Origin: an uncultured Gammaproteobacteria bacterium | Lineage (GTDB): Bacteria > Patescibacteriota > Microgenomatia > CAZETR01 > Amesbacteraceae | Direction of reading: 5' to 3' | Length of the DNA: 64,000 bases | Assembly: GCA_964633995.1 (NCBI GenBank) | Contig: CAZWKN010000005.1 | Location: 920 to 64,919 of the forward strand | Part shown: positions 1 through 64,000 of the stretch, in pieces | Layout: the number at the start of each line of letters is the position of its first letter | How positions within the stretch are numbered: the stretch's first letter is position 1 | Notes under the pieces: generated by a model | Told to the model about the DNA's origin: nothing | Seen by the model: only the letters and a program-made list of their open reading frames with translations | Database searches by the model: none | Program-made: the position numbers and the translations under genes

Positions 1-303
1 GAACATCACTCTGTATTTAAACGGGAGGGTGATGATATATATATGGATCACAAAATACCCTTCACCTTGGCTATCTTGGGAGGCGAGACTGCCGTCACAA
101 CTTTGGACGGCCAACTTAAGTTAAAAATTCGACCCGGTACTCAGCCTGGTACCAGTGTCAGGCTAACAGGCAAGGGCGCTCCCCATATCCAATCACTTCA
201 CAAAGACGCTAGGGGAGATTTTTATATCCGCCTGATCATTCAGCTTCCGGATCACATTTCTAAACGCCAAAAGCAGCTCTTAGAGGAGTATGATAAATCA
301 TAA
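1..303 (+). CDS. dnaJ: Chaperone DnaJ, C-terminal fragment (5' end lies upstream of window)
   Basis: Frame-1 ORF is open from nt 1. The translation ...VTTLDGQLKLKIRPGTQPGTSVRLTGKGAP...GDFYIRLIIQLP...QKQLLEEY matches the conserved C-terminal domain of DnaJ. Confidence 0.8.
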   Translation, partial: EHHSVFKREGDDIYMDHKIPFTLAILGGETAVTTLDGQLKLKIRPGTQPGTSVRLTGKGAPHIQSLHKDARGDFYIRLIIQLPDHISKRQKQLLEEYDKS

Positions 304-306
304 GTT

Positions 307-624
307 ATGGCTGAAGTTTTTTGTGACCCCGCTACCAAAACCCAGATCAACACCGCCATCGGTTGTCTGGATATTACCGGTAAAGGCACCATCACTTCTC
401 TACTAAGACTAGGAACTAGCATTGCCAGTGGGGCTGCGCTCGTCTTAATTTTTTATGGGGGTATAAAAATCATTATGGCCCACGGTGACCCCAAAGCCGT
501 TCAAGCCGGCAAAGAACTTATCACCGCCGCAGTCACTGGCCTCGTCCTCATCTCTCTGAGTGTTGTCGTTCTTAACTTTTTCGGTATCAGAATTCTAAAC
601 CTACCCGGTTTCGCCACCCCATAG
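307..624 (+). CDS. Small two-helix membrane protein, possibly VirB2/TrbC-pilin-like; function unknown
   Basis: 105 aa, 4 nt after dnaJ. Two long hydrophobic helices are separated by HGDPKAVQAGKE. There is no prepilin GFTLIE motif. Confidence 0.45.
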   Translation: MAEVFCDPATKTQINTAIGCLDITGKGTITSLLRLGTSIASGAALVLIFYGGIKIIMAHGDPKAVQAGKELITAAVTGLVLISLSVVVLNFFGIRILNLPGFATP

Positions 625-663
625 CTCTCAAAATACACTCAACCACCCCAATCTTATAGTATA

Positions 664-1185
664 ATGGGGTGCATGGGAGCGATTTACGAACAATCAGCCA
701 ACGGCCTTAATGAGTTATATTTTCACATGGGCCATGAAATTGCCGGTTTTTCAGCCACAGTATGCCATTTAATTGATGACTTGGCAGAAGTGGGGCCGGT
801 GGGTAGCGCAGCTTCGTGGAAACCAAGTCCAAAACTACTGGCGCTCCATGAGGACGGTGCAGACATTGGTCGGTTCCTAAGTCAAGGGGCCAAGATAAAC
901 GCTAGCACAAATAGTCTGGCTACCAAGGTAGAAGAAATAACTACCGGATCAGCTTGGGCGATTTCCAGCGTGGCCATTGGTTTGATATTTGGAGAGGAAG
1001 TAGGCAAAACAAACCCCATTTTAAGAACTCTGGGTACACTAATAGGATTTTCCTTAGCGACAATTATGCTGATGCCAATGAGAAGGGCGGGCAAAGAAAT
1101 AGTTCATGGAGTCGTAGGCTTGATTAAATCCGCCCAATTTAATCAATCTCTTAAGGACGCACTCCACTCCGAGGGTTTAAGCTAA
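664..1185 (+). CDS. Hypothetical protein with C-terminal hydrophobic segments
   Basis: 173-aa ORF with no recognizable motifs. Confidence 0.4.
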   Translation: MGCMGAIYEQSANGLNELYFHMGHEIAGFSATVCHLIDDLAEVGPVGSAASWKPSPKLLALHEDGADIGRFLSQGAKINASTNSLATKVEEITTGSAWAISSVAIGLIFGEEVGKTNPILRTLGTLIGFSLATIMLMPMRRAGKEIVHGVVGLIKSAQFNQSLKDALHSEGLS

Positions 1186-1426
1186 GCCCCCAACCAATTA
1201 GTTCTGTTCAGGGTGGCCTGTTGGTATTCCAGGATGGCTCTCGTCTCCGGCGGCTGGCAATGAACTATCCGGGTCGAAGTTTGGTGGATTGTCGTCGTAT
1301 GTTCCACCATCATGACCCGTTCCCGGATTGTCGGGAGCCTTCATTCTGCCGCTTTGATGTTTTGGTTTCTGTGATTCGTGTTTTATTCCCAAATCGGTCA
1401 TATTTTGAAATATATCACGTCCCAAC

Positions 1427-1455
1427 TAGTTCTACCACCCAATTCCTGCTATAAT
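1427..1455 (+). promoter_or_regulatory. Putative extended -10 promoter (TGcTATAAT) upstream of nusA
   Basis: TGCTATAAT at 1447-1455, about 55 nt upstream of the nusA ATG. The -35 is poor. Confidence 0.3.
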
Positions 1456-1513
1456 GACCTCAGTTTAAGAGTTTAAGGTGGGAAGTTAAGCCCGCCTTTT
1501 TTAAAGAAAAATT

Positions 1514-2548
1514 ATGCAAAAACCATCTACATCACGTTCTGACTTTGCGTTAGCAGTTGCCCAAATCGCCCACGAGAGGGGTTTGGACCCCAATATTATT
1601 CTTGAATCAATTAAACAAGCTTTGGTGGCAGCCTTCAAAAAAGACCACCCCGACTCTGTCAAGCCGGACCATGTCTACGATGCCGATCTAGACGCCTCCT
1701 CTGGTGAAGCCAAGATCTTTGAAATTGCAGGCGATGTAACCGAGGAAGGCGAAACAATCACAGTAACCCCCAAAAAAGGTGCTAAAAGAGTCGATATTAC
1801 CCCACCGGGCTATGGTCGAATTGCAGCCCAAACCGCCAAGCAAGTAATTTTACAAAAAGTCCGTGAAGCTGAAAAATCTAATATTATCTCCGAATATGAA
1901 AAAAAGATTGGGTCGTTAGTAACCGGCATGATCATTCGCTTTGCAGGACCAGATATCGTTGTAGACATTGGTAAAACCGAAGCAGTTATGCCTCCCGCTC
2001 ATCAGGTTCACTCTGAAGACTATAGAATTAATGGCCGTTTTACGTTTCTATTACACAGCGTTCGTGAAGGAGTTCGAGGTAAAGAAGTAGTTGTCTCTAG
2101 GTCAGACGATGGCCTAATCAAAGAGCTTTTCCGTCGCGAAGTCCCTGAGGTTGGCTCGGGAAGTGTTGAAATAAAAGTGGTCGCCAGAGACCCAGGCTCT
2201 AGGACAAAAATTGCAGTGTATTCTCATCAGCCCGGAGTGGACCCAGTTGGCTCGTGTGTTGGTCAAAAAGGAGTTCGCGTCCAGGCCGTAATATCCGAAC
2301 TTAATGGTGAGAAGATTGACATAGTTCAATTTAACGAAGAACCAGAAAAGTTTATTGCTTCGGCCCTGGCCCCTGCTTCAAATCTGTCCGTCAAGATAAA
2401 TTCCAAAAAACAATCAGCCGAGGTTACAGCTCCGGCTGACCAACTTTCTCTAGCGATAGGTAGAGATGGTCAAAACGCGAAACTAGCCGGCAAGCTTACT
2501 GGCTTTCACATTGACATCTCGGGAGCAGAGAGTTCAAGCCAGATCTAG
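1514..2548 (+). CDS. nusA: Transcription termination/antitermination factor NusA
   Basis: N-terminal NusA domain, an S1-like segment and a KH region (GQKGVRVQAVISELNGEKIDIV; LAIGRDGQNAKLAGKLTG). Classic nusA-infB arrangement. Confidence 0.9.
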   Translation: MQKPSTSRSDFALAVAQIAHERGLDPNIILESIKQALVAAFKKDHPDSVKPDHVYDADLDASSGEAKIFEIAGDVTEEGETITVTPKKGAKRVDITPPGYGRIAAQTAKQVILQKVREAEKSNIISEYEKKIGSLVTGMIIRFAGPDIVVDIGKTEAVMPPAHQVHSEDYRINGRFTFLLHSVREGVRGKEVVVSRSDDGLIKELFRREVPEVGSGSVEIKVVARDPGSRTKIAVYSHQPGVDPVGSCVGQKGVRVQAVISELNGEKIDIVQFNEEPEKFIASALAPASNLSVKINSKKQSAEVTAPADQLSLAIGRDGQNAKLAGKLTGFHIDISGAESSSQI

Positions 2549-2575
2549 AATTTATAAATTAGTAATTAGAAATTT

Positions 2576-3967
2576 ATGGAAACACCCCGTCCTCCTATTG
2601 TCGTCATATTAGGCCATGTCGATCACGGTAAAACCAGCCTATTGGACTATCTACGCAAATCAAATGTTGCCGCTCACGAAGCAGGGGGAATTACTCAGTC
2701 TGTCCGTTCGTTCAAAATCCCCCAAGGTACTTTTATCGATACCCCAGGACACGCAGCGTTCTCAGGTATGCGATCACGGGGAAGCTTTTTAGCGGATGTA
2801 GCCATTTTGGTTGTTTCCTCAGTGGATGGGGTTATGCCTCAAACCAAAGAATCAGTCGACTTTATTAAACAAGCCGGGATTCCGTTCATAGTGGCAATCA
2901 CCAAATCAGACCTTGATACTCAAAATCCCGATAGGGTCAAAACCCAACTCACCGAAATTGGAGTAATTGTGGAAGATTTTGGTGGAGAAGTTCCTGTGGT
3001 TTCGATTTCTGCCAAAACCGGCAAGGGGATTCCGGAACTACTCGAAATGCTTGAACTTATTACATCCTTAAATCCTCCTCTGTCGGACCCCTCATCGCCT
3101 TCGCAGTCCATAGTTCTTGAGTCGAAATTAGACTCAAAAAAGGGTCCACTAGCTTTCGTTATTGTTAAAAATGGCACCCTTTCTATTGGGCAACCTCTTT
3201 TTGGTTCAGTGCCTGTAGGAAAAATACGTGCTCTGATAAGTTCCACCGGTGAAAATCTTACAGTTGCCCCCCCTTCCACTCCAGTAGAAATATTAGGACT
3301 GACCTCCGTCCCCGAAGTGGGTTCTACCCTAACCTCCGCTCCGGTTTCTATCTCGTCAAAGCCGTCTTCGACTTCAAAAATAGGAGGCGACAAAGCGGGT
3401 AGCCTGAACATCATTTTGTGTGCAGATGTCGCTGGTTCTTTGGAGGCTATTTTTGTTTCGCTTCCATCTGGAGTTAATGTTGTTTCCTCTCATACCGGGG
3501 ATGTTAACGAAACAGATATCACCAACGCCATCGCTTCAAAAGCCAGAATAGTTTGTTTTGGTTCAAGAATTCCCAACTCAGTCTCAAAGTTGGCCGAAGT
3601 CGAAAAAATCACTATTGATAACTTTTCCATAATTTACGAATTACTGGATCACCTTTCTAAGTTGGTAAATTCCCGTGTTACAGAAACTATTTTAGGCAGG
3701 TCTATTATTTCCGCTGAATTCAAAATTGGTCCTGATAGGGTAGCCGGTTGTAAATGTGTCGAGGGGATTATTTCCAAACAAGACAAAATTCGGATAGTTA
3801 GAGGAGATAAAATAATTTCCGAGTCCAAGCTAAAAACTCTAAAATCCGGTAAACAAGACATAGACAAAGTAAAATCAGGAACTGAATTTGGAGCCGTGTT
3901 TAGCCCTTATGTTGATTTTAAGCTTGGAGATAGTATAATCTCATACGAATTACATGGCCAAGCCTGA
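2576..3967 (+). CDS. infB: Translation initiation factor IF-2, short form beginning directly at the G domain
   Basis: P-loop GHVDHGKTSLLD, DTPGH and TKSD (NKxD-like) motifs. The C-terminal beta-barrel domains are present. 463 aa, with no N-terminal extension. Confidence 0.85.
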   Translation: METPRPPIVVILGHVDHGKTSLLDYLRKSNVAAHEAGGITQSVRSFKIPQGTFIDTPGHAAFSGMRSRGSFLADVAILVVSSVDGVMPQTKESVDFIKQAGIPFIVAITKSDLDTQNPDRVKTQLTEIGVIVEDFGGEVPVVSISAKTGKGIPELLEMLELITSLNPPLSDPSSPSQSIVLESKLDSKKGPLAFVIVKNGTLSIGQPLFGSVPVGKIRALISSTGENLTVAPPSTPVEILGLTSVPEVGSTLTSAPVSISSKPSSTSKIGGDKAGSLNIILCADVAGSLEAIFVSLPSGVNVVSSHTGDVNETDITNAIASKARIVCFGSRIPNSVSKLAEVEKITIDNFSIIYELLDHLSKLVNSRVTETILGRSIISAEFKIGPDRVAGCKCVEGIISKQDKIRIVRGDKIISESKLKTLKSGKQDIDKVKSGTEFGAVFSPYVDFKLGDSIISYELHGQA

Positions 3968-4832
3968 CACCGCACAAATAGCAGTACTGCTTGAGCCTGC
4001 CCGCTCCATAGCCCTGCTTTTTCCAGAAAATCCCACACATGATGTGGTGGCTTCTGGACTGGCTCTCAAACTAGTTTTAGAAAAAGCTGGAAAAGTAGTC
4101 CACGCCGCCTGTGTGCACCCCATGACCGTGGAGTTTAACCGGTTAGTAGGAGTGGAGTCGATCGTTACTTCCTTTGGGGGGCGTAACTTGGTTATTACCT
4201 TCCCGGGTCAAACCGAACATGTTGACAAAATAAGCTACAACATTGAAGCAGGGGAGTTGCAATTGGTCGTTACTCCCAAGCCCGCTTCACCCGGATTGGA
4301 CCACAGAAAGCTCAAATTTGTCACTGGACCGTCGCAAGTTGATCTGTCAATTTTGGTGGGGGTTTATCACACTTCGGAATTAGGAAGTCTTTACGAAGAG
4401 ACCAAAGACCTAATGTCCAAGTCCAAAATTATTGGACTTACGCTTTCCGAACCCCACGAAAAATACGCCCACCACCATGTTATAGACACCCAATCCGCCT
4501 CGCTTTCAGAATTAGTTTTCCAAATAATCGAGACGGCTCGTCTCAAACTAGATCCCGATTCAGCATCCAATCTTTTTTCCGGTCTCAAAGACGCCACCGA
4601 CAACTTCCAAACTTCAAAAGTTAGTATCATCACGTTCGAAACAGCAGCCAATCTTTTGCGCCAAGGGGCTCAGAAACACGATGTTTTATCGGCTTCCGAT
4701 TTTCCGGAAGGATCAATTCCCGCCGCTGCCCCTCAGTCCACAGACTTAGGATTTGGTACCGACAGCCAACCCAAAGCCCCTTCACCAGACTGGTACGAAC
4801 CAAAAATCTACCAAGGATCACAACTGGTGTAG
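3954..4832 (+). CDS. Hypothetical protein in the NrnA/DHH-like position after infB, with degenerate motifs
   Basis: 292 aa. N-terminal ...LFPENPTHDVVASGLAL... weakly resembles NrnA motif I (HxNPDGDAxGS) but lacks the acidic residues. No clear DHH triad. Call is based on position and weak similarity only. Confidence 0.3.
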   Translation: MAKPDTAQIAVLLEPARSIALLFPENPTHDVVASGLALKLVLEKAGKVVHAACVHPMTVEFNRLVGVESIVTSFGGRNLVITFPGQTEHVDKISYNIEAGELQLVVTPKPASPGLDHRKLKFVTGPSQVDLSILVGVYHTSELGSLYEETKDLMSKSKIIGLTLSEPHEKYAHHHVIDTQSASLSELVFQIIETARLKLDPDSASNLFSGLKDATDNFQTSKVSIITFETAANLLRQGAQKHDVLSASDFPEGSIPAAAPQSTDLGFGTDSQPKAPSPDWYEPKIYQGSQLV

Positions 4833-4925
4833 TTGTGTGATATAATTACCCAACTTAACGACTTACTAACGAAAGTTTGTCCGCCAATTAGGTACTCACT
4901 TTCGCCCTATGTCTAAGTCTTCTTT

Positions 4926-5195
4926 ATGGCTTTAGATACCAAATACAAACAAGAAATTATCAAAAAATTTGCCACTGTAAAAGGTGACACTGGCTCGCCA
5001 GAAGTTCAAGTTGCCCTTCTAACCGAAAAGATAACCAAGCTCACAGAACACCTTAAGGAGCATAAAAAAGACAATCATTCCAGAAGGGGACTTATCAGCA
5101 TGGTTTCCAAGCGTCGCAGATTACTGTCATATCTACAAAAAAAAGACGCCAAGAGGTATCAGGTGGTCGCCAAAAAACTTGGCCTAACTAAATAA
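4926..5195 (+). CDS. rpsO: 30S ribosomal protein S15
   Basis: 89 aa. [37 protein letters not shown] is a typical S15 sequence. Sits upstream of pnp. Confidence 0.95.
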
Positions 5196-5308
5196 TTTAA
5201 TCTGTTATATAATAAATCACAACACAGCGTCCAAAGGTTTTTTAAGAGGTGCGAAGAGAAGTAGTTACTCTTCTTCAGACTTCTTAATAACCTCAGGAAA
5301 TAAGCGTT

Positions 5309-7498
5309 GTGGATCGTTTCATGAACAACCAAGTTGTAACCAAATCAGTTGAAGTAGCAGGAAGGACACTTTCTTTCGAAGTTGGCCGTCTTGCGCCTCA
5401 AGCCACCGGTTCCGTTCTTGCGAAATATGGCGATTCCGTTGTTTTGGCAGCGGTAACCATTGGAGCTGAAGATACAAAAAAAGACTATTTTCCGTTGTCA
5501 GTGGAATACCAAGAACGCCTCTACGCTGGTGGTCGCATCAAGGGATCACGTTGGGTCAAGCGCGAAAGAAACACTGACGAAGAAACTCTCTCCGCCAGAT
5601 TAATAGATAGATCCATTCGCCCTCTCTTTCCCAAATGGTTCAAAAACGAGGTTCAGGTAATAGTCATGGTCTTGGCCACAGACACAGATAACGACACCGA
5701 TGTTTTAGCCGTTAACGCTGCCTCAGCTGCAATAGCAATTTCACCGATTCCATGGAACGGTCCAATTGGCTCATGCAGAGTAGGTATTGAGGCCGGTGAG
5801 CTGGTCATAAATCCTAAAAACGGCAACCGTGAAGGAGTCGATTTAGACTTAGTAGTCTCGTCAACCAACGATCTAATTCCCATGCTTGAGGCCGGTGCCA
5901 ACCAGATACCGGAAGATCAAATGTATCAGGCCTTTGAATTGGCTGTTCAAAACAATAAAAAAATCATCACCGCCCTTAATGAATTGGCAGTAGAAGTTGG
6001 CAAGCCCAAAATTTCATTTAACCGTCCCAGCCTCGACGCCTCGTTTGTAACTGAAATAGAAAAAAAGGCTTTGCCATTGGTTGAATCCTATCTCAAAGCT
6101 TCTTCTACTAAAGAAGGCAACAGCTTAACTGATATCGTGTCTCAATTGAGTTCAGAATACGAGCCAGCTCAAAAGTCCGCTATTCCCGCCATCATTGAGG
6201 AATTAGTCTATAAAACGCTTCGTACTAACGTAACCAAACATTCTCTTCGCGCAGACGGTCGAAAATTAGACGAGATTAGGCCACTTAATGTTCAAGTAGG
6301 GGTCCTTCCAAGAGTTCACGGATCTGCAATTTTTCAGCGTGGACAAACTCAGGCCCTGACAGTAACAACCATTGGTGCTCCGTCATTAGGCCAAACGCTA
6401 GAGTCTGCAGAGGGCGAAGAGGTAAAAAGATATATTCACCATTACAACTTTCCGCCCTTTTCAACTGGAGAAACAGGAAAAGTAGGATCTCCTAAACGAC
6501 GCGAAATAGGTCACGGAGCCTTAGCCGAAAGAGCTATTTTTCCTGTCATTCCCCCCGAGTCAGAATTTCCCTACGCGATTCGTGTGGTTTCAGAGATAAT
6601 GAGCTCAAATGGTTCGTCCAGCATGGCCAGCACTTGCGGATCGACCATGTCTCTAATGGATGCCGGGGTGCCAATTTTAGCCCCAGTGTCTGGAATTTCT
6701 ACAGGATTAATAGACGGTGTTTTGCTAACGGATATTATTGGTCTGGAAGACCACTATGGCGACATGGATTTCAAAGTGGCAGGAACTACCAAGGGCATCA
6801 CCGCCATTCAGCTCGATGTTAAAATCCCCGGACTTACTTTAGACATCTGCAAACAAACTCTAGCAAGAGCCAGAACAGCCAGGCTTCAAGTATTAGATGC
6901 CATGCTTAAAGCTTTGGACAAACCCAGACCAGAACTTTCGCAGTTTGCTCCCAAGATCCACACTGTTCAAATCCCCACCGACAAGATAGGTGAACTTATT
7001 GGACCAGGTGGAAAAAATATTAAGAAGCTTATGGCCGAAACTGGTACCCAAATTGACACGCGCGACGATGGGTACATATTTATTTCGGGGATTGACCCAG
7101 AGGGTGTTTCCAGAGCCGTTGACTACGTTGCCGGATTAGCCAAGGAAGTAAAAGCTGGGGAAATCTATGAAGGGACTGTCGCCAGAATTCAGCCGTTTGG
7201 GGCTTTTGTAAACATCCTTCCTGGTAAAGACGGCCTAGTTCACGTATCGCAAATGGGTCAAGGTTTTATCTCGGACCCTGCCCAGGTGGTACATGAGGGC
7301 CAGCAAGTTAGGGTTTGGGTTATCGAAATAGACAGCCAGAACAGAATTAGTCTTAGCATGCTATTTGATGAAGCTGGCCAACCGTTGGTTAAAGCCAGAG
7401 AAGAGCGGGCTCCTAGACCTTTTACCCCAAGGCCAGATGATTCCTTCCGCGGCCCTAGGCTTGCCGGGCGCGACCGTGGTCCCCGTCGAAGATTCTAG
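5309..7498 (+). CDS. pnp: Polynucleotide phosphorylase (PNPase)
   Basis: Two RNase PH domains plus KH (IGELIGPGGKNIKKL) and S1 domains, with a C-terminal R/G-rich tail. rpsO-pnp synteny. Confidence 0.95.
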   Translation: MDRFMNNQVVTKSVEVAGRTLSFEVGRLAPQATGSVLAKYGDSVVLAAVTIGAEDTKKDYFPLSVEYQERLYAGGRIKGSRWVKRERNTDEETLSARLIDRSIRPLFPKWFKNEVQVIVMVLATDTDNDTDVLAVNAASAAIAISPIPWNGPIGSCRVGIEAGELVINPKNGNREGVDLDLVVSSTNDLIPMLEAGANQIPEDQMYQAFELAVQNNKKIITALNELAVEVGKPKISFNRPSLDASFVTEIEKKALPLVESYLKASSTKEGNSLTDIVSQLSSEYEPAQKSAIPAIIEELVYKTLRTNVTKHSLRADGRKLDEIRPLNVQVGVLPRVHGSAIFQRGQTQALTVTTIGAPSLGQTLESAEGEEVKRYIHHYNFPPFSTGETGKVGSPKRREIGHGALAERAIFPVIPPESEFPYAIRVVSEIMSSNGSSSMASTCGSTMSLMDAGVPILAPVSGISTGLIDGVLLTDIIGLEDHYGDMDFKVAGTTKGITAIQLDVKIPGLTLDICKQTLARARTARLQVLDAMLKALDKPRPELSQFAPKIHTVQIPTDKIGELIGPGGKNIKKLMAETGTQIDTRDDGYIFISGIDPEGVSRAVDYVAGLAKEVKAGEIYEGTVARIQPFGAFVNILPGKDGLVHVSQMGQGFISDPAQVVHEGQQVRVWVIEIDSQNRISLSMLFDEAGQPLVKAREERAPRPFTPRPDDSFRGPRLAGRDRGPRRRF

Positions 7499-7513
7499 TG
7501 TAGAATAGATTAA

Positions 7514-8557
7514 GTGGACGAACAATTTTCTACCGACATAAAAAGACTTTCTTCGCTTGTTGATTCGGCTAATCTTCCAGATGAATTAAAGACCAAAATA
7601 ACTGAAATGTTGGCTCGCCTAAATCGCCAGGCGAAATATGGTAATTATTCCGGCGAATTCGAACAGGCTCAACATTACATTGACTGGATAGTCAATCTGC
7701 CTTGGGACAAAACCTCAAAAGACATTCTGGATTTAACTTTTGCCAAACAGATCCTGGATAAACACCACCATGGTTTAACAGACGTCAAGCAACGGTTTTT
7801 AGAGTATCTGTCTGTTCTCATTCTGAATGAAACAAAAAATCCTGATTTCCACGCTCCTGTCCTATTGTTAGTAGGTCTTGTTGGAACTGGCAAGACCACT
7901 TTTGCCTACAGCCTTGCCGAAGCATTGGGTCGAAAGATTATTCGTATCCCCTTTGGGGGTATGAGTTCGGCCTTAGATTTAAGGGGTCTATCCAAATCCC
8001 ATCCCGAGGCAGAGCCTGGTCAAATAGTCAAAAACATCCGTCGGGCAGGCGTCAAAAACCCGGTGATTCTATTAGACGAGATAGACCGGGTTTCCGACAC
8101 CGCCCGTGGCGAGATTATGGGTGTATTGGTCGAGCTGTTAGATCCTAGTCAAAATATGGCTTTTTCTGATCATTACATAGACTTTCCTCTGGACCTGTCA
8201 CAAGCATTATTTGTGGCTACCGCCAACAACACATCTAATATTTCGACAGCCGTTATGGATCGTCTGGAAGTTATTACCATGCCCAGTTATACCGACGAGG
8301 AAAAAATCAAAATCGCCAAAGATTTTGTGCTTCCTCAGGAAATCGCCAAAGCGGGTTTGCCGGCGGGTTCGTTAACCATAGACGAAACAGTCTGGCCCAA
8401 AGTGGTTCGCCCACTAGGATTTGACGCCGGAATTCGCACATTAGAAAGAACCATCCAGGGAATAGTTCGTAAGGTGGCTATGCTAATAGTACAGGGTAAG
8501 GGTTCCAAGTTTTATCTGACTCAAGACAATGTCAAGGATTTCCTCCCCACATACTAA
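7514..8557 (+). CDS. Lon-family AAA+ ATPase module lacking both the LON N-domain and the S16 protease domain
   Basis: GTG start. Walker A GLVGTGKTT and Walker B ILLDEIDR. The Lon-specific flanks (WIVNLPW...LDKHHHGLTDVKQRFLEYLSV, DPSQNMAFSDHYIDFPLDLSQALFVATAN, MDRLEVITMPSYTDEEK) align with the Lon AAA+ region. Only 347 aa. Confidence 0.75.
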   Translation: MDEQFSTDIKRLSSLVDSANLPDELKTKITEMLARLNRQAKYGNYSGEFEQAQHYIDWIVNLPWDKTSKDILDLTFAKQILDKHHHGLTDVKQRFLEYLSVLILNETKNPDFHAPVLLLVGLVGTGKTTFAYSLAEALGRKIIRIPFGGMSSALDLRGLSKSHPEAEPGQIVKNIRRAGVKNPVILLDEIDRVSDTARGEIMGVLVELLDPSQNMAFSDHYIDFPLDLSQALFVATANNTSNISTAVMDRLEVITMPSYTDEEKIKIAKDFVLPQEIAKAGLPAGSLTIDETVWPKVVRPLGFDAGIRTLERTIQGIVRKVAMLIVQGKGSKFYLTQDNVKDFLPTY

Positions 8558-8563
8558 ACAATT

Positions 8564-9070
8564 GTGAAAGAATTATTCGACTCACCTTGGTTTAAACGAT
8601 TCTATTTTAGTATCTCTTTGGTGTTATTGGTGGTTGGTTTATATTCGGCCATCAAACCTGACCTCTTTTTAAAATTCGGATATGTGGGTATTTTTGTTTT
8701 TAACCTACTCGGAGGCGCGGGTGCATTGTTAATCCCTGCTTTATCGTCCAAGATGAACATCCTTTTATTAGCTGCTGTCACTGCATTGGGTATGGGGATA
8801 AACGATAGCATCGCCTGGTTGGCGGGCAGGGGTGGTTCGGAAGTAATTTACAAGTCGGCCTGGGTCCCAAGGATAGAAAAGTTTCTGGACAAATACGGGT
8901 GGAAACCTTTATTTGTTTTATCAATACTACCGTTTCCTTACGACATTATAGGTTTGGCAACCGGTTATCTTGGCCTGGATTATTTAAAGTTTTTTATTCC
9001 CACCGTAGTTGGAAAATACATAAGAGTGATATTGATTGCGTATGGATACCAATGGATAATTAACCCATGA
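8564..9070 (+). CDS. DedA/SNARE-associated (TVP38/TMEM64-like) membrane protein
   Basis: 168 aa with multiple TM helices. DedA-like core ...GINDSIAWLAGRGG... and C-terminal GYLGLDYLKFFIPTVVGKYIR. Confidence 0.6.
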   Translation: MKELFDSPWFKRFYFSISLVLLVVGLYSAIKPDLFLKFGYVGIFVFNLLGGAGALLIPALSSKMNILLLAAVTALGMGINDSIAWLAGRGGSEVIYKSAWVPRIEKFLDKYGWKPLFVLSILPFPYDIIGLATGYLGLDYLKFFIPTVVGKYIRVILIAYGYQWIINP

Positions 9071-9708
9071 CAATTTCCGAAATCTACGATACATATCGAA
9101 TCCCGCCCCAACTCCGACTCCATCAACTCCGGGTGGCCGCAGTTGCCAAAATACTTAGTCAAAGTATTGCCGGTTTCAATGAATGCACTGGAGTAGTGAG
9201 GGCCATGCTGCTTCATGATATGGGCAACATTATCAAATTCGATCTGCAAAAATTTCCCGAGTTTCTGCAACCCGAAGGACTCGACTACTGGGGTCGAGTC
9301 CAACGTGAATTTATTTCTAAATATGGACCAGATGAACACGTTGCCACGCTTCGCATCGCCCAAGAAATTGGCGTGTCGGAACGCATAATTGATCTTATAA
9401 GCTGTGTAGGTTTCGACAAAGCAGAACTTAACAAAAATACAACCGACACGGCAAAGAAGATATGCGCCTATTCTGATCAACGCGTTGGGCCTCATGGCAT
9501 ATTGTCGTTGGCCCAAAGACTCGAGGAAGGTCGGAAAAGATACGCCGATCACCCCAAGATTGCCCTGAGCTCTCCTGAAAAATACACTCTTCTAAGCACC
9601 AGCCTTTTGAGCATAGAAAAACAAATATTTTCACTCAGTTCTATTCAACCGGAAGATATCTCCGATTCCCAGGTTACGTCCGTAATTGAACAAGGACTGG
9701 TTTTATGA
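9067..9708 (+). CDS. HD-domain phosphohydrolase
   Basis: H...LLHDMGN motif and HD-domain layout. 213 aa. Confidence 0.6.
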   Translation: MTISEIYDTYRIPPQLRLHQLRVAAVAKILSQSIAGFNECTGVVRAMLLHDMGNIIKFDLQKFPEFLQPEGLDYWGRVQREFISKYGPDEHVATLRIAQEIGVSERIIDLISCVGFDKAELNKNTTDTAKKICAYSDQRVGPHGILSLAQRLEEGRKRYADHPKIALSSPEKYTLLSTSLLSIEKQIFSLSSIQPEDISDSQVTSVIEQGLVL

Positions 9709-10310
9709 CCACCCAAGAAAAAATTACTGCATTACAAGAGATAGCTTCGGAAATAATCTCATTTAAAGGCCTTGTTATAGCCAAAAATGCCCTTCATCCC
9801 GTGCCGGGAGAGGGTGATCCCGACGCCGATATTTTAATGATTGGTGAAGCCCCTGGAGAGTTGGAAGACAAAACCGGCCGACCTTTTGTGGGCAGATCAG
9901 GTCAACTAATGAGAACAACCCTTACCGAGGTAACGGGTATAACTCCAAACGAAGTTTTTATCACCAATATTGTTAAATACCGTCCCCCAGAGAACCGGGA
10001 TCCTACCGACGAAGAAATATTAGCATGTAAAAACTGGTTAGATCGTCAAATTCAAATCATTAAGCCTCAGGTTATTGTAACTCTAGGTCGTTTTAGTATG
10101 GCCAAATTCATTTCCGGTATCACCATATCCAGAATCCATGGCCAACCCAGAATTGTAGACTTCTATGGGGTACGTTATACTGTACTTCCAATGTATCATC
10201 CGGCCGCTGCGCTTAGGGGTACTACTGTGTTAAACGAGTTCAAAGCAGATTTCCAAAAACTCACAGGATTACTAAAGCCAAGGGCTTCCACCCAAACAAG
10301 CCTTTTTTAA
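9705..10310 (+). CDS. Uracil-DNA glycosylase, family 4
   Basis: Motif A GEAPGELEDKTGRPFVGRSGQLM and motif B HPAAALR. 201 aa. Confidence 0.85.
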   Translation: MTTQEKITALQEIASEIISFKGLVIAKNALHPVPGEGDPDADILMIGEAPGELEDKTGRPFVGRSGQLMRTTLTEVTGITPNEVFITNIVKYRPPENRDPTDEEILACKNWLDRQIQIIKPQVIVTLGRFSMAKFISGITISRIHGQPRIVDFYGVRYTVLPMYHPAAALRGTTVLNEFKADFQKLTGLLKPRASTQTSLF

Positions 10311-10313
10311 ATT

Positions 10314-11996
10314 ATGCAGTTTATTAATTCAAAACCCAAAAAACCAATACTAAGAATTCTCTCGCTAGGGGGGTTTGGTCGGGTTACCTCAAACATGTTT
10401 GTATATGAGTATGGCTCGGACGTGTTGCTCGTGGATTGTGGCATGGGGTTTCCAACCGAAGACATGTTAGGCGTGGACATTCTCATTCCAGACATAACAT
10501 ATCTCAACCATAAATTGCCAAATATTCGCGGTTTGGTTATCACTCACGGCCACGAAGATCACACTGGAGCACTTCCGTACATACTCCCCCAGCTAGGCAA
10601 TATTCCTATCTATGCTTCAAAACTGACGGCCGCCCTCATTATGGAAAAACTAGCCGACTATCAAAATATGCCCAAAAAAGTCAACGAGCTAATACCAGGA
10701 AACCCTCTAAAATTGGGCGTATTCACGGTTGAGTCAGTTAGAATATCGCATTCAATTCCCGATGCCACTAATTTAATTATTTCAACCCCAGAAGGGACGA
10801 TATATCACGGCAGCGATTTTAAATTTGATTTTACGCCAGTAGACGGCGTACTCCCTGACGTCGGTCGTATCGCACAGGCTGGTAATTCCGGAGTCCAGTT
10901 GTTATTTTCAGATTCGCTTGGTAGTGAGCGCAGAGGATTGACCCCGTCTGAAAAAACGCTCACTGATACCTTTGAAAGAGAAATTGCGTCGTGCCAAGGC
11001 AAATTCATCATGACCACAATGAGTAGCAATATCAGCAGGTTCAGACAAGCCGCTGAGACCGCCATTCGACATGGTAGGAGAATCGCCATTTCCGGTAGAA
11101 GCATAGAAAGAAACATTCAAGTCGCAACCCGATTGGGGTACTTAAATTTACCTAAAAACGCATTCATAGAATTAAAAGATATCAAAAAACTTCCTCCCAA
11201 AAACATATGCATTCTTATAGCCGGTTCCCAAGCTCAACCCGGATCGGCTCTTGAGAGAGTGGCCACCCAGGATCACAAAGATATTAACCTGGATCCGGGA
11301 GATAAGGTGGTCTTTTCTTCCGACTATATCCCAGGCAATGAAAGCGCTGTTCAGGCCCTGATAGATTCTTTAGCCCGTTTGGGGGCCACTGTAGTTTACT
11401 CTGGACTTATGGACAATTTGCACGTCTCTGGTCATGGTAGCCAGCAGGATTTGCTTCTAATGATGGCTCTTGTCAAGCCTAAATTTTTAATTCCCATCGG
11501 TGGAACATATCGCCATATGGTTCAGTATTCCCACCTAGCCCAATCTATGGGCTACACACCCGATAGGATTTTATTACCCAGTTACAATCAAACAATTGAG
11601 GTCTCAAGTGGTCAGGTCACTCTCGGTCCAACAGTAGAAGTCAAAAATGTTATGGTTGACGGTTTGGGTGTGGGCGACGTAGGCAGCGTTGTTTTAAGGG
11701 ATCGTCAACATCTGGCCGAAGAGGGAGTGTTGGTTGTTGTGTTGGAGTTAGACCAAAACGACCTAAGCCATTTGACAGATGTAGAGTTAATCAGTCGGGG
11801 CTTTGTCTTTGACCGCCAAAACACTGGCCTGTTAAATGAGGCCTCTCAGCTTGTTAAGCAAACTTTCCTCAACAAAAAAGGAAAAATCGAGTCCGATCGT
11901 CACGCCAAGTTGTTAGTTGCCGATACCCTGGAGCGTTTCCTTTTTGACCGCACCCACCGCCGCCCCATGGTCCTCCCTGTTGTTGTTGAAGTATAA
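10314..11996 (+). CDS. rnj: Ribonuclease J (metallo-beta-lactamase/beta-CASP)
   Basis: VITHGHEDHTGALPYIL (HxHxDH motif), beta-CASP region and C-terminal domain. 560 aa. Confidence 0.9.
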   Translation: MQFINSKPKKPILRILSLGGFGRVTSNMFVYEYGSDVLLVDCGMGFPTEDMLGVDILIPDITYLNHKLPNIRGLVITHGHEDHTGALPYILPQLGNIPIYASKLTAALIMEKLADYQNMPKKVNELIPGNPLKLGVFTVESVRISHSIPDATNLIISTPEGTIYHGSDFKFDFTPVDGVLPDVGRIAQAGNSGVQLLFSDSLGSERRGLTPSEKTLTDTFEREIASCQGKFIMTTMSSNISRFRQAAETAIRHGRRIAISGRSIERNIQVATRLGYLNLPKNAFIELKDIKKLPPKNICILIAGSQAQPGSALERVATQDHKDINLDPGDKVVFSSDYIPGNESAVQALIDSLARLGATVVYSGLMDNLHVSGHGSQQDLLLMMALVKPKFLIPIGGTYRHMVQYSHLAQSMGYTPDRILLPSYNQTIEVSSGQVTLGPTVEVKNVMVDGLGVGDVGSVVLRDRQHLAEEGVLVVVLELDQNDLSHLTDVELISRGFVFDRQNTGLLNEASQLVKQTFLNKKGKIESDRHAKLLVADTLERFLFDRTHRRPMVLPVVVEV

Positions 11997-12004
11997 TATC
12001 TCCG

Positions 12005-14125
12005 ATGCCCGCAAAACGCTCTCTCCTTGGTCGAAAAAAACATCAATTGCGTCTCAAAAAAACCACAGTTAATTCTATTGGGGCCATAATGCTCTTTGGG
12101 TTGGCGGGTTTAGTCTGGGTTTCGTTCATCCGTCAAGGACTTCTTCTAGTCAAGGTAAACAATCTATTAATGCTCCATTTTGGGTTAGTCCCACTTCTTT
12201 TTCTACCCTTTCCGTTTATTGTCGGTGGGTTGATGATTACCAAATTCAAGTCTTCTTTGGCAGAGCCAAACGTGTTTGCGGGCAGCCTCGTTGTCCTGGC
12301 CGTTTTAACGGGCTTGTTTCACCAGGGAGATTTAGGTGCAGAGTTTTGGCGCAGCACCTCCGCACTTTTGTCTCCAGTGGGCTCGTTTTTATTCTTACTT
12401 GTTGGTCTTGCAGTTGGTTTGATAATCATGTTTAACGTCCCCTTTGAGGATGTTATTGGGTTTATTGTAAAACTTTTCACTTTTGAAAAGAAAAGTCCTA
12501 CTGCTATTTCACCCAAGCCCATCAAAATGTCTGGCATGGCAGTATCCAATCCATCTATCCCCACCCCTATCCGTCAATCAGAAATCAAAACTACAGGCAT
12601 TGGTACAAAACCAACTAAAAATTCTCCTACCCAACTATCTATTCCATCTGCACCATCTGCCGCCTCCGATTCTGTCTGGCATTATCCCTCCATGGCCCTT
12701 TTATCGGAAAACATCTCAGGGAAAGCGGATCGTGGGAACGTAAACAATAATGCAGACATAATCGAGAAGACTTTAGATGCGTTTGGTATCACTGCCAAGG
12801 TAGTCGAAGTAAATCTTGGTCCGGCGGTTACTCAATATGCTCTCGAGGTGGCAATTGGTACCAAGCTCTCAAAGATAAACGCATTAAGTAATGACTTAGC
12901 CCTCGCCCTAGCGGCACCTACTGGCCAAATTCGGATCGAAGCACCTATACCAGGTAGATCGCTCGTGGGCATAGAACTCCCGAATCGTACTCCGGAGTTT
13001 GTCAGCTTAAGAAAAATTTTAGATTCTGACGCCTTTAAACACCATAAAAGCAAGCTCTCTGTTGCTCTCGGTTTGGATGTGTCCGGAAGTGCAATCGTTG
13101 CCGATATTGCCAAGATGCCCCACATTCTCATTGCAGGATCTACTGGTTCAGGTAAATCGGTTTGTATTAATGCTTTTATTGCCTCGCTACTTTTCCGTTG
13201 TAGCCCCCAGGAGTTAAATCTCATCATGGTCGATCCCAAGCGGGTCGAGTTAACAGGCTATAACGGCATTCCGCATTTGTTAAGTCCGGTCATAGTTGAA
13301 CCAGACAAGGTTCTATCTGCTCTCAAGTGGGCAACCGGGGAGATGGATCGCAGATATAAATTATTCGCCGAGGTCGGAGTCAGAAATTTGGAAGCCTATA
13401 ACGACCTTTCCGGCTTTCAGGCTCTACCCTACATAGTTATTCTGATCGATGAATTGGCAGATATCATGCTCTTTGCCCCCGTTGAAGTGGAAGATGCCAT
13501 AACTCGTATAGCTCAAATGGCCAGAGCCACGGGTATTCATTTGGTAATTGCCACTCAACGTCCGTCAGTCGATGTAATAACCGGCCTTATTAAAGCAAAC
13601 ATCCCCGCCCGCATGGCTTTTGCAGTCTCATCAATGATTGATTCGCGTGTCATCATCGACCAACCTGGCGCTGAGAAACTCCTTGGTCGGGGCGATATGT
13701 TGTACGTTCCGCCCGATCAGGCAAAACCAAGTCGTATTCAAGGTGCATTTGTCTCCGACAAAGAAATACACCAACTTATCGACTTTATAAAAAAACAGGG
13801 CATTGCTCCACATTACACCGAAGAAGTTCTCACTCAACAAATTTCGACCGGCAAGCGCGGGGCCAATCGTGGATCATCGTTTATTGCCCCCAATGGAGAT
13901 AGTAGGGATGAGCTGTTTGAACCAGCACTTCGAGTTATTGTCCAAAACAACAACGCCTCAGCATCGTTTTTACAAAGAAAACTTAGTGTTGGTTATGCAA
14001 GGGCAGCAAAAATCCTTGACGAGCTACAAGCCGCCGGGGCTATTGGACCTGCCAACGGTGCAAAACCCAGAGATATTCTCATCAACGATGTTACTGGTTT
14101 CTTAACTCCCCCGGCATCGGGATAG
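12005..14125 (+). CDS. ftsK: DNA translocase FtsK/SpoIIIE
   Basis: N-terminal TM helices, then linker and motor domain with Walker A GSTGSGKSVCIN and Walker B IVILIDELAD. C-terminal winged-helix gamma domain. Confidence 0.9.
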   Translation: MPAKRSLLGRKKHQLRLKKTTVNSIGAIMLFGLAGLVWVSFIRQGLLLVKVNNLLMLHFGLVPLLFLPFPFIVGGLMITKFKSSLAEPNVFAGSLVVLAVLTGLFHQGDLGAEFWRSTSALLSPVGSFLFLLVGLAVGLIIMFNVPFEDVIGFIVKLFTFEKKSPTAISPKPIKMSGMAVSNPSIPTPIRQSEIKTTGIGTKPTKNSPTQLSIPSAPSAASDSVWHYPSMALLSENISGKADRGNVNNNADIIEKTLDAFGITAKVVEVNLGPAVTQYALEVAIGTKLSKINALSNDLALALAAPTGQIRIEAPIPGRSLVGIELPNRTPEFVSLRKILDSDAFKHHKSKLSVALGLDVSGSAIVADIAKMPHILIAGSTGSGKSVCINAFIASLLFRCSPQELNLIMVDPKRVELTGYNGIPHLLSPVIVEPDKVLSALKWATGEMDRRYKLFAEVGVRNLEAYNDLSGFQALPYIVILIDELADIMLFAPVEVEDAITRIAQMARATGIHLVIATQRPSVDVITGLIKANIPARMAFAVSSMIDSRVIIDQPGAEKLLGRGDMLYVPPDQAKPSRIQGAFVSDKEIHQLIDFIKKQGIAPHYTEEVLTQQISTGKRGANRGSSFIAPNGDSRDELFEPALRVIVQNNNASASFLQRKLSVGYARAAKILDELQAAGAIGPANGAKPRDILINDVTGFLTPPASG

Positions 14126-14146
14126 GCTGTGGTAACATGACATCAA

Positions 14147-14788
14147 ATGAAGACCACAGGACAAATTCTTCAGGCCGCCAGGGTAAGATCGTTGCAGGAT
14201 CTTTCGGAGATTTCCAAAATAACCAAAATTCGTGAACAGTTTTTACAAGCCCTGGAGTCGGATGATTATTCGGTACTACCCAGTGGTACTGTCGCCAGGG
14301 GATTTATTAAAAATTACAGTACTTTTTTGGGCCTGAATCCAGATTATGTATTAGCGATTTTCCGCCGTGATTTTGTAGAAAATGCCAGTGGGCAAATAGT
14401 GCCAAGGGGTATGGTTGAATCCGTTTCCAAGGTAAGCTTTTGGACTCCAAAATCTACCATCTTCCTTTTTGTTATTTGTATTTTCACCCTATTTTTGGGT
14501 TATCTTTTTTTTCAGTATCGCACATTAACTGGCCCACCAGCGTTAAAAATTATTTCTCCCAGTAATGGTTATACAACCAGCGAAGACACTGTAGAAGTAA
14601 TAGGAATTACAGATCCTGAGGCGACTATTTCAGTTGCCAATCAATTGGTTGCACTGGATAAAGGCGGTCGTTTTTCGTTTCGCGTTCCCTTGAAACCCGG
14701 TCACAACACCATTGCCGTGGTTGCAATTGGCAAGTCAAAAAAAACAGCAACAATTGAACGGGATGTCAACTTGACAACAAGTCCATAA
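14147..14788 (+). CDS. rodZ: RodZ-like cytoskeleton protein (HTH-XRE N-domain, single TM, C-terminal beta domain)
   Basis: TGQILQAARVRSLQDLSEIS...LESDDYSVLP...GFIKNYSTFLGL is a RodZ-like HTH. It is followed by a TM helix and an extracytoplasmic domain. Confidence 0.65.
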   Translation: MKTTGQILQAARVRSLQDLSEISKITKIREQFLQALESDDYSVLPSGTVARGFIKNYSTFLGLNPDYVLAIFRRDFVENASGQIVPRGMVESVSKVSFWTPKSTIFLFVICIFTLFLGYLFFQYRTLTGPPALKIISPSNGYTTSEDTVEVIGITDPEATISVANQLVALDKGGRFSFRVPLKPGHNTIAVVAIGKSKKTATIERDVNLTTSP

Positions 14789-14814
14789 AACCTATAACCT
14801 ATACCAATCAAGCA

Positions 14815-15162
14815 ATGACGACTTTCGTTCAATTATTGATGGGGATAGTTATTACCACTATGACATTTTTGGTTGCAGTGGTTGGCATTCAGGTATTTCA
14901 CATACTCCATGAATTTCGGATACTGCTTCAAAAAACCAATCGAATTTTGGATAATACTCAAACATTGTCGGAAGCCAGTGCTAAGCCAATCGCAGCCGTA
15001 AATGAGTTTTTTTCCGAGGTCAAGGATTTGGTCAACACAACCCAGGATGAAATCATAAATCAAACTCCTGACAGGGTTATTCAACCCGTAACTCGCACTC
15101 CGCAACATATTTCCAAATCCCATTTCTTCAGACGATCTGGCCTTCCTCTTCGACCTTCATAA
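14815..15162 (+). CDS. Hypothetical membrane-anchored protein (N-terminal TM plus predicted helical region)
   Basis: 115 aa with a hydrophobic N-terminus. Confidence 0.4.
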   Translation: MTTFVQLLMGIVITTMTFLVAVVGIQVFHILHEFRILLQKTNRILDNTQTLSEASAKPIAAVNEFFSEVKDLVNTTQDEIINQTPDRVIQPVTRTPQHISKSHFFRRSGLPLRPS

Positions 15163-15189
15163 TCATTACCTTGAGGTATAATTATTCAC

Positions 15190-16941
15190 ATGCTTTCAGG
15201 TAACGCTATTCGTGCAAAATATTTAGCTTTTTTTAAAAGCAAGGGCCATGCTGTAATTCCTTCGGCTCCACTGGTCCCGGAAAACGACCCCACAACCCTC
15301 TTTACAGGCTCCGGCATGCAACCCATGCTACCGTTTTTATTAGGTCAGCCATACCCACATGGCTTAACTCGTCTTGTGGATTCTCAAAAATGTTTCCGCG
15401 CCCAGGACATAGAAGAAGTTGGAGATAATAGACACGACACTTTTTTTGAAATGCTCGGCAATTGGTCCTTGGGGGATTACTTCAAGCAAGAGCAGTTAGC
15501 GTGGTTTTATGAGTTCTTAACCACCGAACTTTCCCTCCCCAGCGACAAGTTATATGTTTCATGTTTTATCGGCAACTCAGAGATACCAAAAGACGAAGAA
15601 GCAGCAAATATATGGAAAAAGTTAGGCATAAAAGAAGATCATATTTTCTATTACGACACGAAAAAAAATTGGTGGGCCAGATCAAACTATGAATCAATGC
15701 CAAATGGTGAACCCGGCGGTCCCGATTCAGAGGTCTTTTTTGACTTCGGCACCCAACATGATTCTAGTTTTGGTGACATCTGTCACCCCAATTGTGATTG
15801 TGGACGTTTTATGGAAATAGGCAACAGCGTGTTTATGACTTACCAAAAAACCTCATTAGGATTTATTCCGTTAGAAAAGAAAAATATTGATTTTGGTGGT
15901 GGACTTGAGCGTCTTACAGCAGCAGTAAACAATAACCCAGATATTTTTAAAACAGATCTCTTTTTAGGGATTATTCAATATCTAGAGACTTGTTCCCTTA
16001 AAAAATATTCAGACAACGCCCCCGCTATGCGGATAGTGGCCGACCACCTCAGAGCGTCTGCCTTTTTAATTTCAGACGGGATTTTTCCATCCAACAAAGC
16101 TCAGGGTTACTTTTTAAGACGTTTGCTTCGACGTGTTTTGGTAAAGCTTCAACAGCTTGGTATTTCTAACCCCGATTTTACAGCTTTGGTCTCAACTATT
16201 TTTGAAATTTACGCCGACTCTCCTTACTTCAAATCATCCTCAGTCTCAGATGTTTCCAAAGTTATCTCCGAAGAGGCTTCCAAGTTTTCAAAAACTCTTA
16301 CTGATGGGCTTAAAAGAATTGCCAACACTAGCCCCTTTGATCTTTTTCAGACCTTTGGATTCCCTCCTGAGGTAACAGAAGAATTGTTAAAGCAACAGGG
16401 CAAAACCTTGGATTGGGATGAATTTAACAAACACAAAGCGCTACATCAGGAGCTATCTCGCACGGCAGGCAAGGGTATGTTTAAAGGAGGCCTTCAAGAT
16501 CAATCTGAAATTACTACCAAATATCACACCGCCACTCACCTTATACACGCGGCTCTCAGACAAATTTTGGGGACTCGTGTCCAGCAAAAAGGAAGCAATA
16601 TAACATCAGAAAGACTCCGGTTCGATTTTTCCCACGATTCAAAAATGACTGAATCACAAATTCGCGAAGTTGAAACTCTGGTCAATCAAAAAATCGCGGA
16701 AGATATTCCTGTCACAAAAATTGAAATGAACAAATCTCAGGCTATTGCAGAAGGCGCAATGGCTTTTTTTCCAGAAAAATATCCTGATATCACCAACGTA
16801 TATTCTATTGGTAAATTCTCAAAGGAACTTTGTGGTGGACCCCATGTTCATTCGACAGGGGAAGTGGGACGTATTAAGATAATAAAGGAAGAATCCGCTG
16901 GAGCCGGAGTTCGTCGTATTTATGCATCTGCCCTTCTTTAA
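15190..16941 (+). CDS. alaS: Alanyl-tRNA synthetase, truncated form (catalytic plus editing core, no C-terminal linker or C-Ala domain)
   Basis: N-terminal AlaRS class II catalytic motifs (FTGSGMQPMLPF, FEMLGNWSLGDYFK). Editing-domain zinc motifs HTATHLIH and CGGPHV lie near the C-terminus. Only 583 aa. Confidence 0.85.
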   Translation: MLSGNAIRAKYLAFFKSKGHAVIPSAPLVPENDPTTLFTGSGMQPMLPFLLGQPYPHGLTRLVDSQKCFRAQDIEEVGDNRHDTFFEMLGNWSLGDYFKQEQLAWFYEFLTTELSLPSDKLYVSCFIGNSEIPKDEEAANIWKKLGIKEDHIFYYDTKKNWWARSNYESMPNGEPGGPDSEVFFDFGTQHDSSFGDICHPNCDCGRFMEIGNSVFMTYQKTSLGFIPLEKKNIDFGGGLERLTAAVNNNPDIFKTDLFLGIIQYLETCSLKKYSDNAPAMRIVADHLRASAFLISDGIFPSNKAQGYFLRRLLRRVLVKLQQLGISNPDFTALVSTIFEIYADSPYFKSSSVSDVSKVISEEASKFSKTLTDGLKRIANTSPFDLFQTFGFPPEVTEELLKQQGKTLDWDEFNKHKALHQELSRTAGKGMFKGGLQDQSEITTKYHTATHLIHAALRQILGTRVQQKGSNITSERLRFDFSHDSKMTESQIREVETLVNQKIAEDIPVTKIEMNKSQAIAEGAMAFFPEKYPDITNVYSIGKFSKELCGGPHVHSTGEVGRIKIIKEESAGAGVRRIYASALL

Positions 16942-19057
16942 AAAACCAATAACGGCCCCCTCCCGGGAGTATTTTTTTGCGTTGGAAATTGACCATCATG
17001 CCGTAAAAAGTGCAGTCTGGACTGTCGCCAACAGTAAAACCCAAATGGTATCCACTGGAAATGTTGTTGCCTGGGACGACAGATCCATAGACAGTCTCAT
17101 CGAAGCCTGTGACCAAACCTTATCAGACTCGGCCAACCGTCTTGATCCGTCGGGTAAGACCCAGCCGGAAAAAGTCATTCTAGGTCTTCCTTCTGATTGG
17201 ATGGGCGAGGACAAAATAATATCCGACCGACTCAAATACCTTAAGGCCATGACCCAAAAACTATCACTTAACGCAGTAGGTTTTGTAGTCAACCCAGAAG
17301 CTGCAGTCCGCTATATACAATCTATAGACGGAGCGCCTCCAACCGCAATCATAATTGGAGTCTGGGACCATCACTTAGAAATAACATTGGTCCGGCTAGG
17401 AAAAATCGATTCAACAGAATTGATTAGTAGAAGCTCTAAAGTAGTCGACGATGTCGTAGAGGGTCTTTCGAGATTTCCCCAAATCAATATGTTGCCATCC
17501 AGAATATTGTTGTATGATTCCGGCCATAGTCTAGAAGAGATAAAGCAACAATTGCTTGCCCACCCCTGGCAAGCTCCTCAAACCAAGCTTCCGTTTTTAC
17601 ACTTTCCCAAGATAGAATCACTGCCTTCAGATTTTTCAATCCGTGCCATCTCGGTCTCGGGAGGAGTGGAGGTAGCTCGTAGTTTAGGTATAATTGCCGA
17701 TGAACCGACTTCCGTGCCAACCCCAGAACCAAATACTGAACCCACCCCGGAGGAATTGGGTTTTTCCACAGTCGATGTTCCATCGCATCCAGAACCTCCG
17801 GCTCTAGAGCAGGACGATTCTATCAATGAAGAGCCGCCCCGTGTCCCTAAGAACCATTTTAAATTCCAATTCCCCAAATTGCCGTCATTTCCAACACTTC
17901 CAATGATCCGTTTACCATACGCCCCTCTGCTGTTTATTATTGCTTTGGTCATTGCTTCAATAGGGCTACTATTAGCTTATTGGTTGCTACCCAGGGCCTC
18001 GGTGACTCTTATCGTAAATTCCCAGGAACTTTCAGCCGATTTTAATCTGACCGCAGACACCCAAATATCCTCCCCCGATTTATCCAAGCCAAGTTTGCCC
18101 GCTCAGATTGTCGAAGTCTCTGTTTCTGCCGAAAAGTCGACTACTGTTACTGGTTCAAAATTAGTCGGTGACAAAGCCACTGGAACGGTCACAGTGATAA
18201 ATGGCACCTCACAACCCAGAACCTTTTTGGCAGGTAGCGTGCTCTCTTCCCCGTCTGGTCTAAAATTCACTACCGATTCGGACATCTCTGTTGCCTCTGC
18301 ATCGGGAACCGCCGATCCAAACTCCTATCAACCTGGCAAGGCCTCCGTAAAGGTTACTGCGTCGTCGATTGGTACAGATAGCAACCTATCTGCAGGAACC
18401 CAGTTTCGGGTTGGTACCTTTGCGTCATTAGATTATGTCGCTAAAAACGATTCAGCGCTATCAGGAGGAAGTAGCAGGCAGGTTAAGGCTGTGTCCAAAT
18501 CCGATTTAGAAAAACTTCGTTCCGACCTGACAGCTTCATTAAAAGATCAGGCAAAATCAGAATTACAATCAAAAGTTGGTTCCGGTCAAACCCTGGTATC
18601 GGATTCGGTCACATTGCAAACTACCACCGAAAACTTTGATCACAAAGAATCTGAAGAAGCAGACGAAGTTAAATTAAAACTCGTTATTTCAGCCAGAGGC
18701 CTAGTTTTAACCAACGCCGACCTAGCTCCAATTGTCTCAGAACAAATTCGTCCAAAAATACCCGACGGTTTTAGTCTGACCGGGGACCCGAAATTCTCGT
18801 TTACTATTAAGAAAGTAGAAAAAAACACCGCTAACTTAATTGTGCATTCCACAGCTTTTGTTTTGCCCAAGTACGATATTCAAAAAATTATAACTGATAT
18901 CTCAGGAAAAATTCCCAATATTGCAGAAGCATACCTTATCAAACTACCCGCCGTTTCATCTACTCACTTCGAATTTCATCCTAAACTTCCAGATTTTCTA
19001 CTTACCCTTCCCCATCAAGCCAAAAACATTAAGCTCACAATTACACCTGCCCCGTAA
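16922..19057 (+). CDS. Large membrane protein: N-terminal actin-fold (PilM/FtsA-like) domain, one TM helix, and a roughly 370-aa Ser/Thr-rich extracytoplasmic domain
   Basis: N-terminal FFALEIDHHAVKSAVWTV...VILGLPSDW...AVGFVVNPEAAVRYI resembles the PilM/FtsA ATPase fold. TM helix LLFIIALVIASIGLLLAYWLL. No LPXTG motif. Confidence 0.45.
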   Translation: MHLPFFKKPITAPSREYFFALEIDHHAVKSAVWTVANSKTQMVSTGNVVAWDDRSIDSLIEACDQTLSDSANRLDPSGKTQPEKVILGLPSDWMGEDKIISDRLKYLKAMTQKLSLNAVGFVVNPEAAVRYIQSIDGAPPTAIIIGVWDHHLEITLVRLGKIDSTELISRSSKVVDDVVEGLSRFPQINMLPSRILLYDSGHSLEEIKQQLLAHPWQAPQTKLPFLHFPKIESLPSDFSIRAISVSGGVEVARSLGIIADEPTSVPTPEPNTEPTPEELGFSTVDVPSHPEPPALEQDDSINEEPPRVPKNHFKFQFPKLPSFPTLPMIRLPYAPLLFIIALVIASIGLLLAYWLLPRASVTLIVNSQELSADFNLTADTQISSPDLSKPSLPAQIVEVSVSAEKSTTVTGSKLVGDKATGTVTVINGTSQPRTFLAGSVLSSPSGLKFTTDSDISVASASGTADPNSYQPGKASVKVTASSIGTDSNLSAGTQFRVGTFASLDYVAKNDSALSGGSSRQVKAVSKSDLEKLRSDLTASLKDQAKSELQSKVGSGQTLVSDSVTLQTTTENFDHKESEEADEVKLKLVISARGLVLTNADLAPIVSEQIRPKIPDGFSLTGDPKFSFTIKKVEKNTANLIVHSTAFVLPKYDIQKIITDISGKIPNIAEAYLIKLPAVSSTHFEFHPKLPDFLLTLPHQAKNIKLTITPAP

Positions 19058-19732
19058 ATGCTTCGATTCAAATCCAAAAAAATTGCCTTTGTTTTAGTTG
19101 GCCTAGGTTTAACAGCCTGGCTTACAATTTTAGTCCCAATACTCATTCATTATTTGTTCTTTGTTACAATCAATCCATTAACAATTCTTGATCCATCTGC
19201 TTCAGTGTACCCCAATCCTATTGTGTTAAACGTCTTGGGTCTGGCCACCTCGGATTTTACTCAAGCATCTACGTGGTTTGAAAATACTTTACCCCCCCAG
19301 GCTTCAAATTCAGCAGGAACTGTCAAATACTATTCTATTTCAATCCCCAAACTAAAGATGTCTGATGTCTCAGTTGAAGTTTATGGCTCAGATCTTAAAA
19401 AAAACGCCATTCAGTACCCTGGCACCGCCCTTCCTGGTAGTCCAGGTAATCCTGTCGTCTTTGGCCACTCAGCCCTGCCCCAATTTTATCAGGCCCGAAA
19501 TCCGTTAACGATTTTTAACCCATTGACAAAAATTGCTATAGGCGATGAGATACTAGTCAACTATGACGGCATCATCTTTAGATATCGTGTTCGTCAGAAA
19601 CAAGAAGTAACCCCCACCGACATTTATGTCTTAGCCCAGCGCTACGACAAAAGAGAATTGACCTTAATTACATGTGTCCCGCTGGGAACCTATTTTCATC
19701 GGCTGGTTGTTCGTGCCGAACTGATAAACTAA
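19058..19732 (+). CDS. Sortase (transpeptidase)
   Basis: N-terminal TM anchor, conserved His in GNPVVFGHS, catalytic TLITC motif and downstream Arg (RLVVRAEL). Confidence 0.8.
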   Translation: MLRFKSKKIAFVLVGLGLTAWLTILVPILIHYLFFVTINPLTILDPSASVYPNPIVLNVLGLATSDFTQASTWFENTLPPQASNSAGTVKYYSISIPKLKMSDVSVEVYGSDLKKNAIQYPGTALPGSPGNPVVFGHSALPQFYQARNPLTIFNPLTKIAIGDEILVNYDGIIFRYRVRQKQEVTPTDIYVLAQRYDKRELTLITCVPLGTYFHRLVVRAELIN

Positions 19733-19737
19733 CTCAC

Positions 19738-20115
19738 ATGAATTATTTAGGTTTAGACTATGGACAAAAAAATATTGGGGTGGCGTTGGCAATCGGCCCA
19801 TTAGCCGAACCATTAATCACTTTTTCCACCGCTAAGTCTATCTCTTTAATCAAGGCTTTGGTAGAAAAACATCATATTGACGAAATTATTATTGGTCAAC
19901 CGGACAAGCTTTTAGAGTCCGAGTTTAAAGGATTTGTTGACCAGTTGTCCATTCTAAATCGTCCACTGTCCATCGTAGACGAAACACTTTCTTCTCACGA
20001 TGCCCGTCAAGCATTGTTGCACACTTCCAGAACCAGGCGTAAAAACTCTGAGCACGCAGTCGCGGCAACCATAATTCTCCAATCATTCCTTGACTATCAG
20101 CTATCAAAAAGTTAA
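19738..20115 (+). CDS. ruvX: Holliday-junction resolvase-like RuvX/YqgF
   Basis: MNYLGLDYGQKNIGVALA... is an RNase H-like YqgF start. Start trimmed to the ATG at 19738; the longer 19672 ORF overlaps the sortase. Confidence 0.8.
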   Translation: MNYLGLDYGQKNIGVALAIGPLAEPLITFSTAKSISLIKALVEKHHIDEIIIGQPDKLLESEFKGFVDQLSILNRPLSIVDETLSSHDARQALLHTSRTRRKNSEHAVAATIILQSFLDYQLSKS

Positions 20116-20123
20116 AGTAAGGC

Positions 20124-20324
20124 ATGTTTAAAAATGTCATTGCCCCAGTTCAAGCTTGGTTGCTTTCGCAAGGTCGCTGTGTAGGCTGTGGAACCGACTT
20201 GAGTACGGCTAAGTCCCAAAAACATGAGGATGGGGAAAAGGTCACTTGTTCAAAATGTGGTCGTATATTTATCAAGGAATCTCCGTCAGGCAAATATCGT
20301 CGGGCATTGTTTGCTGAAGTGTGA
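20124..20324 (+). CDS. Small zinc-ribbon protein
   Basis: 66 aa with CVGCG...CSKCG (two CxxC pairs). Confidence 0.45.
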   Translation: MFKNVIAPVQAWLLSQGRCVGCGTDLSTAKSQKHEDGEKVTCSKCGRIFIKESPSGKYRRALFAEV

Positions 20325-21283
20325 AAAAACTCGCCGCTTTATTAGTCTCCTTACTTTTAGTCGTTGTTGTAGTATCAATTCCAACACTGTGGTATTACAT
20401 TCAAATTTATACTAATCCACTACCCCAAAAACGCTATGCAGAATTTATTATCACCAATGGCTCTCCCGCCTCAACCATAGTAGACAATTTGGTCCAACAA
20501 CAATTTGCTCGTTCCTCTTTGGCGATCAAAATATATCTCCGTCTAAATGGACTTACAAACTCTCTTCGTCCCGGGGGTTATCAAATTTCAAAAGCCTTAA
20601 CCCCAGCGCAAGTTATAAATCAACTCACCAAAGGGCCAGAAGATATCTGGATTACGTTCCCAGAAGGCTGGCGTCGCGAACAAATCGCTCTGAGGTTGTC
20701 TTCACAACTGGCGGATTTTGACATTCAGAGTTTTTTAAGCCTTACGGCTGACCTAGAAGGGCAACTTTTCCCCGACACCTATCTCATTCCGCCCTATGTC
20801 AAAGCTAAAGATGTTGTCGAATTAATGACCAGAAATTTCGTTAATAAATCCAAGCTCAAGCTTCCATTGGATAAAAACATTCTAATCATGGCATCCCTAA
20901 TTGAACGTGAGGTTCGTACGCAGGAGGATAGGGGGTTGGTGGCGGGTATTATGCAAAAACGACTTGAAGCTAATTGGCCGCTTCAGATTGATGCAACCGT
21001 TCAATACGCTCGTGACTCCTATAATTTTAAACTTCATCCCTCAAATTTCAAATTTTGGGAGCCTGTCTTTGATACCAAATTCCCCTCTAGTTACAATACC
21101 TACCTCAACTCTGGTTTGCCACCAGCCCCAATTAGCAACCCCGGTTTGTTTTCGATTCAGGCTGCACAAAACCCCACCCCCTCACCCTATTGGTATTATT
21201 TAACAGACACTTCTGGAACGACCCATTATTCCAAAACACTCTCGGAGCACAACTTCAATGTTGACAAATACCTAAGACCCTGA
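20321..21283 (+). CDS. mltG: Endolytic murein transglycosylase MltG (YceG family)
   Basis: N-terminal TM, YceG-like domain with conserved ...LIEREV... catalytic Glu region. alaS-ruvX-mltG synteny. Confidence 0.8.
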   Translation: MKKLAALLVSLLLVVVVVSIPTLWYYIQIYTNPLPQKRYAEFIITNGSPASTIVDNLVQQQFARSSLAIKIYLRLNGLTNSLRPGGYQISKALTPAQVINQLTKGPEDIWITFPEGWRREQIALRLSSQLADFDIQSFLSLTADLEGQLFPDTYLIPPYVKAKDVVELMTRNFVNKSKLKLPLDKNILIMASLIEREVRTQEDRGLVAGIMQKRLEANWPLQIDATVQYARDSYNFKLHPSNFKFWEPVFDTKFPSSYNTYLNSGLPPAPISNPGLFSIQAAQNPTPSPYWYYLTDTSGTTHYSKTLSEHNFNVDKYLRP

Positions 21284-21331
21284 TATAAGAGAACAAGTTT
21301 ACTAGGCGAAATAAAAATCGCCGAGGGTATT

Positions 21332-24300
21332 TTGCGCACGCTAGCGCATTTTTGTTTTCCAAAACCTTTACAAATGTCGCAGTCAAATCGCCTTTATTGG
21401 GGTAAGAGTTTTTCAAACCTCCCCAAACTAAACCTCAACCAAATCCAGATTGATAGTTGGAAGTGGTTCTTGGAAAATGGCATAAAAGAAAATCTCACCG
21501 AAATTGGCTCCATAGATGATTTTACAGGCAAGAATTGGACTCTTTCTTTTGGAGAACACTCAATTGAGAAGCCCACCATAACTCCATCACAGGCCCTTAG
21601 AAAGGGCCTTACTTTTTCTTCCTCATTGCGTATCCAGACCAAGCTTTTAAACAAACAAACAGGTAAAGAAGCTATTGGGGAGGTGTTTTTGGGCGATCTC
21701 CCTCAAATGACAGATCGTGGCACATTTATCATCAATGGAGTAGAAAGAACGGTCATTACCCAAATCGTTAGGTCCCCTGGTGCATATTTTGGCTCGGAAA
21801 TTGACGCCGCCTCTGGCCGATTAGTTCATACCGCAGAACTTCGTCCAATCCGGGGCACCTGGCTAGAATTTGAAATTTCTCGAGGCGACGTACTTTCAGT
21901 CCGCATTGATAGACGTCGCAAGTTTGTAGTTACTACTCTTCTACGGGCGCTTGGTCTTTCTACTAACCAACAAATCATAGAAGCGTTTTCAGATGTCAAC
22001 TTCGACCCCAATCACCCCTATTTAGATAGCTCTTTGGCCAAAGATACTACCAAAACCACAGAAGAAGCTTTGGTTGAAATTTACAAAAAAATGCGCCCTG
22101 GAGAACCAATCGTTTTAGAAAATGCCCAACGTTTGATTTTTGATCTATTCTTTAATCCTCGTAGATACGATCTGGGCAAGGTGGGTCGTTTCAAGCTCAA
22201 CAAAAGATTAAACCTCTTCTCCGAGTCTCTTATTCTTACTCGTGACGACTTAATCTCGACCATAAAATATTTAATTGGTCTTCAAAACGGCGTAGGCAAA
22301 ATCGATGACATTGATCATTTAGCCAATCGCAGGGTAAGGGGGGTCGGGGAACTCGTGAGTCAAACAGCCTTCCGGGATGGGCTTCTTAGGCTAGAACGGG
22401 CAATTAAAGAGAAGATGAGCTTGGTTTCAACGGAAGAATTAGTATCTCCGACCATGTTGGTAAACGCCAGACCTGTTATTGCCTCCGTAAATGAATTTTT
22501 CAGGAGTTCTCAATTATCTCAAATTCTCGAACAAACCAATCCATTGTCCGAAATTGACCACCTTCGTCGTCTGACGGTGATGGGTCGAGGCGGTATTACC
22601 CGTGAAAGAGCCTCGTTTAGCATCAGAGACGTCAATTCCAGCCAATATGGTCGTATTGATCCAGTCCGTTCACCAGAAGGTGCCAACATTGGACTCGTAA
22701 CCTATTTGGCGTTATACGCCAGAGTTAACGAATTTGGTTTCTTGGAAGTTCCCTACAGAAAACTGAAAAAAGAAGACCTCAATGGCAAGACTCTGGTAAA
22801 AGCCACCGATGAAATTGTTTATCTCAATGCAGACGATGAAGAAAATTTCCGTATTTCCCACAGCGATCTTCACATGGACGAAAATGGTTATGTCAAAGAG
22901 GAGTGGCTTCCAATTCGTTATCAAGGCACTTTTATAGAAGGCACCGCAGCCTCGGTTGATTTCATCGACTCTGTTCCCAGGCAACTTGTTGGCACTTCAG
23001 CCTCGCTTATTCCGTTCTTGGCCAACGACGCTGCAAATCGCGCTCTCATGGGATCAAACATGCAGACTCAAGCTGTTCCATTATTGCGTCCCAACAGTCC
23101 CGTAGTCGGAACTGGTATGGAAAAAGAAGTTGCTGGATTCATGGGTTGGTGTGTATATGCCAGGCATTCGGGTACAGTTTCTTATGTAGATTCTACAAAA
23201 ATTATAATTAAGCTCGACAAAAAACCCGAGTCGGTAGAGGCGGCAGAACATGTCTCAGTCAAGGGGGACCTGGAAACCTACTCTCTCATTAAGTTTAAAC
23301 GGACTTCTCAGAGCTCGTCTTTCAACCAAGAGCCTGTTGTTTCATTGGGCCAAAAAATCGCCAAAGGCCAGTTGCTTATTGATGGTCCATCAACCCAAAA
23401 TGGCGAGCTAGCTTTGGGCCAGAATCTTGTTATCGCCTATGCATCATACGATGGGCTTGGTTACGAAGACGCCATCGTCATTTCTGAGCGCTTGGTTAGG
23501 GAAGATCTTTTAACTTCAATTCACATTGAGGAGTACGAAGCGGATGTTGTAGATACCAAACTTGGCCCTGAGGAACTAACGAGAGATATTCCAAATGTAG
23601 GGGAATCTTTCTTGGCCAATCTTGACTCAGAGGGTATCGTCTCGGTCGGTTCAGAGGTTTCCCCAAATGATATTTTGGTTGGAAAAATTGCCCCCAAGGG
23701 CGAAACTGAACTCTCGGCTGAAGAGCGTCTTTTAAGGGCGATCTTTGGCGAAAAAGCACGCGACGTACGCGACACGTCTCTTCGTATGCCTCATGGGGAA
23801 CGTGGAATGGTTATTGATATTCATGTTTTAGACCGTGAAGCAGGAGATGAACTTCCTCCAGGAGTCAACAAAAGAGTAGTTGTAAAGGTGGCCCAGATAA
23901 GAAAAATAAACGTTGGAGATAAGTTGGCTGGCCGTCACGGAAACAAAGGTGTAATTTCCAAAATTGTTCCCACCGCAGATATGCCTCATCTCGAGGACGG
24001 AACTCCGATCGACATCATGATTTCTCCACTTTCTGTGCTTGCTCGTATGAATTTGGGTCAACTACTCGAAGCAAGACTTGGTTGGGCCATGTCCAAACAG
24101 AACAAGAAAGTAGCAGTTCCTGTTTTTGAAAAAGTTGCAGAAGAACAAATCGCCGATGAGATGCAAAAGGCAGGTCTTCCGGTCTCTGGTAAAACCTATC
24201 TAATTGATGGTAGGACCGGATTGCCATACGAAGAACCAACAGTGGTGGGTATAGGGTACATCCTTAAGCTTCACCACATGGTCGAGGATAAAACTCACGC

Positions 24301-24742
24301 CAGGTCTACTGGGCCATATTCTCTGGTCACTCAACAACCACTCGGTGGAAAAGCCCAAATGGGAGGACAGAGGCTAGGGGAGATGGAGGTCTGGGCGCTC
24401 GAATCTCACCGTGCTGCTTTTACCCTTCAGGAAATGCTTACCATCAAATCTGACGACGTTGTTGGCAGAGCCAAGGCGTTCGAGGCCATCGTTAAAGGCA
24501 CAGACATCCCCACCAGTTCCGTCCCGGAGTCGTTCAATGTTTTGGTTAAAGAACTGCAAAGCCTTGGGCTTCAAGTTATCCCCCAAGGGGTCCAGGTTAA
24601 AGCGTCGGATGATTCTGGAGCCACAACTCCCACTCCCGCAGCGGACGATAATACTGTACAATCAGTTGCTTCAGATGATTTAGTAGACTTAACAGAAGTT
24701 TCAGACGACGAAGCCGTCGAAAAATTACCTGACGATAAATAA
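21332..24742 (+). CDS. rpoB: DNA-directed RNA polymerase subunit beta
   Basis: Full-length RpoB homology (NRRVRGVGEL, GRHGNKGVISKI and others). The start is uncertain: a TTG at 21332 or the ATG at 21374. Confidence 0.93.
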   Translation: MRTLAHFCFPKPLQMSQSNRLYWGKSFSNLPKLNLNQIQIDSWKWFLENGIKENLTEIGSIDDFTGKNWTLSFGEHSIEKPTITPSQALRKGLTFSSSLRIQTKLLNKQTGKEAIGEVFLGDLPQMTDRGTFIINGVERTVITQIVRSPGAYFGSEIDAASGRLVHTAELRPIRGTWLEFEISRGDVLSVRIDRRRKFVVTTLLRALGLSTNQQIIEAFSDVNFDPNHPYLDSSLAKDTTKTTEEALVEIYKKMRPGEPIVLENAQRLIFDLFFNPRRYDLGKVGRFKLNKRLNLFSESLILTRDDLISTIKYLIGLQNGVGKIDDIDHLANRRVRGVGELVSQTAFRDGLLRLERAIKEKMSLVSTEELVSPTMLVNARPVIASVNEFFRSSQLSQILEQTNPLSEIDHLRRLTVMGRGGITRERASFSIRDVNSSQYGRIDPVRSPEGANIGLVTYLALYARVNEFGFLEVPYRKLKKEDLNGKTLVKATDEIVYLNADDEENFRISHSDLHMDENGYVKEEWLPIRYQGTFIEGTAASVDFIDSVPRQLVGTSASLIPFLANDAANRALMGSNMQTQAVPLLRPNSPVVGTGMEKEVAGFMGWCVYARHSGTVSYVDSTKIIIKLDKKPESVEAAEHVSVKGDLETYSLIKFKRTSQSSSFNQEPVVSLGQKIAKGQLLIDGPSTQNGELALGQNLVIAYASYDGLGYEDAIVISERLVREDLLTSIHIEEYEADVVDTKLGPEELTRDIPNVGESFLANLDSEGIVSVGSEVSPNDILVGKIAPKGETELSAEERLLRAIFGEKARDVRDTSLRMPHGERGMVIDIHVLDREAGDELPPGVNKRVVVKVAQIRKINVGDKLAGRHGNKGVISKIVPTADMPHLEDGTPIDIMISPLSVLARMNLGQLLEARLGWAMSKQNKKVAVPVFEKVAEEQIADEMQKAGLPVSGKTYLIDGRTGLPYEEPTVVGIGYILKLHHMVEDKTHARSTGPYSLVTQQPLGGKAQMGGQRLGEMEVWALESHRAAFTLQEMLTIKSDDVVGRAKAFEAIVKGTDIPTSSVPESFNVLVKELQSLGLQVIPQGVQVKASDDSGATTPTPAADDNTVQSVASDDLVDLTEVSDDEAVEKLPDDK

Positions 24743-24747
24743 ATAAT

Positions 24748-27700
24748 ATGGCATCAAACAAAACCGAAACACACGTTGATTCATTCAGAAATATTTTTGA
24801 TTTTTCTGGATTACAACTCAAGCTCGCCTCACCCGACGCAATGAAGTCATGGTCTCATGGTGAGATTACGAAGCCAGAGACAATCAACTACAGAACTCTT
24901 CGTCCCGAAAAAGATGGACTTTTTGACGAGCGAATTTTTGGACCTGTAAAAGATTGGGAGTGTTACTGTGGAAAGTACAAAAGGATTCGATATAAGGGGA
25001 TTATTTGTGACAAATGTGGAGTAGAAGTCACCCACTCTCGAGTCCGTAGAGAGAGAATGGGCCATATTACCCTTGCTTGTCCAGTGGCTCACGTTTGGTA
25101 TTTTCGAGGGGCTCCATCGAAGTTAAGCCTTCTGCTCGATATTTCTCCTAAATCACTAGAGTCTGTAATATATTTCGCCCAATATATTATCACTTCAGTC
25201 GATGTTTCTGCTCAGAACAAGACTGTTGAAAGATTAAAAAAAGAAGCTATCTCCCAAAAAGACGATCTCAAGGCCTCTTATGACGCGAAAATTGAAGCTC
25301 TTCAGAAGGAAATAGATGTTGAGGTGTCTAAAGTACAGGAACAAAATCGAAACATTGACGCAAAAGCAATTGCGTTGGAGCAAGCTTCGCTTAAAGGAAA
25401 ACAACAAATACAAACTTTACGTGATCAACAAACAGCCGAAATGGACAAAACTGTTAGTTTGTATCAAAGACTTGACGAAATTGTTCAAAGTGTTCGCCCA
25501 GCCAGCGTAGTCACAGAAGAAGAATACGCCAAACTAATGGAGTATGGAGCTTTAGACTTCGTCGAGGTGGGGATGGGAGCCGAGGCTGTTCTTGAGGTTA
25601 TTAAAAATCTGGATTTACCGTCGCTTTGTAATGAACTCAGAGGCGAAATCCTCACCTCAACTGGTCAACGTCATATAAAAGCCACCAAAAGACTTCGTGT
25701 TGCAGACGGACTTCGTAGGTCCAATGTTGATCCTGCCTGGATGATTCTCAAGATTCTTCCAGTTATACCCCCTGATTTGCGGCCGATGGTCCAACTTTCT
25801 GGCGGACGATTTGCATCATCAGATCTCAACGATCTCTATCGCCGCGTTCTCAATAGAAACAATCGCCTCAAGCATCTTATGGATCTTGGAGCTCCGGAAA
25901 TAATCCTTAGAAATGAAAAACGCATGCTCCAAGAAGCAGTTGACGCTCTCATTGACTCAGCGCAGCGCGTTACCAGAACCTCCCGCCTGCCGGCAGCTGC
26001 ACACTCCAAATCTTTGTCAGACATGCTTCGTGGCAAGCAAGGTCGTTTCCGCCAAAATTTGTTGGGTAAACGAGTAGATTACTCAGGTCGTTCGGTCATT
26101 GTTGTCGGTCCAGATTTACATATCAATCAATGCGGCCTTCCTAAAGACATGGCTCTCGAGATGTTTAAACCATTTGTTTTAAGACAAATGATTGTTCGAG
26201 GACTGGCTCCAAACGTCAAATCAGCCAAGAATTTGCTTGAATCTCGCCCACCAGAGGTCTTCGATATTCTTGAAGAAATTACTAAAAACCACCCCGTCTT
26301 ATTAAATCGCGCTCCGACTTTGCATAAACTTTCTATTCAAGCGTTCTATCCTATTTTAGTTGAAGGCTCAGCCATTCAAATTCACCCCTGTATTTGTGCA
26401 GGCTTTAACGCAGATTTCGATGGTGACCAAATGGCCGTTCACGTCCCTTTAAGTGAACAATCTATCAAAGAAGTAGAAGCTCTAATGATGCCGGAGAATA
26501 ACCTTAGAAAACCATCTGACGGTACCCCAATTTCAATTCCAGCTACCAAAGACATTGCTTTAGGAAATTACTTCCTTACATCAGTCGATCCGCGTGTCGA
26601 TGTCCATCCGTCAATATTCTCAAACCCCGAAGAAGCAATATTGGCTTATCATACTCAACACATTCGTCTTCGGGGCAGAATAAAATGTCAAATAAATGAC
26701 CAAATTGTGGACACCACCGTGGGAAGATTAATCTTCAATGAAATATTACCCGTCGAGTTAAGATTCATCAACGAAGATGTGAAGAGGGGCACCACAGTAA
26801 ATATTTTCAAGAAGGCCTTTAAGTTATATGATTCCACAGTCATAACCAAGCTAATTGACGACATTAAATCATTAGGCTTTTGGGCAGGTACTATTTCTGG
26901 GCTTTCGGTTGGTATTACAGATAGCGTCATCTTAAAAAACAAAGAGGAGATAATTGCCGAGGCAAACTCACGCGTTGCGGAAATCGAATCCAACTTTTCC
27001 ATGGGTCTGATTACTCAGGAAGAAAAGAAACGACTTTCCCAGGAAATCTGGTTGGAAACTACCGAAAAATTAGCTGACAAAACCTGGGAACTGTTTGAAC
27101 CAACTAACCCCATAAGGTTGATTATTGATGCTCAGGTTGGTCGTGCTTCTCGTGAACAAGTCCGCCAACTTTCCGGTATGCGCGGTTTGGTTGTAGATCC
27201 GTCGGGTCGCATCGTAGATCTTCCTATTAAGAGTAATTATCGCGAAGGCTTTTCTACCTTCGAATATGTCACAGCTTCTCGCGGAGAGCGCAAGGGCTTG
27301 TCCGATACGGCTATTAGAACCGCTGATGCTGGTTATCTTACTCGGCGTTTGGTAGATGTAGCCCATGACGCCATTGTCAGAATTCAAGATTGTAACTCCA
27401 CCAGCGGCTTGTCTATTTACAGATCAGGTCGCCGAGCCAAAGTTTTTGGCAGCCGTATTTTTGGCAGAGTTCTAGCTGCTGATCTACATTCTCCAAATTC
27501 CAAAAAAGTTCTTTTCCCAGCAGGCACTCTGGTCGACGAAGCGGTCTTGGCCAAAATAGAAGCCGAACAGGTTCAAGAAGCAGTCGTCCGTTCACCTCTC
27601 ACTTGCAATTCCAAATACGGGATTTGCGCGGTTTGTTACGGTTGGAGTCTAAGTGCGATGGGCAATGTCACTGTTGGTGACCCGGTGGGTGTAGTTGCTG

Positions 27701-28485
27701 CTCAAAGTATTGGTGAGCCGGGTACCCAAATGACGCTACATGGTAAACAAGGTGCTAAAACCTTAGGTAACGTAGATGTTACGCAAGGGTTACCAAGAAT
27801 AGAAGAGTTATTCGAAGCCAGAACTCCCAAATTAATTTCTCCTCTAGCAGAAATTTCAGGCAAAGTAGAAGTAGTTGAGTCAGAAGATGGCTACAAAGTT
27901 CGCATAAGAAATACCAGTGTTAAACCGGTTGAAGAGCGGGAGTACATTATTCCTTTGGCAGCTGAGCTCAAGGTCACTGATGGTAGCTTGGTCAACAGCG
28001 GTACTCAACTAGCAGCTGGATCCTTGGATATCAAAGAGGTTCTCGAAGTTCGTGGTTTACGTGGAGCCCAGGAGTATTTGATTGAAGAAATTCAGGCAGT
28101 TTATGAATCTCAAGGCGTTCCCATTCACGACAAACATTTTGAAGTAATTGTCAGAAAAATGAGTGACCGGGTTCGAATTCTTACTCAAGGTGATACTACT
28201 GTTTTGCCTGGCGACATAATTGATAGGGCCATTTTTGAAAATGAAAACGCTCGAGTTTTGGCAGCAGGTGGTGAGCCGGCCACTGCTCAGGTCGTAATTT
28301 TGGGTATTACCAGAGCTGCGCTAAAAACAGGCTCATGGCTATCTGCTGCATCGTTCATCGAAACCACTTCTCAGTTGGGAGACGCAGCGGTTGAAGGTAG
28401 AATTGATCCACTTTTGGGCTTGAAGGAAAACGTTATAATCGGAAGACTGATTCCCACCAGTCCAGAACGGGCCGCAATAAATTGA
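24748..28485 (+). CDS. rpoC: DNA-directed RNA polymerase subunit beta'
   Basis: Zinc-binding CYCGKYKR...CDKCGVEV and catalytic NADFDGDQMAVH. 1245 aa. Confidence 0.95.
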   Translation: MASNKTETHVDSFRNIFDFSGLQLKLASPDAMKSWSHGEITKPETINYRTLRPEKDGLFDERIFGPVKDWECYCGKYKRIRYKGIICDKCGVEVTHSRVRRERMGHITLACPVAHVWYFRGAPSKLSLLLDISPKSLESVIYFAQYIITSVDVSAQNKTVERLKKEAISQKDDLKASYDAKIEALQKEIDVEVSKVQEQNRNIDAKAIALEQASLKGKQQIQTLRDQQTAEMDKTVSLYQRLDEIVQSVRPASVVTEEEYAKLMEYGALDFVEVGMGAEAVLEVIKNLDLPSLCNELRGEILTSTGQRHIKATKRLRVADGLRRSNVDPAWMILKILPVIPPDLRPMVQLSGGRFASSDLNDLYRRVLNRNNRLKHLMDLGAPEIILRNEKRMLQEAVDALIDSAQRVTRTSRLPAAAHSKSLSDMLRGKQGRFRQNLLGKRVDYSGRSVIVVGPDLHINQCGLPKDMALEMFKPFVLRQMIVRGLAPNVKSAKNLLESRPPEVFDILEEITKNHPVLLNRAPTLHKLSIQAFYPILVEGSAIQIHPCICAGFNADFDGDQMAVHVPLSEQSIKEVEALMMPENNLRKPSDGTPISIPATKDIALGNYFLTSVDPRVDVHPSIFSNPEEAILAYHTQHIRLRGRIKCQINDQIVDTTVGRLIFNEILPVELRFINEDVKRGTTVNIFKKAFKLYDSTVITKLIDDIKSLGFWAGTISGLSVGITDSVILKNKEEIIAEANSRVAEIESNFSMGLITQEEKKRLSQEIWLETTEKLADKTWELFEPTNPIRLIIDAQVGRASREQVRQLSGMRGLVVDPSGRIVDLPIKSNYREGFSTFEYVTASRGERKGLSDTAIRTADAGYLTRRLVDVAHDAIVRIQDCNSTSGLSIYRSGRRAKVFGSRIFGRVLAADLHSPNSKKVLFPAGTLVDEAVLAKIEAEQVQEAVVRSPLTCNSKYGICAVCYGWSLSAMGNVTVGDPVGVVAAQSIGEPGTQMTLHGKQGAKTLGNVDVTQGLPRIEELFEARTPKLISPLAEISGKVEVVESEDGYKVRIRNTSVKPVEEREYIIPLAAELKVTDGSLVNSGTQLAAGSLDIKEVLEVRGLRGAQEYLIEEIQAVYESQGVPIHDKHFEVIVRKMSDRVRILTQGDTTVLPGDIIDRAIFENENARVLAAGGEPATAQVVILGITRAALKTGSWLSAASFIETTSQLGDAAVEGRIDPLLGLKENVIIGRLIPTSPERAAIN

Positions 28486-28516
28486 TAATTTGGAATTAAA
28501 AATTTAAAATTGTACC

Positions 28517-28951
28517 ATGCCGACGATCAATCAACTAATCAGAAAAGGCCGCCAAAAAAAACATAAAAAAGTTTTAGCCACCGGTCTACGCAAATCCTTT
28601 AACGCCAAGGATCGGGTCTTTACTCCCGACATGAATCCTTTCAAAAGAGGAGTGGTTACCGTTGTTAAAACCATGACTCCCAGAAAACCAAACTCGGCCA
28701 TTAGAAAAGTGGCTCGTGTCCGACTTTCAAACAAAATTGAAGTCACTGCTTATATCCCCGGCATTGGTCATAACATTGCCGAACACGCCATTGTCATGGT
28801 TCGTGGTGGTCGCGTCAAAGATTTACCGGGTGTAAAATACCACATCGTTCGAGGCAAATATGATGCCTCTGGAGTGGAGAACCGTAAACAAGGCAGATCG
28901 CGTTATGGTACCAAATCGGTTTCCGGTCCAAAAGCCGCAGCAGCGAGTTAA
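28517..28951 (+). CDS. rpsL: 30S ribosomal protein S12
   Basis: [15 protein letters not shown]...PKKPNSA.RKVARV is a canonical S12 sequence. Confidence 0.95.
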
Positions 28952-28956
28952 AAACT

Positions 28957-29433
28957 ATGCGTTCGAAAAAAGCACCAATCAGAAATATCCAACCAGATCC
29001 GGTTTACAAATCGCTTATGTTAGCGAAACTTATCAATCGTCTTATGTTGTCAGGTAAAAAGACTGTCGCCGAGAAGCAGGTTTACGCCACCATGGATTTG
29101 TTAAAGGCCAAAACAGAGCAAGACCCGTTAGCCGTTTTTACCGAAGCTCTAGAAAACATTAAGCCTCAAATGGAAGTTCGAGCCAGAAGAATAGGTGGAG
29201 CTGCTTACCAGGTTCCTTCCCCAGTAAGAGGTGTTCGCCGTGACTCATTGGCTATTCGTTGGCTAATTATGGCAGCTACCGCCAGGCCAAGTTCCGAATA
29301 CCACACAGTCGCAGAAAAACTCGCAGCAGAAATTATCGATGCCACCAAAAATCTAGGTGGAGCAATGAAAAAGAAGTTAGATATGCATCGTATGGCCGAA
29401 GCCAACAAAGCCTTCGCCCATTTCCGTTGGTAA
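28957..29433 (+). CDS. rpsG: 30S ribosomal protein S7
   Basis: 158 aa with S7 signature regions. Follows rpsL. Confidence 0.93.
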   Translation: MRSKKAPIRNIQPDPVYKSLMLAKLINRLMLSGKKTVAEKQVYATMDLLKAKTEQDPLAVFTEALENIKPQMEVRARRIGGAAYQVPSPVRGVRRDSLAIRWLIMAATARPSSEYHTVAEKLAAEIIDATKNLGGAMKKKLDMHRMAEANKAFAHFRW

Positions 29434-29436
29434 AAT

Positions 29437-30039
29437 ATGGCACACTATACCGGACCAAAAAACAGATTATCCCGTAGAGAGGGCCTAGATTTATTTGGTA
29501 AAGGCAACAAACTTCGTCGAGCTACCCAAGTTCCAGGACAGCATGGTCCCAAGGGTTCCAAGAGAAAAGTTTCAGACTATGGCACCCAGCTTCGCGAAAA
29601 GCAGAAAACTCGCAGACTTTATGGTATAATGGAAAAACAGTTCCGAGGGTACTTTGAGAAAGCGAGAAAAGTTCGTGGCAAGACTGGAGAAGCTCTCCTG
29701 CGCTTGCTCGAAACCAGGTTGGACAACGTAGTCTACCGCCTTAGTTTTGTTCCCACAAGGAACATGGCGCGTCAACTTGTTGGCCATGGCCACATCTTGG
29801 TAGACGGAAAAATGGTTACCATCCCGTCATATCAGGTCAAAGTTGGTCAACAAATTTCACTCGGCAAAAAAGCCTTGGAAATGCCTGTGGTAAAATCTCG
29901 CCTAGACAATCCCGAATTGAGTCTTCCTGCTTGGCTCAAACGCACTGCAGCTGTTGGACAGATCCAAAGTCTTCCTGCCAGGATCGACATCGACAGTCCA
30001 GTTAACGATCAATTAATAGTTGAGTACTATTCACGCTAA
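29437..30039 (+). CDS. rpsD: 30S ribosomal protein S4
   Basis: MAHYTGPKNRLSRREGLDLFGKG... plus the S4 RNA-binding domain. Confidence 0.93.
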   Translation: MAHYTGPKNRLSRREGLDLFGKGNKLRRATQVPGQHGPKGSKRKVSDYGTQLREKQKTRRLYGIMEKQFRGYFEKARKVRGKTGEALLRLLETRLDNVVYRLSFVPTRNMARQLVGHGHILVDGKMVTIPSYQVKVGQQISLGKKALEMPVVKSRLDNPELSLPAWLKRTAAVGQIQSLPARIDIDSPVNDQLIVEYYSR

Positions 30040-30043
30040 ATTT

Positions 30044-30961
30044 ATGTTAGACCCACAATTTACAGTCACCCAAACCGAATCCAAAGGCAATTATGCCAAA
30101 TTCGTAATTGAACCACTTCCACAAGGATTTGGCCACACGTTAGGCAATAGCCTGCGCCGTGTTTTATATTCTTCAATTCCTGGGGCCAGTATTACCAGTT
30201 TGACAATTGCTGGGGCTAATCATCAATTTTCCTCACTCGAAGGTGTCAGTGAAGACGTTGTTAAACTCGTTCTTTCCTTAAAACAACTCAGAGTTTCTTA
30301 CACCGGAGAAAAACCAACCAAAATTTCTCTTTCTGCCAAGGGTCCAGGTGAAGTAACTGCCGCCCAATTTGAACTTCCTGGTGATGTAAAAATCGCCAAC
30401 CCAGAATTAATTATTGCTCACCTTACAGACAAATCTACCAAACTGGATATCGAAGCAGTAGTTGAATCAGGTTTAGGATATTCTCCAGCTGAAGAGCGCA
30501 AAAGCACCACCGTTGGTGTCATTCCCATCGACGCCAGTTTTACTCCGGTTGTCAGGGTAAATTATACAGTTGAAGCTACCCGCGTAGGGCGAGTTACCAA
30601 TTTCGACAAATTAGTCTTAGAAATTACCACTGATGGCACAATAGATGCCAAATTAGCCCTGGAGACAGCTTCCAAGATTCTTGTAAATTACTTTTCAGCT
30701 GTATCCAATCCCCAGACATCTTCATCTTCAGTAACCACATTTTCAGGTGTTCGTGTTGGTGGAGGGGCTAGTTTAGCAGTTGAAGAATTGGATTTACCTA
30801 CCCGAATCGCGAATGCTCTTCAAAAAGCCGGCATGGAAACAGTTGCCCAGCTTCAAGCGGTTCCCAAAGCGGAGTTGGCAAAAGTCAAAAATCTAGGCAC
30901 CAAGTCCGTAAAAATTATTGAAGTAGCTTTACGTGAGCGCGGGCTAGAACTCGCTCAATGA
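30044..30961 (+). CDS. rpoA: DNA-directed RNA polymerase subunit alpha
   Basis: ...FVIEPLPQGFGHTLGNSLRRVLYSSIPGASITS... and C-terminal domain. Start set to the ATG at 30044; the longer 30020 ORF overlaps rpsD. Confidence 0.9.
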   Translation: MLDPQFTVTQTESKGNYAKFVIEPLPQGFGHTLGNSLRRVLYSSIPGASITSLTIAGANHQFSSLEGVSEDVVKLVLSLKQLRVSYTGEKPTKISLSAKGPGEVTAAQFELPGDVKIANPELIIAHLTDKSTKLDIEAVVESGLGYSPAEERKSTTVGVIPIDASFTPVVRVNYTVEATRVGRVTNFDKLVLEITTDGTIDAKLALETASKILVNYFSAVSNPQTSSSSVTTFSGVRVGGGASLAVEELDLPTRIANALQKAGMETVAQLQAVPKAELAKVKNLGTKSVKIIEVALRERGLELAQ

Positions 30962-30964
30962 CAC

Positions 30965-31438
30965 ATGTCTCACAATGTTTTTGGAAAGAAACTCAATCGT
31001 GATACCGGCCAACGCCTCGCACTTCTAAAAGGCCTAGCCGGAGCTCTTATTCGTTCAGAAGCTATTGAAACTACCCAAGCCAAAGCCATAGCCGCCCGTG
31101 GCCTGATTGAAAAACTAATTACCCAGGCCCGCCGTGGTTCATTAACCGATATCAGACAGATCGAATCAATTATTATTCACAAAGATTTGGTAGACAAACT
31201 GGTTCATGATCTGGCTCCACGTTTTGCCGGAAGACCGGGAGGTTATCTTCGATTAATTAAAGTAGGTAATAGAACCGGTGACAATGCTCCCATGGTTAGA
31301 ATGGAATTTGTTTCAGCGGCGGTTGCACCAGTTAAAGTCGAAAAGGAAGAAAAGACAGAAAAAGTAACAAAAGTTGTAAAAAAAGTTGTAAAAACTGCCG
31401 CCAAAAAGCCGGTGAAAAAAGTTGCGAAATCTAAGTAA
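30965..31438 (+). CDS. rplQ: 50S ribosomal protein L17, with Lys-rich C-terminal tail
   Basis: L17 core (LIKVGNRTGDNAPM) plus a K/V-rich extension. Confidence 0.9.
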   Translation: MSHNVFGKKLNRDTGQRLALLKGLAGALIRSEAIETTQAKAIAARGLIEKLITQARRGSLTDIRQIESIIIHKDLVDKLVHDLAPRFAGRPGGYLRLIKVGNRTGDNAPMVRMEFVSAAVAPVKVEKEEKTEKVTKVVKKVVKTAAKKPVKKVAKSK

Positions 31439-31449
31439 CCTCAATCCAT

Positions 31450-31875
31450 ATGAAAAAAACGTTCGTTCCCAAACCAGCTGATATTGCCAGAAAATGGCAC
31501 ATATTTGATGCCAAAGACCAGGTTTTAGGTAGACTTGCCACCAAAATCGCCGTCATTCTCATGGGCAAACACCGCCCTGATTTTGCCAGACATGTTGACG
31601 GAGGAGACCATGTGGTCGTTATCAATGCTTCAAAAGTTGCTGTCACTGGACGCAAAGAAGTTCAAAAACTTTATCATCGTCACTCCGGCTATCCAGGGGG
31701 CATGAAAGTTACGACCCTTGAGCAGATGCGGGCCAACAAACCAGAACAAGTTATAATTCATGCTATTGCCGGCATGCTTCCTGACAACAAGCTTCAGGAT
31801 CGTGTTCTAAAACATCTCCATGTTTACCCGGACGAAACTCACCCATACGAAAAACAATTTAAATCTCAATCATGA
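31450..31875 (+). CDS. rplM: 50S ribosomal protein L13
   Basis: WHIFDAKDQVLGRLATKIAVILMGKHRP is a typical L13 sequence. Confidence 0.93.
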   Translation: MKKTFVPKPADIARKWHIFDAKDQVLGRLATKIAVILMGKHRPDFARHVDGGDHVVVINASKVAVTGRKEVQKLYHRHSGYPGGMKVTTLEQMRANKPEQVIIHAIAGMLPDNKLQDRVLKHLHVYPDETHPYEKQFKSQS

Positions 31876-32276
31876 CTGATTCAAAAATAAAAATTATTTC
31901 CAATGGAGTTGGTCGTAGAAAAGAAGCTATAGCTTCAGTCCGGCTTATCTCTGGCAATGGTGAGGTTACTGTCAATGGAAAAAACGCTTTGGACTATTTC
32001 CCAGGTGAAATTGCTAAACGCAGACTAAACGAACCCTTTACCTCACTCGCAGTTAGTAAATACTCAGCCATTGCCAAAGCTCATGGCGGAGGCAAATTTG
32101 GCCAGCTAGACGCCGTCGTCTTAGCAATTTCCCGAGCTTTAGTAGCTCACAAATCAGACTACAAACCAGCTCTTCGTAAAGCAGGCCTAATGACCAGAGA
32201 CGCCAGGGTTCGCCAAAGGCGTCAAGTTGGTACCGGCGGCAAAGCCCGAAGACGCAAACAATCCCCCAAGCGCTAA
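31872..32276 (+). CDS. rpsI: 30S ribosomal protein S9
   Basis: GRRKEAIASVRL... and basic C-terminus ...RRRKQSPKR. Confidence 0.93.
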   Translation: MTDSKIKIISNGVGRRKEAIASVRLISGNGEVTVNGKNALDYFPGEIAKRRLNEPFTSLAVSKYSAIAKAHGGGKFGQLDAVVLAISRALVAHKSDYKPALRKAGLMTRDARVRQRRQVGTGGKARRRKQSPKR

Positions 32277-32599
32277 CCTCTCCTTAGCGCCGCAAAAAAG
32301 CCTAGAGCCAGTAGTGCTATTGCAATTCCATTTGCCCAAACCGATACCCTGTTTTTCATCCAAGCATGGGCCATTGTACTTATTACAATAGCCACACCCG
32401 GAAACCCGATTACAATTACAATAATTACCAAATTTCCCCAATACGTCTGGCTGAATTTGTCAATAAACGTATCAAACAAATAATCAGTTCCCAGCCCGGC
32501 ATACAGCATTATCGACATCCAAAACAAAATTGCCGGTGCCAATAGGACCACATTTATAATCGCCAACGCCTTCGTCGAAATTTTTTTACTTTCCCCCAC
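32273..32599 (-). CDS. Small multi-TM membrane protein, hypothetical
   Basis: 108 aa, almost entirely hydrophobic. Convergent with rpsI. Confidence 0.4.
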   Translation of the reverse strand: MGESKKISTKALAIINVVLLAPAILFWMSIMLYAGLGTDYLFDTFIDKFSQTYWGNLVIIVIVIGFPGVAIVISTMAHAWMKNRVSVWANGIAIALLALGFFAALRRG

Positions 32600-32662
32600 A
32601 CTCCCAATTTATCATTACTCGACCTTCTCTGCTACCATTCCTATCCTATCAAACTCACTTTG

Positions 32663-32733
32663 TCGGGGCGGGCAGAATTGAACTGCCTCCACACGCACCC
32701 CATGCGCGCATTCTACCGTCAAACTCCGCCCCG
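32663..32733 (-). tRNA. tRNA-Pro (anticodon GGG)
   Basis: A 71-nt cloverleaf read on the minus strand. Acceptor CGGGGCG/CGCCCCG (C1:G72) with A73, the tRNA-Pro identity pattern. Anticodon stem CGCGC/GCGTG with loop ATGGGGT (U33, GGG, G37). T-arm GGCAG-TTCAATT-CTGCC. The D-stem is weak (GTTT/GAAT) and position 8 is G. CCA is not encoded. Confidence 0.6.
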
Positions 32734-32792
32734 TACGTAAGTTATTTTATCATGGAGCTCCGCTGGCAATACGATCATGCTAAAATAACCTT

Positions 32793-33572
32793 ATGCTGGC
32801 CACATTTAGGGAAACAGTCAAAAGCCTCCAGGACAAAAAATACGGCCCCACTATCATTTCAAAACCCATGGGCCAGGTACTTTGGTACTGGTCCAAATAC
32901 CTTCTCTTGCTTGTTGGGATTGGTTTTGTTATAGGAGCTAGTCTGATCGTCTATTCCACTCCCCAGGTTCCCAAACTTCTCAAATCCAATCTTCCCGACG
33001 CCACCATAAGTATCAAAGACGGCAAATTTTTATCGACACTAAAAGAACCTTATATCGTTGGTTCAACTGAGTTTTCTCTCGTTGTGGACTCGCAAGGTTC
33101 CGCCAAGGATTTAGATAAATATACATCCGGAATTCTTGTTTTGTCGGACGCATTATTAATAAAAAACCCGGACGGCAAAGTCGAATCCAGAAAACTGTCT
33201 GACTTTGGCGATTTCAGTACCAGTAGAGCGGAGTTAGTTTCGTGGACCTCAACTCACAATCTCAAGTTAGCAGGTATTGGAGTAGGCCTTCTTTTGGCAC
33301 TTCTTACGGTCTATTCATTATTTTATTGGTCTTCCAAACTCATCGGATTTTTTATAACAGGCCTAATCTTTTGGCTTATTGCTAAAGTTATCAAACGCCA
33401 ACTGGACTTCCAAAATTCAGTCAAAATTGTTATCTACGCCTCGGTACTTCCTCTTTTGCTAGGAGCTGTTTTGGCCATGGCCCCAAACCAAATACTATCT
33501 TACGTTAATCTGGCTATTTTTCTTTACTTTGGCCTTACTTGGGTTTGGAATTTATCCACTTCTAAATCATGA
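32793..33572 (+). CDS. Hypothetical membrane protein (several TM helices with an extracytoplasmic loop)
   Basis: 259 aa with hydrophobic segments at the N- and C-termini. Confidence 0.45.
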   Translation: MLATFRETVKSLQDKKYGPTIISKPMGQVLWYWSKYLLLLVGIGFVIGASLIVYSTPQVPKLLKSNLPDATISIKDGKFLSTLKEPYIVGSTEFSLVVDSQGSAKDLDKYTSGILVLSDALLIKNPDGKVESRKLSDFGDFSTSRAELVSWTSTHNLKLAGIGVGLLLALLTVYSLFYWSSKLIGFFITGLIFWLIAKVIKRQLDFQNSVKIVIYASVLPLLLGAVLAMAPNQILSYVNLAIFLYFGLTWVWNLSTSKS

Positions 33573-34288
33573 TTTCTCCACTAAATCTCCTCAAACAATC
33601 CATCCGTCTTTTTTTCTCCAATTTTACTTATCTTTTAAAATTTTATTTTGTTAGTGTAGGTGTTTCTCTGCTTGCTTTCTCCCCACTGGCCATTCTTCTT
33701 ATCGTCTTGGGAGTTGCTTATGGTGGACACGCTGAGGTGCTCAACAAAACTCTGCTTATAGCATTGGGGGCGTTGGGTTCAATTCTGGGGGTATTGGCCA
33801 TGATCATATTAAATGTAGCCAGCTTTGTTCAGTACAAATCGATTGTTAGCAACGAACGTCTATCGATTAAAGACCTTTTCCTTCAGGCTAAAAAACTTCT
33901 ATCACCATTCTTTTCCACCGGCCTACTTTCAGGTTTGGCCATCCTGGGTGGCACGTTATTTTTTATCATCCCTGGCATAATCTTCTCCTTCTGGTTTTAT
34001 TTTTCCACCATGGTCGTACTCTTCGAAAACATTTCTGGAGTACCTGCGTTATCGCGAAGCAAACAAATAGTTCGTGGTCGTTTTCTCAAGCTTGTTTGGT
34101 ACTCAATTTTCCCCGGTTTGATTCTTGCCTTGTTATCGCTCGTCATTGGTATGTTCTCAGCCATATCCAAACCCCTTGGTACATCCGCCGATTTACTATT
34201 TTCACTAATTACCATGCCCTTCGGAGTAATCAGCACGATTTATTCTTTCTTGGTATATCAACAATTTTCTTCTTCAGCGCAAAACTAG
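33569..34288 (+). CDS. Hypothetical multi-TM membrane protein
   Basis: 239 aa, about 6 TM helices. Overlaps the upstream gene by 4 nt. Confidence 0.45.
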   Translation: MISPLNLLKQSIRLFFSNFTYLLKFYFVSVGVSLLAFSPLAILLIVLGVAYGGHAEVLNKTLLIALGALGSILGVLAMIILNVASFVQYKSIVSNERLSIKDLFLQAKKLLSPFFSTGLLSGLAILGGTLFFIIPGIIFSFWFYFSTMVVLFENISGVPALSRSKQIVRGRFLKLVWYSIFPGLILALLSLVIGMFSAISKPLGTSADLLFSLITMPFGVISTIYSFLVYQQFSSSAQN

Positions 34289-34329
34289 CCCTTGCAAATT
34301 TTTTATAGGATTGTATATTTGGGTTAACT

Positions 34330-35370
34330 ATGGCAAACGATCAAAAGAACCAGGCGATAAAAACCGCCATGGAACAAATCGAAAAACAATTTGGTAAAGG
34401 CTCGATCATGAAGTTGGGTGAAAAGTCAGAAAAGTTTCAGGTCGATGTTATCTCTAGTGGCTCAATCGCTCTTGACGTAGCTCTCGGCATTGGCGGCTTC
34501 CCCAGAGGGCGTATAACCGAAATCTACGGCCCAGAAGCTTCAGGTAAGACGACAATCGCTCTGCACTGTATCGCCGAAGCCCAAAAAGCCGGGGGAACCG
34601 CTGCTTTCATCGACGCCGAGCACGCCCTAGATCCCAGTCGGGCAGATGCCATCGGTGTAGACCTGGACAACTTATATATTTCCCAACCAGACACTGGTGA
34701 ACAAGCGTTGGAAATAGTAGAGACCTTAATTCGCTCAGGAGCTATCGACGTTATTGTTATCGATTCCGTAGCAGCCCTCGTTCCCCGCGCCGAAATCGAA
34801 GGCGAAATGGGGGATTCTGTCATGGGTGTTCAAGCTCGTCTAATGTCTCAGGCGTTGCGAAAAATTACCGGGGCCATTTCCAAATCCAAAAGCGTCGTCA
34901 TCTTTACCAACCAACTACGCATGAAAATTGGCGTTATGTTTGGTAACCCCGAGACCACCCCCGGAGGCATGGCTCTCAAATTTTATAGTTCAATAAGGAT
35001 CGACACCCGAAAAATTGAAACCCTCAAAGACGGGGATGTAGTGATCGGTTCTCGTCATCGGGCCAGGGTAGTCAAAAACAAAACCGCCCCTCCATTCCGT
35101 GTAGCCGAATTTGATATTTTAAACAACGGTGGTATTAGTAAAAGTGGCGGTCTTTTGGATGTGGGTCTTGAATTGGGCATCTTTACCAAAAAAGGTTCGT
35201 TCATATATTTTCAAGAAGCTATTATCGGTCAAGGTAAAGAAGCCGCCAGAGCTTATTTGGACGAGAATCACAAAATAGCCAAGCAAGTCGAAGAAGCAAT
35301 TTGGAAGACAGTCAAAGACAACAAAAAACCTCTTCCCAAACAGGTCGGCACCGAAATGCCCGAGGAATAA
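34330..35370 (+). CDS. recA: Recombinase RecA
   Basis: Walker [10 protein letters not shown], the RecA signature [11 protein letters not shown], and L1/L2 loop regions. Confidence 0.95.
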
Positions 35371-35376
35371 TCACCC

Positions 35377-35829
35377 ATGAACGATGTCCAAAGACTCCAG
35401 GATTTAGGACTCAAGTTTCTCAGTTTTCGCCCCCGTAGCAAAAAAGAACTAGAAACGTATTTATCAAAGAAAACTTCAGATCAGGATTTGGTAGCTCAAA
35501 TTATAAAAAAATTCGAAGATCAAAAATTGATCAACGATCAGGAATTTGCCACTTGGTTAATCGAATCCAGATCTCGCTCCAGTCCCCGCGGAAGTAGGCT
35601 GCTAAAACAAGAGCTAAAACAAAAAGGCATCGACTTAGAAACAATCAACGACTATCGTATGACCACAAATGACGAAATCGTCTTGGCAAAAAAAGCCATG
35701 GAAAAAAAACTAAATTTATGGAAAAAACTTTCAAAAAGGGAAGTTGAGATTAAGGCAAAGCGATTTCTAATGACCAGGGGCTTTTCCTGGGAGACGATTG
35801 AGAAAGTCGTCAAATCAGAGTATAATTAG
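35377..35829 (+). CDS. recX: Regulatory protein RecX
   Basis: 150-aa helical-repeat protein immediately after recA. Confidence 0.7.
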   Translation: MNDVQRLQDLGLKFLSFRPRSKKELETYLSKKTSDQDLVAQIIKKFEDQKLINDQEFATWLIESRSRSSPRGSRLLKQELKQKGIDLETINDYRMTTNDEIVLAKKAMEKKLNLWKKLSKREVEIKAKRFLMTRGFSWETIEKVVKSEYN

Positions 35830-35855
35830 ATCATGTTAACTAAACATCTACTTTT

Positions 35856-37034
35856 ATGGCCACTGATCCCCGGGAAGAGTATTTAACAAAGCTAGAAAAA
35901 CTATCTGGGTTGTCGCGTGAAGAAGCCAAAAAACTTTTATTGGCAGAAGCCGAAAAATTATTTGCTTCGGATCTGGCCAAGCAAATCGAACAAACCAGGG
36001 CCGATTACACCAGCCGGGCCAACGAGTTAGCCCAAGATATTATTGTCGAAGCCATGCTTCATGGCGCGACTGAATACACAGCTGAATATACCGTTTCGTT
36101 GGTTACCCTTCCAAACGAAGGCGTAAAAGGCAGTATTATCGGCAAGGGTGGTAACAATATTGCCGCTTTTGAACGCGCCACAGGAGTCGAAATAGAAATA
36201 GAAGAGGGAAATGCTATCAGATTGTCATCCTTTGATTCACTGCGACGCGAAGTGGCCAGAAGATCGTTAGAGTTTCTCATCAAAGATGGTCGTATTACCC
36301 CATCCCGCATAGAAGAAGTTGTTATCCAGACCAGAAACCAGTTGGATCTTACCCTCATGGACGAAGGCCGGAAAATTTGTGCCGCTTGTGGTGTTTACAA
36401 TTTGGATCCAGAACTTATCAAGATTATCGGCCGCTACCGTTTCAGATTTTCCTACGGTCAAAACTTGGGTATTCATACTATTGAGGAAACCAAAATCGGT
36501 GTCCAAATTGCCCACGAGATTGGCCTCTCCGAATCTCAGATTCAAAATGTCAGGTTGGGCTGTCTTTTGCACGATATTGGTAAAGTAGTAACAGATGAAG
36601 AAGGTACCCATGTCCAACTTGGTGTCCAACTACTCAAAAAATTCAATTTCGCGGACGAGGTAGTCAACGCAGTCGCCGAACATCATGAAGACAAGCCTTT
36701 CTCGTCAGTTGTCTCCCGCATCGTTTGGGTCGCGGATGCAATTTCAGGATCCAGGCCAGGTGCTAGATACGAACCTCACGAGTCCTATGTCAAAAGGCTA
36801 GAAAAAATCGAAGAGGTCGGCCATTCTTTCCCCGAAGTTGCGGAAGTTTTCGCTTTTCAAGCCGGCCGTGACGTCAGAGTTATTGTGAGACCTGAGGCAG
36901 TTTCAGATGCAGAGCTCACTATGCTTGTTTCAAAAATTCGTCAAAAACTGGAAAAAGATGCCCAATATGTGGGCCAAATAAAGATAACTGCCATCCGCGA
37001 AGTTCGCGCTACAGACATTACCAAGGCCAAATAG
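35856..37034 (+). CDS. rny: Ribonuclease Y (KH plus HD domains), short form without long N-terminal region
   Basis: KH motif VTLPNEGVKGSIIGKGGNNIAAFE, linker ...RREVARRSLEFLIKDGRITPSRIEEVV, and HD motif LLHDIGK. recA-recX-rny order as in Firmicutes. Confidence 0.88.
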   Translation: MATDPREEYLTKLEKLSGLSREEAKKLLLAEAEKLFASDLAKQIEQTRADYTSRANELAQDIIVEAMLHGATEYTAEYTVSLVTLPNEGVKGSIIGKGGNNIAAFERATGVEIEIEEGNAIRLSSFDSLRREVARRSLEFLIKDGRITPSRIEEVVIQTRNQLDLTLMDEGRKICAACGVYNLDPELIKIIGRYRFRFSYGQNLGIHTIEETKIGVQIAHEIGLSESQIQNVRLGCLLHDIGKVVTDEEGTHVQLGVQLLKKFNFADEVVNAVAEHHEDKPFSSVVSRIVWVADAISGSRPGARYEPHESYVKRLEKIEEVGHSFPEVAEVFAFQAGRDVRVIVRPEAVSDAELTMLVSKIRQKLEKDAQYVGQIKITAIREVRATDITKAK

Positions 37035-37121
37035 AAACTCCCGCTTGACTTCCTCTCTCACTTATAATATTTTTGGCTAAGATATGTGGTTTTTTAAAAT
37101 AGCGAAAGGGGGTGAAGATAA

Positions 37122-37394
37122 ATGACCAAACAACAAATGTTCGAGTTGGTAGCCAGAAAAGCTCACTTGACCAAAAAAGCCGCTCGTGAATCAGTTGAGA
37201 CATTACTAGACGAGATCAAAAAATCTCTTTCCAAAGGAGACAAAGTAGTTCTCTCGGGTTTCGGCACTTTCAAAGTAGTCAGTGTCAAAGACAAACCGGT
37301 AATCATCCCCGGTACTTCTGAAAGAAAAATGGTCAAAGGCCATCGTGCCGCTCGCTTCACTCCGGGTAAGACTCTCAAAAAAGCAGTAAAGTAG
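37122..37394 (+). CDS. hup: DNA-binding protein HU
   Basis: 90 aa: ...VVLSGFGTFKVVSVKDKPVIIPGTSERKMVKGHRAARFTPGK. SD AAGGGGGTGA upstream. Confidence 0.93.
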   Translation: MTKQQMFELVARKAHLTKKAARESVETLLDEIKKSLSKGDKVVLSGFGTFKVVSVKDKPVIIPGTSERKMVKGHRAARFTPGKTLKKAVK

Positions 37395-37413
37395 TAGAGT
37401 CTGCATCGGAATT

Positions 37414-37439
37414 AAAACGGGGCCAAGGCCCCGTTTTTG
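37414..37439 (+). terminator. Rho-independent terminator after hup
   Basis: Hairpin ACGGGGCC-AA-GGCCCCGT followed by TTTTT. Confidence 0.7.
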
Positions 37440-37454
37440 GTAAAATCTTTCCAT

Positions 37455-38240
37455 ATGCGCAAATATTGGAGATTTTTTACCGTCGAGTTTCAACAGTCCG
37501 TCAACTACCGACCTGAAGCCTTCGTTTGGTTTCTATTAGAATTGGCCCCCATGTTGATAATGGTCAATCTTTCTGGATATCTTCAATCAACAGGTCGGTT
37601 AAACCACCAGCAATACAGTCAGTTTATTTTATATTTTGTCGTCAATCTTTATGTTTCCAGGCTTACCGCAGTGCATTTTGAGGACAATCTTATAGATGAC
37701 ATCAAAGACGGTAAGATAAGTTCAGGGCTCCTCAAGCCCTTTTCCTTTTATTGGCATTTACTATTTAGGGAATTTTCATGGAGACTGTCCGGGCTCATGT
37801 ATCTTATTCCAACGTTTTTATTATTAATTCCGCTTATCAATACATTAATACTTCCTCATACTACTCCAGGGATAATCTTGGCGCTTATTCCAGCTCTTGT
37901 AATCGCATATTTACAACGTTATTTTCTTGGCTGGATAATCAGCCTTCCCGCCTTTTGGTTTGACCAGTCGAAGGTCTTGGTCCATTTGCGTTGGATGGCC
38001 GAGGGAATTCTTGGTGGCGCCTGGTTACCCCTCTATCTTTTCCCCGCCTGGTGGCAGTCTTTTGCCCGACTAACACCGTTTTATTATTGGTTTTATTTTC
38101 CTACCCAGTTATTTCTCGGCAATATTACAAACATAGCCGGTCAATTTCTAATAGCCATTTTATGGGTTTTTATTCTTTATTTTATTTCTTCCTGGTTTTG
38201 GAATTTCGCTGTCAAAAGTTATTCTTCGGTTGGGGGTTAA
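37455..38240 (+). CDS. ABC-2-type transporter permease, paralog 1 of 6
   Basis: About 6 TM helices and a shared motif (I/V)SxGxLxxLLKPxSFY. Start chosen at MRKYWRFF to match the MKKY/MRKY starts of the paralogs. Confidence 0.7.
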   Translation: MRKYWRFFTVEFQQSVNYRPEAFVWFLLELAPMLIMVNLSGYLQSTGRLNHQQYSQFILYFVVNLYVSRLTAVHFEDNLIDDIKDGKISSGLLKPFSFYWHLLFREFSWRLSGLMYLIPTFLLLIPLINTLILPHTTPGIILALIPALVIAYLQRYFLGWIISLPAFWFDQSKVLVHLRWMAEGILGGAWLPLYLFPAWWQSFARLTPFYYWFYFPTQLFLGNITNIAGQFLIAILWVFILYFISSWFWNFAVKSYSSVGG

Positions 38241-38243
38241 TAT

Positions 38244-39032
38244 ATGCGCAAATATTTATCACTCTTTGCAAAATTTATCAGCCTTTCTTGGATGAGTGCC
38301 ATGGAATATCGCGCCAATTTTATTTCCTGGATGCTTGTTGATCTCGGCTGGTCGTGCATGGACTTACTGTTTACTACAGTACTTATCAACTTTACTCAGG
38401 TCATGGGATCGTGGAACAGGGGCGAAATGTTGGTTGTTTTGGGCGTTTTTCGCCTATTGGTAGTACCTGTCTGGGGTTGGATGTATCAAAGTTTTAATCT
38501 TGTTCCTAGGTATATCTCAGAAGGCCGGCTTGATTTGTTTCTTACAAAACCAGCAGATAGTCAATTTTTAATTTCGTCCCAACAATTTGGATTTTCCATT
38601 ATTCCGTCATTTTTTACTGGTATCGGGTTTGTCATATATGGATTTTTTCTCCTAGGAAAATTTCCCTCGTTTCCTTCAGTAATGTTGTCTATCTGGCTGC
38701 TTGGAGTTTCTACTCTTTTGGCGTATGGAGTATATTTCTCCATGATCGCCTATAGTTTATATGTAGAAAGATTAAACAATATCCAGCACATTTTTACTTC
38801 GCTTTACGAAGCCTCTCGTTACCCTGCCATCATTTTTTCTCCTGTACTAAGATTTATATTCTTGACTATATTGCCGATTTCCGTAATTGTTACTGTTCCC
38901 GCCCAGGCGTTATTTTCGCATGTTAAATTTTTCGACCTTGTTAGTTTTCATCTCCTGGCCATAATATTTTTCTTTGTAAGTCGCTTTATTTGGAACCGGG
39001 GTTTACGTCGTTACAGTAGCGCCTCATCATGA
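38244..39032 (+). CDS. ABC-2-type transporter permease, paralog 2
   Basis: MRKYLSLF start, motif ISEGRLDLFLTKPADSQF, C-terminal ...RRYSSASS. Confidence 0.7.
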   Translation: MRKYLSLFAKFISLSWMSAMEYRANFISWMLVDLGWSCMDLLFTTVLINFTQVMGSWNRGEMLVVLGVFRLLVVPVWGWMYQSFNLVPRYISEGRLDLFLTKPADSQFLISSQQFGFSIIPSFFTGIGFVIYGFFLLGKFPSFPSVMLSIWLLGVSTLLAYGVYFSMIAYSLYVERLNNIQHIFTSLYEASRYPAIIFSPVLRFIFLTILPISVIVTVPAQALFSHVKFFDLVSFHLLAIIFFFVSRFIWNRGLRRYSSASS

Positions 39033-39799
39033 AGAAATACTTTGTTCTGTTTAGCCAGCGCTTCTCCGAATACTCCACTTATCGCGTCAGGCTTCTGGTT
39101 ACCCTGCTGCAGGGATTCGTCACTCCATTGTTTTTACTTTTGGTTTTATCTCATGTTTCGCCCAGACCCGGTTTTACCACCTCGGGTCTAGTTAGCTACT
39201 TTTTATTAGTAGGTCTGATTTATCCACTAACCAAATCCAAAGTAAACGAATTTGTCGAGGAATATACCACGTCGGGCGACGTAAATAATTTTCTGGTCAA
39301 GCCTTTATCATTTTACAAATACATGTTAGCAAACGATCTGTCTTGGAAAATTCTCAACCTTCTAACCGTATTGCCGTTTATCATCCTTACTGGTTTTTTT
39401 ATCTTAAGAGACAATCCTGTCAATTCAAACGTGTTGGTAATTGGGACAACTGTCCTTACCACGATTATTTCGTTTTTAATTTCATTCAACTTCAGTTATC
39501 TGGTTGGCCTGTTTTCGTTTTGGTTGGACGAATTTTGGGCAATAAATAATGTTAAATTCGTAGTTGTAAATTTATTGGGTGGGGTAGTTTTGCCATACAC
39601 TTTTTTCCCTGGTTGGGCCACCCTAGTTTTAAAATATTCCCCCTTCCCGTACATGATTACTTGGCCAGTTAGGGTTATTCAGGGGCAGTTCGAGTCGCTC
39701 GAGCTATTAGTATCGTTCATCTGGCTCATCGTCTTTGCGATTTTAATCAGGTTCTTTCAAAACCAGGCCATTCAAAAATATTCGCATACTGCTAGTTAA
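39029..39799 (+). CDS. ABC-2-type transporter permease, paralog 3
   Basis: MKKYFVLF start, motif TSGDVNNFLVKPLSFYKY, C-terminal ...QKYSHTAS. Confidence 0.7.
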   Translation: MKKYFVLFSQRFSEYSTYRVRLLVTLLQGFVTPLFLLLVLSHVSPRPGFTTSGLVSYFLLVGLIYPLTKSKVNEFVEEYTTSGDVNNFLVKPLSFYKYMLANDLSWKILNLLTVLPFIILTGFFILRDNPVNSNVLVIGTTVLTTIISFLISFNFSYLVGLFSFWLDEFWAINNVKFVVVNLLGGVVLPYTFFPGWATLVLKYSPFPYMITWPVRVIQGQFESLELLVSFIWLIVFAILIRFFQNQAIQKYSHTAS

Positions 39800-39800
39800 T

Positions 39801-40589
39801 ATGAAAAAATATCTTAAATTATTTTGGGTTGTTCAACGTTCTGGTGTTGCCAAGGAGATTTCTATGCGGGGCAATTTCTTAATAACATTATTAGGTTCGG
39901 CCTGTTTTTTCTATCTCCACGTCATTTCGTTTAATTTGCTTATTAGCAAATTTGATTTTTTAGGTTGGGAAACTGGTAACCTATGGGTTATGATGTACAC
40001 GTTTGAAATCTTTACTTACCTGGCGTTTTATTTTTTTTGGAAAGGACTTCAAAAAACACCTCAGGAAATTGGCACGGGAGCGTTTGACATCATTTTAGCC
40101 AAGCCTTTTAACACCAGGTTCGTTGCCCTTTTCAGAAATGGCTCACTTCACAATTTAATCTGTGCGTTGTTGGGCGTTTGTTATCTGGTTTATACTTTGC
40201 GTTATTACCATGTTCCAACGACATCTTTGTCAGTTGTTGTGTACGTTTTGTCCCTGGCTGTAAGTCTGTGGATTTTCCACTGCCTATCTGTTTTATTCAT
40301 TTGCCTGAACTTTAAAAATGGTTATGTTCCCGGGACGTCAACGGCGCCTTTTGAGATTCAAGAGGTTTTCAAATATCCAGCATCAGTTTTTGAACAATCG
40401 GGATTGCTTCTACGCATCTTGATTATCCCCTTCGCGCTCCTAGTTACCGTCCCCACCGCCAGTTTGATATCAAAACCCTTATCGCCTTCGCTTTTATCAA
40501 CCTATCTCCTCACCTTTGTCGTTTTGACCCTCTGGTCTGGTTGGACTTGGAAGTCTTCACTTCGTCACTACAGTAGCGCCTCCTCGTAA
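39801..40589 (+). CDS. ABC-2-type transporter permease, paralog 4
   Basis: MKKYLKLF start, motif GTGAFDIILAKPFNTRF, C-terminal ...RHYSSASS. Confidence 0.7.
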   Translation: MKKYLKLFWVVQRSGVAKEISMRGNFLITLLGSACFFYLHVISFNLLISKFDFLGWETGNLWVMMYTFEIFTYLAFYFFWKGLQKTPQEIGTGAFDIILAKPFNTRFVALFRNGSLHNLICALLGVCYLVYTLRYYHVPTTSLSVVVYVLSLAVSLWIFHCLSVLFICLNFKNGYVPGTSTAPFEIQEVFKYPASVFEQSGLLLRILIIPFALLVTVPTASLISKPLSPSLLSTYLLTFVVLTLWSGWTWKSSLRHYSSASS

Positions 40590-40608
40590 TTTGGGATAAA
40601 ATCACCAC

Positions 40609-41592
40609 ATGTCTATCATTTCTGTAAAAAATCTCAAAAAATATTACAAGGTCCACCAAAAGGAGCCTGGTCTTTCTGGTTCGTTCAAATCGTTATTTCA
40701 CAGAAAATATTACGACGTCAAAGCCGTCGACGATGTTTCTTTCCACATCGACGAAGGCGAGTTAGTCGGCTTCATAGGTCCCAACGGCGCAGGCAAGACC
40801 ACCACCCTAAAAGTTCTCTCGGGCCTTTTGTACCCCTCCTCGGGTGATGTGTCCGTTTTGGGATTCAGACCCTGGGACCGAAAACCGGCTTTTCAAAAGC
40901 AATTTAGTCTGGTCATGGGTCAAAAGAATCAACTGTGGTGGGATTTGCCGGCTATCGAGTCGTTTATTCTCAATAAAGAGATTTACGAAGTTCCCAACGC
41001 CCAGTACAAAAAAACGCTTGACGAACTTGTGGAATTATTAGAAGTCTCAGATTTTCTCAAAGTTCAGGTTCGCAAACTATCTTTAGGCCAGCGTATGAAA
41101 ATGGAACTGATAGCGGCCCTCATCCATTCTCCAAAAATATTGTTTCTGGATGAACCCACCATAGGACTTGATGTGGTCATGCAAAAAAAGATGCGCGATT
41201 TTATCAGAGACTACAATCAAAAATATAATTCCACAATCATCCTTACCTCTCATTACATGGATGATGTGAAGGAATTATGTAAACGGGTGGTGGTTATCGA
41301 TAAAGGCAAGCTTCTTTTCGACGGAGCTTTGGATGAGATAGTTAAAAAATATGCTAATCATAAACTAATCACTGTCATTTTCGACAAAGAAGTAGCCAAA
41401 ACAGATCTAAAAAAAATCGGTGAAATCAAAGAGTTCTCCTATCCCAAGGCAGTGATAATGGTCAAAAGAGACCTGGTAAACACTTCAGCCTCCAAACTCC
41501 TGCAGGATTTTCCGGTAGCAGATTTGAATATCGAGGAACCTTCCATTGAAGACATCATTCGGGAGGTCTTCACCGGCAAAGACCTTGCATGA
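40609..41592 (+). CDS. ABC transporter ATP-binding protein (single NBD with a roughly 90-aa C-terminal extension)
   Basis: Walker A GPNGAGKTT, signature LSLGQRMK, Walker B ILFLDEPTIGLD, H-loop TSHYM. Confidence 0.9.
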   Translation: MSIISVKNLKKYYKVHQKEPGLSGSFKSLFHRKYYDVKAVDDVSFHIDEGELVGFIGPNGAGKTTTLKVLSGLLYPSSGDVSVLGFRPWDRKPAFQKQFSLVMGQKNQLWWDLPAIESFILNKEIYEVPNAQYKKTLDELVELLEVSDFLKVQVRKLSLGQRMKMELIAALIHSPKILFLDEPTIGLDVVMQKKMRDFIRDYNQKYNSTIILTSHYMDDVKELCKRVVVIDKGKLLFDGALDEIVKKYANHKLITVIFDKEVAKTDLKKIGEIKEFSYPKAVIMVKRDLVNTSASKLLQDFPVADLNIEEPSIEDIIREVFTGKDLA

Positions 41593-42389
41593 AAAAATAC
41601 CTCACAATTTTCTCCCTCTCGTTTCAAAACGAATTTACCTACAGATTCAACTTTATCCTTTGGCGTTTAAGAAATGTTCTTAGGGTTTGCATGACTATTT
41701 TTTTGTGGAATGTTGTTTTCTCTGCCAGAAGTTCTGCCTTTGGTTATTCCAAGGCACAACTAATGGGTTACGTATTTTTAGTTCTTATTGTTCAGGCCTT
41801 TGTTACAGCAGCTCCGTCAAACGACAATATTGGAGGGGAAATTAGCAATGGTGACCTTTCAAATTACTTAGTCAAACCCGTAAATTACATAAGTTATTGG
41901 CTCACCCGTGATCTTGCCAGTAAACTGTTAAATATTCTTTTTGCGGTTTTGGAAATTACAGTAATACTCTTTCTTTTCAGACCCGAAATTAGCATTCCCC
42001 TGGTACTGCAATCGCTTGTTGTAGGAGTTATGGTATGGTTCATTGGAGCGGGTATATTTTTCTTTATTACCAAACTTGCGGTATTCACTGCTTTTTGGAT
42101 ACCCGAAAACACCTGGGGGTTAATGTTTACCGTAATGGTGTTCTTGGAAATGCTGTCAGGGAGCATGTTTCCCTTAGATGTTTTACCTCATTCTCTTCAA
42201 TCCGCATTACAGTTTACACCGTTTCCCTATCTAGTTTATTACCCTATAGGTATTTTAATCGGCCATATTCGAGGTCAGGCAATGTTGCAGGTTTTGCTTG
42301 GGTCGGTTGTATGGTTGGCTATCTCCTATTTTTTGTCACAAAAAGTTTGGCATGCAGGATTAAAAATTAATTCGGCTAACGGTAAGTAA
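41589..42389 (+). CDS. ABC-2-type transporter permease, paralog 5
   Basis: MKKYLTIF start, motif ISNGDLSNYLVKPVNYISY. Confidence 0.7.
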   Translation: MKKYLTIFSLSFQNEFTYRFNFILWRLRNVLRVCMTIFLWNVVFSARSSAFGYSKAQLMGYVFLVLIVQAFVTAAPSNDNIGGEISNGDLSNYLVKPVNYISYWLTRDLASKLLNILFAVLEITVILFLFRPEISIPLVLQSLVVGVMVWFIGAGIFFFITKLAVFTAFWIPENTWGLMFTVMVFLEMLSGSMFPLDVLPHSLQSALQFTPFPYLVYYPIGILIGHIRGQAMLQVLLGSVVWLAISYFLSQKVWHAGLKINSANGK

Positions 42390-42390
42390 T

Positions 42391-43170
42391 ATGAAGCATC
42401 TAAGAGTCGTCCGATTATATTTCTCAAACTCCTTTCAGGGTATGATTACCCACCCAATTGGTTTTTTGATTTTTTTCTTTAGCAAAATAACTAGATACTC
42501 GCTTTTTATCGCGTTTTTAATCTTTCTTACCAGAAGCATTTCTAATGTAGGTGGATTCACCTCCTCGCAAATATTGATCTTTTATCTAACCTTCAATTTA
42601 ATTGATACCATAGGGCAAATGCTTTTTAGGGAAGTCTATCGTTTCCGGCAATTAATTGTATCTGGGGACTTCGATATGGTTCTGGCCAAGCCCTTTCCAC
42701 CGCTACTAAGAGTATTAGTTGGCGGGCCGGATTTTATCGACATGGGCATTTTACTCATTCTTATTAGTGTCATGTGTTACTACTTTTTGTTTGTAGTTCA
42801 TCCATCGCTAAGTTTGATTCTTTTATATTTATTGCTGATAGTCAATTCGCTGGTGATTTCCACCGCTTTTCACATACTTATTTTAGCCGTTGGGATATTG
42901 ACTACGTCAATTGATCACTTGGTAATGATTTACCGGGACATCACAGCTCTCATGCGCATTCCAGTAGATTTTTTTCCCGGATCACTGCGCATGTTATTCA
43001 CTTTTGTGATTCCCATCGGAATAATGTTTACTTTTCCGGCTAAAGCCCTTATGGGTCTGCTTTCTCCTCAAAACATGTTACTTTCGCTTGTCGTCGCGTT
43101 CGTTTTTTGTTACTTATCTTTTACTCTTTGGAAGTTTGCCCTTTCTCGTTATTCATCCGCCGGTTCGTAG
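42391..43170 (+). CDS. ABC-2-type transporter permease, paralog 6
   Basis: MKHLRVVRLYF start, motif VSGDFDMVLAKPFPPLL, C-terminal ...SRYSSAGS. Confidence 0.7.
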   Translation: MKHLRVVRLYFSNSFQGMITHPIGFLIFFFSKITRYSLFIAFLIFLTRSISNVGGFTSSQILIFYLTFNLIDTIGQMLFREVYRFRQLIVSGDFDMVLAKPFPPLLRVLVGGPDFIDMGILLILISVMCYYFLFVVHPSLSLILLYLLLIVNSLVISTAFHILILAVGILTTSIDHLVMIYRDITALMRIPVDFFPGSLRMLFTFVIPIGIMFTFPAKALMGLLSPQNMLLSLVVAFVFCYLSFTLWKFALSRYSSAGS

Positions 43171-43174
43171 TATC

Positions 43175-43816
43175 ATGGTTTCAGTGCCTAAGTGGAAAAA
43201 ATTAGTTGTTGGGTTTGGTACTGCCACGGCCATTAGTATCGCCAGTTTGCCTTATTTCATTGGTGAAAAAGTAGTCGATGTTAAAGACGGCGATTCTTTT
43301 GTCTTACAAAATAGACAAATGGTCAGGTTGTTTGGTGTCGACGCCCCCGAGAAAGGGAACTGCTACTCCGAGGAGTCAAAAGCCTATTTGACCAAACTAA
43401 TTATGGGAAAAAGGATAATTTTGCGCCAACCCATAACCGACCAATTTCGTAGAGTCGTTGCCTTAGTCTATCTGCCCAATGGCAAATTGATTAATGCAGA
43501 AGTTGTAAGAAATGGCTTTGCAGTATTTACCAGGAGTGGTCAAGGCGAAACCATGGATATGAAATCAGCCAACGAGTATGCACGGGCCAACAATCTTGGA
43601 ATATTTAGCGCCAAGTGTTACGGCTTTAATCCTCCCGACCCCACGTGTGTTATCAAGGGCAATTTGGATCGGGACAAAAAACAATTAACATACATGCTCC
43701 CCGGCTGTTCATATTACGCCAAAACAGCCATTGAGCAATTCCGGGGTGAAAAGTGGTTTTGCACAGAAACGGAAGCCCAAAAATCCGGCTTTACGAAACA
43801 TTTTACTTGCAGGTAA
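43175..43816 (+). CDS. Membrane-anchored or secreted thermonuclease (SNase-like) with a Cys-rich C-terminal domain
   Basis: N-terminal TM, then SNase motifs DGDSFVL...VRLFGVDAPEKG...RRVVALVYLPNGKLINAEVVRNGFA. A C-terminal roughly 70-aa segment carries 4 Cys. Start trimmed to MVSVPK. Confidence 0.7.
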   Translation: MVSVPKWKKLVVGFGTATAISIASLPYFIGEKVVDVKDGDSFVLQNRQMVRLFGVDAPEKGNCYSEESKAYLTKLIMGKRIILRQPITDQFRRVVALVYLPNGKLINAEVVRNGFAVFTRSGQGETMDMKSANEYARANNLGIFSAKCYGFNPPDPTCVIKGNLDRDKKQLTYMLPGCSYYAKTAIEQFRGEKWFCTETEAQKSGFTKHFTCR

Positions 43817-43828
43817 TCAACTCTTTCA

Positions 43829-43869
43829 TCCCTCTCCATAATTGTGGAGAGGGGCAGGGGGTGAGGTGG
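43829..43869. repeat. Palindromic repeat element (CCCTCTCC-ATAATTGT-GGAGAGGGG plus GGGGGTGAGGTGG tail), intergenic copy upstream of miaA
   Basis: A 9-bp inverted repeat flanks an AT loop, followed by the G-rich tail. The same architecture recurs at least 12 times in the window. Confidence 0.85.
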
Positions 43870-43884
43870 TTGAGTTAAAATGAG

Positions 43885-44799
43885 ATGATGGTGTCCAAAG
43901 TTCTCATTATCAGTGGTCCTACTGCGACAGGAAAAACTAAATTTGGGTTAGAAATAGCCAAACAGTTCGACGGTGAAATTGTCTCCGCCGACTCTCGCCA
44001 GGTCTACATAGGTAAAAACATAATTCATGGCAAAGATCTCCCCGTCACTGTCAATTGTCAATCGTCAATTGTCAATTGGAGAGGGAGACGTTTAAAATAT
44101 TATGTAGTCGATGGTGTCAGGGTGTGGTTGTATGACGTAGTCAATCCCGGTGAAGACTTCAGTGTGGCTTTTTGGAAAGAATGCGCCGATTTGGTAATAG
44201 CAGATATTGTTTCGCGCAACAAATTGCCAATTATTGTCGGCGGTTCAGGTCTTTACATCAAATCACTTACCCAAAACCTGTCCCAGGTTTCAGTACCCCG
44301 CAACGAGAAACTAAGAGATCAGCTCCTAAATAAATCTGTCAAATACCTGTTTAATTATTTAAATCGTATCGATTCTTTCCGTGCCGCAGCCCTAAATCAT
44401 TCTGATAAAAACAACCCCCGTCGCCTTGTCAGGGCAATTGAATTATCGTTGTCAAAAGAAAAGTTACACCCCTCTCCTGAATTAAAGAGAGGCCTGTCTG
44501 CCGGCATGGCAGGGGTAGGGGGTGAGGTTTTGCAAATTGGTCTCATTGCCCCCCGCGATTATCTTTATCAGCTCGTAAATCACAGGGTCTCAGATCGCAT
44601 TGCAGCCGGCGCTGCCGCCGAGGACGCAAACTTAGCGAATTCACCAGTTCTTTGGCAAAATCAGGAACATGCCATTATTCGCCACCAACTCACCTGGTTC
44701 AAAAAACAACCCAACGTGACTTTTTTTGACGTTTCAGCTCCAAATTGGCAGGCAAACGCAACGACTTTTATCAAAAATTGGTATAATAACTCTACATGA
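43885..44799 (+). CDS. miaA: tRNA dimethylallyltransferase MiaA (carries in-frame repeat-derived insertions)
   Basis: P-loop ISGPTATGKT and SADSRQVY motifs. The ORF includes the heptamer tract at 44050-44078 and the palindromic element at 44468-44529. Confidence 0.85.
   Translation: MMVSKVLIISGPTATGKTKFGLEIAKQFDGEIVSADSRQVYIGKNIIHGKDLPVTVNCQSSIVNWRGRRLKYYVVDGVRVWLYDVVNPGEDFSVAFWKECADLVIADIVSRNKLPIIVGGSGLYIKSLTQNLSQVSVPRNEKLRDQLLNKSVKYLFNYLNRIDSFRAAALNHSDKNNPRRLVRAIELSLSKEKLHPSPELKRGLSAGMAGVGGEVLQIGLIAPRDYLYQLVNHRVSDRIAAGAAAEDANLANSPVLWQNQEHAIIRHQLTWFKKQPNVTFFDVSAPNWQANATTFIKNWYNNST
44050..44078. repeat. Tandem heptamer tract (TCAATTG x4, one variant) inside miaA
   Basis: tcaattg tcaatcg tcaattg tcaattg encodes ...VNCQSSIVN... 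in a region absent from typical MiaA. A similar tract lies in recJ at 56334-56378. Confidence 0.6.
44468..44529. repeat. Palindromic repeat element copy in frame within miaA (encodes ...HPSPELKRGLSAGMAGVGGEV...)
   Basis: CACCCCTCTCC-TGAATTAA-AGAGAGG plus a CTGCCGGCATGGCAGG palindrome module and a GGGGTAGGGGGTGAGG tail. The reading frame avoids the TGA and TAA in the loop. Confidence 0.85.
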
Positions 44800-45782
44800 A
44801 TTCAAAGATAGAAGTTTCCTACAAAACGGTTATTTTTTCGTTAGTTTTAATCCTATTGGCATGGGTAGTGTGGCACATTTCAGACATCATTCTCATGCTA
44901 TTTATTTCGGTCATCCTCATGTCAGCCCTAAGTCCGGCTGTCGACAAACTGGAAAAGCTAAAATGTCCCCGTTGGTTAGCCATCTTGCTGATTTATTCAC
45001 TTCTGTGGTCATTGGTGGGTGTAGTCATAGCAGGTCTTGTTCCATCCCTGGTGGACCAGACCGCAAAACTTATTGGTTTGCTTCCGGAAGCCATCGGCAA
45101 AATTGAGTTCCTAAATGACCATCAACTGGAAATTAGTCAGGAAATCCTCACCCAGATAGGCGGCTTACCTGGAAACATTCTTAAGTTTACGGTTTCACTC
45201 TTTAGCAATTTGATCAACGTCCTGACCACTATAGTGTTCAGTATTTATCTGTTGTTGGAACGCAAAAATCTAAACTTCCATATGGAAAACTACTTTACAG
45301 AACAGACTTCAACCCGTGTTATTAATTTAATCAAAGCCATTGAGCGCAGATTAGGCAGTTGGGTTAGGGGAGAATTGGTACTTATGCTCGCCGTTGGTGT
45401 CCTAAGTTATATAGGGCTACTGATTTTGGGAGTAGAAATAGCATTGCCTTTGGCTATCATCGCCGGTATTTTAGAGATCATCCCCAACATTGGCCCCATC
45501 CTTTCAGCCGTTCCAGCGGTTATCGTCGCTTTTTCAATTCACCCCATGCTAGCATTGGCCACGATCGCCTTATATTTCTTGGTTCAATTTTTAGAAAATC
45601 ATTTCTTAGTCCCCAAAATTATGGAAAAAGCAGTTGGAGTCAATCCGCTTGTAAGTATCGTTGCCCTCATGGTTGGTTTTAGATTTGCGGGTCCTCTTGG
45701 GGCAGTACTGGCAATTCCTATCATCATTGTTGCGCACTCAATTTTTTCTGAGTTCTCCCCAAAACGCTCCTTGGGGTTATAA
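44796..45782 (+). CDS. AI-2E family transporter (PerM/YhhT-like, UPF0118)
   Basis: 328 aa, about 8 TM helices, typical AI-2E N-terminal region and conserved ...LEIIPNIGP... segment. Confidence 0.75.
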   Translation: MNSKIEVSYKTVIFSLVLILLAWVVWHISDIILMLFISVILMSALSPAVDKLEKLKCPRWLAILLIYSLLWSLVGVVIAGLVPSLVDQTAKLIGLLPEAIGKIEFLNDHQLEISQEILTQIGGLPGNILKFTVSLFSNLINVLTTIVFSIYLLLERKNLNFHMENYFTEQTSTRVINLIKAIERRLGSWVRGELVLMLAVGVLSYIGLLILGVEIALPLAIIAGILEIIPNIGPILSAVPAVIVAFSIHPMLALATIALYFLVQFLENHFLVPKIMEKAVGVNPLVSIVALMVGFRFAGPLGAVLAIPIIIVAHSIFSEFSPKRSLGL

Positions 45783-45793
45783 GTTATAATTAC

Positions 45794-46096
45794 TCCACCT
45801 GGAGACCGTGCGTCTATGCCTCCACAGTCCGGCTTGCCGGATGAAGGGGTAAGGAAAGTCCGGACAGCAGAAGGCAGGGTACCCCGCCGATGAGGCGGGG
45901 ACGCGCAAGCGCTAGATAGTGCCACAGAGACAACGACTCATCCCGCCAATGGCGGGAAAGAGGGTGAAAAGAGGAAAACCTTACCCGCTGCAACCTCCGA
46001 AATGGGTGGGTAGCCTTCCCCAATACCCAAAAGCTTGAGGGCGCAAGATAGATTGACGCATTAAAACAGAATCCGGCTTACCAGTTTCCAGGTGTA
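45794..46096 (+). ncRNA. rnpB: RNase P RNA (bacterial type A), compact roughly 300 nt
   Basis: Conserved P4 strands GGAAAGTCCGGAC (5') and ACAGAATCCGGCTTA (3'). P1 pairing CACCTGGA/TCCAGGTG at the ends. Also ...GCCACAGAGACAA...CCCGCCAATGGCGGG...AGGGTGAAAAGAGG... and GCTTGAGGGCGCAAGATAGATTGAC. Confidence 0.9.
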
Positions 46097-46106
46097 TAAT
46101 ATCTAC

Positions 46107-46268
46107 ATGGATTTCACTGTGCTTTTAACTAACCGCACAGCCCTTCAGGGAGCAATCTCTGTAGTTTTTGGTTTTTTGGTTCTCATGTTTCCCAAATTGC
46201 TTAACTACTTAATTGCTTTTTACTTCATTATCTCTGGCCTATCCCTTCTCCTGCCCCACCTACGCTAA
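46107..46268 (+). CDS. Small membrane protein (53 aa), hypothetical; below the ORF-track size cutoff
   Basis: MDFTVLLTNRTALQGAISVVFGFLVLMFPKLLNYLIAFYFIISGLSLLLPHLR has two hydrophobic helices. Its stop abuts the next gene's ATG. Confidence 0.4.
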   Translation: MDFTVLLTNRTALQGAISVVFGFLVLMFPKLLNYLIAFYFIISGLSLLLPHLR

Positions 46269-46832
46269 ATGCCGTTCTTGCTGGATCCCAAAGGCATTAA
46301 CTTTCGTGATCGCCCCATTCTGTTCATCGACCTAGAAACCACCGGCCTGGATCGACATCATCACGAGATTGTAGAAATTGCCGCCTTACTGGTTTCCCAG
46401 CCAGATTTTACCGTTACCAACTCTTTTTATACTAAAGTTATTCCGACCCATATCGAAACTGCCGATCCAAAAGCTCTCAAAGTGATCAATTATTCACCAG
46501 ATGATTGGCAGGAGGCTATCCCCCTAAACCAGGCTATGGAAGAATTGTCCAACTTTGCTCCTGGTTGCATCTTGGCTGGCTGGTCAGTCCAAACCGAGTG
46601 GGATTTTTTATGCCAATCGTTAGAAGCATGCAAACTCCCGTATTTTTTTACCCACCGGCTATTAGAGGTCTATACTCTGGCTTTTGCCAAATTTTACAAC
46701 GATCAATCCATTTCGTTTCTCAATCTGCCAAATGTTTGCAAAGCTCTAAATATTCGGCTAGATCAGCACAAACCAGATTCGGATATCCGTGCCACCTACG
46801 AGATCTTCAAACGCCTTTTCCCGTCCCCATAA
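46269..46832 (+). CDS. DEDD-family 3'-5' exonuclease (DnaQ/oligoribonuclease-like)
   Basis: Exo I motif ILFIDLETTGLD, Exo II and III regions with H/Y and D. 187 aa. Confidence 0.75.
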   Translation: MPFLLDPKGINFRDRPILFIDLETTGLDRHHHEIVEIAALLVSQPDFTVTNSFYTKVIPTHIETADPKALKVINYSPDDWQEAIPLNQAMEELSNFAPGCILAGWSVQTEWDFLCQSLEACKLPYFFTHRLLEVYTLAFAKFYNDQSISFLNLPNVCKALNIRLDQHKPDSDIRATYEIFKRLFPSP

Positions 46833-47262
46833 TTTCTCTAATTTTTTCAACCACTTTCTCTGTATCACTATCCACCTCCGCATTCCATACTTCCAGCAAG
46901 TTAATTCCAAAAGATTCTAAATATCTTCTTCGATAACAATCATATTTTTTATTGCTCTCGATTTTATGTACACTTCCAAGCAATTCAACCCCAAATCTTT
47001 TTTCCGGGCAATAAAAATCTATCACATATCCATTCACGCTATATTGTCTTCTAAATTTCACACCCAATTTGCCATTTCTCAGACTTTCCCACAACAACTT
47101 CTCTGCCTTTGTTGATTTCTGTCGCAAATCCCTTCTCCGCGCCTTCAATTCTGTACGGTAATACACCCTTTTTCTGTCGTCCACATTTCTAATTTTACTC
47201 TCCCAAAACCCCCCCTCTCCATAATTATGGAGAGGGGGTTGGGGGGTGAGGTGGAAGACCAT
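46807..47262 (-). CDS. DUF559 (Vsr-like endonuclease-fold) domain protein, copy 1; N-terminus runs into the palindromic repeat
   Basis: ...LWESLRNGKLGVKFRRQYSVNGYVIDFYCPEKRFGVELLGSVH... matches the DUF559 core. The first roughly 20 codons (..PPLHNYGEGG..) are encoded by the repeat element at 47210-47240. Confidence 0.7.
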   Translation of the reverse strand: MVFHLTPQPPLHNYGEGGFWESKIRNVDDRKRVYYRTELKARRRDLRQKSTKAEKLLWESLRNGKLGVKFRRQYSVNGYVIDFYCPEKRFGVELLGSVHKIESNKKYDCYRRRYLESFGINLLEVWNAEVDSDTEKVVEKIREIMGTGKGV

Positions 47263-47338
47263 GCGTCACAGTTGGGGTTGGGGGGTGAGGTGGAAGACCA
47301 TATGTCACAGTTGGGTGATGGGGGTGGGGTTGAAAAGG
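47210..47338. repeat. Palindromic repeat element cluster with an internal tandem duplication (about 39-nt unit x2)
   Basis: CCCCCCTCTCC-ATAATTAT-GGAGAGGGGG, then GGTTGGGGGGTGAGGTGGAAGACCAT(G/A)(C/T)GTCACAGTTGG twice. The listed minus ORF 47225..47437 (PPHPPTP repeats) is derived from this repeat. Confidence 0.85.
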
Positions 47339-47354
47339 GTTTAGTAGCCTACCA

Positions 47355-47385
47355 CCAAAAAACCCCGCCATCGGCGGGGTTTTTG
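47355..47385. terminator. Bidirectional rho-independent terminator
   Basis: AAAAAACCCCGCC-ATCG-GCGGGGTTTTT. Lies 18 nt downstream of the minus-strand zinc-ribbon gene. Confidence 0.75.
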
Positions 47386-47402
47386 TGATCGAAAAGCAAG
47401 GC

Positions 47403-47546
47403 TTAGGCAGCACCGATCTTATACATACCGGTTCCACAAACTGGACATTTGCCCTTCATTGCGGCCTTACCATTTTTCATCGTTACTTTTTGGGCACTAG
47501 GATCTTCTCTTTTGGTTCTACATTTTACGCAAAACATTGAAGCCAT
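47403..47546 (-). CDS. Small zinc-ribbon protein (47 aa; two CxxC pairs)
   Basis: MASMFCVKCRTKREDPSAQKVTMKNGKAAMKGKCPVCGTGMYKIGAA. Strong SD GAGGAGGTGAGG 7 nt upstream of the ATG. A terminator follows. Preferred over the overlapping + ORF 47449..47727. Confidence 0.6.
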   Translation of the reverse strand: MASMFCVKCRTKREDPSAQKVTMKNGKAAMKGKCPVCGTGMYKIGAA

Positions 47547-47821
47547 GACTGCCTCACCTCCTCTCGATTCTCAAATTTGTAATAATGATTTAACACTTTG
47601 CCATCCTCCATGGTCTAGCCACCTGGCCAAAGCTAATTGTAAAAGCAAGGCAAGGATAGTCACGATCCCGGTTCTTGTCAAGTCGAAGACTATTTGCTTC
47701 ATCGGCAAATTTAGCTCGGGTGTATAAAAACTTCCCTTCATCACCCAACCATACCACACCTATTCAAGCACGGCAACGCAGCACTGGAAAACTCTGCCTT
47801 TTTAAGTTATCCTTAACAAAC

Positions 47822-49003
47822 ATGTTATTAAACAAGAAAACACTCGGCTATGTCTTAGGGGCTATTTCTATTTTTTCGCTTTCAGCCATTGTCTCCTTTA
47901 GTATTTTCAAATCTGTAAAAAGTTATCCGTCGCAAGTTGTTCCCGTTCCCACCCCAGCAAAATCAACTTCTAAAAAATCAAAAATAGACCCCAAGATTCC
48001 CAGGACCGAAGTTTGTCCTATCAATGGCTTGCTTTATACCAAGGGTGAAAAAGACATCTGGGTCACCAGAAGGCCCATCGCCGCCATGATAGAAAATCAT
48101 GAAGACTCTCGTCCCGCTTCGGGATTGAGTAGCGCGGATGTGGTTTATGAAGCCGTAGCGGAAGGCGGGATAACTCGTTTCATGGGCATCTTCTACTGCA
48201 ATATTTCAGAAAACACGACCCTGGCTCCTGTCAGGAGCGCCCGTATTTACTTCGTCAAACTTCTTTCGGAATACGATCCTCTGTATAACCATGTGGGCGG
48301 TGCCGGAAATTGCGATGATCCCACCGTCGATGATCGTGCCAAAGCGCTATGTTTTCTAAGGAGAAACAATATCAAAGACATGGATCAATTTGGTCGTGCT
48401 GGGGATTTTAAGACCTGTCATCGGTTAACCAATCGACTGGACCAGGACGTCGCCTATGAGCACACCATGGGCTGTTGGACAGACGAGCTGTACAAGGCCG
48501 CCGCCAAAAACGATTGGACAAATGTCGACGAAAAAGGGGTCCCTTGGGACAAAAATTTCAAACCCTGGAAATTCAAAGATGATTCCAAGCAAGCTGGGAT
48601 TGTTAATCGCATAGCCTTCGATTTTTGGAAATCCAAGCAACTTTACTCTGTAGTTTGGAACTACGACTCAGGAAGTAACTCGTATCTTAGAGAAAATGGT
48701 GGTCAAAAGGCGATTGATTTAAACACCGATGAACAACTCGCCGCCAAAAACGTTGTCATCCAATTTGTCCCAGAGACAGGGCCATTGGATGAACATCTTC
48801 ACATGTATTATGAGATAACCGGGACCGGCAAGGCTCTAATCTTTCAAGATGGGGGAGTAATTGCAGGAACATGGTCCAAACTATCTCTCTCATCCAGAAC
48901 CAGATTTTATGACGCCAAAGGCGTGGAAATAGCGCTAAATAAAGGCCAAACATGGGTCGAGCTTCTTCCCAAAGGCAACGCCGTAGACTATCCTCAACCA
49001 TAA
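47822..49003 (+). CDS. DUF3048-like (YerB-type) secreted or lipoprotein-like protein
   Basis: N-terminal TM or signal, then ...VTRRPIAAMIENHEDSRPASGLSSADVVYEAVAEGGITRFMGIFY... resembling the DUF3048 core. Start set at MLLNKK (47822) rather than 47675. Confidence 0.55.
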   Translation: MLLNKKTLGYVLGAISIFSLSAIVSFSIFKSVKSYPSQVVPVPTPAKSTSKKSKIDPKIPRTEVCPINGLLYTKGEKDIWVTRRPIAAMIENHEDSRPASGLSSADVVYEAVAEGGITRFMGIFYCNISENTTLAPVRSARIYFVKLLSEYDPLYNHVGGAGNCDDPTVDDRAKALCFLRRNNIKDMDQFGRAGDFKTCHRLTNRLDQDVAYEHTMGCWTDELYKAAAKNDWTNVDEKGVPWDKNFKPWKFKDDSKQAGIVNRIAFDFWKSKQLYSVVWNYDSGSNSYLRENGGQKAIDLNTDEQLAAKNVVIQFVPETGPLDEHLHMYYEITGTGKALIFQDGGVIAGTWSKLSLSSRTRFYDAKGVEIALNKGQTWVELLPKGNAVDYPQP

Positions 49004-49071
49004 CTGCTCACACATTGTCCTCAATCCTCTTGATTTTCTCAACACTTCTGGTATCTTCAACTTAACAAACT

Positions 49072-49650
49072 ATGCTAAAAGATCTATTCATCTCCAAGGC
49101 CCGGGTTCACATTCTCGAAACATTTCTTTCTGATCCCACTCAAATGTTTCATGTGCGTGATTTAGTCAGAAGAACAGGGGAAGAAATAAATGCTATTCGT
49201 CGTGAATTGTTGCGCATGGAAGAAGCTGGTATGGTCAAGAAAGAACCTCGTGGTAACAGGCTTTATTACTGGTTTCGGAAAGATTACGTTTACTATTCGG
49301 ATCTATTAAGTTTAGTTGCCAAAAACGTCGGTCTTGGTGCAGACCTCATTAAAAACAAATCTAAATTGGGTAGGGTTTCATTCATCATGCTTTCAGGTCG
49401 CTTCGTCCGCCATCAGCCCAAAAAAACTCCCGACGAAGTAGAGTTATTAGTTGTTGGTGATATCGTTCTTCCTGAATTGGCCAGTATTGTTAGGGCCGAA
49501 GAGACCAAACGGGGTCAGGCAATTAATTACACACCCATGACCGACGACGAATTAAAGTTTAGAAGAAGCCGCAGAGACCCGTTTCTTCTTGGCATTTTGA
49601 CCGGAGGTCGGGTTATAATTCTAGGGTCCGAAGAAGACCTGGTGGGTTAA
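49072..49650 (+). CDS. Winged-helix transcriptional regulator-like protein with an uncharacterized C-terminal domain
   Basis: N-terminal wHTH-like segment (ARVHILETFLSDP...VRDLVRRTGEEINAIRRELLRMEEAGMV). 192 aa. Confidence 0.4.
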   Translation: MLKDLFISKARVHILETFLSDPTQMFHVRDLVRRTGEEINAIRRELLRMEEAGMVKKEPRGNRLYYWFRKDYVYYSDLLSLVAKNVGLGADLIKNKSKLGRVSFIMLSGRFVRHQPKKTPDEVELLVVGDIVLPELASIVRAEETKRGQAINYTPMTDDELKFRRSRRDPFLLGILTGGRVIILGSEEDLVG

Positions 49651-49833
49651 ATGCAACATAAAATACTAAAAACAGGCCACAGTCTTTGTGTGACAATTCC
49701 TGCAAATTTCGCCCAGGTTTTGGGTCTAAAGCCCGGACAGCCTGTCAAAGCCGAAGTTAACATGCTAGACCAAACTCTTACATACAAATTTACCAGCGTA
49801 GGCCAGCTTACCCTACTGCCGTCTTCAAAATAA
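49651..49833 (+). CDS. AbrB/MazE/SpoVT-family swapped-hairpin DNA-binding protein
   Basis: KTGHSLCVTIPANFAQVLGLKPGQPVKAEV matches the SpoVT/AbrB fold motif. 60 aa. No toxin gene follows. Confidence 0.55.
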   Translation: MQHKILKTGHSLCVTIPANFAQVLGLKPGQPVKAEVNMLDQTLTYKFTSVGQLTLLPSSK

Positions 49834-49834
49834 T

Positions 49835-51124
49835 ATGCGTTTTTTTCTGCTGATTTCGTTCTTGCTCACATTTCTTTTGCTGGTTCTAATGCCAAAAAGT
49901 TTTAAACTCGGGCCTCGTACTTTTTATCGCCCAGTGATCAACGTGGGTTTTCAAAATTTAAAGTTCCAACGCGATTTAGACTTTCGTCTGGGCTTAGATC
50001 TCCAGGGGGGGACTCATTTAGCTTATCAAGCCGACGTCAAAAAAATTCCCGCCAAAGATAGAGATCAGGCAATTTCCGCCACTCGCCAAAACATAGAACG
50101 GAGGGTCAATTTATTAGGTGTCTCGGAAGCGCTTGTCCAGACATCAAAAACCGGTGATGACTATCGACTGATTGTAGAGTTGCCGGGAGCAAAAAACATC
50201 AAAGCGGCCTTACAAACTATCGGAGCTACCGCCCAGCTGGATTTTCGGGAAGTAGATCAGGCGACACCCGGCGCCGAACCGGTATTTACCCCCACCGATT
50301 TAACCGGTAAAGAACTTCAATTAGCCCAAGTTCAGTTTGGGGCAGGGGGAAATTCCGTAGGTAGCGAACCCTCGGTAGCCTTACAATTTTCAGAAGAAGG
50401 TGGTAAAAAATTTGCCGAAATTACCAAAAAAAGCATTGGCAAGCCATTGGCGATTTTTCTTGATGATCAAATTATAACCGCCCCAGTAGTCCGCGATGCC
50501 ATTACCGATGGCCGGGCCGTTATTAGTGGTAAGTTTAGTCTCGAAGACGCCAAGAGACTGGCAATTCAGTTAAACGCCGGAGCCCTTCCGGTTCCTATAA
50601 AAGTTATTGAACAAAGGAGTATCGGGGCTACCTTGGGAACGGAATCCATCGCCAAAAGTTTATTTGCGGGCTTGGTCGGTCTTCTTGTCATTTGGGCCTT
50701 CATGCTAATCAATTACGGTTTCAAGGGCTTACTTGCCAACATTGCCCTCACCATTTACGTATTAATCTCACTGGCCGCATTCAAATTAATCCCCGTTACC
50801 CTAACATTGGCTGGCATCGCCGGATTTGTCTTGTCGGTGGGTATGGCCGTGGATGCCAATATCCTTATTTTTGAGCGCATCAAGGAAGAAGTCCGCTGGG
50901 GTCGTCCCCGTCATGCCGCGCTGGAACTAGGATTTCACCGGGCCTGGAGTTCGGTTCGGGATTCAAACGTTAGCTCGCTTATTACAGCCGGTATTCTTTT
51001 CTGGTTTGGTAGTGGGCCGGTTAGGGGTTTTGCTCTGACCCTGATCTTTGGTATTTTAATTTCGCTATTTACATCCATTACCATCACCCGGGGATTGTTG
51101 AGAGCTACAGGAGGTAGGGCATGA
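49835..51124 (+). CDS. secD: Protein translocase subunit SecD
   Basis: N-terminal TM, periplasmic domain LGLDLQGGTHLAYQAD, and C-terminal 6-TM bundle. Confidence 0.9.
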   Translation: MRFFLLISFLLTFLLLVLMPKSFKLGPRTFYRPVINVGFQNLKFQRDLDFRLGLDLQGGTHLAYQADVKKIPAKDRDQAISATRQNIERRVNLLGVSEALVQTSKTGDDYRLIVELPGAKNIKAALQTIGATAQLDFREVDQATPGAEPVFTPTDLTGKELQLAQVQFGAGGNSVGSEPSVALQFSEEGGKKFAEITKKSIGKPLAIFLDDQIITAPVVRDAITDGRAVISGKFSLEDAKRLAIQLNAGALPVPIKVIEQRSIGATLGTESIAKSLFAGLVGLLVIWAFMLINYGFKGLLANIALTIYVLISLAAFKLIPVTLTLAGIAGFVLSVGMAVDANILIFERIKEEVRWGRPRHAALELGFHRAWSSVRDSNVSSLITAGILFWFGSGPVRGFALTLIFGILISLFTSITITRGLLRATGGRA

Positions 51125-52014
51125 TGGGTATTCCATTCATGAAATACAAATGGGCTTACTTTGCCATTTCTTTATTGGTGCTTATTCCAGGATCAATTTC
51201 TTTGGTCGTCTTCGGTCTTCGCCTTTCGGTCGATTTTACCGGAGGAAGTCTTTTGGAAATTCAATCCAAATCTGCCATTTCCCAGCAGGTATTCAAAGAC
51301 ACTGCAAGCAAGTCGCATCTGGAACTTTCCTCCGTAGTTACCTCAAGCGATCTTGTATATTTACTTCGTTTCAAGCCGCTTACTCAGGCTCAAAACGACA
51401 CTTTCAAATTAGAGTTGGAAAAAGCAGCTGGAAAAATAACCGAACGGCGGTTTGAAACGGTTGGCCCGGCTATTGGTTCCGAATTAACCAAAAAAGCTAT
51501 CTTGTCAATTGTTGTGGCCTCGCTGTTTATTATTCTTTACATCTCCTGGGCTTTTAGGACAATTCCCAAACCGTATACTTCGTGGAAATTTGGTGTGTCA
51601 GCGGTCGTTGCCCTTATACACGACGCCCTGGTTGTCTTGGGTATATTTTCCATTTTTGGTCATTATTATAAAGTCGAAGTCGATTCCTTGTTTATTACCG
51701 CCCTCTTAACAGTTATCGGTTTTTCGGTTCATGACACCATAGTTGTTTTTGACAGGATCAGAGAAAATATGCCCAAACTTCCCAAAGCATCATTCTCGGA
51801 CGTAGTCGATTTCTCTCTTACTGAAACCCTTGGTAGATCGTTAAACACTTCGCTTACCGTGGTGCTTACACTTACTTCCCTGCTTCTTTTTGGAGGAGAA
51901 ACAACTCGCTGGTTTGTAACCGCTCTTCTTGTTGGAGTTGTGTCAGGCACCTTCAGTAGTATCTTCAACGCCGCCCCACTGCTTGTCTTGTGGGAAGAAA
52001 AAGGTAAAAAATAG
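51121..52014 (+). CDS. secF: Protein translocase subunit SecF
   Basis: SecF topology and conserved ...SVDFTGGS... region. Overlaps secD by 4 nt. Confidence 0.88.
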   Translation: MMGIPFMKYKWAYFAISLLVLIPGSISLVVFGLRLSVDFTGGSLLEIQSKSAISQQVFKDTASKSHLELSSVVTSSDLVYLLRFKPLTQAQNDTFKLELEKAAGKITERRFETVGPAIGSELTKKAILSIVVASLFIILYISWAFRTIPKPYTSWKFGVSAVVALIHDALVVLGIFSIFGHYYKVEVDSLFITALLTVIGFSVHDTIVVFDRIRENMPKLPKASFSDVVDFSLTETLGRSLNTSLTVVLTLTSLLLFGGETTRWFVTALLVGVVSGTFSSIFNAAPLLVLWEEKGKK

Positions 52015-52028
52015 TCTAGAATGACTTT

Positions 52029-52388
52029 GTGAACCTCAGATATAACAGAGTTTCTCTTAAACCACGTCGCAGACAATTAAGAAAAAATTCAACTCATTGT
52101 GAACAGTTGTTATGGGGAGAAATTAGAAACAGGAAGCTCAAATATAAATTTATTAGGCAGTATAGCGTAGATGGTTATGTAATGGATTTTTATTCACCGG
52201 AAGCAAGATTGGGAATCGAGATCGAAGGGGAGATTCATAAATTTACAAAGAAATACGATAAATATCGAGAAAAATATATAAGTGCGTTTTGGATAAAGAT
52301 TTTAAAATTTAAGAACGATGATATCCAAAACAATATTACCTTTGTCGTGGAAACAATAAAACGAAACCTTGACTCCCCCTCTATTTAA
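52029..52388 (+). CDS. DUF559 (Vsr-like endonuclease-fold) domain protein, copy 2; C-terminus and stop are supplied by the repeat loop
   Basis: ...LLWGEIRNRKLKYKFIRQYSVDGYVMDFYSPEARLGIEIEGEIH... The last codons ..SPSI plus TAA lie inside the palindromic element at 52375. Confidence 0.7.
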   Translation: MNLRYNRVSLKPRRRQLRKNSTHCEQLLWGEIRNRKLKYKFIRQYSVDGYVMDFYSPEARLGIEIEGEIHKFTKKYDKYREKYISAFWIKILKFKNDDIQNNITFVVETIKRNLDSPSI

Positions 52389-52487
52389 CTAAAGAGAGGG
52401 GGGCTGGGGGGTGAGTTAAACACAAACAAATCAAGTTTTCTCCCCCTCTATTTAACTAAAGAGAGGGGGGCTGGGGGGTGAGTTACA
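52375..52487. repeat. Two tandem copies (about 66-nt spacing) of the palindromic element, variant loop TATTTAACTAAAG
   Basis: CCCCCTCTA-TTTAACTAA-AGAGAGGGGGG CTGGGGGGTGAG occurs twice. Confidence 0.85.
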
Positions 52488-53685
52488 CCTTCAACTTCCC
52501 TTTAGTAATCTCCCCCAAATTAGCCAAAATATTTGATTTAAAGTTAAAAGTTAATTGCGACTTTTCTTCATATCTTTTTTCAGCCAGTGCTATCAACTTA
52601 TCCAAAAAGCTGGCATAAGTGTAACCCGATGCAGTCCATAGGAAATGCGCCAAACTTCCGGGAATGGTGTTCAATTCGTTTATATAAATCATTTTCTCAT
52701 CCCGGCTTACTAGAAAATCTGCTCTAGTAAAACCAAATCCGTCGATAGCCGAAAAAGCTTGTTTAGCAAAGTCACTGATCTTTTTCAAAGTACCAGGTTT
52801 TATTGGAGCCGGAATAATGTGTTGGCCCGACGCCATGCCGGCGTTTTTTAGCCCGGTTTTTGTCCCCTTAGACATGTATTTGTCCTCATATGACAGAAGT
52901 CCTTTAGAAGGTACATATTCGCACACAGATGTTTCCAATTCGTCGCCAGAATTACCCATCACCGAAATATTTATTTCCATAAAATTCTCCGCCGATTCCT
53001 CGACCAAAATTTTTCGGTCATAAAAGCACGCCACGTCAATCGCATCTTTCAATTCGGTGGTGGTAGTGGCTCTGGAAATACCAATACTGGATCCACCATT
53101 GCACGGCTTTACATACACCGGCAATTTAAGTTTAGTTAATTTGCGCAATATCATTTCGGCATTTTCTCTCCAGTCCTTCCTGAAAAAATACTGATACTTA
53201 ACTTGTGGGAGGCCGGCCTGAGTAAAAATTTGTTTTTGGATGATTTTGTCCATCCCAAGCGCGGATCCCACTACTCCACATCCTACATATGGCACATTTA
53301 ACAACTCCAATAGTCCCTGTGTGCAACCATCCTCGCCGTTCGTGCCATGAAAAATAGGGAAAATTACATCAGCCTGTTCCAGGGTCTGTATCAGGTTGGT
53401 AGACCCAATCGCCCGAATCTGTTTTGCCAACTTGCCCTTGTCGCTCAAAGAAATCGTCACGCCCGGATTGTTTTCTTCCAATGAAACCAAATCTTTATAT
53501 TTATTGGGGGAAAGAAAAGCATCGTTGCCCAAAATCCACTTACCCGATTTACTGACATAAATAGGTACCAGGTCATACTTGGACCTGTCCAGGTTTTCCA
53601 TTGCTTGGAGTGCCGAAATAATCGAAATCTCATGCTCAGTCGACTTTCCTCCAAACAACACCACCAATCTCTTTTTGGTCATCAC
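52483..53685 (-). CDS. ddl: D-alanine--D-alanine ligase
   Basis: N-terminal LVVLFGGKSTEHEISIISA and an ATP-grasp domain. 400 aa. Confidence 0.85.
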   Translation of the reverse strand: MMTKKRLVVLFGGKSTEHEISIISALQAMENLDRSKYDLVPIYVSKSGKWILGNDAFLSPNKYKDLVSLEENNPGVTISLSDKGKLAKQIRAIGSTNLIQTLEQADVIFPIFHGTNGEDGCTQGLLELLNVPYVGCGVVGSALGMDKIIQKQIFTQAGLPQVKYQYFFRKDWRENAEMILRKLTKLKLPVYVKPCNGGSSIGISRATTTTELKDAIDVACFYDRKILVEESAENFMEINISVMGNSGDELETSVCEYVPSKGLLSYEDKYMSKGTKTGLKNAGMASGQHIIPAPIKPGTLKKISDFAKQAFSAIDGFGFTRADFLVSRDEKMIYINELNTIPGSLAHFLWTASGYTYASFLDKLIALAEKRYEEKSQLTFNFKSNILANLGEITKGKLKV

Positions 53686-55049
53686 AACGATTCTAGCACA
53701 CCGATCAAAACTTCTCTTTCATTGGCTATCCCATTATTTACCACCTCGTCAAACAATTGTTGCAGATATTTACCCACTTCTGGGCCGGGGCCTATTTTCT
53801 TAATCTCCATCACATCTTTTCCGCTTACTTTCAAGTCAGGTATGGCAAAAGGTTGTACCTGTACTTCTTCAATTCGCCTCTTGTATTCTTCCAGTCTCCA
53901 GCTCGTTTCCCTAGCTCCACCTCCCAATCGGTCGCCGGTTCTAAGAGCCAGCATGTCAGAGATATTATCTTTACCCACGTTGACAATAAATCTTCTAATT
54001 GCCGAATCAGTCTGCCGCTCATCTACGCTAAACTGGTGCCACCTCACCAATCTGACAAACTTATCTTTTTGGTCGTTTGAAAACCTTAATCTCCCGGCAA
54101 TGTCCTCTGCAATTCTGGCCGATTCCATCTCGTGGTTATAAAAAGTTATCCTGCCGTCAGGATATTTACGGCATGTTTTCACCTTACCTACATCGTGAAT
54201 CAGTGTTGCTAGACGGGTAATTGGATCTGTGCTGGTACACGTTCTTAGTGATTCCACGCAATGTGTCCCTACGTCATAAATATGATGTCTTCCGGGGCTT
54301 TTTTGTTCGACTCCAAATGTTTTTTCCATTTCAGGCAAAATAATTTGAGCCAACCCGGTGTTGCGGAGCAATTTATATCCGTCTGCAGGAAACTCACACG
54401 CCATAATTTTAAGCAGTTCGTCTCGGATTCTTTCAAAAGAAACTTGGCCAATTTTTTCAGAATTAGTTTTAATGGCTTCAAATGTACCTTCTTCAATAGC
54501 AAATCCCAGTTGAGCCCCAATTCTAACCGCCCTCATCATCCGCAGGGCGTCTTCAGAAAATCGGTCGTTTGGGTTCCCCACTGTCCTAATCATTCTATTT
54601 TCCAGATCATTTTTCCCATCAAACAAATCAACCAGTTCAAACTCCTTAGCACTTTGCCCTTCACCCTTCGCACTTTTTTTGAGTGCCATCGCGTTGATCG
54701 TAAAATCTCTTCGGGCCAAATCTTCGGCCAAGTCGTTTCCCCATTTCACTTCATCGGGATGTCTGCCGTCCGAATACCCATGCTCAGTACGAAATGTAGT
54801 AATTTCCAGTGGCTTACCGTCGGTTTTTACTCCCACAGTCCCAAATTTGTTGTCATAAAATCCGTTTTCGCCCACCAGTTCCAATATTTCCTCCGGCTTG
54901 GCGTTAGTTGTAAAATCCCAGTCACCCAATTCCCGTTTCAAAAAAATATCCCTGACCACTCCGCCTACTACGTATATTTCAAAACCGTTTTTTTTAAAAA
55001 GATGCAGGATATGTTGAACTTGGTCTGGTACGTCAATTTTCAATAACAT
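53682..55049 (-). CDS. cca: CCA-adding tRNA nucleotidyltransferase / poly(A) polymerase family protein with HD domain
   Basis: Pol-beta NTase head (IYVVGGVVRDIFL...GDWDFTT) and an HD domain (LIHDVGK). Confidence 0.8.
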   Translation of the reverse strand: MLLKIDVPDQVQHILHLFKKNGFEIYVVGGVVRDIFLKRELGDWDFTTNAKPEEILELVGENGFYDNKFGTVGVKTDGKPLEITTFRTEHGYSDGRHPDEVKWGNDLAEDLARRDFTINAMALKKSAKGEGQSAKEFELVDLFDGKNDLENRMIRTVGNPNDRFSEDALRMMRAVRIGAQLGFAIEEGTFEAIKTNSEKIGQVSFERIRDELLKIMACEFPADGYKLLRNTGLAQIILPEMEKTFGVEQKSPGRHHIYDVGTHCVESLRTCTSTDPITRLATLIHDVGKVKTCRKYPDGRITFYNHEMESARIAEDIAGRLRFSNDQKDKFVRLVRWHQFSVDERQTDSAIRRFIVNVGKDNISDMLALRTGDRLGGGARETSWRLEEYKRRIEEVQVQPFAIPDLKVSGKDVMEIKKIGPGPEVGKYLQQLFDEVVNNGIANEREVLIGVLESL

Positions 55050-55066
55050 GCTGTTAAAATCATATC

Positions 55067-56683
55067 ATGACTCTCGACTCTATCATCCAACTTCTTCTCA
55101 AAAATCGCGGTCTGACGACCAAAAAAGCTATCGCGGATTTTTTTTCACCTCCCCATCCCAACGATATCATCTCACCCTTTGACTCCAAACCTGCTATCGA
55201 CTTAATTCATAGTCACATAGCTCAAAATAACCCCATTGCCGTTTATGGCGACTACGACGTCGATGGTATCTGTTCAACAGCAATTTTGTGGGAGACGTTG
55301 CATGCAGAATATCCGCATGTTTTTCCCCACATTCCTCACCGAAGGCTTGAAGGTTACGGCTTGTCTATTGCCGGGATCGATCATTGTCTTGCCCAGGGTG
55401 CCAAACTAATTATTGCTGTAGACAACGGTATTACTGCCGTGGATCAGGTTAAGTATTGTCGTGACCATGGATGTGACATTTTAATCATCGACCACCACGA
55501 AAAAGGTTCAACGCTTCCGGATACGCAATATGTACTACACGCTACGGATTGTTGTGCCGCCGGCCTGACCTGGTTTTTCTGCCGAGACTACATTAAAAAA
55601 TTCCCCTCTCCTGAATTAAGGAGAGGGGGCAGGGGTGAGGTTTTAGAACTAGTCTCTCTCGCCACCATATGTGACATGGTTCCTCTAATTGGCACCAACC
55701 GTTCTTTTGCCAAATTTGGATTAGAGCAATTAAACCACACCACCCGCCCCGGCCTCCTTGCCTTATTTCAAAAAGCCTCTCTAACCCCTAACACCCAACC
55801 CCTAACCACCTATCATATCGGTTTTCTCATCGGTCCTCGTCTCAATGCCATGGGTAGATTGGAGCACGCTATCGACAGTCTCCGTCTGCTTTGTACCAAA
55901 GATCCGATCAAGGCAGATTCAATCGCCACTTTACTAAACGACACCAACAAGCTTCGCCAGGATCTTACTGAGTCAGCCGTAAAAAACGCAACAAATTCAC
56001 TATCCCCTAGCTCCCTATCCCCAGTAATAGTTGTCTCCAGCTCGGATTACGACGAAGGGGTTATCGGGTTAATCGCTTCCAAGTTAGTTGAAAAATTTCA
56101 TCATCCGGCAATCGCTATTAGTGTAGGGGAGACCGTGTCCAAAGGTTCAGCCAGATCTATTCCCGGTTTTGATATTACAGCTCATTTGCGCCAGTTTTCC
56201 GGTTTGTTGGTAAGCATAGGTGGTCACACCATGGCCGCTGGTTTCACCATCGAAACCTCAAGGATCCAGGATCTAGTATCTAGCATCTCCCATCCAGATA
56301 TCCCCAAGGAGTTGTTGCAAAAAACCCAACGTGTCGATTGCGAAATTCCATTGTCGATTGTCAATTCTCAATTATCAACTGCACTCAAATCTTTCGAGCC
56401 ATTTGGCCTTGGCAACCCCACTCCGGTTTTTCAATCACAAGCCGAAATTTCATCGATCAAAACCATGGGCAGTATGGGACAACATGCCAGGTTAACTCTA
56501 AAGGATTGTCCATTCGATGCCGTCTGGTTCAACGCCACATTCCCCTCTCCTGAAATGAGGAGAGGGGGTAGGGGTGAGGTTGTGGGAGAAGTTTGGAACA
56601 TAATTTATACTCTCTCCGAAAACACCTACAACGGCCAAACCAAACTCCAGCTACTCATCAAATCCGTTACCCCCTCTCCATGA
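55067..56683 (+). CDS. recJ: Single-stranded-DNA-specific exonuclease RecJ (DHH/DHHA1), carrying two in-frame palindromic-element insertions
   Basis: DHH motifs (VYGDYDVDGICS; ILIIDHHE) and a DHHA1 region (GGHTMAAG). The stop TGA lies in the loop of the repeat copy at 56670. Confidence 0.85.
   Translation: MTLDSIIQLLLKNRGLTTKKAIADFFSPPHPNDIISPFDSKPAIDLIHSHIAQNNPIAVYGDYDVDGICSTAILWETLHAEYPHVFPHIPHRRLEGYGLSIAGIDHCLAQGAKLIIAVDNGITAVDQVKYCRDHGCDILIIDHHEKGSTLPDTQYVLHATDCCAAGLTWFFCRDYIKKFPSPELRRGGRGEVLELVSLATICDMVPLIGTNRSFAKFGLEQLNHTTRPGLLALFQKASLTPNTQPLTTYHIGFLIGPRLNAMGRLEHAIDSLRLLCTKDPIKADSIATLLNDTNKLRQDLTESAVKNATNSLSPSSLSPVIVVSSSDYDEGVIGLIASKLVEKFHHPAIAISVGETVSKGSARSIPGFDITAHLRQFSGLLVSIGGHTMAAGFTIETSRIQDLVSSISHPDIPKELLQKTQRVDCEIPLSIVNSQLSTALKSFEPFGLGNPTPVFQSQAEISSIKTMGSMGQHARLTLKDCPFDAVWFNATFPSPEMRRGGRGEVVGEVWNIIYTLSENTYNGQTKLQLLIKSVTPSP
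55601..55641. repeat. Palindromic element copy in frame within recJ (encodes FPSPELRRGGRGEV)
   Basis: TCCCCTCTCC-TGAATTAA-GGAGAGGGGG CAGGGGTGAGG. Confidence 0.85.
56334..56378. repeat. Degenerate tandem heptamer tract (TCGATTG/TCAATTN) inside recJ
   Basis: tcgattg cgaaattccat tgtcgattg tcaattc tcaatta tcaa encodes ...DCEIPLSIVNSQLST... The heptamer family matches the miaA tract. Confidence 0.5.
56541..56581. repeat. Second palindromic element copy in frame within recJ (encodes FPSPEMRRGGRGEV)
   Basis: TCCCCTCTCC-TGAAATGA-GGAGAGGGGG TAGGGGTGAGG. Confidence 0.85.
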
Positions 56684-56995
56684 TTATGGAGAGGGGGGGC
56701 CTGCCCGCCGGCAGGCGGGGGTGAGGTGGAATATTATGTCATCGCTAAACCCGCCCTGGCGGGTGTGGCGATCTTGGGTAGAGATTGCTTCTCTTCGTTC
56801 GCAATGACATAAAACTGTTCGTGCACCCCCCTCTTAAATTAAGAGGGGGGAAGGGGGGTGATATCTCTCTTATGGTGTCATCGCGAACCCGCCCCGGCAA
56901 TCCCATATTGTCATCGCGAACCCGCCTTGGCGGATGTGGAGATCTACATCTCCCTCTCCTGAAATGAGGAGAGGGAATAAGGGAGAGGTCATAAT
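56668..56995. repeat. Dense composite repeat cluster: three palindromic-element variants plus three copies of a second repeat (TGTCATCGCGAACCCGCC-YTGG-CGGRTGTGG) and an inverted partial copy
   Basis: Element variants at 56670-56730 (loop ATGATTAT plus a GCCTGCCCGCCGGCAGGCGGG module), 56826-56865 (CTCTTAAATTAAGAG) and 56948-56992 (CTCTCCTGAAATGAGGAGAG). TGTCATCGC... copies at 56737, 56876 and 56908, with an inverted GCAATGACA copy at 56801. Confidence 0.8.
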
Positions 56996-56998
56996 AAG

Positions 56999-57184
56999 CT
57001 AAGTTCTAGCTGTTCTTGCTCTTTGTGCGACCTTTTTATCTTCTTCAGCTCTTCTCCTTTGCGCTTCAGTGGGTCTGAATTGTGGCACTAGCCCCAAAAC
57101 CGCATTCATAATCATATCTCTCATGGGCAACCCCGCTTCGTGAGCGCAACCAAATTTTGCAGGTTTTGCTTCTGTTGCTGCCAT
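56999..57184 (-). CDS. Small hypothetical protein (61 aa) with basic C-terminus
   Basis: Canonical SD AAGGAGGTGA 7 nt upstream of the ATG (minus strand). Confidence 0.5.
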   Translation of the reverse strand: MAATEAKPAKFGCAHEAGLPMRDMIMNAVLGLVPQFRPTEAQRRRAEEDKKVAQRARTART

Positions 57185-57205
57185 ATTTTTTCACCTCCTT
57201 CAACT

Positions 57206-57228
57206 AAAAAACCCCGCTTTTTGCGGGG
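57206..57228 (-). terminator. Intrinsic terminator-like hairpin (CCCCGC-AAAAA-GCGGGG plus TTTTTT on the minus strand) 9 nt upstream of the small gene's SD; possible attenuator
   Basis: GC hairpin and U-tract read on the minus strand, placed between the upstream leader and the RBS of 56999..57184. Confidence 0.5.
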
Positions 57229-57362
57229 TATTTGTAAAAAATAAATAACGTTTCTTACATTCCCCCGCGGATTGCCCAGTTAAGGACAATACGAAGCCCG
57301 CCCTTAATAATGGCGTGCTGGGAAAATGTATGCATCAAAGACATGTGAAACATTTTAATATC

Positions 57363-57391
57363 TTGACTTAAGTTTAGTCAAGAACGATAAT
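57363..57391 (+). promoter_or_regulatory. Sigma-70-like promoter (TTGACT-N17-GATAAT) directed toward aspS; -35 embedded in a palindrome TTGAC-N10-GTCAA
   Basis: Near-consensus -35 and -10 hexamers with 17-nt spacing, about 190 nt upstream of the aspS ATG. Confidence 0.5.
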
Positions 57392-57537
57392 ACCCTCAAA
57401 GCGTTATTAGTCTGCCGACACCAGACGAGCTTCCCGAAAAAACCGGGACGGACCCATCCGTAAAAGTGGAAATCAAGACCCCTGATGTGGATGGCACCTT
57501 GGATCCGCACCATTAAAGGGTCTTTTTTGTTTTTATT

Positions 57538-57580
57538 TCCCCTCTTAGATTAAGAGGGGAACCCGAAGGAGGGGTGATAT
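57538..57580. repeat. Palindromic element variant (CCCCTCTTAGATTAAGAGGGG plus GGAGGGGTGA) overlapping the aspS ribosome-binding site
   Basis: The tail AAGGAGGGG ends 9-11 nt before the aspS ATG. Confidence 0.75.
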
Positions 57581-57583
57581 TTT

Positions 57584-58900
57584 ATGAACCGTACTTTAAT
57601 TAATCAAACCATCTCAAAAATTGGAGAAACAGTCCTTCTTAAAGGCTGGGTAAACAGTAGGCGGGATCATGGCAAGATCGTTTTTATAGACTTGCGTGAC
57701 AGGACGGGTCTAATGCAGATAGTTTTATCGCCGGAATTAGCCGCCGATCTTCATGTTGAGGATGTTGTCCAAATATCTGGATTAGTCAAAGCCCGGCCTG
57801 AAAAACTAGTTAATCCAAAGCTGGTTTCAGGTACGGTAGAGCTGGAAGCCAAAGAGGTTGTCGTGCTTAGTAAATCAGCCGAATTGCCTTTCGACCTGGG
57901 TCAGGAAACATTGGACCTACAGCTTCCTACCCTTTTGGATTATCGGGCGCTTACTCTCAGGCATCCCAAAGTTCAGGCGATTTTCAAAGTTCAGGAGGTA
58001 GTCATTGATAGCTTTAGAAAAGCGCTACAAGCGAGGGATTTTAGAGAGTTCCAAGCACCAAACATCATTTCCTCGATTCCCGAGGGGGGGGCCGAAGTTT
58101 TTGAGGTCAAATACTTTGACCACAAAGCTTATTTGTCCCAGAGCCCTCAGTTATATAAATCATTGTTAGTAGGGGATTTTGAAAGAGTCTTTAGCGTCAA
58201 CAAAGTTTTTAGGGCCGAACCCAGTGTCACGACCCGTCACCTAACCGAAGTAGTAAGTTTGGACGCAGAATTTGGCTTTTTGGAGTCCTGGTTAGATGTT
58301 TTGGAGATGGAGGAATACGTAGTCAGATTTATCTTTTCAGAAGTAGAAAAAAAGTGTCAGGCTGAGTTGGCATTATTCCAGGCTACCTTGCCCAAATTGG
58401 CAGATAAAATACCGTTGGTGAAACTCAGGGATGCCCAAGAAATAATTCTTCAAAGAACCGGGCGAGATTCCCGACACGAAAAAGATCTTTCACCGGAAGA
58501 CGAACGCGAAATCTGTAGATGGTCACTCGAAGAACATGGGTCTGATCTGGTCTACGTTTCACATTTCTTAACTGCCAAAAAACCTTTTTACATCCAACCA
58601 GATCCGGAAAATCCAGAGTTTGTTTTAAGCGTAGATTTGTTGGGACGAGGGGTAGAATGGTCCAGTGGGGGCCAAAGGCTCAATGATTATGACCACATAC
58701 GAAAAAACATCAAAGAGTGGGGATTAAAAGAGGAAGATGTGGCCATGTATCTTCAAGCATTTAAATATGGCGTGCCTCCTTTGGGGGGTTTTGCCTTGGG
58801 AGCGGAAAGAGTGACCATGCACATTTTGGGTCTACAAAACATTCGTGAAGCCTCTTTGTTTCCCCGCGATATGGAAAGAGTAGACTTCCGACTTTCATGA
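57584..58900 (+). CDS. aspS: Aspartyl-tRNA synthetase, short (archaeal/eukaryal-like, likely non-discriminating) type
   Basis: N-terminal OB anticodon-binding domain and class II motifs (FRAE..; GLDRLVM-like GAERVTMHILG). 438 aa with no GAD insertion domain. Confidence 0.88.
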   Translation: MNRTLINQTISKIGETVLLKGWVNSRRDHGKIVFIDLRDRTGLMQIVLSPELAADLHVEDVVQISGLVKARPEKLVNPKLVSGTVELEAKEVVVLSKSAELPFDLGQETLDLQLPTLLDYRALTLRHPKVQAIFKVQEVVIDSFRKALQARDFREFQAPNIISSIPEGGAEVFEVKYFDHKAYLSQSPQLYKSLLVGDFERVFSVNKVFRAEPSVTTRHLTEVVSLDAEFGFLESWLDVLEMEEYVVRFIFSEVEKKCQAELALFQATLPKLADKIPLVKLRDAQEIILQRTGRDSRHEKDLSPEDEREICRWSLEEHGSDLVYVSHFLTAKKPFYIQPDPENPEFVLSVDLLGRGVEWSSGGQRLNDYDHIRKNIKEWGLKEEDVAMYLQAFKYGVPPLGGFALGAERVTMHILGLQNIREASLFPRDMERVDFRLS

Positions 58901-59805
58901 CCAAGAAATTTCTTATCCGCAAATTCAAGCTGCTATTTCATAAATCCAAAAAAAAAGATTTTTCTCACCTGGCGGTCTTTTTATTGACGGTTTTAATCGG
59001 TCTAAATCTTTCATCACCATCAAAAATCCCGGTTACTAGGCAGTCGGTTTTAGGGCAATCATCAAAATTTCTCAAAGCCTCGCCACCCGTCGTTTCCGCT
59101 AAAAGCGTTTTTATTCTCGATATAACTTCTGGGGAAGTGGTCTATCAAAAACAAGCAGATTCCGAGGTCTACCCGGCATCCACCACCAAAATGATGACAG
59201 CTGTAATTGCCAAAGAAACTTTCGACCCGAATCAAGTCCTCACCATTTCCCGTCTATATAATCTTGGGAGTCAGGATCTCAAATTGCCGGTAGGCGGGAA
59301 AATTACTATAGAAAAATTGCTGTACGCTCTCCTGGTTTCTTCTTCAAACGATGCGGCCGAAATACTTGCCGAAAATTACCCCGGAGGAAGAACCGCTTTC
59401 GTTGAGGCCATGAATCGCAAGGCTTCGGAACTGTTACTTCACCACACTCATTTTGAAAATCCTACCGGCTTGGACCAAATAAACCATTATTCATCCGCAG
59501 CCGATTTAGCCAGGTTGGCCAAACATCTGATTTCAGTTCCGGAATTAGCCAGGATCGTTGGGACTCAAACCGCCGTCCTTTCCACCGTCGACTTTTCCGG
59601 GGTCTACACGGTCACAAATGTAAACCAGCTGTTGGGTAAAGTGCCTGGCGTTATGGGGGTAAAGACTGGTTTTACAGATTTAGCAGGCCAGGTCTTAGTG
59701 ACTTACGTCAATCGCGAGAACAGACCTCTAATCATTAGTGTCCTGGGCAGTTTAGACCGTTTTTCTGATACCGAATCCCTCATCACCTGGGCCTATTCGC
59801 AATAA
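58897..59805 (+). CDS. D-alanyl-D-alanine carboxypeptidase (S11 family, PBP5-like)
   Basis: SxxK ASTTKMM, SxN SSSND and KTG KTGFT motifs. N-terminal TM or signal. Confidence 0.8.
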   Translation: MTKKFLIRKFKLLFHKSKKKDFSHLAVFLLTVLIGLNLSSPSKIPVTRQSVLGQSSKFLKASPPVVSAKSVFILDITSGEVVYQKQADSEVYPASTTKMMTAVIAKETFDPNQVLTISRLYNLGSQDLKLPVGGKITIEKLLYALLVSSSNDAAEILAENYPGGRTAFVEAMNRKASELLLHHTHFENPTGLDQINHYSSAADLARLAKHLISVPELARIVGTQTAVLSTVDFSGVYTVTNVNQLLGKVPGVMGVKTGFTDLAGQVLVTYVNRENRPLIISVLGSLDRFSDTESLITWAYSQ

Positions 59806-60130
59806 CAACTTCTCCACAACCTTGTCCATATCCCTTTCAACTTCATTATTCCAAAATTCCAGTACAACTATGCCAAACGCCTCTAAATATTTTTTTCTGT
59901 AACCATCATATCGATCCCCAATCTTTTTTCCGGACAATAAAAATCCATTACATACCCATTCACGCTGTACTGTCTTCTAAATTTTACCCATAATTGATTG
60001 TTTCGCAATTTTTCCCAAAGCAATTTCTCTGCATTCGTCGATTTTTGTCGTTAATCTCTTCTTCTGGCCTTGAGTTCAGTACGATAATATACTCTTTTTC
60101 TATCGTCCATGCCATAATTTTACTCTTCTT
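59752..60130 (-). pseudogene. DUF559 gene copy 3, disrupted (frameshifted); only a 61-aa C-terminal ORF remains
   Basis: Nucleotide sequence 59905-60125 is near-identical to 46925-47205 (DUF559 copy 1) but with a broken frame. The remnant ORF ...KKYLEAFGIVVLEFWNNEVERDMDKVVEKL matches the copy-1 C-terminus. It is followed by the same palindromic element. Confidence 0.7.
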
Positions 60131-60133
60131 ATT

Positions 60134-60300
60134 TCTCCCCTCTCCACAATTGTGGAGAGGGGCAGGCCTGCCTGCCGGCAGGCAGGGGGTGAGGTGGTAC
60201 GCGTGTCGCGGAATTATTGTGAAGTTATGGTTACAGCGTGTGGGCAGGGGGTGAGGTGGTACACACGTCGCGGAACTATTGTGAAGTTATGGTTACAGCA
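60134..60300. repeat. Palindromic element (loop ACAATTGT plus GCCTGCCTGCCGGCAGGCAGG module) followed by a diverged tandem duplication (about 62-nt period x2)
   Basis: CCCTCTCC-ACAATTGT-GGAGAGGGG, then GGCAGGGGGTGAGGTGGTAC..CGTCGCGGAA.TATTGTGAAGTTATGGTTACAGC repeated at 60181 and 60243. Confidence 0.85.
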
Positions 60301-60313
60301 TTGGGTTTCTACT

Positions 60314-61351
60314 TTATTGTACAAACTTCGCATCCACTGCCTGCACGTATCCCATAAACCCTCCGTCGCCCTCAAATACAAACACGGGTTGTAAAAAATC
60401 CTGGGGGTCGTTGGACTCGTAATATGCCAAACTTGCTCTTCGGACAATAATTTTATTTCCAGCCTTTTTAGCCACATACCCTTCACCCTTCATTAGTTGT
60501 GACCAAGCCAATTCGACCGATTTAAGTGGATATGTCTCAAAACTGGTATCGACCGTGTCAGAGTACTGTGAGTTGGCGGCAATCACTCGTTTAATCCCCG
60601 GAAGCCTAGACAAAACTACACTAACAGGAGATGTGTCACCTCCGGTTGTTACAACCCTCATCTTGTCTTTATCGGCCCTCCAAAGATCAACTCTTGCAAA
60701 ATTAGCCTCGTAAAACGAATCCGTCGGTATCATGGCTGATCCGGTAGCCACCAAGTAAGTTATCTTATATTGCCCGGACCTTAGGTCCTCCTGCAAATAT
60801 CCAATGTTGTTTAAAAATTCCCTGGCCTGCGTCAAAGCCTGATCGCCAGTAGGCACGGCCTTCGTGGTATAGGCCAGTTTATCTGTTGTCCAGTCAAATT
60901 TATAGCTCATGGATCCGGTAATGATGTTACTGACAATGCTGATTGGAGCCCCGGGATAAGCAAACTTATAATTTTGCTCATCCAACATTTCCGGATCTAC
61001 TGTAAAACCTTGGGTTCGAAGCTTGGATTTTATTCTGTCCAGGGTAAGTAATCTGGATTTATTAATTCCCACTACATACACTCGGCCCACGTTTGGTAAT
61101 GCCGGCAACCTTCCGTCAATAGTAATCAAAGAATACTCAGGCGTAGCCTCCGATGCATTTGCCGGAAAAGCAATTTTAGGCAATTTTCCATAACGGGCAG
61201 TCGGTTGTGGCGGTGGAGGGGGGTTAAGTTTTAAGTAATATAATCTGGCTGCCCTAAAAACAAACGGTATTATCGACAGTACAACCACCACCACCGCCCC
61301 CCATTTGATACCCTTGCGGGCAATTACGCTTACCTCAGTCAGTGTTGCCAT
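60314..61351 (-). CDS. Hypothetical secreted, membrane-anchored protein (N-terminal TM, Pro-rich linker)
   Basis: Start trimmed to MATLTEV (61351); the longer ORF would overlap gltX. TM WGAVVVVVLSIIPFVF, then PPPPPQP. Confidence 0.5.
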   Translation of the reverse strand: MATLTEVSVIARKGIKWGAVVVVVLSIIPFVFRAARLYYLKLNPPPPPQPTARYGKLPKIAFPANASEATPEYSLITIDGRLPALPNVGRVYVVGINKSRLLTLDRIKSKLRTQGFTVDPEMLDEQNYKFAYPGAPISIVSNIITGSMSYKFDWTTDKLAYTTKAVPTGDQALTQAREFLNNIGYLQEDLRSGQYKITYLVATGSAMIPTDSFYEANFARVDLWRADKDKMRVVTTGGDTSPVSVVLSRLPGIKRVIAANSQYSDTVDTSFETYPLKSVELAWSQLMKGEGYVAKKAGNKIIVRRASLAYYESNDPQDFLQPVFVFEGDGGFMGYVQAVDAKFVQ

Positions 61352-61368
61352 GCTAAAATTATAATACC

Positions 61369-62682
61369 ATGATCCGTACTCGTTTTGCCCCATCTCCCAC
61401 CGGTTTTTTGCATATCGGTGGATTACGCACCGCCGTCTATGCATATGCCCTGGCCAAACACTCACAGGGTCAGTTTTTGCTTCGCATCGAAGACACCGAT
61501 CAAAAACGGGAAGTTGCTGGTGCCACCCAAGCTCTCAAGGACACGCTTTTAAAATTTGGTCTTGTCTGGGACGAGTTGTATGTTCAGTCAGACCGGGCCA
61601 AATCCGGGGTTTACAAAGAAGCCGCCGAAAAATTAGTAAAAAATGGTCAGGCCTTTTTCTGTCAGTGTCCCGCCAAAAACGCCAAACTGGATGGGTTTAC
61701 CACCATTCTTAGGGATCCCTGCCGGGACAAAAACTTTACCTCAGGGGCCATTAAGCTCAAGGTTCCCGATGGTCAGATCGTTAAATACCGGGATTTTGTC
61801 CACCGCAAAGAAATTTCCTGGGAGACAAGTAAGGTTTATGACGCCACGCTTTTAAAATCAGACGGCTTTCCCACGTATCATTTGGCAGTGGCCGTAGACG
61901 ATTTAGATATGGGTATTACTCACATCTTAAGAGGTCACGACTGGCTTCCATCGACCCCTATCCATTTATTAGTCTTTTCATATTTAGGTTTCACCCGACC
62001 GGAGATTGGTCATCTTTCGGATATTCTGTCAGTTCAAACCGGCAAGAAACTATCCAAACGTCGCGACTCTGTTTTCGTAGAACAATTTTTAGCCGATGGA
62101 TACTTGCCGGAAGCGCTGTTAAATTTCATCTTTTTATTAGGTTGGGCGCCCAAGGACAACCGGGAATTGTATACGTTAGATGAATTTGTCCAAGCTTTCG
62201 ACCCCAAAGGGTTTCAGGAAGCCAACCCCCATTTCTATTCCGAAAAATTAAATTGGTTCAATGGTCAATACATTCGTCGCAAATCGGATGAAGAGCTAGT
62301 TCAATTAATTAAACCACATTATGCTGATCCAAAACTGCCCCAAATCCTACCTCTTATCAAAGATCGGCTTGTTTCCCTGGCCGATTTCCCAAAACTAGCA
62401 AAAGTGTTTACTGAAAGGCCGGCTGTTTCGGCCGACCCTGCCATGTCTCCCAGTCATCTGACTTTTGCAATCGCAAATATTGATGCTCTATTACGAGGTG
62501 AATTGGTAGAATCTGTAAAATCCCAAGGATGGAAAGTGGGGGATTTCTTTATGTCTCTTCGTCTTGCCATCTGCGGTTCCCGCCAGACCCCTCCGCTTAC
62601 CGAAACCATGCAAATTCTAGGCAAAGAAGAATCGCTCAGCCGTCTCTCCCTGGCATTAAATTTATTAGCAATTCGCAATTAG
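61369..62682 (+). CDS. gltX: Glutamyl-tRNA synthetase (class I, HIGH motif), short form
   Basis: RFAPSPTGFLHIGGLRTA (HIGH), a KMSKS-like KLSKR, and the Glu/Gln-RS catalytic core. 437 aa. Confidence 0.85.
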   Translation: MIRTRFAPSPTGFLHIGGLRTAVYAYALAKHSQGQFLLRIEDTDQKREVAGATQALKDTLLKFGLVWDELYVQSDRAKSGVYKEAAEKLVKNGQAFFCQCPAKNAKLDGFTTILRDPCRDKNFTSGAIKLKVPDGQIVKYRDFVHRKEISWETSKVYDATLLKSDGFPTYHLAVAVDDLDMGITHILRGHDWLPSTPIHLLVFSYLGFTRPEIGHLSDILSVQTGKKLSKRRDSVFVEQFLADGYLPEALLNFIFLLGWAPKDNRELYTLDEFVQAFDPKGFQEANPHFYSEKLNWFNGQYIRRKSDEELVQLIKPHYADPKLPQILPLIKDRLVSLADFPKLAKVFTERPAVSADPAMSPSHLTFAIANIDALLRGELVESVKSQGWKVGDFFMSLRLAICGSRQTPPLTETMQILGKEESLSRLSLALNLLAIRN

Positions 62683-62699
62683 CAATTAGTAATTTTTAG

Positions 62700-63593
62700 A
62701 TGTCTGCCCACACTCTTAACACCTCTCTTTTAAGATCCAGGCTCAAACTCAAAAGCCTTCAGTCGGAATCAATCCTGTCCGCCCATCACCCCCAAGCGGT
62801 TGCGGTTTTAGAATCAGCAGGTATCAGGCCGGGAAAGATTCGTCATCATGCCCAAAAATTGCTTCTCTCCGCAGCCACAGCTGCCTCCATTATTTCATCC
62901 CCTATGCAATCTCTTGCCGCCAACCAGTCAAATCTCCCCGACACTTCCAGGTTCGCACTGGTCTCTTCTTTGGATTTACACGCTGCTATGGCATCGCAAC
63001 TCGCTAGTATTCTTCCTAAAATTGTCCGCCCCCTCCGCCCGGATGAGGAGTCGCAAATTAGTGATCTATTCAAAAAAATATACGGCATAACCGCCACACC
63101 CGAGTTGGATAACAATAGGTTAAATACCGATTATGGACTTATTGGTTTAGAGCAACATTTAGCTAGATTTCCGGGGGATATCGTACCCGATATGGCCCCG
63201 GGGCGAGGTGCCTGGGGTTATTTTGCTCCCTCAAAAGACCAGCTGACCGAAGAGCTAGTGCTTACCGAAAAGTATTATGTTGCAGTTCAGACGCTGTATC
63301 TTCCCGATTGGAATACGAGGTTGGCCTACCTAAGGGATTGGTATAAATACCGTCGGGTAGTGTTGGCAAATCCGAAAAATGGCAAGGTTATAATAGCAGC
63401 GGTAGCCGATTCTGGTCCTGCTGCCTGGACTGGTAAACATTTTGGTGGCAGTCCCGAGGTTATGGAATACTTGCACATGAAAGACGGCCGTCAAAAAGGA
63501 CCGGTCGTCCTATTCTTTTTAGATGATCCGAAAAATCAGGTTCCGTTGGGCCCAGTGGAGTACAATTTAGCAAAAGGACTTCCAATCATATGA
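62700..63593 (+). CDS. Hypothetical protein (possible secreted; unknown function)
   Basis: 297-aa ORF following gltX. No confident motif. Confidence 0.4.
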   Translation: MSAHTLNTSLLRSRLKLKSLQSESILSAHHPQAVAVLESAGIRPGKIRHHAQKLLLSAATAASIISSPMQSLAANQSNLPDTSRFALVSSLDLHAAMASQLASILPKIVRPLRPDEESQISDLFKKIYGITATPELDNNRLNTDYGLIGLEQHLARFPGDIVPDMAPGRGAWGYFAPSKDQLTEELVLTEKYYVAVQTLYLPDWNTRLAYLRDWYKYRRVVLANPKNGKVIIAAVADSGPAAWTGKHFGGSPEVMEYLHMKDGRQKGPVVLFFLDDPKNQVPLGPVEYNLAKGLPII

Positions 63594-63937
63594 GTCACAT
63601 TTTTTATGATCACTTAGTCAATCGGCACGAACTAACAGCCGAGATTGATAACTATGAATTAGAAGCCGAAGATCGGCAGGAGTTGTTGGATTTGATAGAT
63701 GAAACTCTTCACCATCACATTCTAAATGTCATATTAAATCATCTCCCTAAAGATCATCATGTCGAGTTTATGATCCTATTAAAAACCGCCCCGCACGATC
63801 CCCAGATCTTGGAGTTTGTTAAATCCAAAATTACGATCGATATCGAATTAGAGATATCTACACAAGCAACCAAGGTAAAAAAAGATATCATAACCGAGAT
63901 TACCAAATCCCGTCTCAAAAAACCTCTTCGCAAATGA
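63590..63937 (+). CDS. Hypothetical acidic protein
   Basis: 115 aa. Overlaps the upstream gene by 4 nt. Confidence 0.35.
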   Translation: MSHIFYDHLVNRHELTAEIDNYELEAEDRQELLDLIDETLHHHILNVILNHLPKDHHVEFMILLKTAPHDPQILEFVKSKITIDIELEISTQATKVKKDIITEITKSRLKKPLRK

Positions 63938-64000
63938 GAAACAGTGCCCGTTCTTTAGCAGTTTTATCACTGGAAATTCTGTTGGGGATTCTTATTACCG

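What the first reader, a model, noticed from the sequence alone, without database searches (positions are those of the whole stretch)
44468..44529. A longer variant of the palindromic element is inserted in frame in miaA
Within the MiaA ORF, the element CACCCCTCTCC-TGAATTAA-AGAGAGG is joined to a second palindrome (CTGCCGGCATGGCAGG) and to the GGGGTAGGGGGTGAGG tail. Together they encode ...HPSPELKRGLSAGMAGVGGEV... The same GCC..GCCGGC..GGC module appears in intergenic copies at 56697-56722 and 60155-60190, so the in-frame copy is a full composite element rather than a chance match.
Basis: seen in the sequence. Interest (0 to 1): 0.7.

Follow-up and report, generated by a model that had tools for sequence, protein, structure and literature searches.

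The report
Triplex-motif DNA repeat translated inside miaA
A 60-base copy of a widespread hairpin/triplex-forming DNA repeat (the BoxC/PIT/TM family, which in E. coli lies only between genes) sits in frame in a floppy linker of the tRNA-modification gene miaA of a CPR bacterium, and the repeat family proves tightly linked to a small nuclease gene (DUF559) that may be its missing partner.

Summary
Window 44469-44528 lies in frame in a MiaA ORF (43885-44799). It consists of a pyrimidine arm, a loop, an eroded purine arm, a 21-nt nested palindrome ("module B") and a G-rich tail. It is one of 12 same-strand copies in the window. The family is not new. It matches the class II intrastrand-triplex motif known as BoxC/PIT/TM (Holder 2015), reported as always intergenic in E. 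coli. What differs here:
- Copies are translated in conserved genes: MiaA, RecJ twice, and two stop codons supplied by element loops.
- About 35% of 119 MiaA orthologs carry such an element at this one linker, with at least 26 gains or losses. AlphaFold gives low confidence only there.
- Module B is a hairpin in loop 2. It recurs across species and also occurs in frame in other MiaA and RecJ orthologs.
- All three DUF559 (Vsr-like nuclease) genes in the window abut copies. DUF559 genes in unrelated phyla are also flanked by inverted triplex motifs (8 of 10 independent loci, 24 hits against 0.06 in shuffles), as is E. coli ycjD.

Best reading: a selfish repeat tolerated in a disordered hinge, and possibly a REP/RAYT-like system with DUF559 as its nuclease.

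The parts
43885..44799 (+). miaA (tRNA dimethylallyltransferase) ORF, 304 aa, which hosts the in-frame element
   Evidence: ORF listing. Pfam IPPT E=3.5e-32. PDB MiaA hits. All family-invariant residues are present. The AF2 model matches MiaA structures, with TM-score 0.68 to the tRNA-bound E. coli enzyme.
44469..44528 (+). In-frame composite triplex-motif (TM) element that encodes PSPELKRGLSAGMAGVGGEV
   Evidence: Only one of the three forward frames is open through it. It lies in the low-pLDDT linker.
44469..44477 (+). Pyrimidine (Y) arm CCCCTCTCC
   Evidence: Identical to the Y arm of the intact copies.
44478..44485 (+). Loop 1, TGAATTAA. This is the 'coding-competent' loop variant, with no stop codon in the frame used.
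   Evidence: Identical to the loop of the RecJ copy at 55603. Most intergenic copies have loops (ATAATTGT, ATGATTAT) that put TAA or TGA in that frame.
44486..44492 (+). Eroded purine (R) arm AGAGAGG (intact copies have GGAGAGGGG)
   Evidence: Only 6/9 Watson-Crick pairs remain. The fold is not better than shuffles, z=-1.44.
44493..44513 (+). Module B: a nested palindrome CCTGTCTGCCGGCATGGCAGG (21 nt) in loop 2, encoding LSAGMAG
   Evidence: It differs by one substitution and one inserted T from the perfect 20-nt palindrome CCTGCCTGCCGGCAGGCAGG at window 60165-60184 and in L083 and L207. Removing the 20-mer from copy 60138 restores the basic tail of copy 43830 exactly.
44518..44528 (+). G-rich tail GGGGGTGAGGT. 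This is the third (reverse-Hoogsteen) arm and mirrors the purine arm.
   Evidence: GGGGTGAGG occurs 9 times, all on the + strand, against 0.43 expected. It is mirror/triplex-compatible 9/9 in intact copies. A T follows it in 14 of 14 copies.
43830..43866 (+). Basic TM copy in the spacer; it ends 18 nt before the miaA start codon
   Evidence: WC 8/9, triplex 9/9. L083 has a composite copy at the equivalent place.
55603..55640 (+). Basic TM copy in frame in recJ (FPSPELRRGGRGEV), after the DHH domain
   Evidence: 11 of 120 RecJ orthologs carry a TM peptide at this site.
56542..56579 (+). Basic TM copy in frame in recJ (FPSPEMRRGGRGEV), inside the OB-domain region
   Evidence: At least 8 of 120 orthologs carry one at this site.
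56670..56726 (+). Composite TM copy with module B; the recJ stop codon TGA lies in its loop (...PSP*)
60137..60194 (+). Composite TM copy with the perfect module B, next to a degenerate DUF559 gene
   Evidence: (two hairpins, z=-4.0).
47209..47251 (+). Basic TM copy abutting the 5' end of DUF559 gene 1; a tandem duplicate of the tail follows
   Evidence: (D15).
52375..52483 (+). Two tandem TM copies (52375-52416 and 52442-52483). The stop codon TAA of DUF559 gene 3 lies in the first loop (...PSI*).
   Evidence: (D4).
56826..57576 (+). Three further, more divergent TM copies (56826-56860, 56951-56987, 57537-57576) in the 900-nt recJ-aaRS spacer
46807..47262 (-). DUF559 (Vsr-like PD-(D/E)XK nuclease) gene 1
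   Evidence: Pfam PF04480 E=4.6e-28. The ORF as listed reads through the TM in antisense, so the true start is uncertain.
52029..52388 (+). DUF559 gene 3
   Evidence: Pfam PF04480 E=1.7e-25.
59785..60110 (-). Degenerate DUF559 copy 2. It is 76% identical in nucleotides to gene 1 over 229 nt and has the same position relative to its TM.
   Evidence: (D2), and tblastn E=2e-38. No ORF of 80 aa or more.

Best explanation
The miaA segment is a translated and partly decayed copy of a short interspersed DNA repeat of the BoxC/PIT/TM class. This class has a pyrimidine arm, a complementary purine arm, and a G-rich third arm that mirrors the purine arm, so it can form a hairpin or an intrastrand triplex. 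A 21-nt palindrome is nested in the second loop of this copy.

Shown:
- It belongs to a 12-copy, single-orientation family in the window.
- It is read in the only open forward frame.
- It replaces and lengthens the native linker between the tRNA-binding helix (R180, R183) of the insertion domain and the strand that returns to the core.
- That linker is the only low-confidence part of the predicted structure.
- The same linker holds such elements in about a third of related MiaA proteins, with many gains and losses.
- RecJ shows the same behaviour at three sites.
- Conservation acts on the DNA rather than the peptide. Third-codon positions are 85% identical in the element against 41% in the rest of the gene, and copies resemble paralogs in their own genome.

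Inferred:
- The copy has no required function in MiaA. It persists because the hinge tolerates a disordered Pro/Gly/Arg-rich peptide.
- Copies with a stop-free loop are the ones that survive inside genes.
- Spread is by a hairpin or single-strand-dependent route rather than classical transposition, since there are no terminal inverted repeats or target duplications and the strand orientation is uniform.
- The most likely partner is the DUF559 Vsr-like nuclease. Its genes are flanked by these motifs here and in distant phyla, in the way REP elements flank RAYT genes.
For: Family and statistics.

Class II triplex geometry: 9 of 11 copies score 17-18 out of 18, while only 4 of 20,000 random window positions reach 16. 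The pattern and names come from Holder et al. 2015.

Frame: the other two forward frames hit TGA or TAA in the loop.

Linker location: AF2, PDB alignments, and E. coli tRNA-binding Arg167/Arg170, which align with invariant R180/R183.

Presence and absence: L082 and L083 carry the short form at the same codon position, while L084-L086 have none in 20 kb.

Ortholog survey: 42 of 119 orthologs carry a TM at the site, Fitch parsimony needs at least 26 changes, and the root is inferred TM-free. All TM-like peptides in MiaA orthologs map to this one site. RecJ has three recurrent sites.

Composite copies elsewhere: L083:7096, L207 miaA, L210 miaA and P0208 recJ.

DNA-level conservation. Erosion of the miaA copy. 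No TSD or TIR.

DUF559 link:
- All three DUF559 genes in the window abut TMs.
- L109, L154 and L038 show the layout [TM->] ATG..DUF559..stop [<-TM].
- E. coli ycjD ends PSP* inside a degenerate TM, with TMECO#9 downstream.
- 8 of 10 DUF559-anchored loci from other phyla have flanking motifs: 24 hits against 0.06 in dinucleotide shuffles and 0.009 per kb in 1.27 Mb of control loci.
- The DUF559 clade includes Vsr and a homing endonuclease.
Against: - No mobilisation event was observed. Every history is inferred from presence and absence among proteins 50-67% identical.
- The shortest TM-bearing linkers (16-19 aa, 10 cases) are as long as TM-free ones (median 17). Simple insertion therefore does not explain every case, and replacement, gene conversion or insertion plus deletion must be invoked.
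- The DUF559 layout is not uniform. Tails face inward in L109, L154, L216 and L038, whereas Y arms face inward in the window, Deinococcus and ycjD.
- 2 of 10 DUF559 loci had no detectable motif.
- L083 and L209 have TMs but no DUF559 within about 20 kb.
- Holder et al. found no in vivo triplex, no promoter or terminator activity, and no link to mobile elements in E. coli.
- Translation of the segment is inferred from the intact ORF and was not observed.
Confidence: 0.8

Rival explanations
1. There was one ancient insertion. A TM entered the miaA linker once in an ancestor of these Microgenomates and was inherited vertically. It was kept similar to other genomic copies by gene conversion and decayed beyond recognition in many lineages. 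The window's copy is then an old resident that later acquired module B, rather than a lineage-specific insertion.
For: The site and frame are the same in L082 and the window. The window copy is eroded. The shortest TM linkers are as long as TM-free linkers, as expected if one turns into the other by substitution. Some 'TM-free' loops look like remnants, for example NPSPKVIKRRESEV and SPKSRGEV.
Against: Parsimony on the loop-free tree infers a TM-free root and at least 26 changes. Copies differ in loop length (7 or 8 nt), in the reading frame of the tail (GEV, VSY or VRY), and in loop-2 inserts. Canonical MiaA proteins already have a linker of comparable length. Copies resemble paralogs in their own genome, which fits fresh insertion as well as it fits conversion.
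Confidence: 0.3
2. A nucleic-acid hairpin at this position of the miaA message or gene is itself selected, for example as a translational pause between domains or as a processing or regulatory site. The TM would be one way of supplying it.
For: A different perfect palindrome, AAGGACGGTCCTTTC-aagcgt-GAAAGGACCGTCCTT, occupies the same site in L209. Its peptide type (xPFxxER[ST]) is conserved in 12 orthologs. Third-codon positions in the element are conserved.
Against: Most orthologs (about 60 of 119) have neither hairpin type. L085 and L086 show no structure there. The window's own copy has lost most of its stem. The same repeats also occur in RecJ and in spacers. PIT elements showed no promoter or terminator activity in E. 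coli.
Confidence: 0.1
3. The encoded peptide is selected at the protein level. A flexible, basic, Gly-rich (RGG-like) linker next to the tRNA-binding helix would improve nucleic-acid binding, and the repeat was recruited for that purpose.
For: Both hosts in the window bind nucleic acids (MiaA and RecJ). The frame used gives RRGGRGE or KRG...GGE. The element lies about 12 residues after the invariant tRNA-binding arginines.
Against: Orthologs read the tail in other frames and give non-basic peptides such as REGLGVSY and GEGRGVRY. Conservation is highest at third-codon positions. A third or more of orthologs do without it. The segment is predicted to be disordered.
Confidence: 0.05
4. The resemblance is chance or low-complexity similarity in a native Pro/Gly-rich linker.
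For: The motif is G/C-rich and short. Pattern hits in high-GC metagenomes are expected at a low rate.
Against: A 26-nt exact pattern has a second copy with 3 mismatches, against 0 expected. Module B matches 19 of 20 positions. There are twelve co-oriented copies. TM-free relatives have an unrelated linker.
Confidence: 0.01

Closest known systems
BoxC / PIT (potential intrastrand triplex) / TM-TMECO motifs of E. coli and other bacteria (Holder et al. 2015, PMC4666352; Hoyne and Maher 2000, 2002 as cited there)
   Same: The three-part order is the same: a 9-nt pyrimidine arm, loop, complementary purine arm, short loop, then a G-rich arm that mirrors the purine arm (class II purine motif). The sequence is nearly the same (CCCCTCTCC/GGAGAGGGG/GGGGTGAGG against CCCTCTCCC/GGGAGAGGG/GGGGTGAGGG). 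Both are multi-copy, lack TIR and TSD, and have no known function. Pairs in inverted orientation occur in both. The loci are variable between relatives.
   Different: In E. coli the motifs are 'always intergenic' and show no strand bias. Here copies are translated inside conserved genes, supply stop codons, and all 12 share one orientation. Loop 1 is 8 nt (3-6 in TMECO). The register is shifted by one base. The tail has only GG at its end, so a canonical G4 or a full 9-triplet G run is weaker. A nested hairpin in loop 2 is common. The host is a CPR bacterium with 44% GC. The family was catalogued in Proteobacteria and cyanobacteria.
Rickettsia palindromic elements (RPE; Ogata et al. 2000, 2002, via PMC10969869 and PMC1779305)
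   Same: Both are interspersed palindromic repeats found in spacers and in frame in unrelated housekeeping genes. Both are read in a frame free of stops and sit at positions compatible with the fold. Some insertions are shared by all members of a lineage, for example PheT with RPE-7.
   Different: RPEs are 100-150 bp, belong to unrelated sequence families and are confined to Rickettsiales. The present element is 38-60 nt, has triplex geometry, and belongs to a family spread over many phyla. No sequence homology to RPEs was seen or expected.
REP / REPIN elements and their RAYT transposases (own knowledge: Nunvar 2010, Bertels and Rainey 2011, Ton-Hoang 2012)
   Same: A short hairpin repeat is dispersed in many copies, and a single small nuclease gene is flanked by two copies in inverted orientation. 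There is no TIR or TSD. A single-strand or hairpin-based mechanism is suspected.
   Different: The flanked gene is a DUF559 Vsr-like PD-(D/E)XK nuclease, not an HUH/Y1 transposase. The conserved GTAG of REPs is absent. The repeat has a third arm. No activity of DUF559 on the repeat has been shown.
MITEs and intragenic ERIC, RUP or Correia elements (Delihas 2007, PMC2759123; review PMC10969869)
   Same: Both are small non-coding repeats that sometimes fuse in frame with host ORFs.
   Different: MITEs have terminal inverted repeats and target-site duplications and derive from IS elements. None of these features is present here.

Membership tests
BoxC/PIT/TM class II intrastrand triplex motif | A 5' pyrimidine arm followed by a Watson-Crick complementary purine arm (hairpin) | tested here: met
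   9/9 pairs in 7 of 11 window copies and 8/9 in 3 more. Intact copies fold with z=-3 to -4. The miaA copy itself keeps only 6/9.
BoxC/PIT/TM class II intrastrand triplex motif | A 3' third arm that mirrors the purine arm (G.G:C, A.A:T or T.A:T triplets) | tested here: met
   9/9 triplet-compatible in 10 of 11 copies. The miaA copy scores 8/9 in a shifted register. Only 4 of 20,000 random positions reach 16 out of 18 combined. The arms co-vary across lineages while keeping the mirror relation.
BoxC/PIT/TM class II intrastrand triplex motif | The TMECO pattern CCCTCNCCC-N3-6-GGGNGAGGG-N3-GGGNGAGGG (Holder 2015) | tested here: inconclusive
   The window consensus is CCCCTCTCC-N8-GGAGAGGGG-N2-6-GGGGTGAGG. 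The letters are the same but shifted by one base, loop 1 is longer, and loop 2 reaches 21-28 nt when module B is present. The pattern used for the metagenome scan also recovers canonical high-GC TMs.
BoxC/PIT/TM class II intrastrand triplex motif | Many dispersed copies per genome, beyond chance | tested here: met
   12 copies in 64 kb against about 0 expected. There are 5 in the 18 kb of L083.
BoxC/PIT/TM class II intrastrand triplex motif | Intergenic location with no strand bias (described for E. coli, not a structural definition) | tested here: not met
   Three copies are internal to ORFs and two carry stop codons. All 12 copies are on the + strand.
BoxC/PIT/TM class II intrastrand triplex motif | The isolated strand actually forms a triplex | not testable with these tools
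   CD and NMR evidence exists only for the E. coli sequence. The folding tools here model Watson-Crick pairs only.
Rickettsia palindromic elements (RPE) | In-frame presence in unrelated conserved genes at structurally permissive sites | tested here: met
   The MiaA linker has pLDDT 51-62. RecJ has three variable sites.
Rickettsia palindromic elements (RPE) | Length of 100-150 bp and membership of one of the RPE sequence families | tested here: not met
   The element is 38-60 nt and its sequence is that of TM motifs.
MITE | Terminal inverted repeats and target-site duplication | tested here: not met
   Only trivial 2-nt flank matches were found, with no TIR outside the internal hairpin.
REP/RAYT-like system | The nuclease gene is flanked by two repeat copies in inverted orientation | tested here: met
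   This holds for DUF559 in L109, L154, L038, L216, L217 and L221. In the window only one side of each gene carries copies.
REP/RAYT-like system | The nuclease is an HUH/Y1 (IS200/IS605-like) transposase, and the repeat carries a conserved GTAG | tested here: not met
   The flanked gene is Pfam DUF559 (PD-(D/E)XK, Vsr clade). There is no GTAG in the consensus.
REP/RAYT-like system | The nuclease binds or cleaves its repeat | not testable with these tools
   This needs biochemistry with YcjD or DUF559 and TM DNA.

The most novel reading that the evidence does not exclude
BoxC/PIT/TM triplex motifs have had no known function or means of spread since their description in the 1990s. They may be the cis elements (ends or target sites) of a widespread family of tiny selfish cassettes that encode a DUF559 Vsr-like nuclease, analogous to REP elements and RAYT. 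On this reading, gene-less inverted TM pairs and solo TMs are the non-autonomous or empty-site forms. In some CPR lineages these solo forms have gone further and colonised disordered linkers of housekeeping proteins, so that a triplex-forming DNA repeat is routinely translated.
Probability: 0.5. Interest if true: 0.85.

Novelty: new variant of a known kind. Interest (0 to 1): 0.66.

Why it matters
Three reasons.

First, it extends the 'selfish DNA inside protein-coding genes' phenomenon. The best-known case is Rickettsia. This adds a second, unrelated repeat class and the CPR/Patescibacteria, whose small genomes are usually regarded as streamlined. One inter-domain hinge of MiaA, and three sites in RecJ, have been hit or retained dozens of times, which gives a natural map of insertion-tolerant positions.

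Second, it shows that BoxC/PIT/TM motifs are not always intergenic. Annotation and alignments of CPR proteins will contain repeat-derived peptides (PSPELRRGGRGEV, PSLKLREGLGVSY and similar) that should not be read as protein motifs.

Third, and most useful, the tight association with DUF559 nuclease genes across Proteobacteria, cyanobacteria, Deinococcus and CPR turns an old open question into a bench experiment. What these repeats are and how they spread can be tested in E. coli, where ycjD and 23 TM copies are available.

Tried and rejected
1. The genome-contig scan for MiaA relatives was saturated by generic P-loop patterns. It returned only loci at 45% identity or below and no close orthologs. 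I used them later only as a 1.27-Mb background.

2. Rfam at gathering thresholds found only RNase P RNA (45798-46096) and nothing at the repeats. tRNA scanning found one tRNA-Pro far away.

3. My first peptide regexes for TM-derived loops under-counted, giving 24 and then 29. The corrected count is 42 of 119 and may still miss decayed copies.

4. Codon-wise identity is misleading for pairs whose elements differ in loop length, because the tail is then in another frame. Only same-frame pairs were interpreted.

5. I tested whether the second palindrome type at the MiaA site (L209) is a repeat family. It occurs only once in 21 kb, so this is not supported.

6. I looked for a TSD, a TIR or a conserved target and found none, apart from an invariant T after the tail.

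7. I looked for a transposase near the repeats. All neighbours are housekeeping genes, apart from DUF559.

8. I tested E. coli for filled and empty polymorphism of the ycjD-TM cassette. About 38% of 5,426 genomes break homology roughly 40 nt before TMECO#9. The cause is a TetR/RND-efflux island inserted there, which fits 'TM loci are rearrangement-prone' but says nothing about DUF559 mobility.

9. GC skew does not identify the leading strand here, because it is negative on the gene-rich + strand. The orientation bias therefore cannot be assigned to replication or to transcription.

10. The centre of module B, TGCCGGCA, matches the YGCCGGCR motif linked to a DUF559 protein (VsrA) in Caulobacter. 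Loop-2 hairpins of other lineages have other sequences, so I treat this as a coincidence until tested.
Full report
**1. The observation**

Window 44467-44529 reads CACCCCTCTCC-TGAATTAA-AGAGAGG-CCTGTCTGCCGGCATGGCAGG-GGTA-GGGGGTGAGG-TT. It lies inside ORF 43885..44799 (+), whose product contains ...KEKLHPSPELKRGLSAGMAGVGGEVLQIGL....

The ORF is MiaA:
- Pfam IPPT scores E=3.5e-32.
- Solved MiaA structures 2qgn, 3d3q and 2zm5 match at 1e-29 to 5e-16.
- All residues invariant in 88 relatives are present.

The organism is a CPR bacterium close to Candidatus Amesbacteria/Microgenomates, judged from the source names of the best homologs. The window has 44% GC. The same protein is encoded on an independently assembled contig.

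**2. It is a repeat family, not chance**

- CCTCTCC-N4-14-GGAGAGG occurs 7 times, against 0 in shuffles.
- GGGGTGAGG occurs 9 times, all on the + strand, against 0.43 expected.
- Relaxed scans give 11-12 copies, all on the + strand, all between 43.8 and 60.3 kb.

The first 43 kb is 93% coding and has no copies. The last 21 kb is 80% coding.

Copy 60137-60194 carries the perfect 20-mer CCTGCCTGCCGGCAGGCAGG. Copy 56670-56726 carries a variant. The miaA copy differs from the 20-mer by one substitution and one inserted T, making it 21 nt. Removing the 20-mer from copy 60138 gives exactly the tail of the basic copy 43830. Module B is therefore a discrete hairpin nested in the second loop of the element.

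**3. What the family is**

It returned contigs of 36-75% GC, with a median of 62%.

These hits are not accidents. The stems extend beyond the bases I specified, the spacer is 3 nt in 45 of 91 cases, and GG follows the tail in 67 of 91.

A full-text search for the strings led to Holder et al. 2015 (PMC4666352). The motif is the 'TM' or TMECO intrastrand triplex motif, earlier called BoxC and PIT. Its pattern is CCCTCNCCC-N3-6-GGGNGAGGG-N3-GGGNGAGGG. This is a class II purine motif in which the third arm mirrors the purine arm.

I scored the window copies for both pairings. Nine of eleven reach 17-18 out of 18, while only 4 of 20,000 random window positions reach 16. The structural definition is met. 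The exact TMECO pattern is met only approximately, because the register is shifted by one base and loop 1 is 8 nt.

[quoted passage not shown] It has no promoter or terminator activity, no detected in vivo triplex and no link to mobile elements, but its loci are unusually variable between strains.

**4. Copies inside genes**

All genic copies are read in the same frame, CCC TCT CC. = P S P. The other two forward frames run into TGA or TAA in the loop.

Besides miaA, the window has:
- two copies internal to recJ (55603-55640, FPSPELRRGGRGEV; 56542-56579, FPSPEMRRGGRGEV);
- the recJ stop codon in the loop of a third copy (PSP*);
- the stop of a DUF559 gene in the loop of another copy (PSI*).

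The genic copies have loops TGAATTAA or TGAAATGA, which are open in that frame. Most spacer copies have loops with a stop in that frame.

**5. Is it an insertion in miaA?**

I obtained DNA for ten orthologous loci, which are strongly syntenic.

| Locus (protein) | Sequence at the MiaA site |
|---|---|
| L082, L083 | The short form of the same element at the same codon position. L083 has four more copies nearby, one with module B just upstream of miaA. |
| L085, L086 | An unrelated linker and no copy in 20 kb. |
| L084 | A divergent, element-derived-looking linker (PPLTAKTRAAGEKLRGGWGRRY), but no copy detected by the scans in its 20 kb. |
| L207 (P0033) | The perfect 20-mer module B at the same site, read in another frame (PACRQAG). 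|
| L210 | A variant loop-2 hairpin. |
| L208 (the closest ortholog) | A different 24-nt insert in loop 2. |

Among 119 orthologs, 42 carry a TM-derived peptide at this site. The median linker is 24.5 aa with a TM and 17 aa without.

On a tree built without the linker, parsimony needs at least 26 changes and infers a TM-free root. This is a rough neighbour-joining tree, so the number is approximate.

Every TM-like peptide in these orthologs maps to this one site. RecJ orthologs show the same pattern at three discrete sites, occupied in 11, at least 8, and 6 of 120. One ortholog (P0208) carries the composite form RRGLPAGKAGDGGEV.

The element is therefore an insertion in the sense that TM-free relatives lack it. 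However, it partly replaces the native linker. The window has 28 aa against 16-17, and the ten shortest TM linkers are no longer than TM-free ones.

**6. Structure**

The AlphaFold2 model from 88 sequences has mean pLDDT 92.3. Only about residues 190-213 are low (10-residue block means 62 and 51). They lie between helix 178-189 and strand 214-221.

The model matches MiaA structures, best the tRNA-bound E. coli enzyme (2zm5, 3foz; TM-score 0.68).

E. coli tRNA-binding residues Arg167 and Arg170 (PMC8234997) align with invariant R180 and R183, in the helix just before the element. The segment is therefore the hinge where the tRNA-binding insertion domain returns to the core. Whether it touches tRNA could not be tested.

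**7. The constraint acts on DNA**

For pairs read in the same frame, third-codon identity is much higher inside the element than in the rest of miaA:
- window and L082: 85% against 41%;
- L083 and L208: 85% against 49%.

Copies also resemble paralogs in their own genome. The window miaA loop is identical to that of recJ copy 55603, and the L083 miaA copy shares its 7-nt loop with L083:13461.

This indicates either recent insertion from within the genome or gene conversion, rather than selection on the peptide.

The window's miaA copy is itself the most eroded. It keeps 6/9 stem pairs and folds with z=-1.4, against -3 to -4 for intact copies.

**8. Mechanism of spread, and an unexpected partner**

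There are no terminal inverted repeats and no target duplications. There is no transposase nearby.

However, a 229-nt repeat next to two copies turned out to be a DUF559 gene, which has the Vsr-like PD-(D/E)XK nuclease fold. The window holds three DUF559 genes (46807-47262, 52029-52388 and a degenerate one at about 59785-60110), and each directly abuts a TM. By my estimate the chance of that in 64 kb is roughly 1e-4.

Two are in high-GC metagenome contigs (L109, L154) and one is in a control locus (L038, 43% GC).

All three have the layout [TM->] 4-5 nt ATG...DUF559...stop [<-TM]. In L038 the arm sequence differs (CTCCCTTT/AAAGGGAG/GAGGGATTT) but the geometry is the same. Several of these copies have hairpins in loop 2, which is the counterpart of module B.

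In E. coli K-12, ycjD is annotated as a DUF559 protein. It lies next to fabI, ends ...CCC TCT CCC TGA (PSP*) inside a degenerate TM, and has TMECO#9 downstream.

As an unbiased test I anchored on DUF559 instead. A tblastn search against plasmids gave 21 records. In ten genus-level representatives, a sequence-agnostic triplex finder found flanking motifs in 8. That is 24 hits, against 0.06 (maximum 1) in 200 dinucleotide shuffles of the same loci and 0.009 per kb in 1.27 Mb of control loci.

The arms co-vary between lineages while keeping the mirror relation.

The DUF559 clade includes Vsr and a group I intron homing endonuclease. None of the 25 papers in the library that mention DUF559 links it to these repeats. 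I cannot exclude a report in journals that the library does not hold.

The association is shown. That DUF559 acts on the motifs is inference. Two layouts exist (tails inward, or Y arms inward), and two of the ten loci had no detectable motif.

**9. Comparison with known systems, and verdict**

- Structurally the element belongs to the BoxC/PIT/TM class.
- It behaves like Rickettsia palindromic elements, which are in-frame copies at permissive sites of housekeeping genes, but it is not one.
- It is not a MITE.
- The DUF559 arrangement resembles REP elements and RAYT, with a different nuclease.

I file it as a new variant of a known kind.

The most novel reading not excluded is that DUF559 cassettes are the long-sought source of BoxC/PIT/TM repeats. 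I put this at about 50%.

Noticed in passing
window 46807-47262(-), 52029-52388(+), ~59785-60110(-); also L109:7556-7982, L154:149-774, L038:18450-19200, L211 (E. coli ycjD), L213-L218, L220, L221: DUF559 (Vsr-like nuclease) genes are flanked by class II triplex motifs. This holds for 3 of 3 genes in the window and for 8 of 10 independent loci from other phyla (24 hits against 0.06 in shuffles). E. coli ycjD ends PSP* inside a degenerate TM. The arrangement is REP/RAYT-like and is not linked to BoxC in any of the 25 DUF559 papers found.
   Followed up: yes
window 55603-55640, 56542-56579, 56670-56726 (recJ ORF 55067-56683): recJ carries two further in-frame copies of the repeat and takes its stop codon from the loop of a third. 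RecJ orthologs carry such peptides at three recurrent sites (11, at least 8, and 6 of 120).
   Followed up: yes
metagenome loci L087-L166: The same hairpin-plus-tail motif occurs in contigs of 36-75% GC. The high-GC consensus CCCTCTCCC-loop-GGGAGAGGG-N3-GGGGTGAGGG also fits a canonical four-tract G-quadruplex pattern whose first two tracts are sequestered by the hairpin. Some copies have an upstream CCCTCACCCC, which makes a longer palindrome. About 11% have a second small hairpin in loop 2.
   Followed up: partly
L209:10754-10789 (miaA of P0011); peptide type in 12 orthologs: A different perfect palindrome, AAGGACGGTCCTTTC-aagcgt-GAAAGGACCGTCCTT, encodes the linker (KDGPFKRERTVLK) at the very same MiaA site. 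It occurs once in 21 kb. The peptide type xPFxxER[ST] is conserved in 12 orthologs. This is unexplained.
   Followed up: partly
window 43830-60194: All 12 copies share one orientation (+), as do 5 of 5 in L083 and 2 of 2 in L209. One of those lies among minus-strand genes. E. coli shows no such bias. GC skew is negative on the gene-rich strand, so the link to replication or transcription is unresolved.
   Followed up: partly
window 43858-43884, 57565-57586; L109, L154, L038 upstream of DUF559: The G-rich tail (GGAGGGGTGATA or GGGGTGAGG) often sits 4-18 nt before a start codon, where a Shine-Dalgarno sequence would be. Examples are the aaRS gene at 57584, miaA at 43885, and DUF559 genes elsewhere. 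This may be exaptation as a ribosome-binding site.
   Followed up: no
L221 (Pseudanabaena galeata pPg_02 152577-153873); L213 (Synechocystis) 501-968: In L221 a TM pair, a DUF559 domain and a second TM pair all lie inside one annotated 4.9-kb CDS. In L213 the DUF559 CDS reads through a TM. Whole cassettes may therefore also sit in frame in larger ORFs, or the annotation may simply read through them.
   Followed up: no
window 44501-44508, 60171-60178; PMC12907096: The centre of module B, TGCCGGCA, matches YGCCGGCR. That is the motif methylated by ScmA and functionally tied to a DUF559 protein (VsrA) in Caulobacter. Loop-2 hairpins of other lineages differ, so this may be a coincidence.
   Followed up: no
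window 47235-47312 and 60181-60299: Tandem duplications of the tail plus about 30-50 nt of downstream sequence (39-nt unit 95% identical; 57-nt unit 93% identical) follow the two DUF559-adjacent copies.
   Followed up: no
window 56737-56931: A second small repeat, TGTCATCGCGAACCCGCCCCGGC, occurs 3 times (family D14). It lies in the expanded 900-nt recJ-aaRS spacer, interleaved with TM copies.
   Followed up: no
window 45798-46096: There is a bacterial RNase P RNA gene (Rfam RF00010, 113 bits) between the AI-2E transporter gene and the RNase T-like gene.
   Followed up: no
E. coli fabI-ycjD spacer (L211, L222, L223): In about 38% of 5,426 complete E. coli genomes, homology breaks roughly 40 nt before TMECO#9, where a TetR/RND-efflux island is inserted. 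This is consistent with the reported instability of TM loci.
   Followed up: partly

Follow-up and report, generated by a model that had tools for sequence, protein, structure and literature searches.

Genes of the DUF559 nuclease family are partnered with short structured repeats and travel with them. In the 64,000-nt stretch of DNA analyzed here (the window), every DUF559 copy lies beside such a repeat, which we assign from its sequence layout to a known class, the intrastrand triplex motif (TM), alias BoxC, PIT or TM_ECO. The earlier note on this DNA had suspected that gene and repeats belong and travel together; the pairing at 75 of 80 DUF559 loci, empty sites in relatives and a 96%-identical unit at two sites in Oscillatoriales USR001 bear this out, so that the partnership and joint travel are strongly supported and general. 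We consider it somewhat probable that the three genes in the window are copies of a compact mobile cassette, a YcjD-type DUF559 nuclease gene bounded by TMs on which the nuclease would act; this action is the part that we infer.

Two intact genes and one decayed copy

A profile scan in all six frames of the whole window revealed the three DUF559 (PF04480) loci that had been listed before, two intact genes and one dead copy within 13 kb, and found no further DUF559 copy. Copy 1 (46807..47184, minus strand) is an intact gene of the YcjD type with a predicted Vsr fold, encoding 125 aa from a probable GTG start at 47184. It matches Pfam PF04480 at E=4.6e-28 and the NCBIfam model PRK09767 (YcjD) at E=7.7e-21. 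The longest open reading frame (ORF) of this copy, 46807..47262 on the minus strand, reaches past the probable start, and its N-terminus had been described as encoded by the repeat. Close homologues begin with M(D/E)DRKRVY, which points to the GTG at 47184, 27 nt from the hairpin, as the start; the repeat-encoded N-terminus is thus a longest-ORF artefact. An independent short-read contig carrying copy 1 breaks off within the repeat, 15 bp upstream of where the longest ORF starts.

Copy 2 (52029..52388, plus strand) is also intact, with 119 aa and a GTG start (Pfam E=1.7e-25, tblastn), and shares 50% amino-acid identity with copy 1. Copy 3 (about 59785..60110, minus strand) occupies two reading frames. 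At a position where copy 1 reads TTG (Leu) it carries an in-frame TAA, and a 40-nt deletion takes out the ELLGSVHKIESNKK segment including the catalytic His. Because of these two lesions copy 3 is a genuine pseudogene, as had been proposed, and a sequencing frameshift is ruled out. Its identity to copy 1 had been overestimated at 85–90% over about 220 nt; it amounts to 78.3% over 249 nt plus 71% over 104 nt, or 76% over 229 nt without gaps. Since copies 1 and 3 are only 78% identical, nothing has moved recently in this genome.

The intact copies score 97.7 and 89.5 bits against the Pfam model and the pseudogene fragments 37 and 34 bits, at a cut-off of 20.6, and DUF559 is the only Pfam match above the curated cut-off. 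Scores against the YcjD model PRK09767 (74 and 63 bits) fall under its equivalog cut-off of 218; thus the window proteins are members of the family and not YcjD orthologues. Below threshold, Pfam matches to REase_MTES_1575, to the PvuRts1I N-terminal domain and, at chance level, to DUF4304 were seen. All DUF559 genes of the window are free-standing between housekeeping genes. Their neighbors comprise RNase T, a zinc-ribbon protein, SecF, Ddl and a D-Ala-D-Ala carboxypeptidase-like gene. PADLOC gave no meaningful defense-system match.

Predicted fold and active site

The AlphaFold2 model of copy 1 (pLDDT 85.9, pTM 0.80) has its best Foldseek matches in 3HRL (1.2e-6), 3R3P, which is I-Bth0305I (1.1e-3), and Vsr (about 0.1). 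Profile comparison likewise matched 3HRL (7e-28) and the homing endonuclease I-Bth0305I (1.8e-5). The window proteins are therefore predicted to adopt a Vsr-like PD-(D/E)XK fold; an earlier profile link between YcjD and Vsr is cited in the literature. 3HRL is the solved crystal structure of the DUF559 protein NGO0050 of N. gonorrhoeae.

Active-site residues were mapped through the 3R3P alignment and the catalytic roles described for the EDxHD residues (PMC3239194). Numbered from the GTG start, they correspond in copy 1 to E28, D56, H73 and D82, with Vsr counterparts E25, D51, H69 and D97. An alignment of 33 sequences, copies 1 and 2 among them, shows no variation at E, D, H and D, and the two intact copies thus keep, as judged from the alignment, the Vsr/EDxHD catalytic residues. 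At the variable "x" position, the clade nearest to the window has L, E, K, V, G or Y instead of D. With 119–125 aa, the window proteins consist of the nuclease domain and short N-terminal helices, without a NUMOD/HTH DNA-binding domain. The DUF559 family is chromosomal and comprises about 49,000 clusters at 50% identity.

Layout and distribution of the repeats

The repeat had been described as palindromic. The palindrome stands, but the description left out a polar third segment, GGGGTGAGG, and did not recognize the known BoxC/PIT class. Each motif is laid out as a pyrimidine arm, loop 1, a purine arm, loop 2 and a mirror-image, G-rich third strand. Under the class II (purine-motif) criterion, in which a 3' third strand mirrors the purine arm (G on G, A or T on A) across short loops, 12 of 12 window repeats read as TMs, with 7–12 allowed triplets on stems of 8–12 positions. 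Loop 1 measures 3–6 nt; loop 2 measures 2–7 nt, or 19–28 nt where it holds a nested palindrome. In E. coli the class was already known in the 1990s; it occurs in many phyla and >260 genomes, with its origin, function and mobilizing enzyme unassigned (PMC4666352). TM_ECO forms a triplex in vitro from single strands, with no stable triplex in duplex DNA or in vivo (PMC4666352). Earlier studies, as Holder et al. relay them, saw polymerase arrest at the motifs in vitro and no effect in vivo (PMC4666352).

Coordinates of repeats are those of the plus strand. On the 5' side of copy 1 lies a type A motif (47211..47253; CCCCCTCTCCAT / ATGGAGAGGGGG / GGGGGTGAGGTG) with a 12-bp perfect stem and 10 of 12 allowed triplets, whose hairpin folds at -15.2 kcal/mol (z=-2.7; fold energies given here are DNA values that cover the Watson–Crick hairpin only, not the triplex). 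It runs into tandem 39-nt units with a G-rich tail (47235..47340), each unit repeating the third-strand segment GGGGGTGAGGTGGAAGACCAT; the direct repeats 47235–47273 and 47274–47312 are 95% identical. Copy 3 has a type A motif on its 5' side as well (60137..60196; 11-bp stem, 10 of 11 triplets), with a GC palindrome (60163–60185) nested in loop 2 and two hairpins at -21.6 kcal/mol (z=-4.4), followed by two direct repeats of 57–62 nt (60181..60299, 93% identity) that each start with the third-strand segment GGCAGGGGGTGAGGTGG. At copy 2 the motif is of type B and lies at the 3' end: the first copy (52375..52418; 12 of 12 allowed triplets) has a pyrimidine arm that encodes the last codons of the nuclease and contains its stop codon, and the second (52442..52485), with 98% identity to the first copy, lies directly against the 3' end of ddl. 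In the window, TM subtype follows gene lineage, type A accompanying copies 1 and 3 and type B copy 2.

Each window copy has only one clear TM-bearing end. At the bare 3' ends of copies 1 and 3 there are weak half-motifs (p about 0.02), and upstream of copy 2 no second TM was found. The possible decayed half-motif of copy 1 (CCCGTCCCCATAATT, 46819..46833) is tentative, with p about 0.02 in local alignment to type A against the repeat-free part of the window as background. The convergent RNase T gene takes its FPSP* end from this segment, and its C-terminus departs from that of the relative L084 exactly there.

The earlier note had also tied the repeats to the gene. Genes do lie next to repeats, but repeats are not confined to such places: 5 of the 8 repeat sites in the window have no DUF559 gene, and three TM copies lie in frame inside genes. 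A solo type A motif (43830..43867) is intergenic, just upstream of miaA. Within the miaA-like gene itself, a type C motif with a nested GC palindrome (44471..44528) is translated in frame as ..HPSPELKRGLSAGMAGVGGEVLQ.., and two further type C motifs, each with 10 of 10 triplets, lie in frame within the recJ-like gene (55603..55641, FPSPELRRGGRGEV; 56542..56580, FPSPEMRRGGRGEV). At the first of these two, orthologues differ in sequence and the window protein is 5 aa longer. After recJ follows a cluster of three TMs (56670..56989; TMs at 56670–56728, 56826–56863 and 56951–56989) without a DUF559 gene. The same position in L084 holds a hairpin, a DUF559 gene and a second hairpin, and in both genomes the recJ stop codon lies inside a hairpin arm; the cluster is probably a relic of a cassette. 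A solo type D motif (57537..57579; CCCCTCTTA../..GGGGTGATA) lies 5 nt upstream of the ATG of the next gene, and type D also flanks DUF559 in the Patescibacteria and Amesbacteria MAGs L004, L009 and L020. A six-frame profile scan found no DUF559 remnant beside the distant solo TMs or elsewhere in the window; solo TMs are thus not simply recent gene wrecks. TM strand shows a weak trend with GC skew (42 vs 27).

These features bear on the view that TMs do no more than regulate the DUF559 transcript in cis or terminate it, for instance to insulate a toxic nuclease gene, with the dispersed copies as unrelated look-alikes. It would account for the hairpins that cover the stop codon or lie in the 5' leader and for the Shine-Dalgarno-like AGGAG in the purine arm. 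We nevertheless regard it as improbable: the dispersed copies match the flanking ones in three-part motif and in subtypes, some TMs lie in frame inside genes, and no T-run follows the TMs. Furthermore, an Rfam search (gathering thresholds and E<=1) returned RNase P and chance matches only, no RNA family covering the repeats, and PIT elements have neither promoter nor terminator activity according to the account of Holder et al. (PMC4666352).

Conservation of the pairing across Bacteria

That every copy in the window sits beside a repeat, as first noticed, was confirmed: the gap from each copy to the nearest repeat is 13–28 nt. The chance that three random points all fall <=60 nt from one of the 12 repeats of the window is about 1e-5 analytically, and 0 of 200,000 trials gave this result. 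Outside the window, a genome scan with a 12-sequence alignment yielded 80 DUF559 loci from many phyla, 75 of which have a TM hairpin <=250 bp from the gene. Across these loci the density of TM hairpins near DUF559 is 2.24 per kb versus 0.068 per kb in the rest of the flanks, a 33-fold difference. A third strand lies <=10 nt away in 145 of 228 hairpins, against 0 in the random-flank control, and it co-varies with the stem across lineages. TMs also flank DUF559 in all six additional lineages (N. gonorrhoeae, Deinococcus, Picosynechococcus PCC 7002, Azospirillum, Photobacterium and Sphingomonas). The gonococcal locus is the match of the crystallized 3HRL.

In E. coli K-12, ycjD has a decayed hairpin at the gene end and a full BoxC about 180 nt downstream. 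Among 26 oriented TM pairs around the gene, 20 are inverted and 6 direct, and the flanks show two opposite polarities, with third strands pointing inward or outward. In L055, complete TM doublets lie on both sides of the gene. TM-encoded peptides form the C-terminal ends of many DUF559 homologues. The gene is thus almost always flanked by TMs, usually by an inverted pair, and the partnership is conserved across Bacteria. We found no paper linking DUF559 to TM/BoxC repeats in the literature covered, which omits most subscription journals.

Chance or an assembly artefact could in principle produce such neighbors, since a compact genome has few intergenic gaps where repeats and short ORFs can gather. 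In its favor, gene density is high and the short-read contig with copy 1 ends inside the repeat. This explanation is already refuted by the recurrence of the pattern in 75 of 80 independent loci, in the six further lineages and in finished E. coli genomes, in addition to the probability within the window.

Behavior of gene and repeats as a unit

Homology between copies 1 and 3 extends from the third strand, across the hairpin, the 5' leader and the gene, as far as the stop codon. The whole copy 3 cassette (59806..60313), about 508 bp long, is inserted between two convergent genes and fills exactly the space between their stop codons. In L084, L089 and L090 the same junction (pbp/orf60314) carries no insertion, the two genes abutting or overlapping each other, and at the copy 2 site secF directly adjoins the following gene in L088–L090, these relatives being too diverged for base-level comparison. 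Synteny with L084 and L005 places the window near Candidatus Amesbacteria. In the cyanobacterium Oscillatoriales USR001, two sites whose flanks are unrelated carry a gene-plus-TM unit with 95.7% identity over 493 nt; the common unit takes in the TMs and about 35 nt beyond them, and no target-site duplication is discernible at the ends of the two units. Discrete units are also found in four other multi-copy genomes, and in Sphingomonas a cassette sits between two transhydrogenase subunit genes. Gene and TM are thus inherited as one unit, and sites that are otherwise syntenic may have such a unit or lack it, some units lying precisely between two stop codons. Outside support comes from the reported enrichment of DUF559 genes among the targets of predicted programmed inversions (PMC9881135).

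The E. coli locus looks different. There, ycjD is single-copy at a fixed locus, with 23 TM_ECO to one ycjD. It is absent from 38% of complete E. coli genomes, and genomes without it still contain BoxC copies. In these an efflux (eef) operon stands in place of ycjD plus BoxC; since this is a replacement and not a clean empty site, the E. coli locus does not define the ends of the cassette.

A fixed single locus would suit a host maintenance enzyme, a chromosomal and non-selfish nuclease that processes TM hairpin or triplex structures in replication as Vsr does with mismatches; the pairing would then mean that TMs regulate the DUF559 gene or tend to insert beside it. The size and chromosomal character of the family, the lack of any confirmed DUF559 relative in a pattern scan of 2.9 million viral contigs and the local instability linked to TMs (Holder et al. 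2015, PMC4666352) agree with such an enzyme. We judge it unlikely, given the three copies in 13 kb of the window, one of them decayed, the patchy presence at syntenic sites, the insertions exactly between stop codons and within the transhydrogenase gene cluster, the near-identical units at unrelated sites and the absence of ycjD from over a third of complete E. coli genomes. A gene that is multi-copy, patchy, inserted and sometimes absent is not what is expected of a housekeeping gene.

The units also bear on a somewhat less probable reading, that TMs spread by other means and that DUF559 is a free-standing homing endonuclease gene with TMs as its multi-copy target, the flanking TMs being a split or duplicated target and not part of the element. 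Solo TMs do outnumber genes, both in the flanks and in E. coli, and have no DUF559 remnants alongside; the closest characterized relative is a homing endonuclease; and the gene between complete doublets in L055 would fit a duplicated target. Against it, TM subtype tracks the adjacent gene lineage, the common unit of the USR001 paralogues extends beyond the TMs, and the N-terminal DNA-binding domain of EDxHD homing enzymes is missing. A phage-borne homing gene in particular is made unlikely by the result from viral contigs.

A putative model and related systems

Returning to the mobile cassette, we propose a putative model for its spread. What the nuclease would recognize is not a long sequence but structure, the hairpin or triplex of the repeats that flank its own gene; the protein lacks a separate DNA-binding domain. 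It would then nick or cut at the flanking TMs, and the break may be repaired from another TM-bearing copy, so that the cassette is spread or kept in a homing-like or REP/RAYT-like manner. Solo, clustered and in-frame TMs would be non-autonomous derivatives or relics left after gene loss. Of the two mechanisms that the earlier note suggested, a selfish or homing nuclease traveling with the repeats and a nuclease producing the breaks at which they insert, either may apply. Several observations weigh against the cassette reading: no target-site duplication at the USR001 units, the two opposite polarities and six direct pairs of flanking TMs, a single clear TM-bearing end per window copy, the mere 78% identity of copies 1 and 3, the single-copy E. 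coli ycjD with BoxC copies in genomes that lack it, the varying "x" position of EDxHD in the nearest clade, and the results on the motifs in duplex DNA and in vivo. More broadly, and with a confidence just short of even, we suggest that YcjD-type DUF559 proteins are structure-specific nucleases recognizing BoxC/PIT repeats, and may be the enzymes that create, move or maintain TMs. If so, they would constitute a second, independent REP/RAYT-like gene-and-repeat system across most bacterial phyla, with a Vsr-fold nuclease and a non-B-DNA target, and the instability reported at BoxC loci would be explained. A nuclease that recognizes triplex or hairpin would provide a natural example of an enzyme aimed at non-B DNA and would make for a new kind of small mobile cassette. 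A nuclease family without known function, which counts an E. coli y-gene and a solved structure among its members, is tied to a repeat family of unexplained origin, and each would explain the other. The link is directly testable with E. coli K-12 ycjD and its 23 TM_ECO copies and with NGO0050 (3HRL).

REP/RAYT (TnpA-REP) systems combine short, structured repeats that are dispersed over the chromosome with a small nuclease gene that lies there between inverted copies of them, most repeat copies being far from the gene. The DUF559 gene similarly lies between inverted repeat copies, with most TMs far from it; however, its product is predicted to be a Vsr-fold PD-(D/E)XK nuclease and not an HUH Y1 (IS200/IS605-like) transposase, the TM has a third, mirror segment and no GTAG head, and the gene is often multi-copy and often decayed. 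Rickettsia palindromic elements (RPEs) are short structured repeats tolerated in frame in housekeeping genes, as are the window TMs that lie in frame in variable loops of such genes; their sequence and structure are unlike those of TMs, and we know of no nuclease gene associated with them. Insertion sequences and MITEs resemble the cassette in that a gene lies between inverted TM ends and gene-free copies are made of ends, whereas the two USR001 insertions show no visible target-site duplication, the DUF559 protein is far smaller than known transposases and the polarity of the ends is not fixed.

The closest counterpart of the repeats themselves is BoxC/PIT/TM_ECO (Holder et al. 2015, PMC4666352; earlier Hoyne, Maher and colleagues), which has the same class II layout and, like the window class, occurs as single copies and inverted pairs in many phyla. 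E. coli TMs are reported to be always intergenic (PMC4666352), whereas three window copies are in frame inside genes. The main TM study found no mobility genes beside TMs and no common function of the flanking genes (PMC4666352); here the nuclease gene is a regular neighbor. EDxHD homing endonucleases (I-Bth0305I, 3R3P; PMC3239194) share the predicted fold and the catalytic E, D, H and D, and the DUF559 gene likewise behaves as an insertion; unlike them, the window proteins have about 120 aa, no NUMOD/HTH domain, a location outside introns and inteins and no confirmed relative in the viral contigs scanned. Vsr is related in fold and active site, the similarity being weak (Foldseek E about 0.1), and unlike in the Vsr repair system no Dcm-type cytosine methyltransferase lies beside any window copy.

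The pairing also helps annotation. It explains the many "PSP..RG..GEV"-type tails and the fused tandem DUF559 ORFs found in databases, as well as in-frame peptide insertions in housekeeping genes of Patescibacteria.

Three DUF559 (PF04480; YcjD-type, Vsr-like nuclease) loci had been claimed for the window, and ORF listing, Pfam and tblastn all recovered them: copy 1 at 46807..47262 on the minus strand (Pfam E=4.6e-28), copy 2 at 52029..52388 on the plus strand (Pfam E=1.7e-25) and copy 3, spread over two frames, at about 59785..60110 on the minus strand. A six-frame profile scan of the window revealed no further copy. Read in the frame of its homologues, copy 3 gives MDDRKRVYYRTELKARRRD*RQKS.. 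and lacks the 40 nt that in copy 1 encode ELLGSVHKIESNKK. The in-frame stop and the 40-nt loss bear out its earlier description as a pseudocopy; it is a real pseudogene. Its identity to copy 1 had been put too high, at 85–90%; we measured 78.3% over 249 nt and 71% over 104 nt more. Copy 2 and copy 1 share only 50% protein identity. The repeat-encoded N-terminus attributed to copy 1 exists in the longest ORF only. Because close homologues start with M(D/E)DRKRVY, the GTG at 47184 is the most likely start of copy 1, and the 26 extra repeat-encoded residues would be an ORF-calling artefact. At copy 2, an out-of-frame ATG ACT TTG lies 8 nt upstream of the GTG (52021-52031) and encodes MTL, the usual homologue start (MTLIYN..); a small frameshift may have cost copy 2 its original start.

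Profile comparison of 33 homologues gives 3HRL (7e-28) and, for the catalytic domain, the homing endonuclease I-Bth0305I (1.8e-5); an AlphaFold2 model (pLDDT 85.9) matches both structures and, more weakly, Vsr. Following the EDxHD residue roles described for I-Bth0305I and Vsr (PMC3239194), E, D, H and D correspond to E28, D56, H73 and D82 of copy 1, all four positions being invariant in the alignment, copy 2 included. Among the window's close relatives the 'x' position is variable, with L, E, K, V, G or Y replacing D; the active homing enzyme I-Bth0305I has Asn there. The family comprises 48,978 clusters at 50% identity (E<=1e-3), and no relative was confirmed among 2.9 million viral contigs.

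Twelve repeat copies lie between 43.8 and 60.3 kb, within the last quarter of the window, and none in its first 43 kb. Each consists of a pyrimidine arm (e.g. CCCCTCTCC), a 3–6-nt loop, the complementary purine arm GGAGAGGGG and, 2–7 nt on, the G-rich GGGGTGAGG, which mirrors the purine arm with A met by A or T; owing to a nested GC palindrome, the gap before this third segment is 19–28 nt in three copies. Folded as DNA, the two arms form a hairpin while the third segment stays unpaired; the 12 copies hold 7–12 allowed triplets on stems of 8–12 positions. Judged by sequence, the copies are laid out like a class II purine-motif intrastrand triplex, which places the repeat in the known BoxC/PIT/TM class. 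The class, first seen in E. coli as BoxC and then described as PIT elements, is the TM_ECO of Holder et al. 2015 (PMC4666352), who report it in >260 genomes, with raised local instability and with triplex formation in vitro from single strands though not in duplex DNA nor in vivo, and who found beside it no transposase, integrase or shared class of genes. The E. coli motif is intergenic without exception (PMC4666352), whereas three window motifs lie in-frame in housekeeping genes, one in a miaA-like gene (44471-44528) and two in a recJ-like gene (55603-55641; 56542-56580). All three read PSPE(L/M)(K/R)RG..GEV, the sole stop-free frame of the motif, and occupy loops that are variable among orthologues. 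In this they resemble Rickettsia palindromic elements.

All 12 motifs (43830-60196) point the same way and carry their G-rich third strand on the plus strand, where GC skew is negative in most 1-kb windows and cumulative skew drops across the window; the strand trend in 80 other loci is weak (42 vs 27). Motif subtype tracks the adjacent gene lineage, type A accompanying copies 1 and 3 and type B copy 2. The nested palindrome, CCTGCC(Y)GCCGGCAGGCAGG, occupies loop 2, between purine arm and third strand, in three motifs (44493-44518; 56698-56716; 60163-60185), and a similar one lies within loop 1 in a locus of another genome (L018). A separate palindromic family, GTCATCGCGAACCCGCC..GGCGG.TGTGG.GATC, occurs at 56737-56775 and 56876-56945, filling the gaps among the three post-recJ motifs, where a relative carries a DUF559 gene. 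Weak matches to half a type A motif (p about 0.02) at 46819-46833 and 59810-59824, the 3' ends of copies 1 and 3, suggest that both cassettes formerly had motifs at both ends. The 46819-46833 half-motif gives the convergent RNase T gene its FPSP* end; RNase T of the syntenic relative L084 ends differently.

A scan of one genome per species gave 80 DUF559 loci, in genomes labelled as Patescibacteria, Ignavibacteria, Bacteroidota, Cyanobacteria, Chloroflexi, Fibrobacteres, Poribacteria, Terriglobia and others. In 75 of them a perfect hairpin (left arm without G but with CCC, 7 bp or more of stem, 3–14 nt of loop) lies no more than 250 bp from the gene, the density of such hairpins being 2.24 per kb near the gene vs 0.068 per kb in the other 1.1 Mb of flanks. 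A mirror third strand stands within 10 nt to one side in 145 of 228 hairpins, and in none of the random-flank controls from the same loci. The third strand co-varies with the stem between lineages: AAGAGGGG is paired with GGGGTGAT in Patescibacteria/Amesbacteria loci, AAGGGGGGG with GGGGGGGTA in one cyanobacterium and AAGGAGGGG with GGGGAGGTT in one Poribacteria genome. Where both sides could be oriented, 20 of 26 genes lie between inverted pairs, with third strands facing the gene in 13 and outward in 7, the latter mostly in Patescibacteria (5/7). Six of six further lineages from another collection also have flanking motifs, among them the N. gonorrhoeae locus that corresponds to the protein of crystal structure 3HRL and a Sphingomonas cassette with a transhydrogenase subunit gene on either side. 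Many homologues and many wider-family representatives carry C-terminal peptides encoded by the pyrimidine arm, such as ..TPSPQLWRG.., ..PLLTKERG.. and ..PPLVRGE.

No paper linking DUF559/YcjD to these repeats was found in the literature covered, which excludes most subscription journals. Indirect support comes from two reports: the targets of predicted programmed inversions show an enrichment in DUF559 genes (PMC9881135), as expected of genes between inverted repeats, and in Legionella, repeats that contain DUF559 are hot spots of recombination (PMC12308824).

Gene and repeats also behave as a unit. Homology between copies 1 and 3 begins with the third-strand segment, covers hairpin, 5' leader and gene, and ends at the stop codon. 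In Oscillatoriales USR001, a 493-nt unit recurs at 95.7% identity at two loci with unrelated flanks; it is made up of the gene with 88 nt upstream and 70 nt downstream, both motifs included, and no target-site duplication is visible at its ends. One Ignavibacteriaceae genome has four copies with 410–480 nt in common at 74–87% identity. A metagenome scan with SecF yielded syntenic relatives, including a 640-kb contig (L084) with the window's gene order and 55–73% protein identity for most genes (43–89% overall). Because the convergent genes around copy 3 abut or overlap in three relatives (L084, L089, L090), 59806-60313 (508 bp) is an insertion exactly between two stop codons. The next conserved gene directly follows secF in L088-L090; copy 2, two motifs and ddl intervene in the window. 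Directly 3' of recJ, L084 has hairpin-DUF559-hairpin and the window only a cluster of three motifs, the recJ stop codon lying within the hairpin arm in both, a pattern compatible with gene loss that spared the repeats. The pairing described in the earlier note is genuine, and the note's central idea, that gene and repeats belong and travel together, holds, on 75/80 loci, shared units and empty sites. None of the syntenic relatives has the ddl gene found beside copy 2 (52483-53685, minus strand) at this junction: L084 has two unrelated ORFs there and L088-L090 nothing. The junction is a variable spot that took up more than the cassette.

What the window shows locally is a domain-wide pairing of the DUF559 nuclease family with the BoxC/PIT/TM repeat class. 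We lean slightly towards a mobile cassette of DUF559 gene and motifs, in which the nuclease would act on the triplex motifs and this action would spread or maintain both the cassette and solo motifs. DUF559 proteins share fold and active site with EDxHD homing endonucleases but have neither the DNA-binding module (the AlphaFold2 model has no separate DNA-binding domain) nor the intron/intein setting of those enzymes. We hold a homing gene merely using pre-existing motifs as targets to be improbable, and a purely regulatory role of the flanking hairpins to be highly improbable. REP/RAYT combines a dispersed structured repeat with a small chromosomal nuclease gene between inverted repeat copies. 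It is the closest parallel in apparent working, yet the present system does not belong to that family, having a Vsr-fold nuclease instead of the HUH transposase of RAYT and a third mirror segment that REP lacks.

Against the mobile cassette stand the absence of a visible target duplication, the two polarities of flanking motifs, the age of the window copies, which have one clear end each, and the situation in E. coli. There, ycjD is single-copy at a fixed locus; it is missing from 38% of complete genomes, where an RND efflux (eef) operon replaces ycjD and its BoxC between sapF and fabI, yet BoxC copies remain. A fixed locus would suit a host maintenance nuclease for motif-formed structures, while units repeated in unrelated flanks speak for the mobile cassette; the host role seems unlikely to us. 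K-12 ycjD ends ..NRRSPSP* within a decayed hairpin (L082, NC_000913.3 1351040-1351830), followed by a duplicated piece of its 3' end and a complete BoxC ~180 nt downstream; at 23 TM_ECO copies per 4.6 Mb, a given gene would have one within 250 nt by chance in ~0.3% of cases. Among the few genomes listed, there are 1–10 BoxC-like matches without ycjD vs 10–20 with it, a difference confounded by phylogeny.

Four wider-family proteins (P0079, P0080, P0081, P0084) contain two or three DUF559 units per ORF and may be read-through tandem cassettes; among them, a motif-like linker is seen only in P0080. One compared locus (L075) carries a 735-nt tandem duplication at 97.8% identity. Between its permease and RNase T genes, the window encodes a bacterial class A RNase P RNA (45798-46096, plus strand) that exceeds the gathering score with 113 bits. 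A 47-aa zinc-ribbon ORF (CxxC..CxxC; 47403-47546, minus strand) is 89% identical to its L084 counterpart, conservation far above that of its neighbours. After it comes a GC hairpin (47361-47386) which, bordered by A- and T-runs, resembles a bidirectional terminator.

What the first reader, a model, noticed from the sequence alone, without database searches (positions are those of the whole stretch)
55601..56581. A palindromic repeat element is inserted twice, in frame, inside recJ
Two copies of the same roughly 40-nt element, CCCCTCTCC-TGAA(T/A)T(A/G)A-GGAGAGGGGG-(C/T)AGGGGTGAGG, lie at 55601 and 56541 within the RecJ ORF. They translate as FPSPELRRGGRGEV and FPSPEMRRGGRGEV without breaking the frame. 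In both cases the reading frame is the one that skips the TGA/TAA triplets present in the loop. This resembles the in-frame Rickettsia palindromic elements (RPEs): selfish DNA that survives by adding neutral peptide loops to proteins. It does not appear to have been reported for this lineage.
Basis: seen in the sequence. Interest (0 to 1): 0.85.

Follow-up and report, generated by a model that had tools for sequence, protein, structure and literature searches.

The report
Triplex-motif repeats inserted in-frame in recJ
Two copies of a 42-base hairpin-plus-tail repeat, a type long known between genes in E. coli as BoxC or "triplex motif", sit in frame inside the recJ gene of an uncultured candidate-phyla bacterium and add 14-residue surface loops; the same repeats flank a small nuclease gene (DUF559) that may be what spreads them.

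Summary
Identical-boundary 42-nt copies lie at 55601-55642 and 56540-56581 in a 538-aa RecJ ORF. They read FPSPELRRGGRGEV and FPSPEMRRGGRGEV, in the only stop-free sense frame.

Most RecJ orthologs lack both segments. One ortholog has an empty site 1 at the DNA level. In an AlphaFold model both segments are low-confidence loops between secondary-structure elements.

The element is more than a palindrome. It has a pyrimidine arm, a purine arm and a mirror-repeat G-rich tail. This is the architecture of the BoxC / PIT / TM_ECO class II intrastrand-triplex motif (Holder 2015), whose stem and tail I found exactly in many phyla.

The window holds 12 such motifs, all on the + strand. One lies in frame in miaA and one supplies the recJ stop codon. 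The same loops of RecJ and MiaA carry such inserts in 45 of 360 ortholog sites examined, always in sense orientation and with a patchy phylogenetic distribution.

Beyond the finding, DUF559 (Vsr-like nuclease) genes are bracketed by these motifs. Whole motif-DUF559-motif cassettes occur in frame in MiaA, UvrC, AroC and other proteins.

The RPE-like reading is largely right. In-frame copies of this family, and the DUF559 link, appear unreported.

The parts
55067..56683 (+). recJ ORF (538 aa; DHH, DHHA1, RecJ_OB), the host gene of the two in-frame copies
55601..55642 (+). In-frame triplex-motif copy 1. Y arm CCCCTCTCC, loop TGAATTAA, R arm GGAGAGGGG, 3-nt loop GCA, mirror tail GGGGTGAGG. Peptide FPSPELRRGGRGEV, residues 179-192.
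56540..56581 (+). In-frame triplex-motif copy 2 (loop TGAAATGA, second loop GTA). Peptide FPSPEMRRGGRGEV, residues 492-505.
56670..56727 (+). Long-variant motif with a second hairpin, CCTGCCCGCCGGCAGG, in loop 2. The recJ stop codon TGA lies in its first loop (..TPSP*).
43885..44799 (+). miaA ORF (tRNA dimethylallyltransferase, PF01715), the host of a third in-frame copy
44470..44529 (+). In-frame long-variant motif in miaA (60 nt; PSPELKRGLSAGMAGVGGEV), in the linker before the LQIGL strand
43829..43869 (+). Intergenic motif (loop ATAATTGT) just upstream of miaA
47210..47330 (+). Motif (loop ATAATTAT) followed by three tandem tail units (47243, 47282, 47321). It lies 27 nt upstream of the DUF559 start on the opposite strand.
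46807..47184 (-). DUF559 (PF04480) Vsr-like nuclease gene with a GTG start. Its last codons (..IMGTG..) resemble a degenerate right arm of the motif.
52375..52481 (+). Two tandem copies of a variant motif: CCCCCTCT-ATTTAACTAA-AGAGAGGGGGG-CTG-GGGGGTGAGT. All 11 triads are valid.
56826..56860 (+). Variant motif CCCCCCTCTTAA-A-TTAAGAGGGGGG-AA-GGGGGGTGAT
56950..56990 (+). Intergenic copy with the coding-type loop TGAAATGA and tail GGGAGAGGT
57537..57576 (+). Variant motif whose tail GGAGGGGTG lies 8 nt before the aspS ATG (57584), in Shine-Dalgarno position
60136..60257 (+). Long-variant motif plus a second tandem tail unit at 60248
59800..60110 (-). DUF559 pseudogene (MDDRKRVYYRTELKARRRD*, then an internal deletion), with the 60136 motif 27 nt upstream of its ATG

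Best explanation
The two recJ segments are solo copies of a short dispersed DNA element of the BoxC / PIT / 'TM' type. This element is a pyrimidine arm, a complementary purine arm and a G-rich tail that mirrors the purine arm, so one DNA strand can fold into a hairpin and, in principle, a purine-motif intrastrand triplex. Copies landed in, or were copied into, recJ twice and miaA once. They persist there because four conditions hold: (i) they are 42 or 60 nt long, a multiple of three; (ii) they lie in the one sense frame that is stop-free for the TGAAWTRA loop subtype; (iii) that frame encodes a flexible Pro/Gly/Arg-rich peptide; and (iv) they sit in loops or linkers that tolerate length variation. 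They are therefore most likely translated as extra surface loops, as Rickettsia palindromic elements are. All of this is shown, except that translation is inferred.

How the element spreads is inferred, not shown. My preferred model is that the motifs are the ends or recognition sites of a selfish cassette encoding a DUF559 (Vsr-like PD-(D/E)XK) nuclease. In this model the solo motifs are either non-autonomous derivatives, or footprints or landing pads of that cassette. Propagation would occur on one DNA strand, which would explain the uniform orientation. I put about 0.85 on the first part (an in-frame repeat of this family, translated as loops) and about 0.35-0.4 on DUF559 being the mobilising enzyme.
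For: Repeat family in the window:
- A rule-based class II triplex finder gives 12 motifs, all on the + strand. Markov shuffles give a mean of 0.4 per window. A simple hairpin pattern gives 8 matches against 0 expected.
- The tail read 3'->5' (GGAGTGGGG) against the purine arm (GGAGAGGGG) gives 9 of 9 valid G*G, A*A or T*A triads with a 3-nt second loop. This follows from the sequence and the pattern given in PMC4666352.
- Variant subfamilies at 52375 and 56826 change the arm and the tail together and keep the rule.

Insertion rather than ancestral sequence:
- Most of 120 RecJ homologs have short loops at both sites.
- L004 is empty at site 1 (CRDFGSVPS|LELV) and filled at site 2.
- The distribution on the RecJ tree is patchy. 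Sisters P0002 and P0003 differ at both sites, and P0016 carries site 1 in a distant clade.
- The element is 90-95% identical in nucleotides and 93-100% at third positions between orthologs. The rest of recJ is 61-67% and 38-44% identical.

Loops:
- The AF2 model has mean pLDDT 92.8. Insert 1 is coil between H164-176 and H193-202 with pLDDT about 50. Insert 2 lies between strands 484-487 and 509-521 with pLDDT 76-80.

Generality:
- 26 of 120 MiaA homologs carry such peptides in the same linker.
- In-frame copies occur in an Anaerolineae DegT aminotransferase, an Anaerolineae membrane protein and a UvrC.
- Across the RecJ and MiaA loops there are 45 sense-oriented and no purely antisense copies.

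Known family:
- E. coli TM_ECO is CCCTCTCCC-N3-6-GGGAGAGGG-N3-GGGTGAGGG.

DUF559 link:
- Two DUF559 copies in the window each have a motif 27 nt upstream of the start.
- In 10 metagenome DUF559 loci, 8 upstream and 9 downstream flanks hold a strict motif. There were 0 motifs in 28 kb of control DNA from the same loci and 0 in shuffled flanks.
- 43 of 104 diverse DUF559 representatives have motif-type peptides in their read-through ends, against 0.5% of control segments.
- Whole motif-DUF559-motif cassettes lie in frame in AroC, in MiaA (IPPT-DUF559-IPPT, seen in two samples), and in UvrC, a glycosyltransferase and HsdS.
- A DUF559 profile matches the homing endonuclease I-Bth0305I, PDB 3r3p, at E 5.7e-6.
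Against: - No target-site duplication or defined insertion junction could be recognised; the loops are too diverged.
- No insertion polymorphism between near-identical strains was seen, so mobility is inferred from patchy distribution only.
- Holder et al. found no association of TM_ECO with mobile elements in E. coli and no strand bias there.
- Only about 3% of 120 randomly hit motif loci have a DUF559 gene next to them, so most copies are solo.
- DUF559-flanking hairpins in a high-G+C set of IMG/VR viral-collection loci (their composition suggests alphaproteobacteria; no taxonomy was looked up) fail the strict pyrimidine/purine rule and have their tails pointing inward instead of outward.
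- Translation of the inserts is not demonstrated.
- The identical 3' junction (GAGGTT|TTAGAA) in three lineages could equally mean one old insertion kept by constraint, with later losses.
Confidence: 0.78

Rival explanations
1. There was one ancient insertion at each loop in an ancestor of these Microgenomates, inherited vertically. It has been kept nearly invariant by selection on the DNA or RNA structure and lost precisely in many lineages. On this view there were no repeated recent insertions.
For: The 3' junction at site 1 is identical in the window, L001 and L003. Holder 2015 reports frequent precise or partial deletion of these motifs in E. coli. Stem and tail are invariant, and only the loops vary.
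Against: P0016/L003 lies in a distant RecJ clade whose neighbours lack the insert. Sister proteins differ at both sites. The same loop subtype TGAAWTRA occurs in miaA and in intergenic DNA of the same genome. Different motif subfamilies, and unrelated repeat types, occupy the same loops in other orthologs.
Confidence: 0.25
2. The motifs are host-beneficial structural signals, for example mRNA 3' hairpins, ribosome-binding-site donors, replication or recombination punctuation, or translational pause sites between folding units. On this view the intragenic copies are selected for such a function and are not merely tolerated.
For: The recJ stop codon lies in a motif loop in three lineages. A motif tail sits in Shine-Dalgarno position before aspS. 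All 12 copies share one orientation. The architecture is strongly conserved inside coding sequence.
Against: Most orthologs do without the inserts. PIT elements showed no promoter or terminator activity and no effect on RNA polymerase in E. coli, as summarised in PMC4666352. The occupied loops also accept unrelated repeat types. Purine-motif triplexes are stated not to form in RNA.
Confidence: 0.15
3. The inserts are not translated. They would be removed from the mRNA or bypassed by the ribosome, as with mobile GC-rich hairpin inserts in some yeast mitochondrial genes.
For: A stable hairpin (-22 kcal/mol) lies inside the ORF. I found no direct evidence of translation.
Against: All six intragenic copies seen as DNA lie in the single stop-free sense frame and are multiples of three. 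All 45 ortholog copies are read through in frame. If the inserts were not translated, two thirds of copies would be expected in a closed frame.
Confidence: 0.03
4. The similarity is chance, low-complexity convergence of loop sequences, or an assembly artefact of a metagenome-assembled genome.
For: The element is G/C-rich and of low complexity, and repeats can mislead assemblers.
Against: Shuffles gave 0 matches. RecJ homology is continuous on both sides of each insert. The same inserts appear in independent assemblies from other samples (L001/L002, L003, L004).
Confidence: 0.01

Closest known systems
BoxC / PIT (potential intrastrand triplex) elements / TM_ECO G/C-rich class II triplex motifs of E. 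coli and other bacteria (Holder et al. 2015, PMC4666352, and the earlier reports of BoxC and PIT elements it cites)
   Same: The three-domain order is the same: pyrimidine arm, purine arm, mirror purine tail. The arms are 9 nt long and the second loop is 3 nt. The A*A plus T*A triad design is the same. The base composition is nearly the same (CCCCTCTCC/GGAGAGGGG/GGGGTGAGG against CCCTCTCCC/GGGAGAGGG/GGGTGAGGG). Both are multi-copy, have variable loops, and occur in inverted pairs in some genomes.
   Different: The register is shifted by one G, so the published TM_ECO regular expression does not match exactly. The first loop is longer. Density is about 40 times higher (12 in 64 kb against 23 in 4.6 Mb). 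All copies are on one strand, whereas E. coli shows no bias. Copies lie inside genes in frame, whereas in E. coli they are 'always intergenic'. An optional second hairpin sits in loop 2.
Rickettsia palindromic elements (RPE; Ogata et al. 2000, 2002, as summarised in PMC10969869)
   Same: Both are dispersed palindromic repeats inserted in frame in unrelated housekeeping genes, read as extra peptide segments compatible with the fold.
   Different: RPEs are about 100-150 bp, fall into ten Rickettsia-specific families, and have no triplex tail and no associated nuclease gene. Here the unit is 42-60 nt, the family spans phyla, and the same loops are hit repeatedly in different lineages.
REP / REPIN elements with RAYT transposases, and IS200/IS605-type single-strand transposition (from general knowledge; REPIN paper PMC3116915 appeared in the results of literature search but was not read)
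   Same: Both involve short hairpin repeats dispersed in many copies, a dedicated enzyme gene flanked by inverted copies of the repeat, and a strand-specific orientation that would fit a single-stranded DNA mechanism.
   Different: The flanked gene here is a DUF559 PD-(D/E)XK nuclease, not a Y1 transposase. REPs are extragenic. No guide tetranucleotide or defined cleavage site is known here.
Free-standing and intron- or intein-borne homing endonuclease genes, in particular the Vsr-like I-Bth0305I family (PDB 3r3p)
   Same: The DUF559 profile matches the I-Bth0305I catalytic domain. DUF559 cassettes interrupt conserved genes precisely and keep the host frame open.
   Different: No intron or intein (Hint) scaffold is present, so the cassette would stay in the host protein as an inserted domain. 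The hairpin/triplex ends have no counterpart in known homing systems.
Intragenic MITEs (ERIC, BOX, Correia, Anabaena MITEs; PMC10969869)
   Same: They are small non-autonomous repeats that sometimes create in-frame fusions.
   Different: No terminal-inverted-repeat plus target-site-duplication structure could be recognised here. The size is far below typical MITEs.

Membership tests
Class II (purine-motif) intrastrand triplex motif, BoxC/PIT/TM type | Domain order 5'-pyrimidine arm, loop, Watson-Crick complementary purine arm, loop, third arm-3' | tested here: met
   CCCCTCTCC / GGAGAGGGG / GGGGTGAGG in both recJ copies. The rule-based finder found 12 copies.
Class II (purine-motif) intrastrand triplex motif, BoxC/PIT/TM type | The third arm, antiparallel to the purine arm, forms only G*G-C, A*A-T or T*A-T triads, with at most one mismatch | tested here: met
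   9 of 9 triads are valid in both recJ copies. 11 of 11 are valid in the 52375 variant and 10 of 10 in the 56826 variant. Shuffled sequence gives 0.4 motifs per window.
Class II (purine-motif) intrastrand triplex motif, BoxC/PIT/TM type | Exact TM_ECO pattern CCCTCNCCC-N3-6-GGGNGAGGG-N3-GGGNGAGGG (PMC4666352) | tested here: not met
   The arms are shifted by one G (CCCCTCTCC), and the first loop is 6 nt after an 11-bp stem, or 8 nt between the 9-nt arms. The 3-nt second loop matches. The element is therefore the same class and design, not the E. coli subfamily.
Class II (purine-motif) intrastrand triplex motif, BoxC/PIT/TM type | Forms a triplex as single-stranded DNA (CD/NMR) | not testable with these tools
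   Only the hairpin could be predicted. In E. coli the triplex is shown in vitro but not in vivo.
Rickettsia palindromic elements (RPE) | In-frame insertion of a dispersed palindromic repeat in unrelated conserved genes, at positions compatible with the fold | tested here: met
   recJ twice, miaA once. Orthologs lack the inserts and the AF2 model shows loops.
Rickettsia palindromic elements (RPE) | Membership of RPE sequence families (about 100-150 bp, Rickettsia) | tested here: not met
   The element is 42-60 nt, from a CPR bacterium, and has a triplex tail. The size and family description of RPEs come from PMC10969869. No direct alignment to RPE sequences was made.
REP/REPIN-RAYT system | A Y1 (IS200/IS605-like) transposase gene flanked by inverted repeats of the element | tested here: not met
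   The flanked gene is DUF559 (PF04480). The window was not exhaustively screened for a RAYT gene.
MITE | Terminal inverted repeats plus a target-site duplication; derived from an IS | tested here: inconclusive
   The hairpin arms could count as inverted repeats. No duplication was recognisable when filled and empty sites were compared.
Homing-endonuclease-type selfish gene (for the DUF559 cassette) | A nuclease gene that interrupts conserved host genes at precise sites and is absent from orthologs | tested here: met
   AroC residues 1-148 and 321-483 align to PDB AroC residues 3-149 and 203-368, with the cassette between them. MiaA shows IPPT-DUF559-IPPT in two samples. UvrC, a glycosyltransferase and HsdS are further cases.
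Homing-endonuclease-type selfish gene (for the DUF559 cassette) | The nuclease cleaves the empty target and the cassette is copied in by repair | not testable with these tools
   There is only sequence similarity to I-Bth0305I (3r3p, E 5.7e-6) and to PvuRts1I.

The most novel reading that the evidence does not exclude
BoxC / PIT / triplex motifs have had no assigned origin or function in the literature I read (PMC4666352). In the most novel reading, they are the ends or targets of a previously unrecognised, pan-bacterial selfish element driven by the DUF559 Vsr-like nuclease. The cassette (motif-DUF559-motif) and its solo motifs insert strand-specifically, often in frame, into surface loops of conserved proteins such as RecJ, MiaA, UvrC and AroC. 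They would thus act as a general source of loop and domain insertions in bacterial proteins, especially in small CPR genomes.
Probability: 0.35. Interest if true: 0.85.

Novelty: new variant of a known kind. Interest (0 to 1): 0.68.

Why it matters
Two known things meet here. In-frame selfish palindromes are so far best known from Rickettsia. The BoxC/PIT triplex motif is conserved across bacteria but has no established function or mode of spread.

This locus shows that the triplex motif can live inside essential genes as translated loops. It does so recurrently at the same loops in many lineages, which has three practical consequences:
- It explains a class of odd Pro/Gly/Arg-rich segments, and 'PSP..GEG..GEV' hypothetical peptides, in metagenome proteins.
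- It warns annotators and structure predictors about such inserts.
- It offers natural data on which loops of RecJ, MiaA and UvrC tolerate insertions.

The tight bracketing of DUF559 genes by these motifs, and whole cassettes sitting in frame in housekeeping genes, turns an open question (what are these motifs, and what does DUF559 do?) into a direct experiment. That experiment can be done in E. coli, where ycjD and BoxC sit side by side.

Tried and rejected
- **Source contig.** Looking up the contig by the exact RecJ translation found nothing. P0001 later showed an identical protein on a 66.7-kb NCBI contig, so no further genome context was available.
- **Rfam.** The gathering-threshold search found only RNase P; no RNA family covers the element.
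- **PDB alignments.** Sequence alignments of RecJ and MiaA were too distant to delimit the inserts. Ortholog alignments and the AF2 model were used instead.
- **DUF559 near motifs.** tblastn of DUF559 against 120 motif loci found only 5 genes, 3 of them in the window-like arrangement. 'Every motif has a nuclease next to it' is therefore rejected. The association holds in the other direction, from DUF559 to motifs.
- **Strict triplex rule.** It fails for most DUF559 flanks in the high-G+C IMG/VR viral-collection set. I do not claim the triplex rule is universal.
- **Target-site duplication or target consensus.** None was convincing.
- **GC skew.** It is weakly negative on the gene-rich + strand, so I could not tell whether the motif strand is the leading- or lagging-strand template.
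- **Long-ORF test on cross-phylum copies.** The test is contaminated by spurious ORFs in high-G+C genomes. Only the Pfam-validated cases are used.
- **Literature.** Searches on in-frame palindromes in CPR, on DUF559 plus palindromic repeats, and on small dispersed repeats gave nothing relevant.
- **Translational bypass or splicing.** Considered and rejected on frame statistics.
Full report
**1. Observation**

The window carries TTCCCCTCTCCTGAATTAAGGAGAGGGGGCAGGGGTGAGGTT at 55601-55642 and TTCCCCTCTCCTGAAATGAGGAGAGGGGGTAGGGGTGAGGTT at 56540-56581. The two copies are 39/42 identical, and dinucleotide-preserving shuffles gave no match.

Both copies lie in ORF 55067..56683 (+), 538 aa. This ORF has the DHH, DHHA1 and RecJ_OB domains and hundreds of RecJ homologs in Microgenomates and other Patescibacteria (CPR). 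The nearest non-identical homolog is only 63% identical. The copies read FPSPELRRGGRGEV and FPSPEMRRGGRGEV. The other two sense frames meet TAA or TGA in the loop.

As RNA, each copy forms an 11-bp stem with a 6-nt loop at -22 kcal/mol (z about -3), and the last 13 nt stay unpaired.

**2. Anatomy: three arms, not a palindrome**

- The unpaired tail GGGGTGAGG is the mirror image of the purine arm GGAGAGGGG, with one A replaced by T.
- Read antiparallel to the purine arm, it gives nine triads of the types G*G-C, A*A-T and T*A-T, across a 3-nt loop (GCA or GTA).
- I wrote a finder for this rule: 8-nt pyrimidine arm, complementary purine arm, mirror arm, at most one mismatch each. It returns 12 motifs in the window, all on the + strand. 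Markov shuffles give 0.4 per window.
- The simple hairpin pattern gives 8 matches against 0 expected. The tail decamer gives 14 matches against 3 expected, 13 of them on the + strand.
- Three sequence subfamilies are present: the CCCCTCTCC type, the 52375 type and the 56826 type. Each changes the purine arm and the tail together so that the triads stay valid.
- A long variant carries a second small hairpin (CCTGCC.GCCGGCAGG) in loop 2.
- Two loop subtypes exist. TGAAWTRA is open in sense frame 0. ATRATTRT / ACAATTGT gives TAA or TGA in frame 0. The first subtype is the one found inside genes.

**3. Are the recJ segments insertions?**

In a MAFFT alignment of 120 RecJ homologs, most have short loops at both places, for example CRDYL-APN-TEH-LSL and FNAPE-IPNN-PVDIVY.

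I fetched DNA for three orthologs:
- L004 is empty at site 1 (TTC GGA TCG GTT CCA TCG | TTA GAA) and filled at site 2.
- L001 and L003 are filled at site 1 and lack the element at site 2.

Between these genes the bulk of recJ is 61-67% identical in nucleotides and 38-44% identical at third codon positions. The element is 90-95% and 93-100% identical, and its differences are confined to the two loops.

On a neighbour-joining tree of RecJ (insert columns removed) the inserts are patchy. Sisters P0002 and P0003 differ at both sites, and P0016 carries site 1 in a distant clade.

An AlphaFold2 model built from 68 sequences has mean pLDDT 92.8. It places residues 179-192 in coil between helices 164-176 and 193-202, with pLDDT about 50. 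It places residues 492-505 between strands 484-487 and 509-521, with pLDDT 76-80.

**4. More copies in genes**

- A 60-nt long variant lies in frame in miaA at 44470-44529 (PSPELKRGLSAGMAGVGGEV), in the linker before the LQIGL strand.
- 26 of 120 MiaA homologs carry motif-type peptides in the same linker, and the baseline linker is 12-15 residues.
- The recJ stop codon lies in loop 1 of a further motif (..TPSP*). The same is true in L001 and L003.
- Across the two RecJ loops and the MiaA linker I count 45 sense-oriented motif peptides and no purely antisense one. This is so even though two of the three antisense frames of the recJ element are stop-free, which follows directly from the sequence.
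- The same loops also hold unrelated repeat-like peptides in other orthologs: EHxTLNxEH, CHPERSEGS.., LDAERYTLDA, SPFxPERTxLN. These loops are general landing or tolerance sites.
- Outside CPR, in-frame copies occur in a DegT/DnrJ/EryC1 aminotransferase and a PTPS_related membrane protein of Anaerolineae. One also occurs in a UvrC from an unclassified MAG.
- All six intragenic copies seen as DNA are multiples of three and in the single open sense frame. This argues for translation and against bypass or splicing.

**5. What family is it?**

A full-text search for the two arm sequences led to Holder et al. [quoted passage not shown] That paper reports the following:
- The TM_ECO motif is CCCTCNCCC-N3-6-GGGNGAGGG-N3-GGGNGAGGG.
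- It was earlier called BoxC and PIT (potential intrastrand triplex) element.
- It is a class II purine-motif triplex with the same arm order, arm length, 3-nt second loop and A*A/T*A design.
- It was found 3,610 times in 262 proteobacterial genomes, and related G/C-rich motifs are abundant in cyanobacteria.
- In E. coli K-12 the 23 copies are always intergenic, show no strand bias, are not linked to known mobile elements and have no promoter or terminator activity.
- The triplex forms in vitro in single strands, but was not seen in vivo.
- The loci are unusually variable between strains.

These came from Cyanobacteria, Chloroflexi, Bacteroidota, Planctomycetota, Gemmatimonadota, Armatimonadota, Ignavibacteria, Zixibacteria, several CPR lineages and some Proteobacteria. 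Stem and tail were fixed by the search pattern, and the loops between them vary widely among the hits.

The window element is the same class and design as TM_ECO. Its register is shifted by one G, so the published regular expression does not match exactly. Rfam has no family for it.

A 2024 MITE review lists in-frame RPE, ERIC, BOX and Anabaena elements but not BoxC or triplex motifs. I found no report of in-frame copies or of CPR.

**6. The DUF559 connection (beyond the finding)**

In the window:
- The minus-strand ORF 46807..47184 is a DUF559 protein (PF04480, E 2.6e-28).
- A degraded copy lies at about 59800-60110.
- Each has a motif 27 nt upstream of its start, with the tail pointing away.

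In related loci:
- In ten metagenome loci chosen only by similarity to this protein, 8 upstream and 9 downstream flanks contain a strict motif. They form the arrangement [tail'-hairpin]-DUF559-[hairpin-tail].
- The arm sequences differ between loci (CCCTCTCC, CCCCTCC, CCCCCCT ...), but each keeps the mirror tail.
- The rest of those loci (28 kb) and shuffled flanks contain none.
- In fifteen high-G+C loci from the IMG/VR viral collection (composition suggestive of alphaproteobacteria; no taxonomy was looked up), DUF559 is again bracketed by hairpin plus small hairpin plus G-rich tail. There the tails point inward and the strict rule usually fails.

In E. coli K-12:
- ycjD (DUF559) ends ..SPSP* with its stop in a degenerate motif loop.
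- TM_ECO copy 9 lies 168 nt downstream.
- The hrpB-mrcB BoxC pair is [hairpin-tail]-16 nt-[tail'-hairpin] with nothing between.

In a wider protein sample:
- A full HMMER search of 1.84 billion representatives found 17,921 DUF559 relatives.
- Among the best 150, I could place the core motif in 104. Of these, 43 carry motif-type peptides in their read-through ends, against 0.5% of control segments.
- About eight have DUF559 embedded in frame inside another protein, bracketed by motif peptides. These include MiaA (Pfam IPPT-DUF559-IPPT, two samples, DNA checked), UvrC, a glycosyltransferase, HsdS and a restriction-modification methylase.
- A chorismate synthase in L134 is split in the same way. 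AroC residues 1-148 and 321-483 align to residues 3-149 and 203-368 of a solved AroC.
- The MiaA cassette sits directly before the strand (LVLNLDPDRE in P0366) that I judged by eye to correspond to the window protein's LQIGLIAPRD, that is, in the linker where the window MiaA has its solo motif (no alignment was made).

A DUF559 profile matches PDB 3hrl (E 9e-32), the homing endonuclease I-Bth0305I (3r3p, E 5.7e-6) and PvuRts1I. Only 25 papers in the searchable library mention DUF559, and none mentions it in its title or abstract or, from the titles and abstract openings returned, concerns repeats.

**7. Mechanism**

Shown:
- The element is a multi-copy, cross-phylum triplex-type motif.
- The recJ and miaA copies are insertions at variable loops.
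- They are in the only open sense frame and are multiples of three.
- All copies share one strand.
- DUF559 genes are bracketed by such motifs.
- Whole cassettes interrupt conserved genes in frame.

Inferred:
- The inserts are translated.
- The motifs spread as DNA, on one strand.
- DUF559 is the enzyme that cuts at, or copies into, motif sites.
- Solo motifs are non-autonomous copies, footprints or landing pads.

On orientation: the uniform strand includes four motifs that lie next to minus-strand genes. This fits a chromosome-strand (replication-linked, single-strand) process better than a transcription-linked one. However, the window has too few minus-strand genes, and its GC skew is too ambiguous, to settle the point.

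The main rival for the history is a single old insertion per loop, kept by DNA-level constraint with many losses. The identical 3' junction in three lineages allows this reading. The tree, the shared loop subtype in miaA and intergenic DNA, and the turnover of repeat types at these loops speak for repeated events.

**8. Verdict**

The finding is real, and the RPE analogy is apt at the level of how it works. The element is a member of a known class (BoxC/PIT/TM), not a new lineage-specific palindrome. What appears new:
- in-frame, recurrent, sense-only copies of this class in conserved proteins of CPR and Chloroflexi;
- their very high density and single orientation in this genome;
- the association with DUF559 cassettes.

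Limits: only one 64-kb window of the source genome was available, there is no strain-level polymorphism and no expression data, and the DUF559 role rests on association and distant homology only.

Noticed in passing
window 46807-47330 and 59800-60257; loci L126-L135, L008, L012, L122, L125: DUF559 (Vsr-like nuclease) genes are bracketed by inverted hairpin-plus-tail triplex motifs. In 10 metagenome loci, 8 upstream and 9 downstream flanks hold a motif, against 0 in 28 kb of control DNA. E. coli ycjD ends in a degenerate motif and has TM_ECO copy 9 lying 168 nt downstream.
   Followed up: yes
L134 1440-2918; L152 1501-2724; proteins P0366, P0381, P0384, P0338, P0244: Whole motif-DUF559-motif cassettes sit in frame inside conserved proteins (AroC, MiaA, UvrC, a glycosyltransferase, HsdS, a restriction-modification methylase) with no intein or intron scaffold. 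The MiaA cassette sits directly before the strand that, by eye, corresponds to the one following the solo motif in the window MiaA.
   Followed up: partly
RecJ homologs P0005, P0006, P0009, P0012, P0015, P0017, P0021, P0026; MiaA homologs P0125, P0128, P0131, P0143: The same RecJ and MiaA loops carry other repeat-like peptides in other lineages (EHxTLNxEH, CHPERSEGS../SLSRDDK, LDAERYTLDA, SPFxPERTxLN, NYEPTNYE). These loops seem to collect several unrelated short repeat families.
   Followed up: no
window 56738-56775, 56866-56895, 56908-56945, and 56778-56812: A second repeat family, GTCATCGC(G/T)AACCCGCC..GGCGG.TGTGG.GATC, occurs three times. A GAGATTGCTTCTCTTCGTTCGCAATGAC unit lies in the same 300-nt stretch downstream of recJ.
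   Followed up: no
window 47243-47330 and 60186-60300: Tandem duplications of the motif tail together with the following 29-52 nt (periods 39 and 62 nt) lie on the tail side of the two DUF559-adjacent motifs.
   Followed up: no
window 57537-57586: The tail of a variant motif (GAAGGAGGGGTG) lies 8 nt upstream of the aspS start codon, where a Shine-Dalgarno sequence is expected.
   Followed up: no
window 56684-57583 compared with L001 8846-10315 and L004 10453-11934: In syntenic relatives a RelA/SpoT-family gene lies between recJ and aspS. In the window that gene is absent from this position, which instead holds about 900 nt of repeats and a 61-aa minus-strand ORF (56999-57184).
   Followed up: no
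window 45798-46096 (+) and 32662-32733 (-): Bacterial RNase P RNA class A (Rfam, 113 bits) and tRNA-Pro(GGG).
   Followed up: no
whole window: About 95% of long ORFs are on the + strand, yet GC skew on that strand is weakly negative throughout. The usual link between gene strand, leading strand and G excess does not obviously hold here.
   Followed up: no
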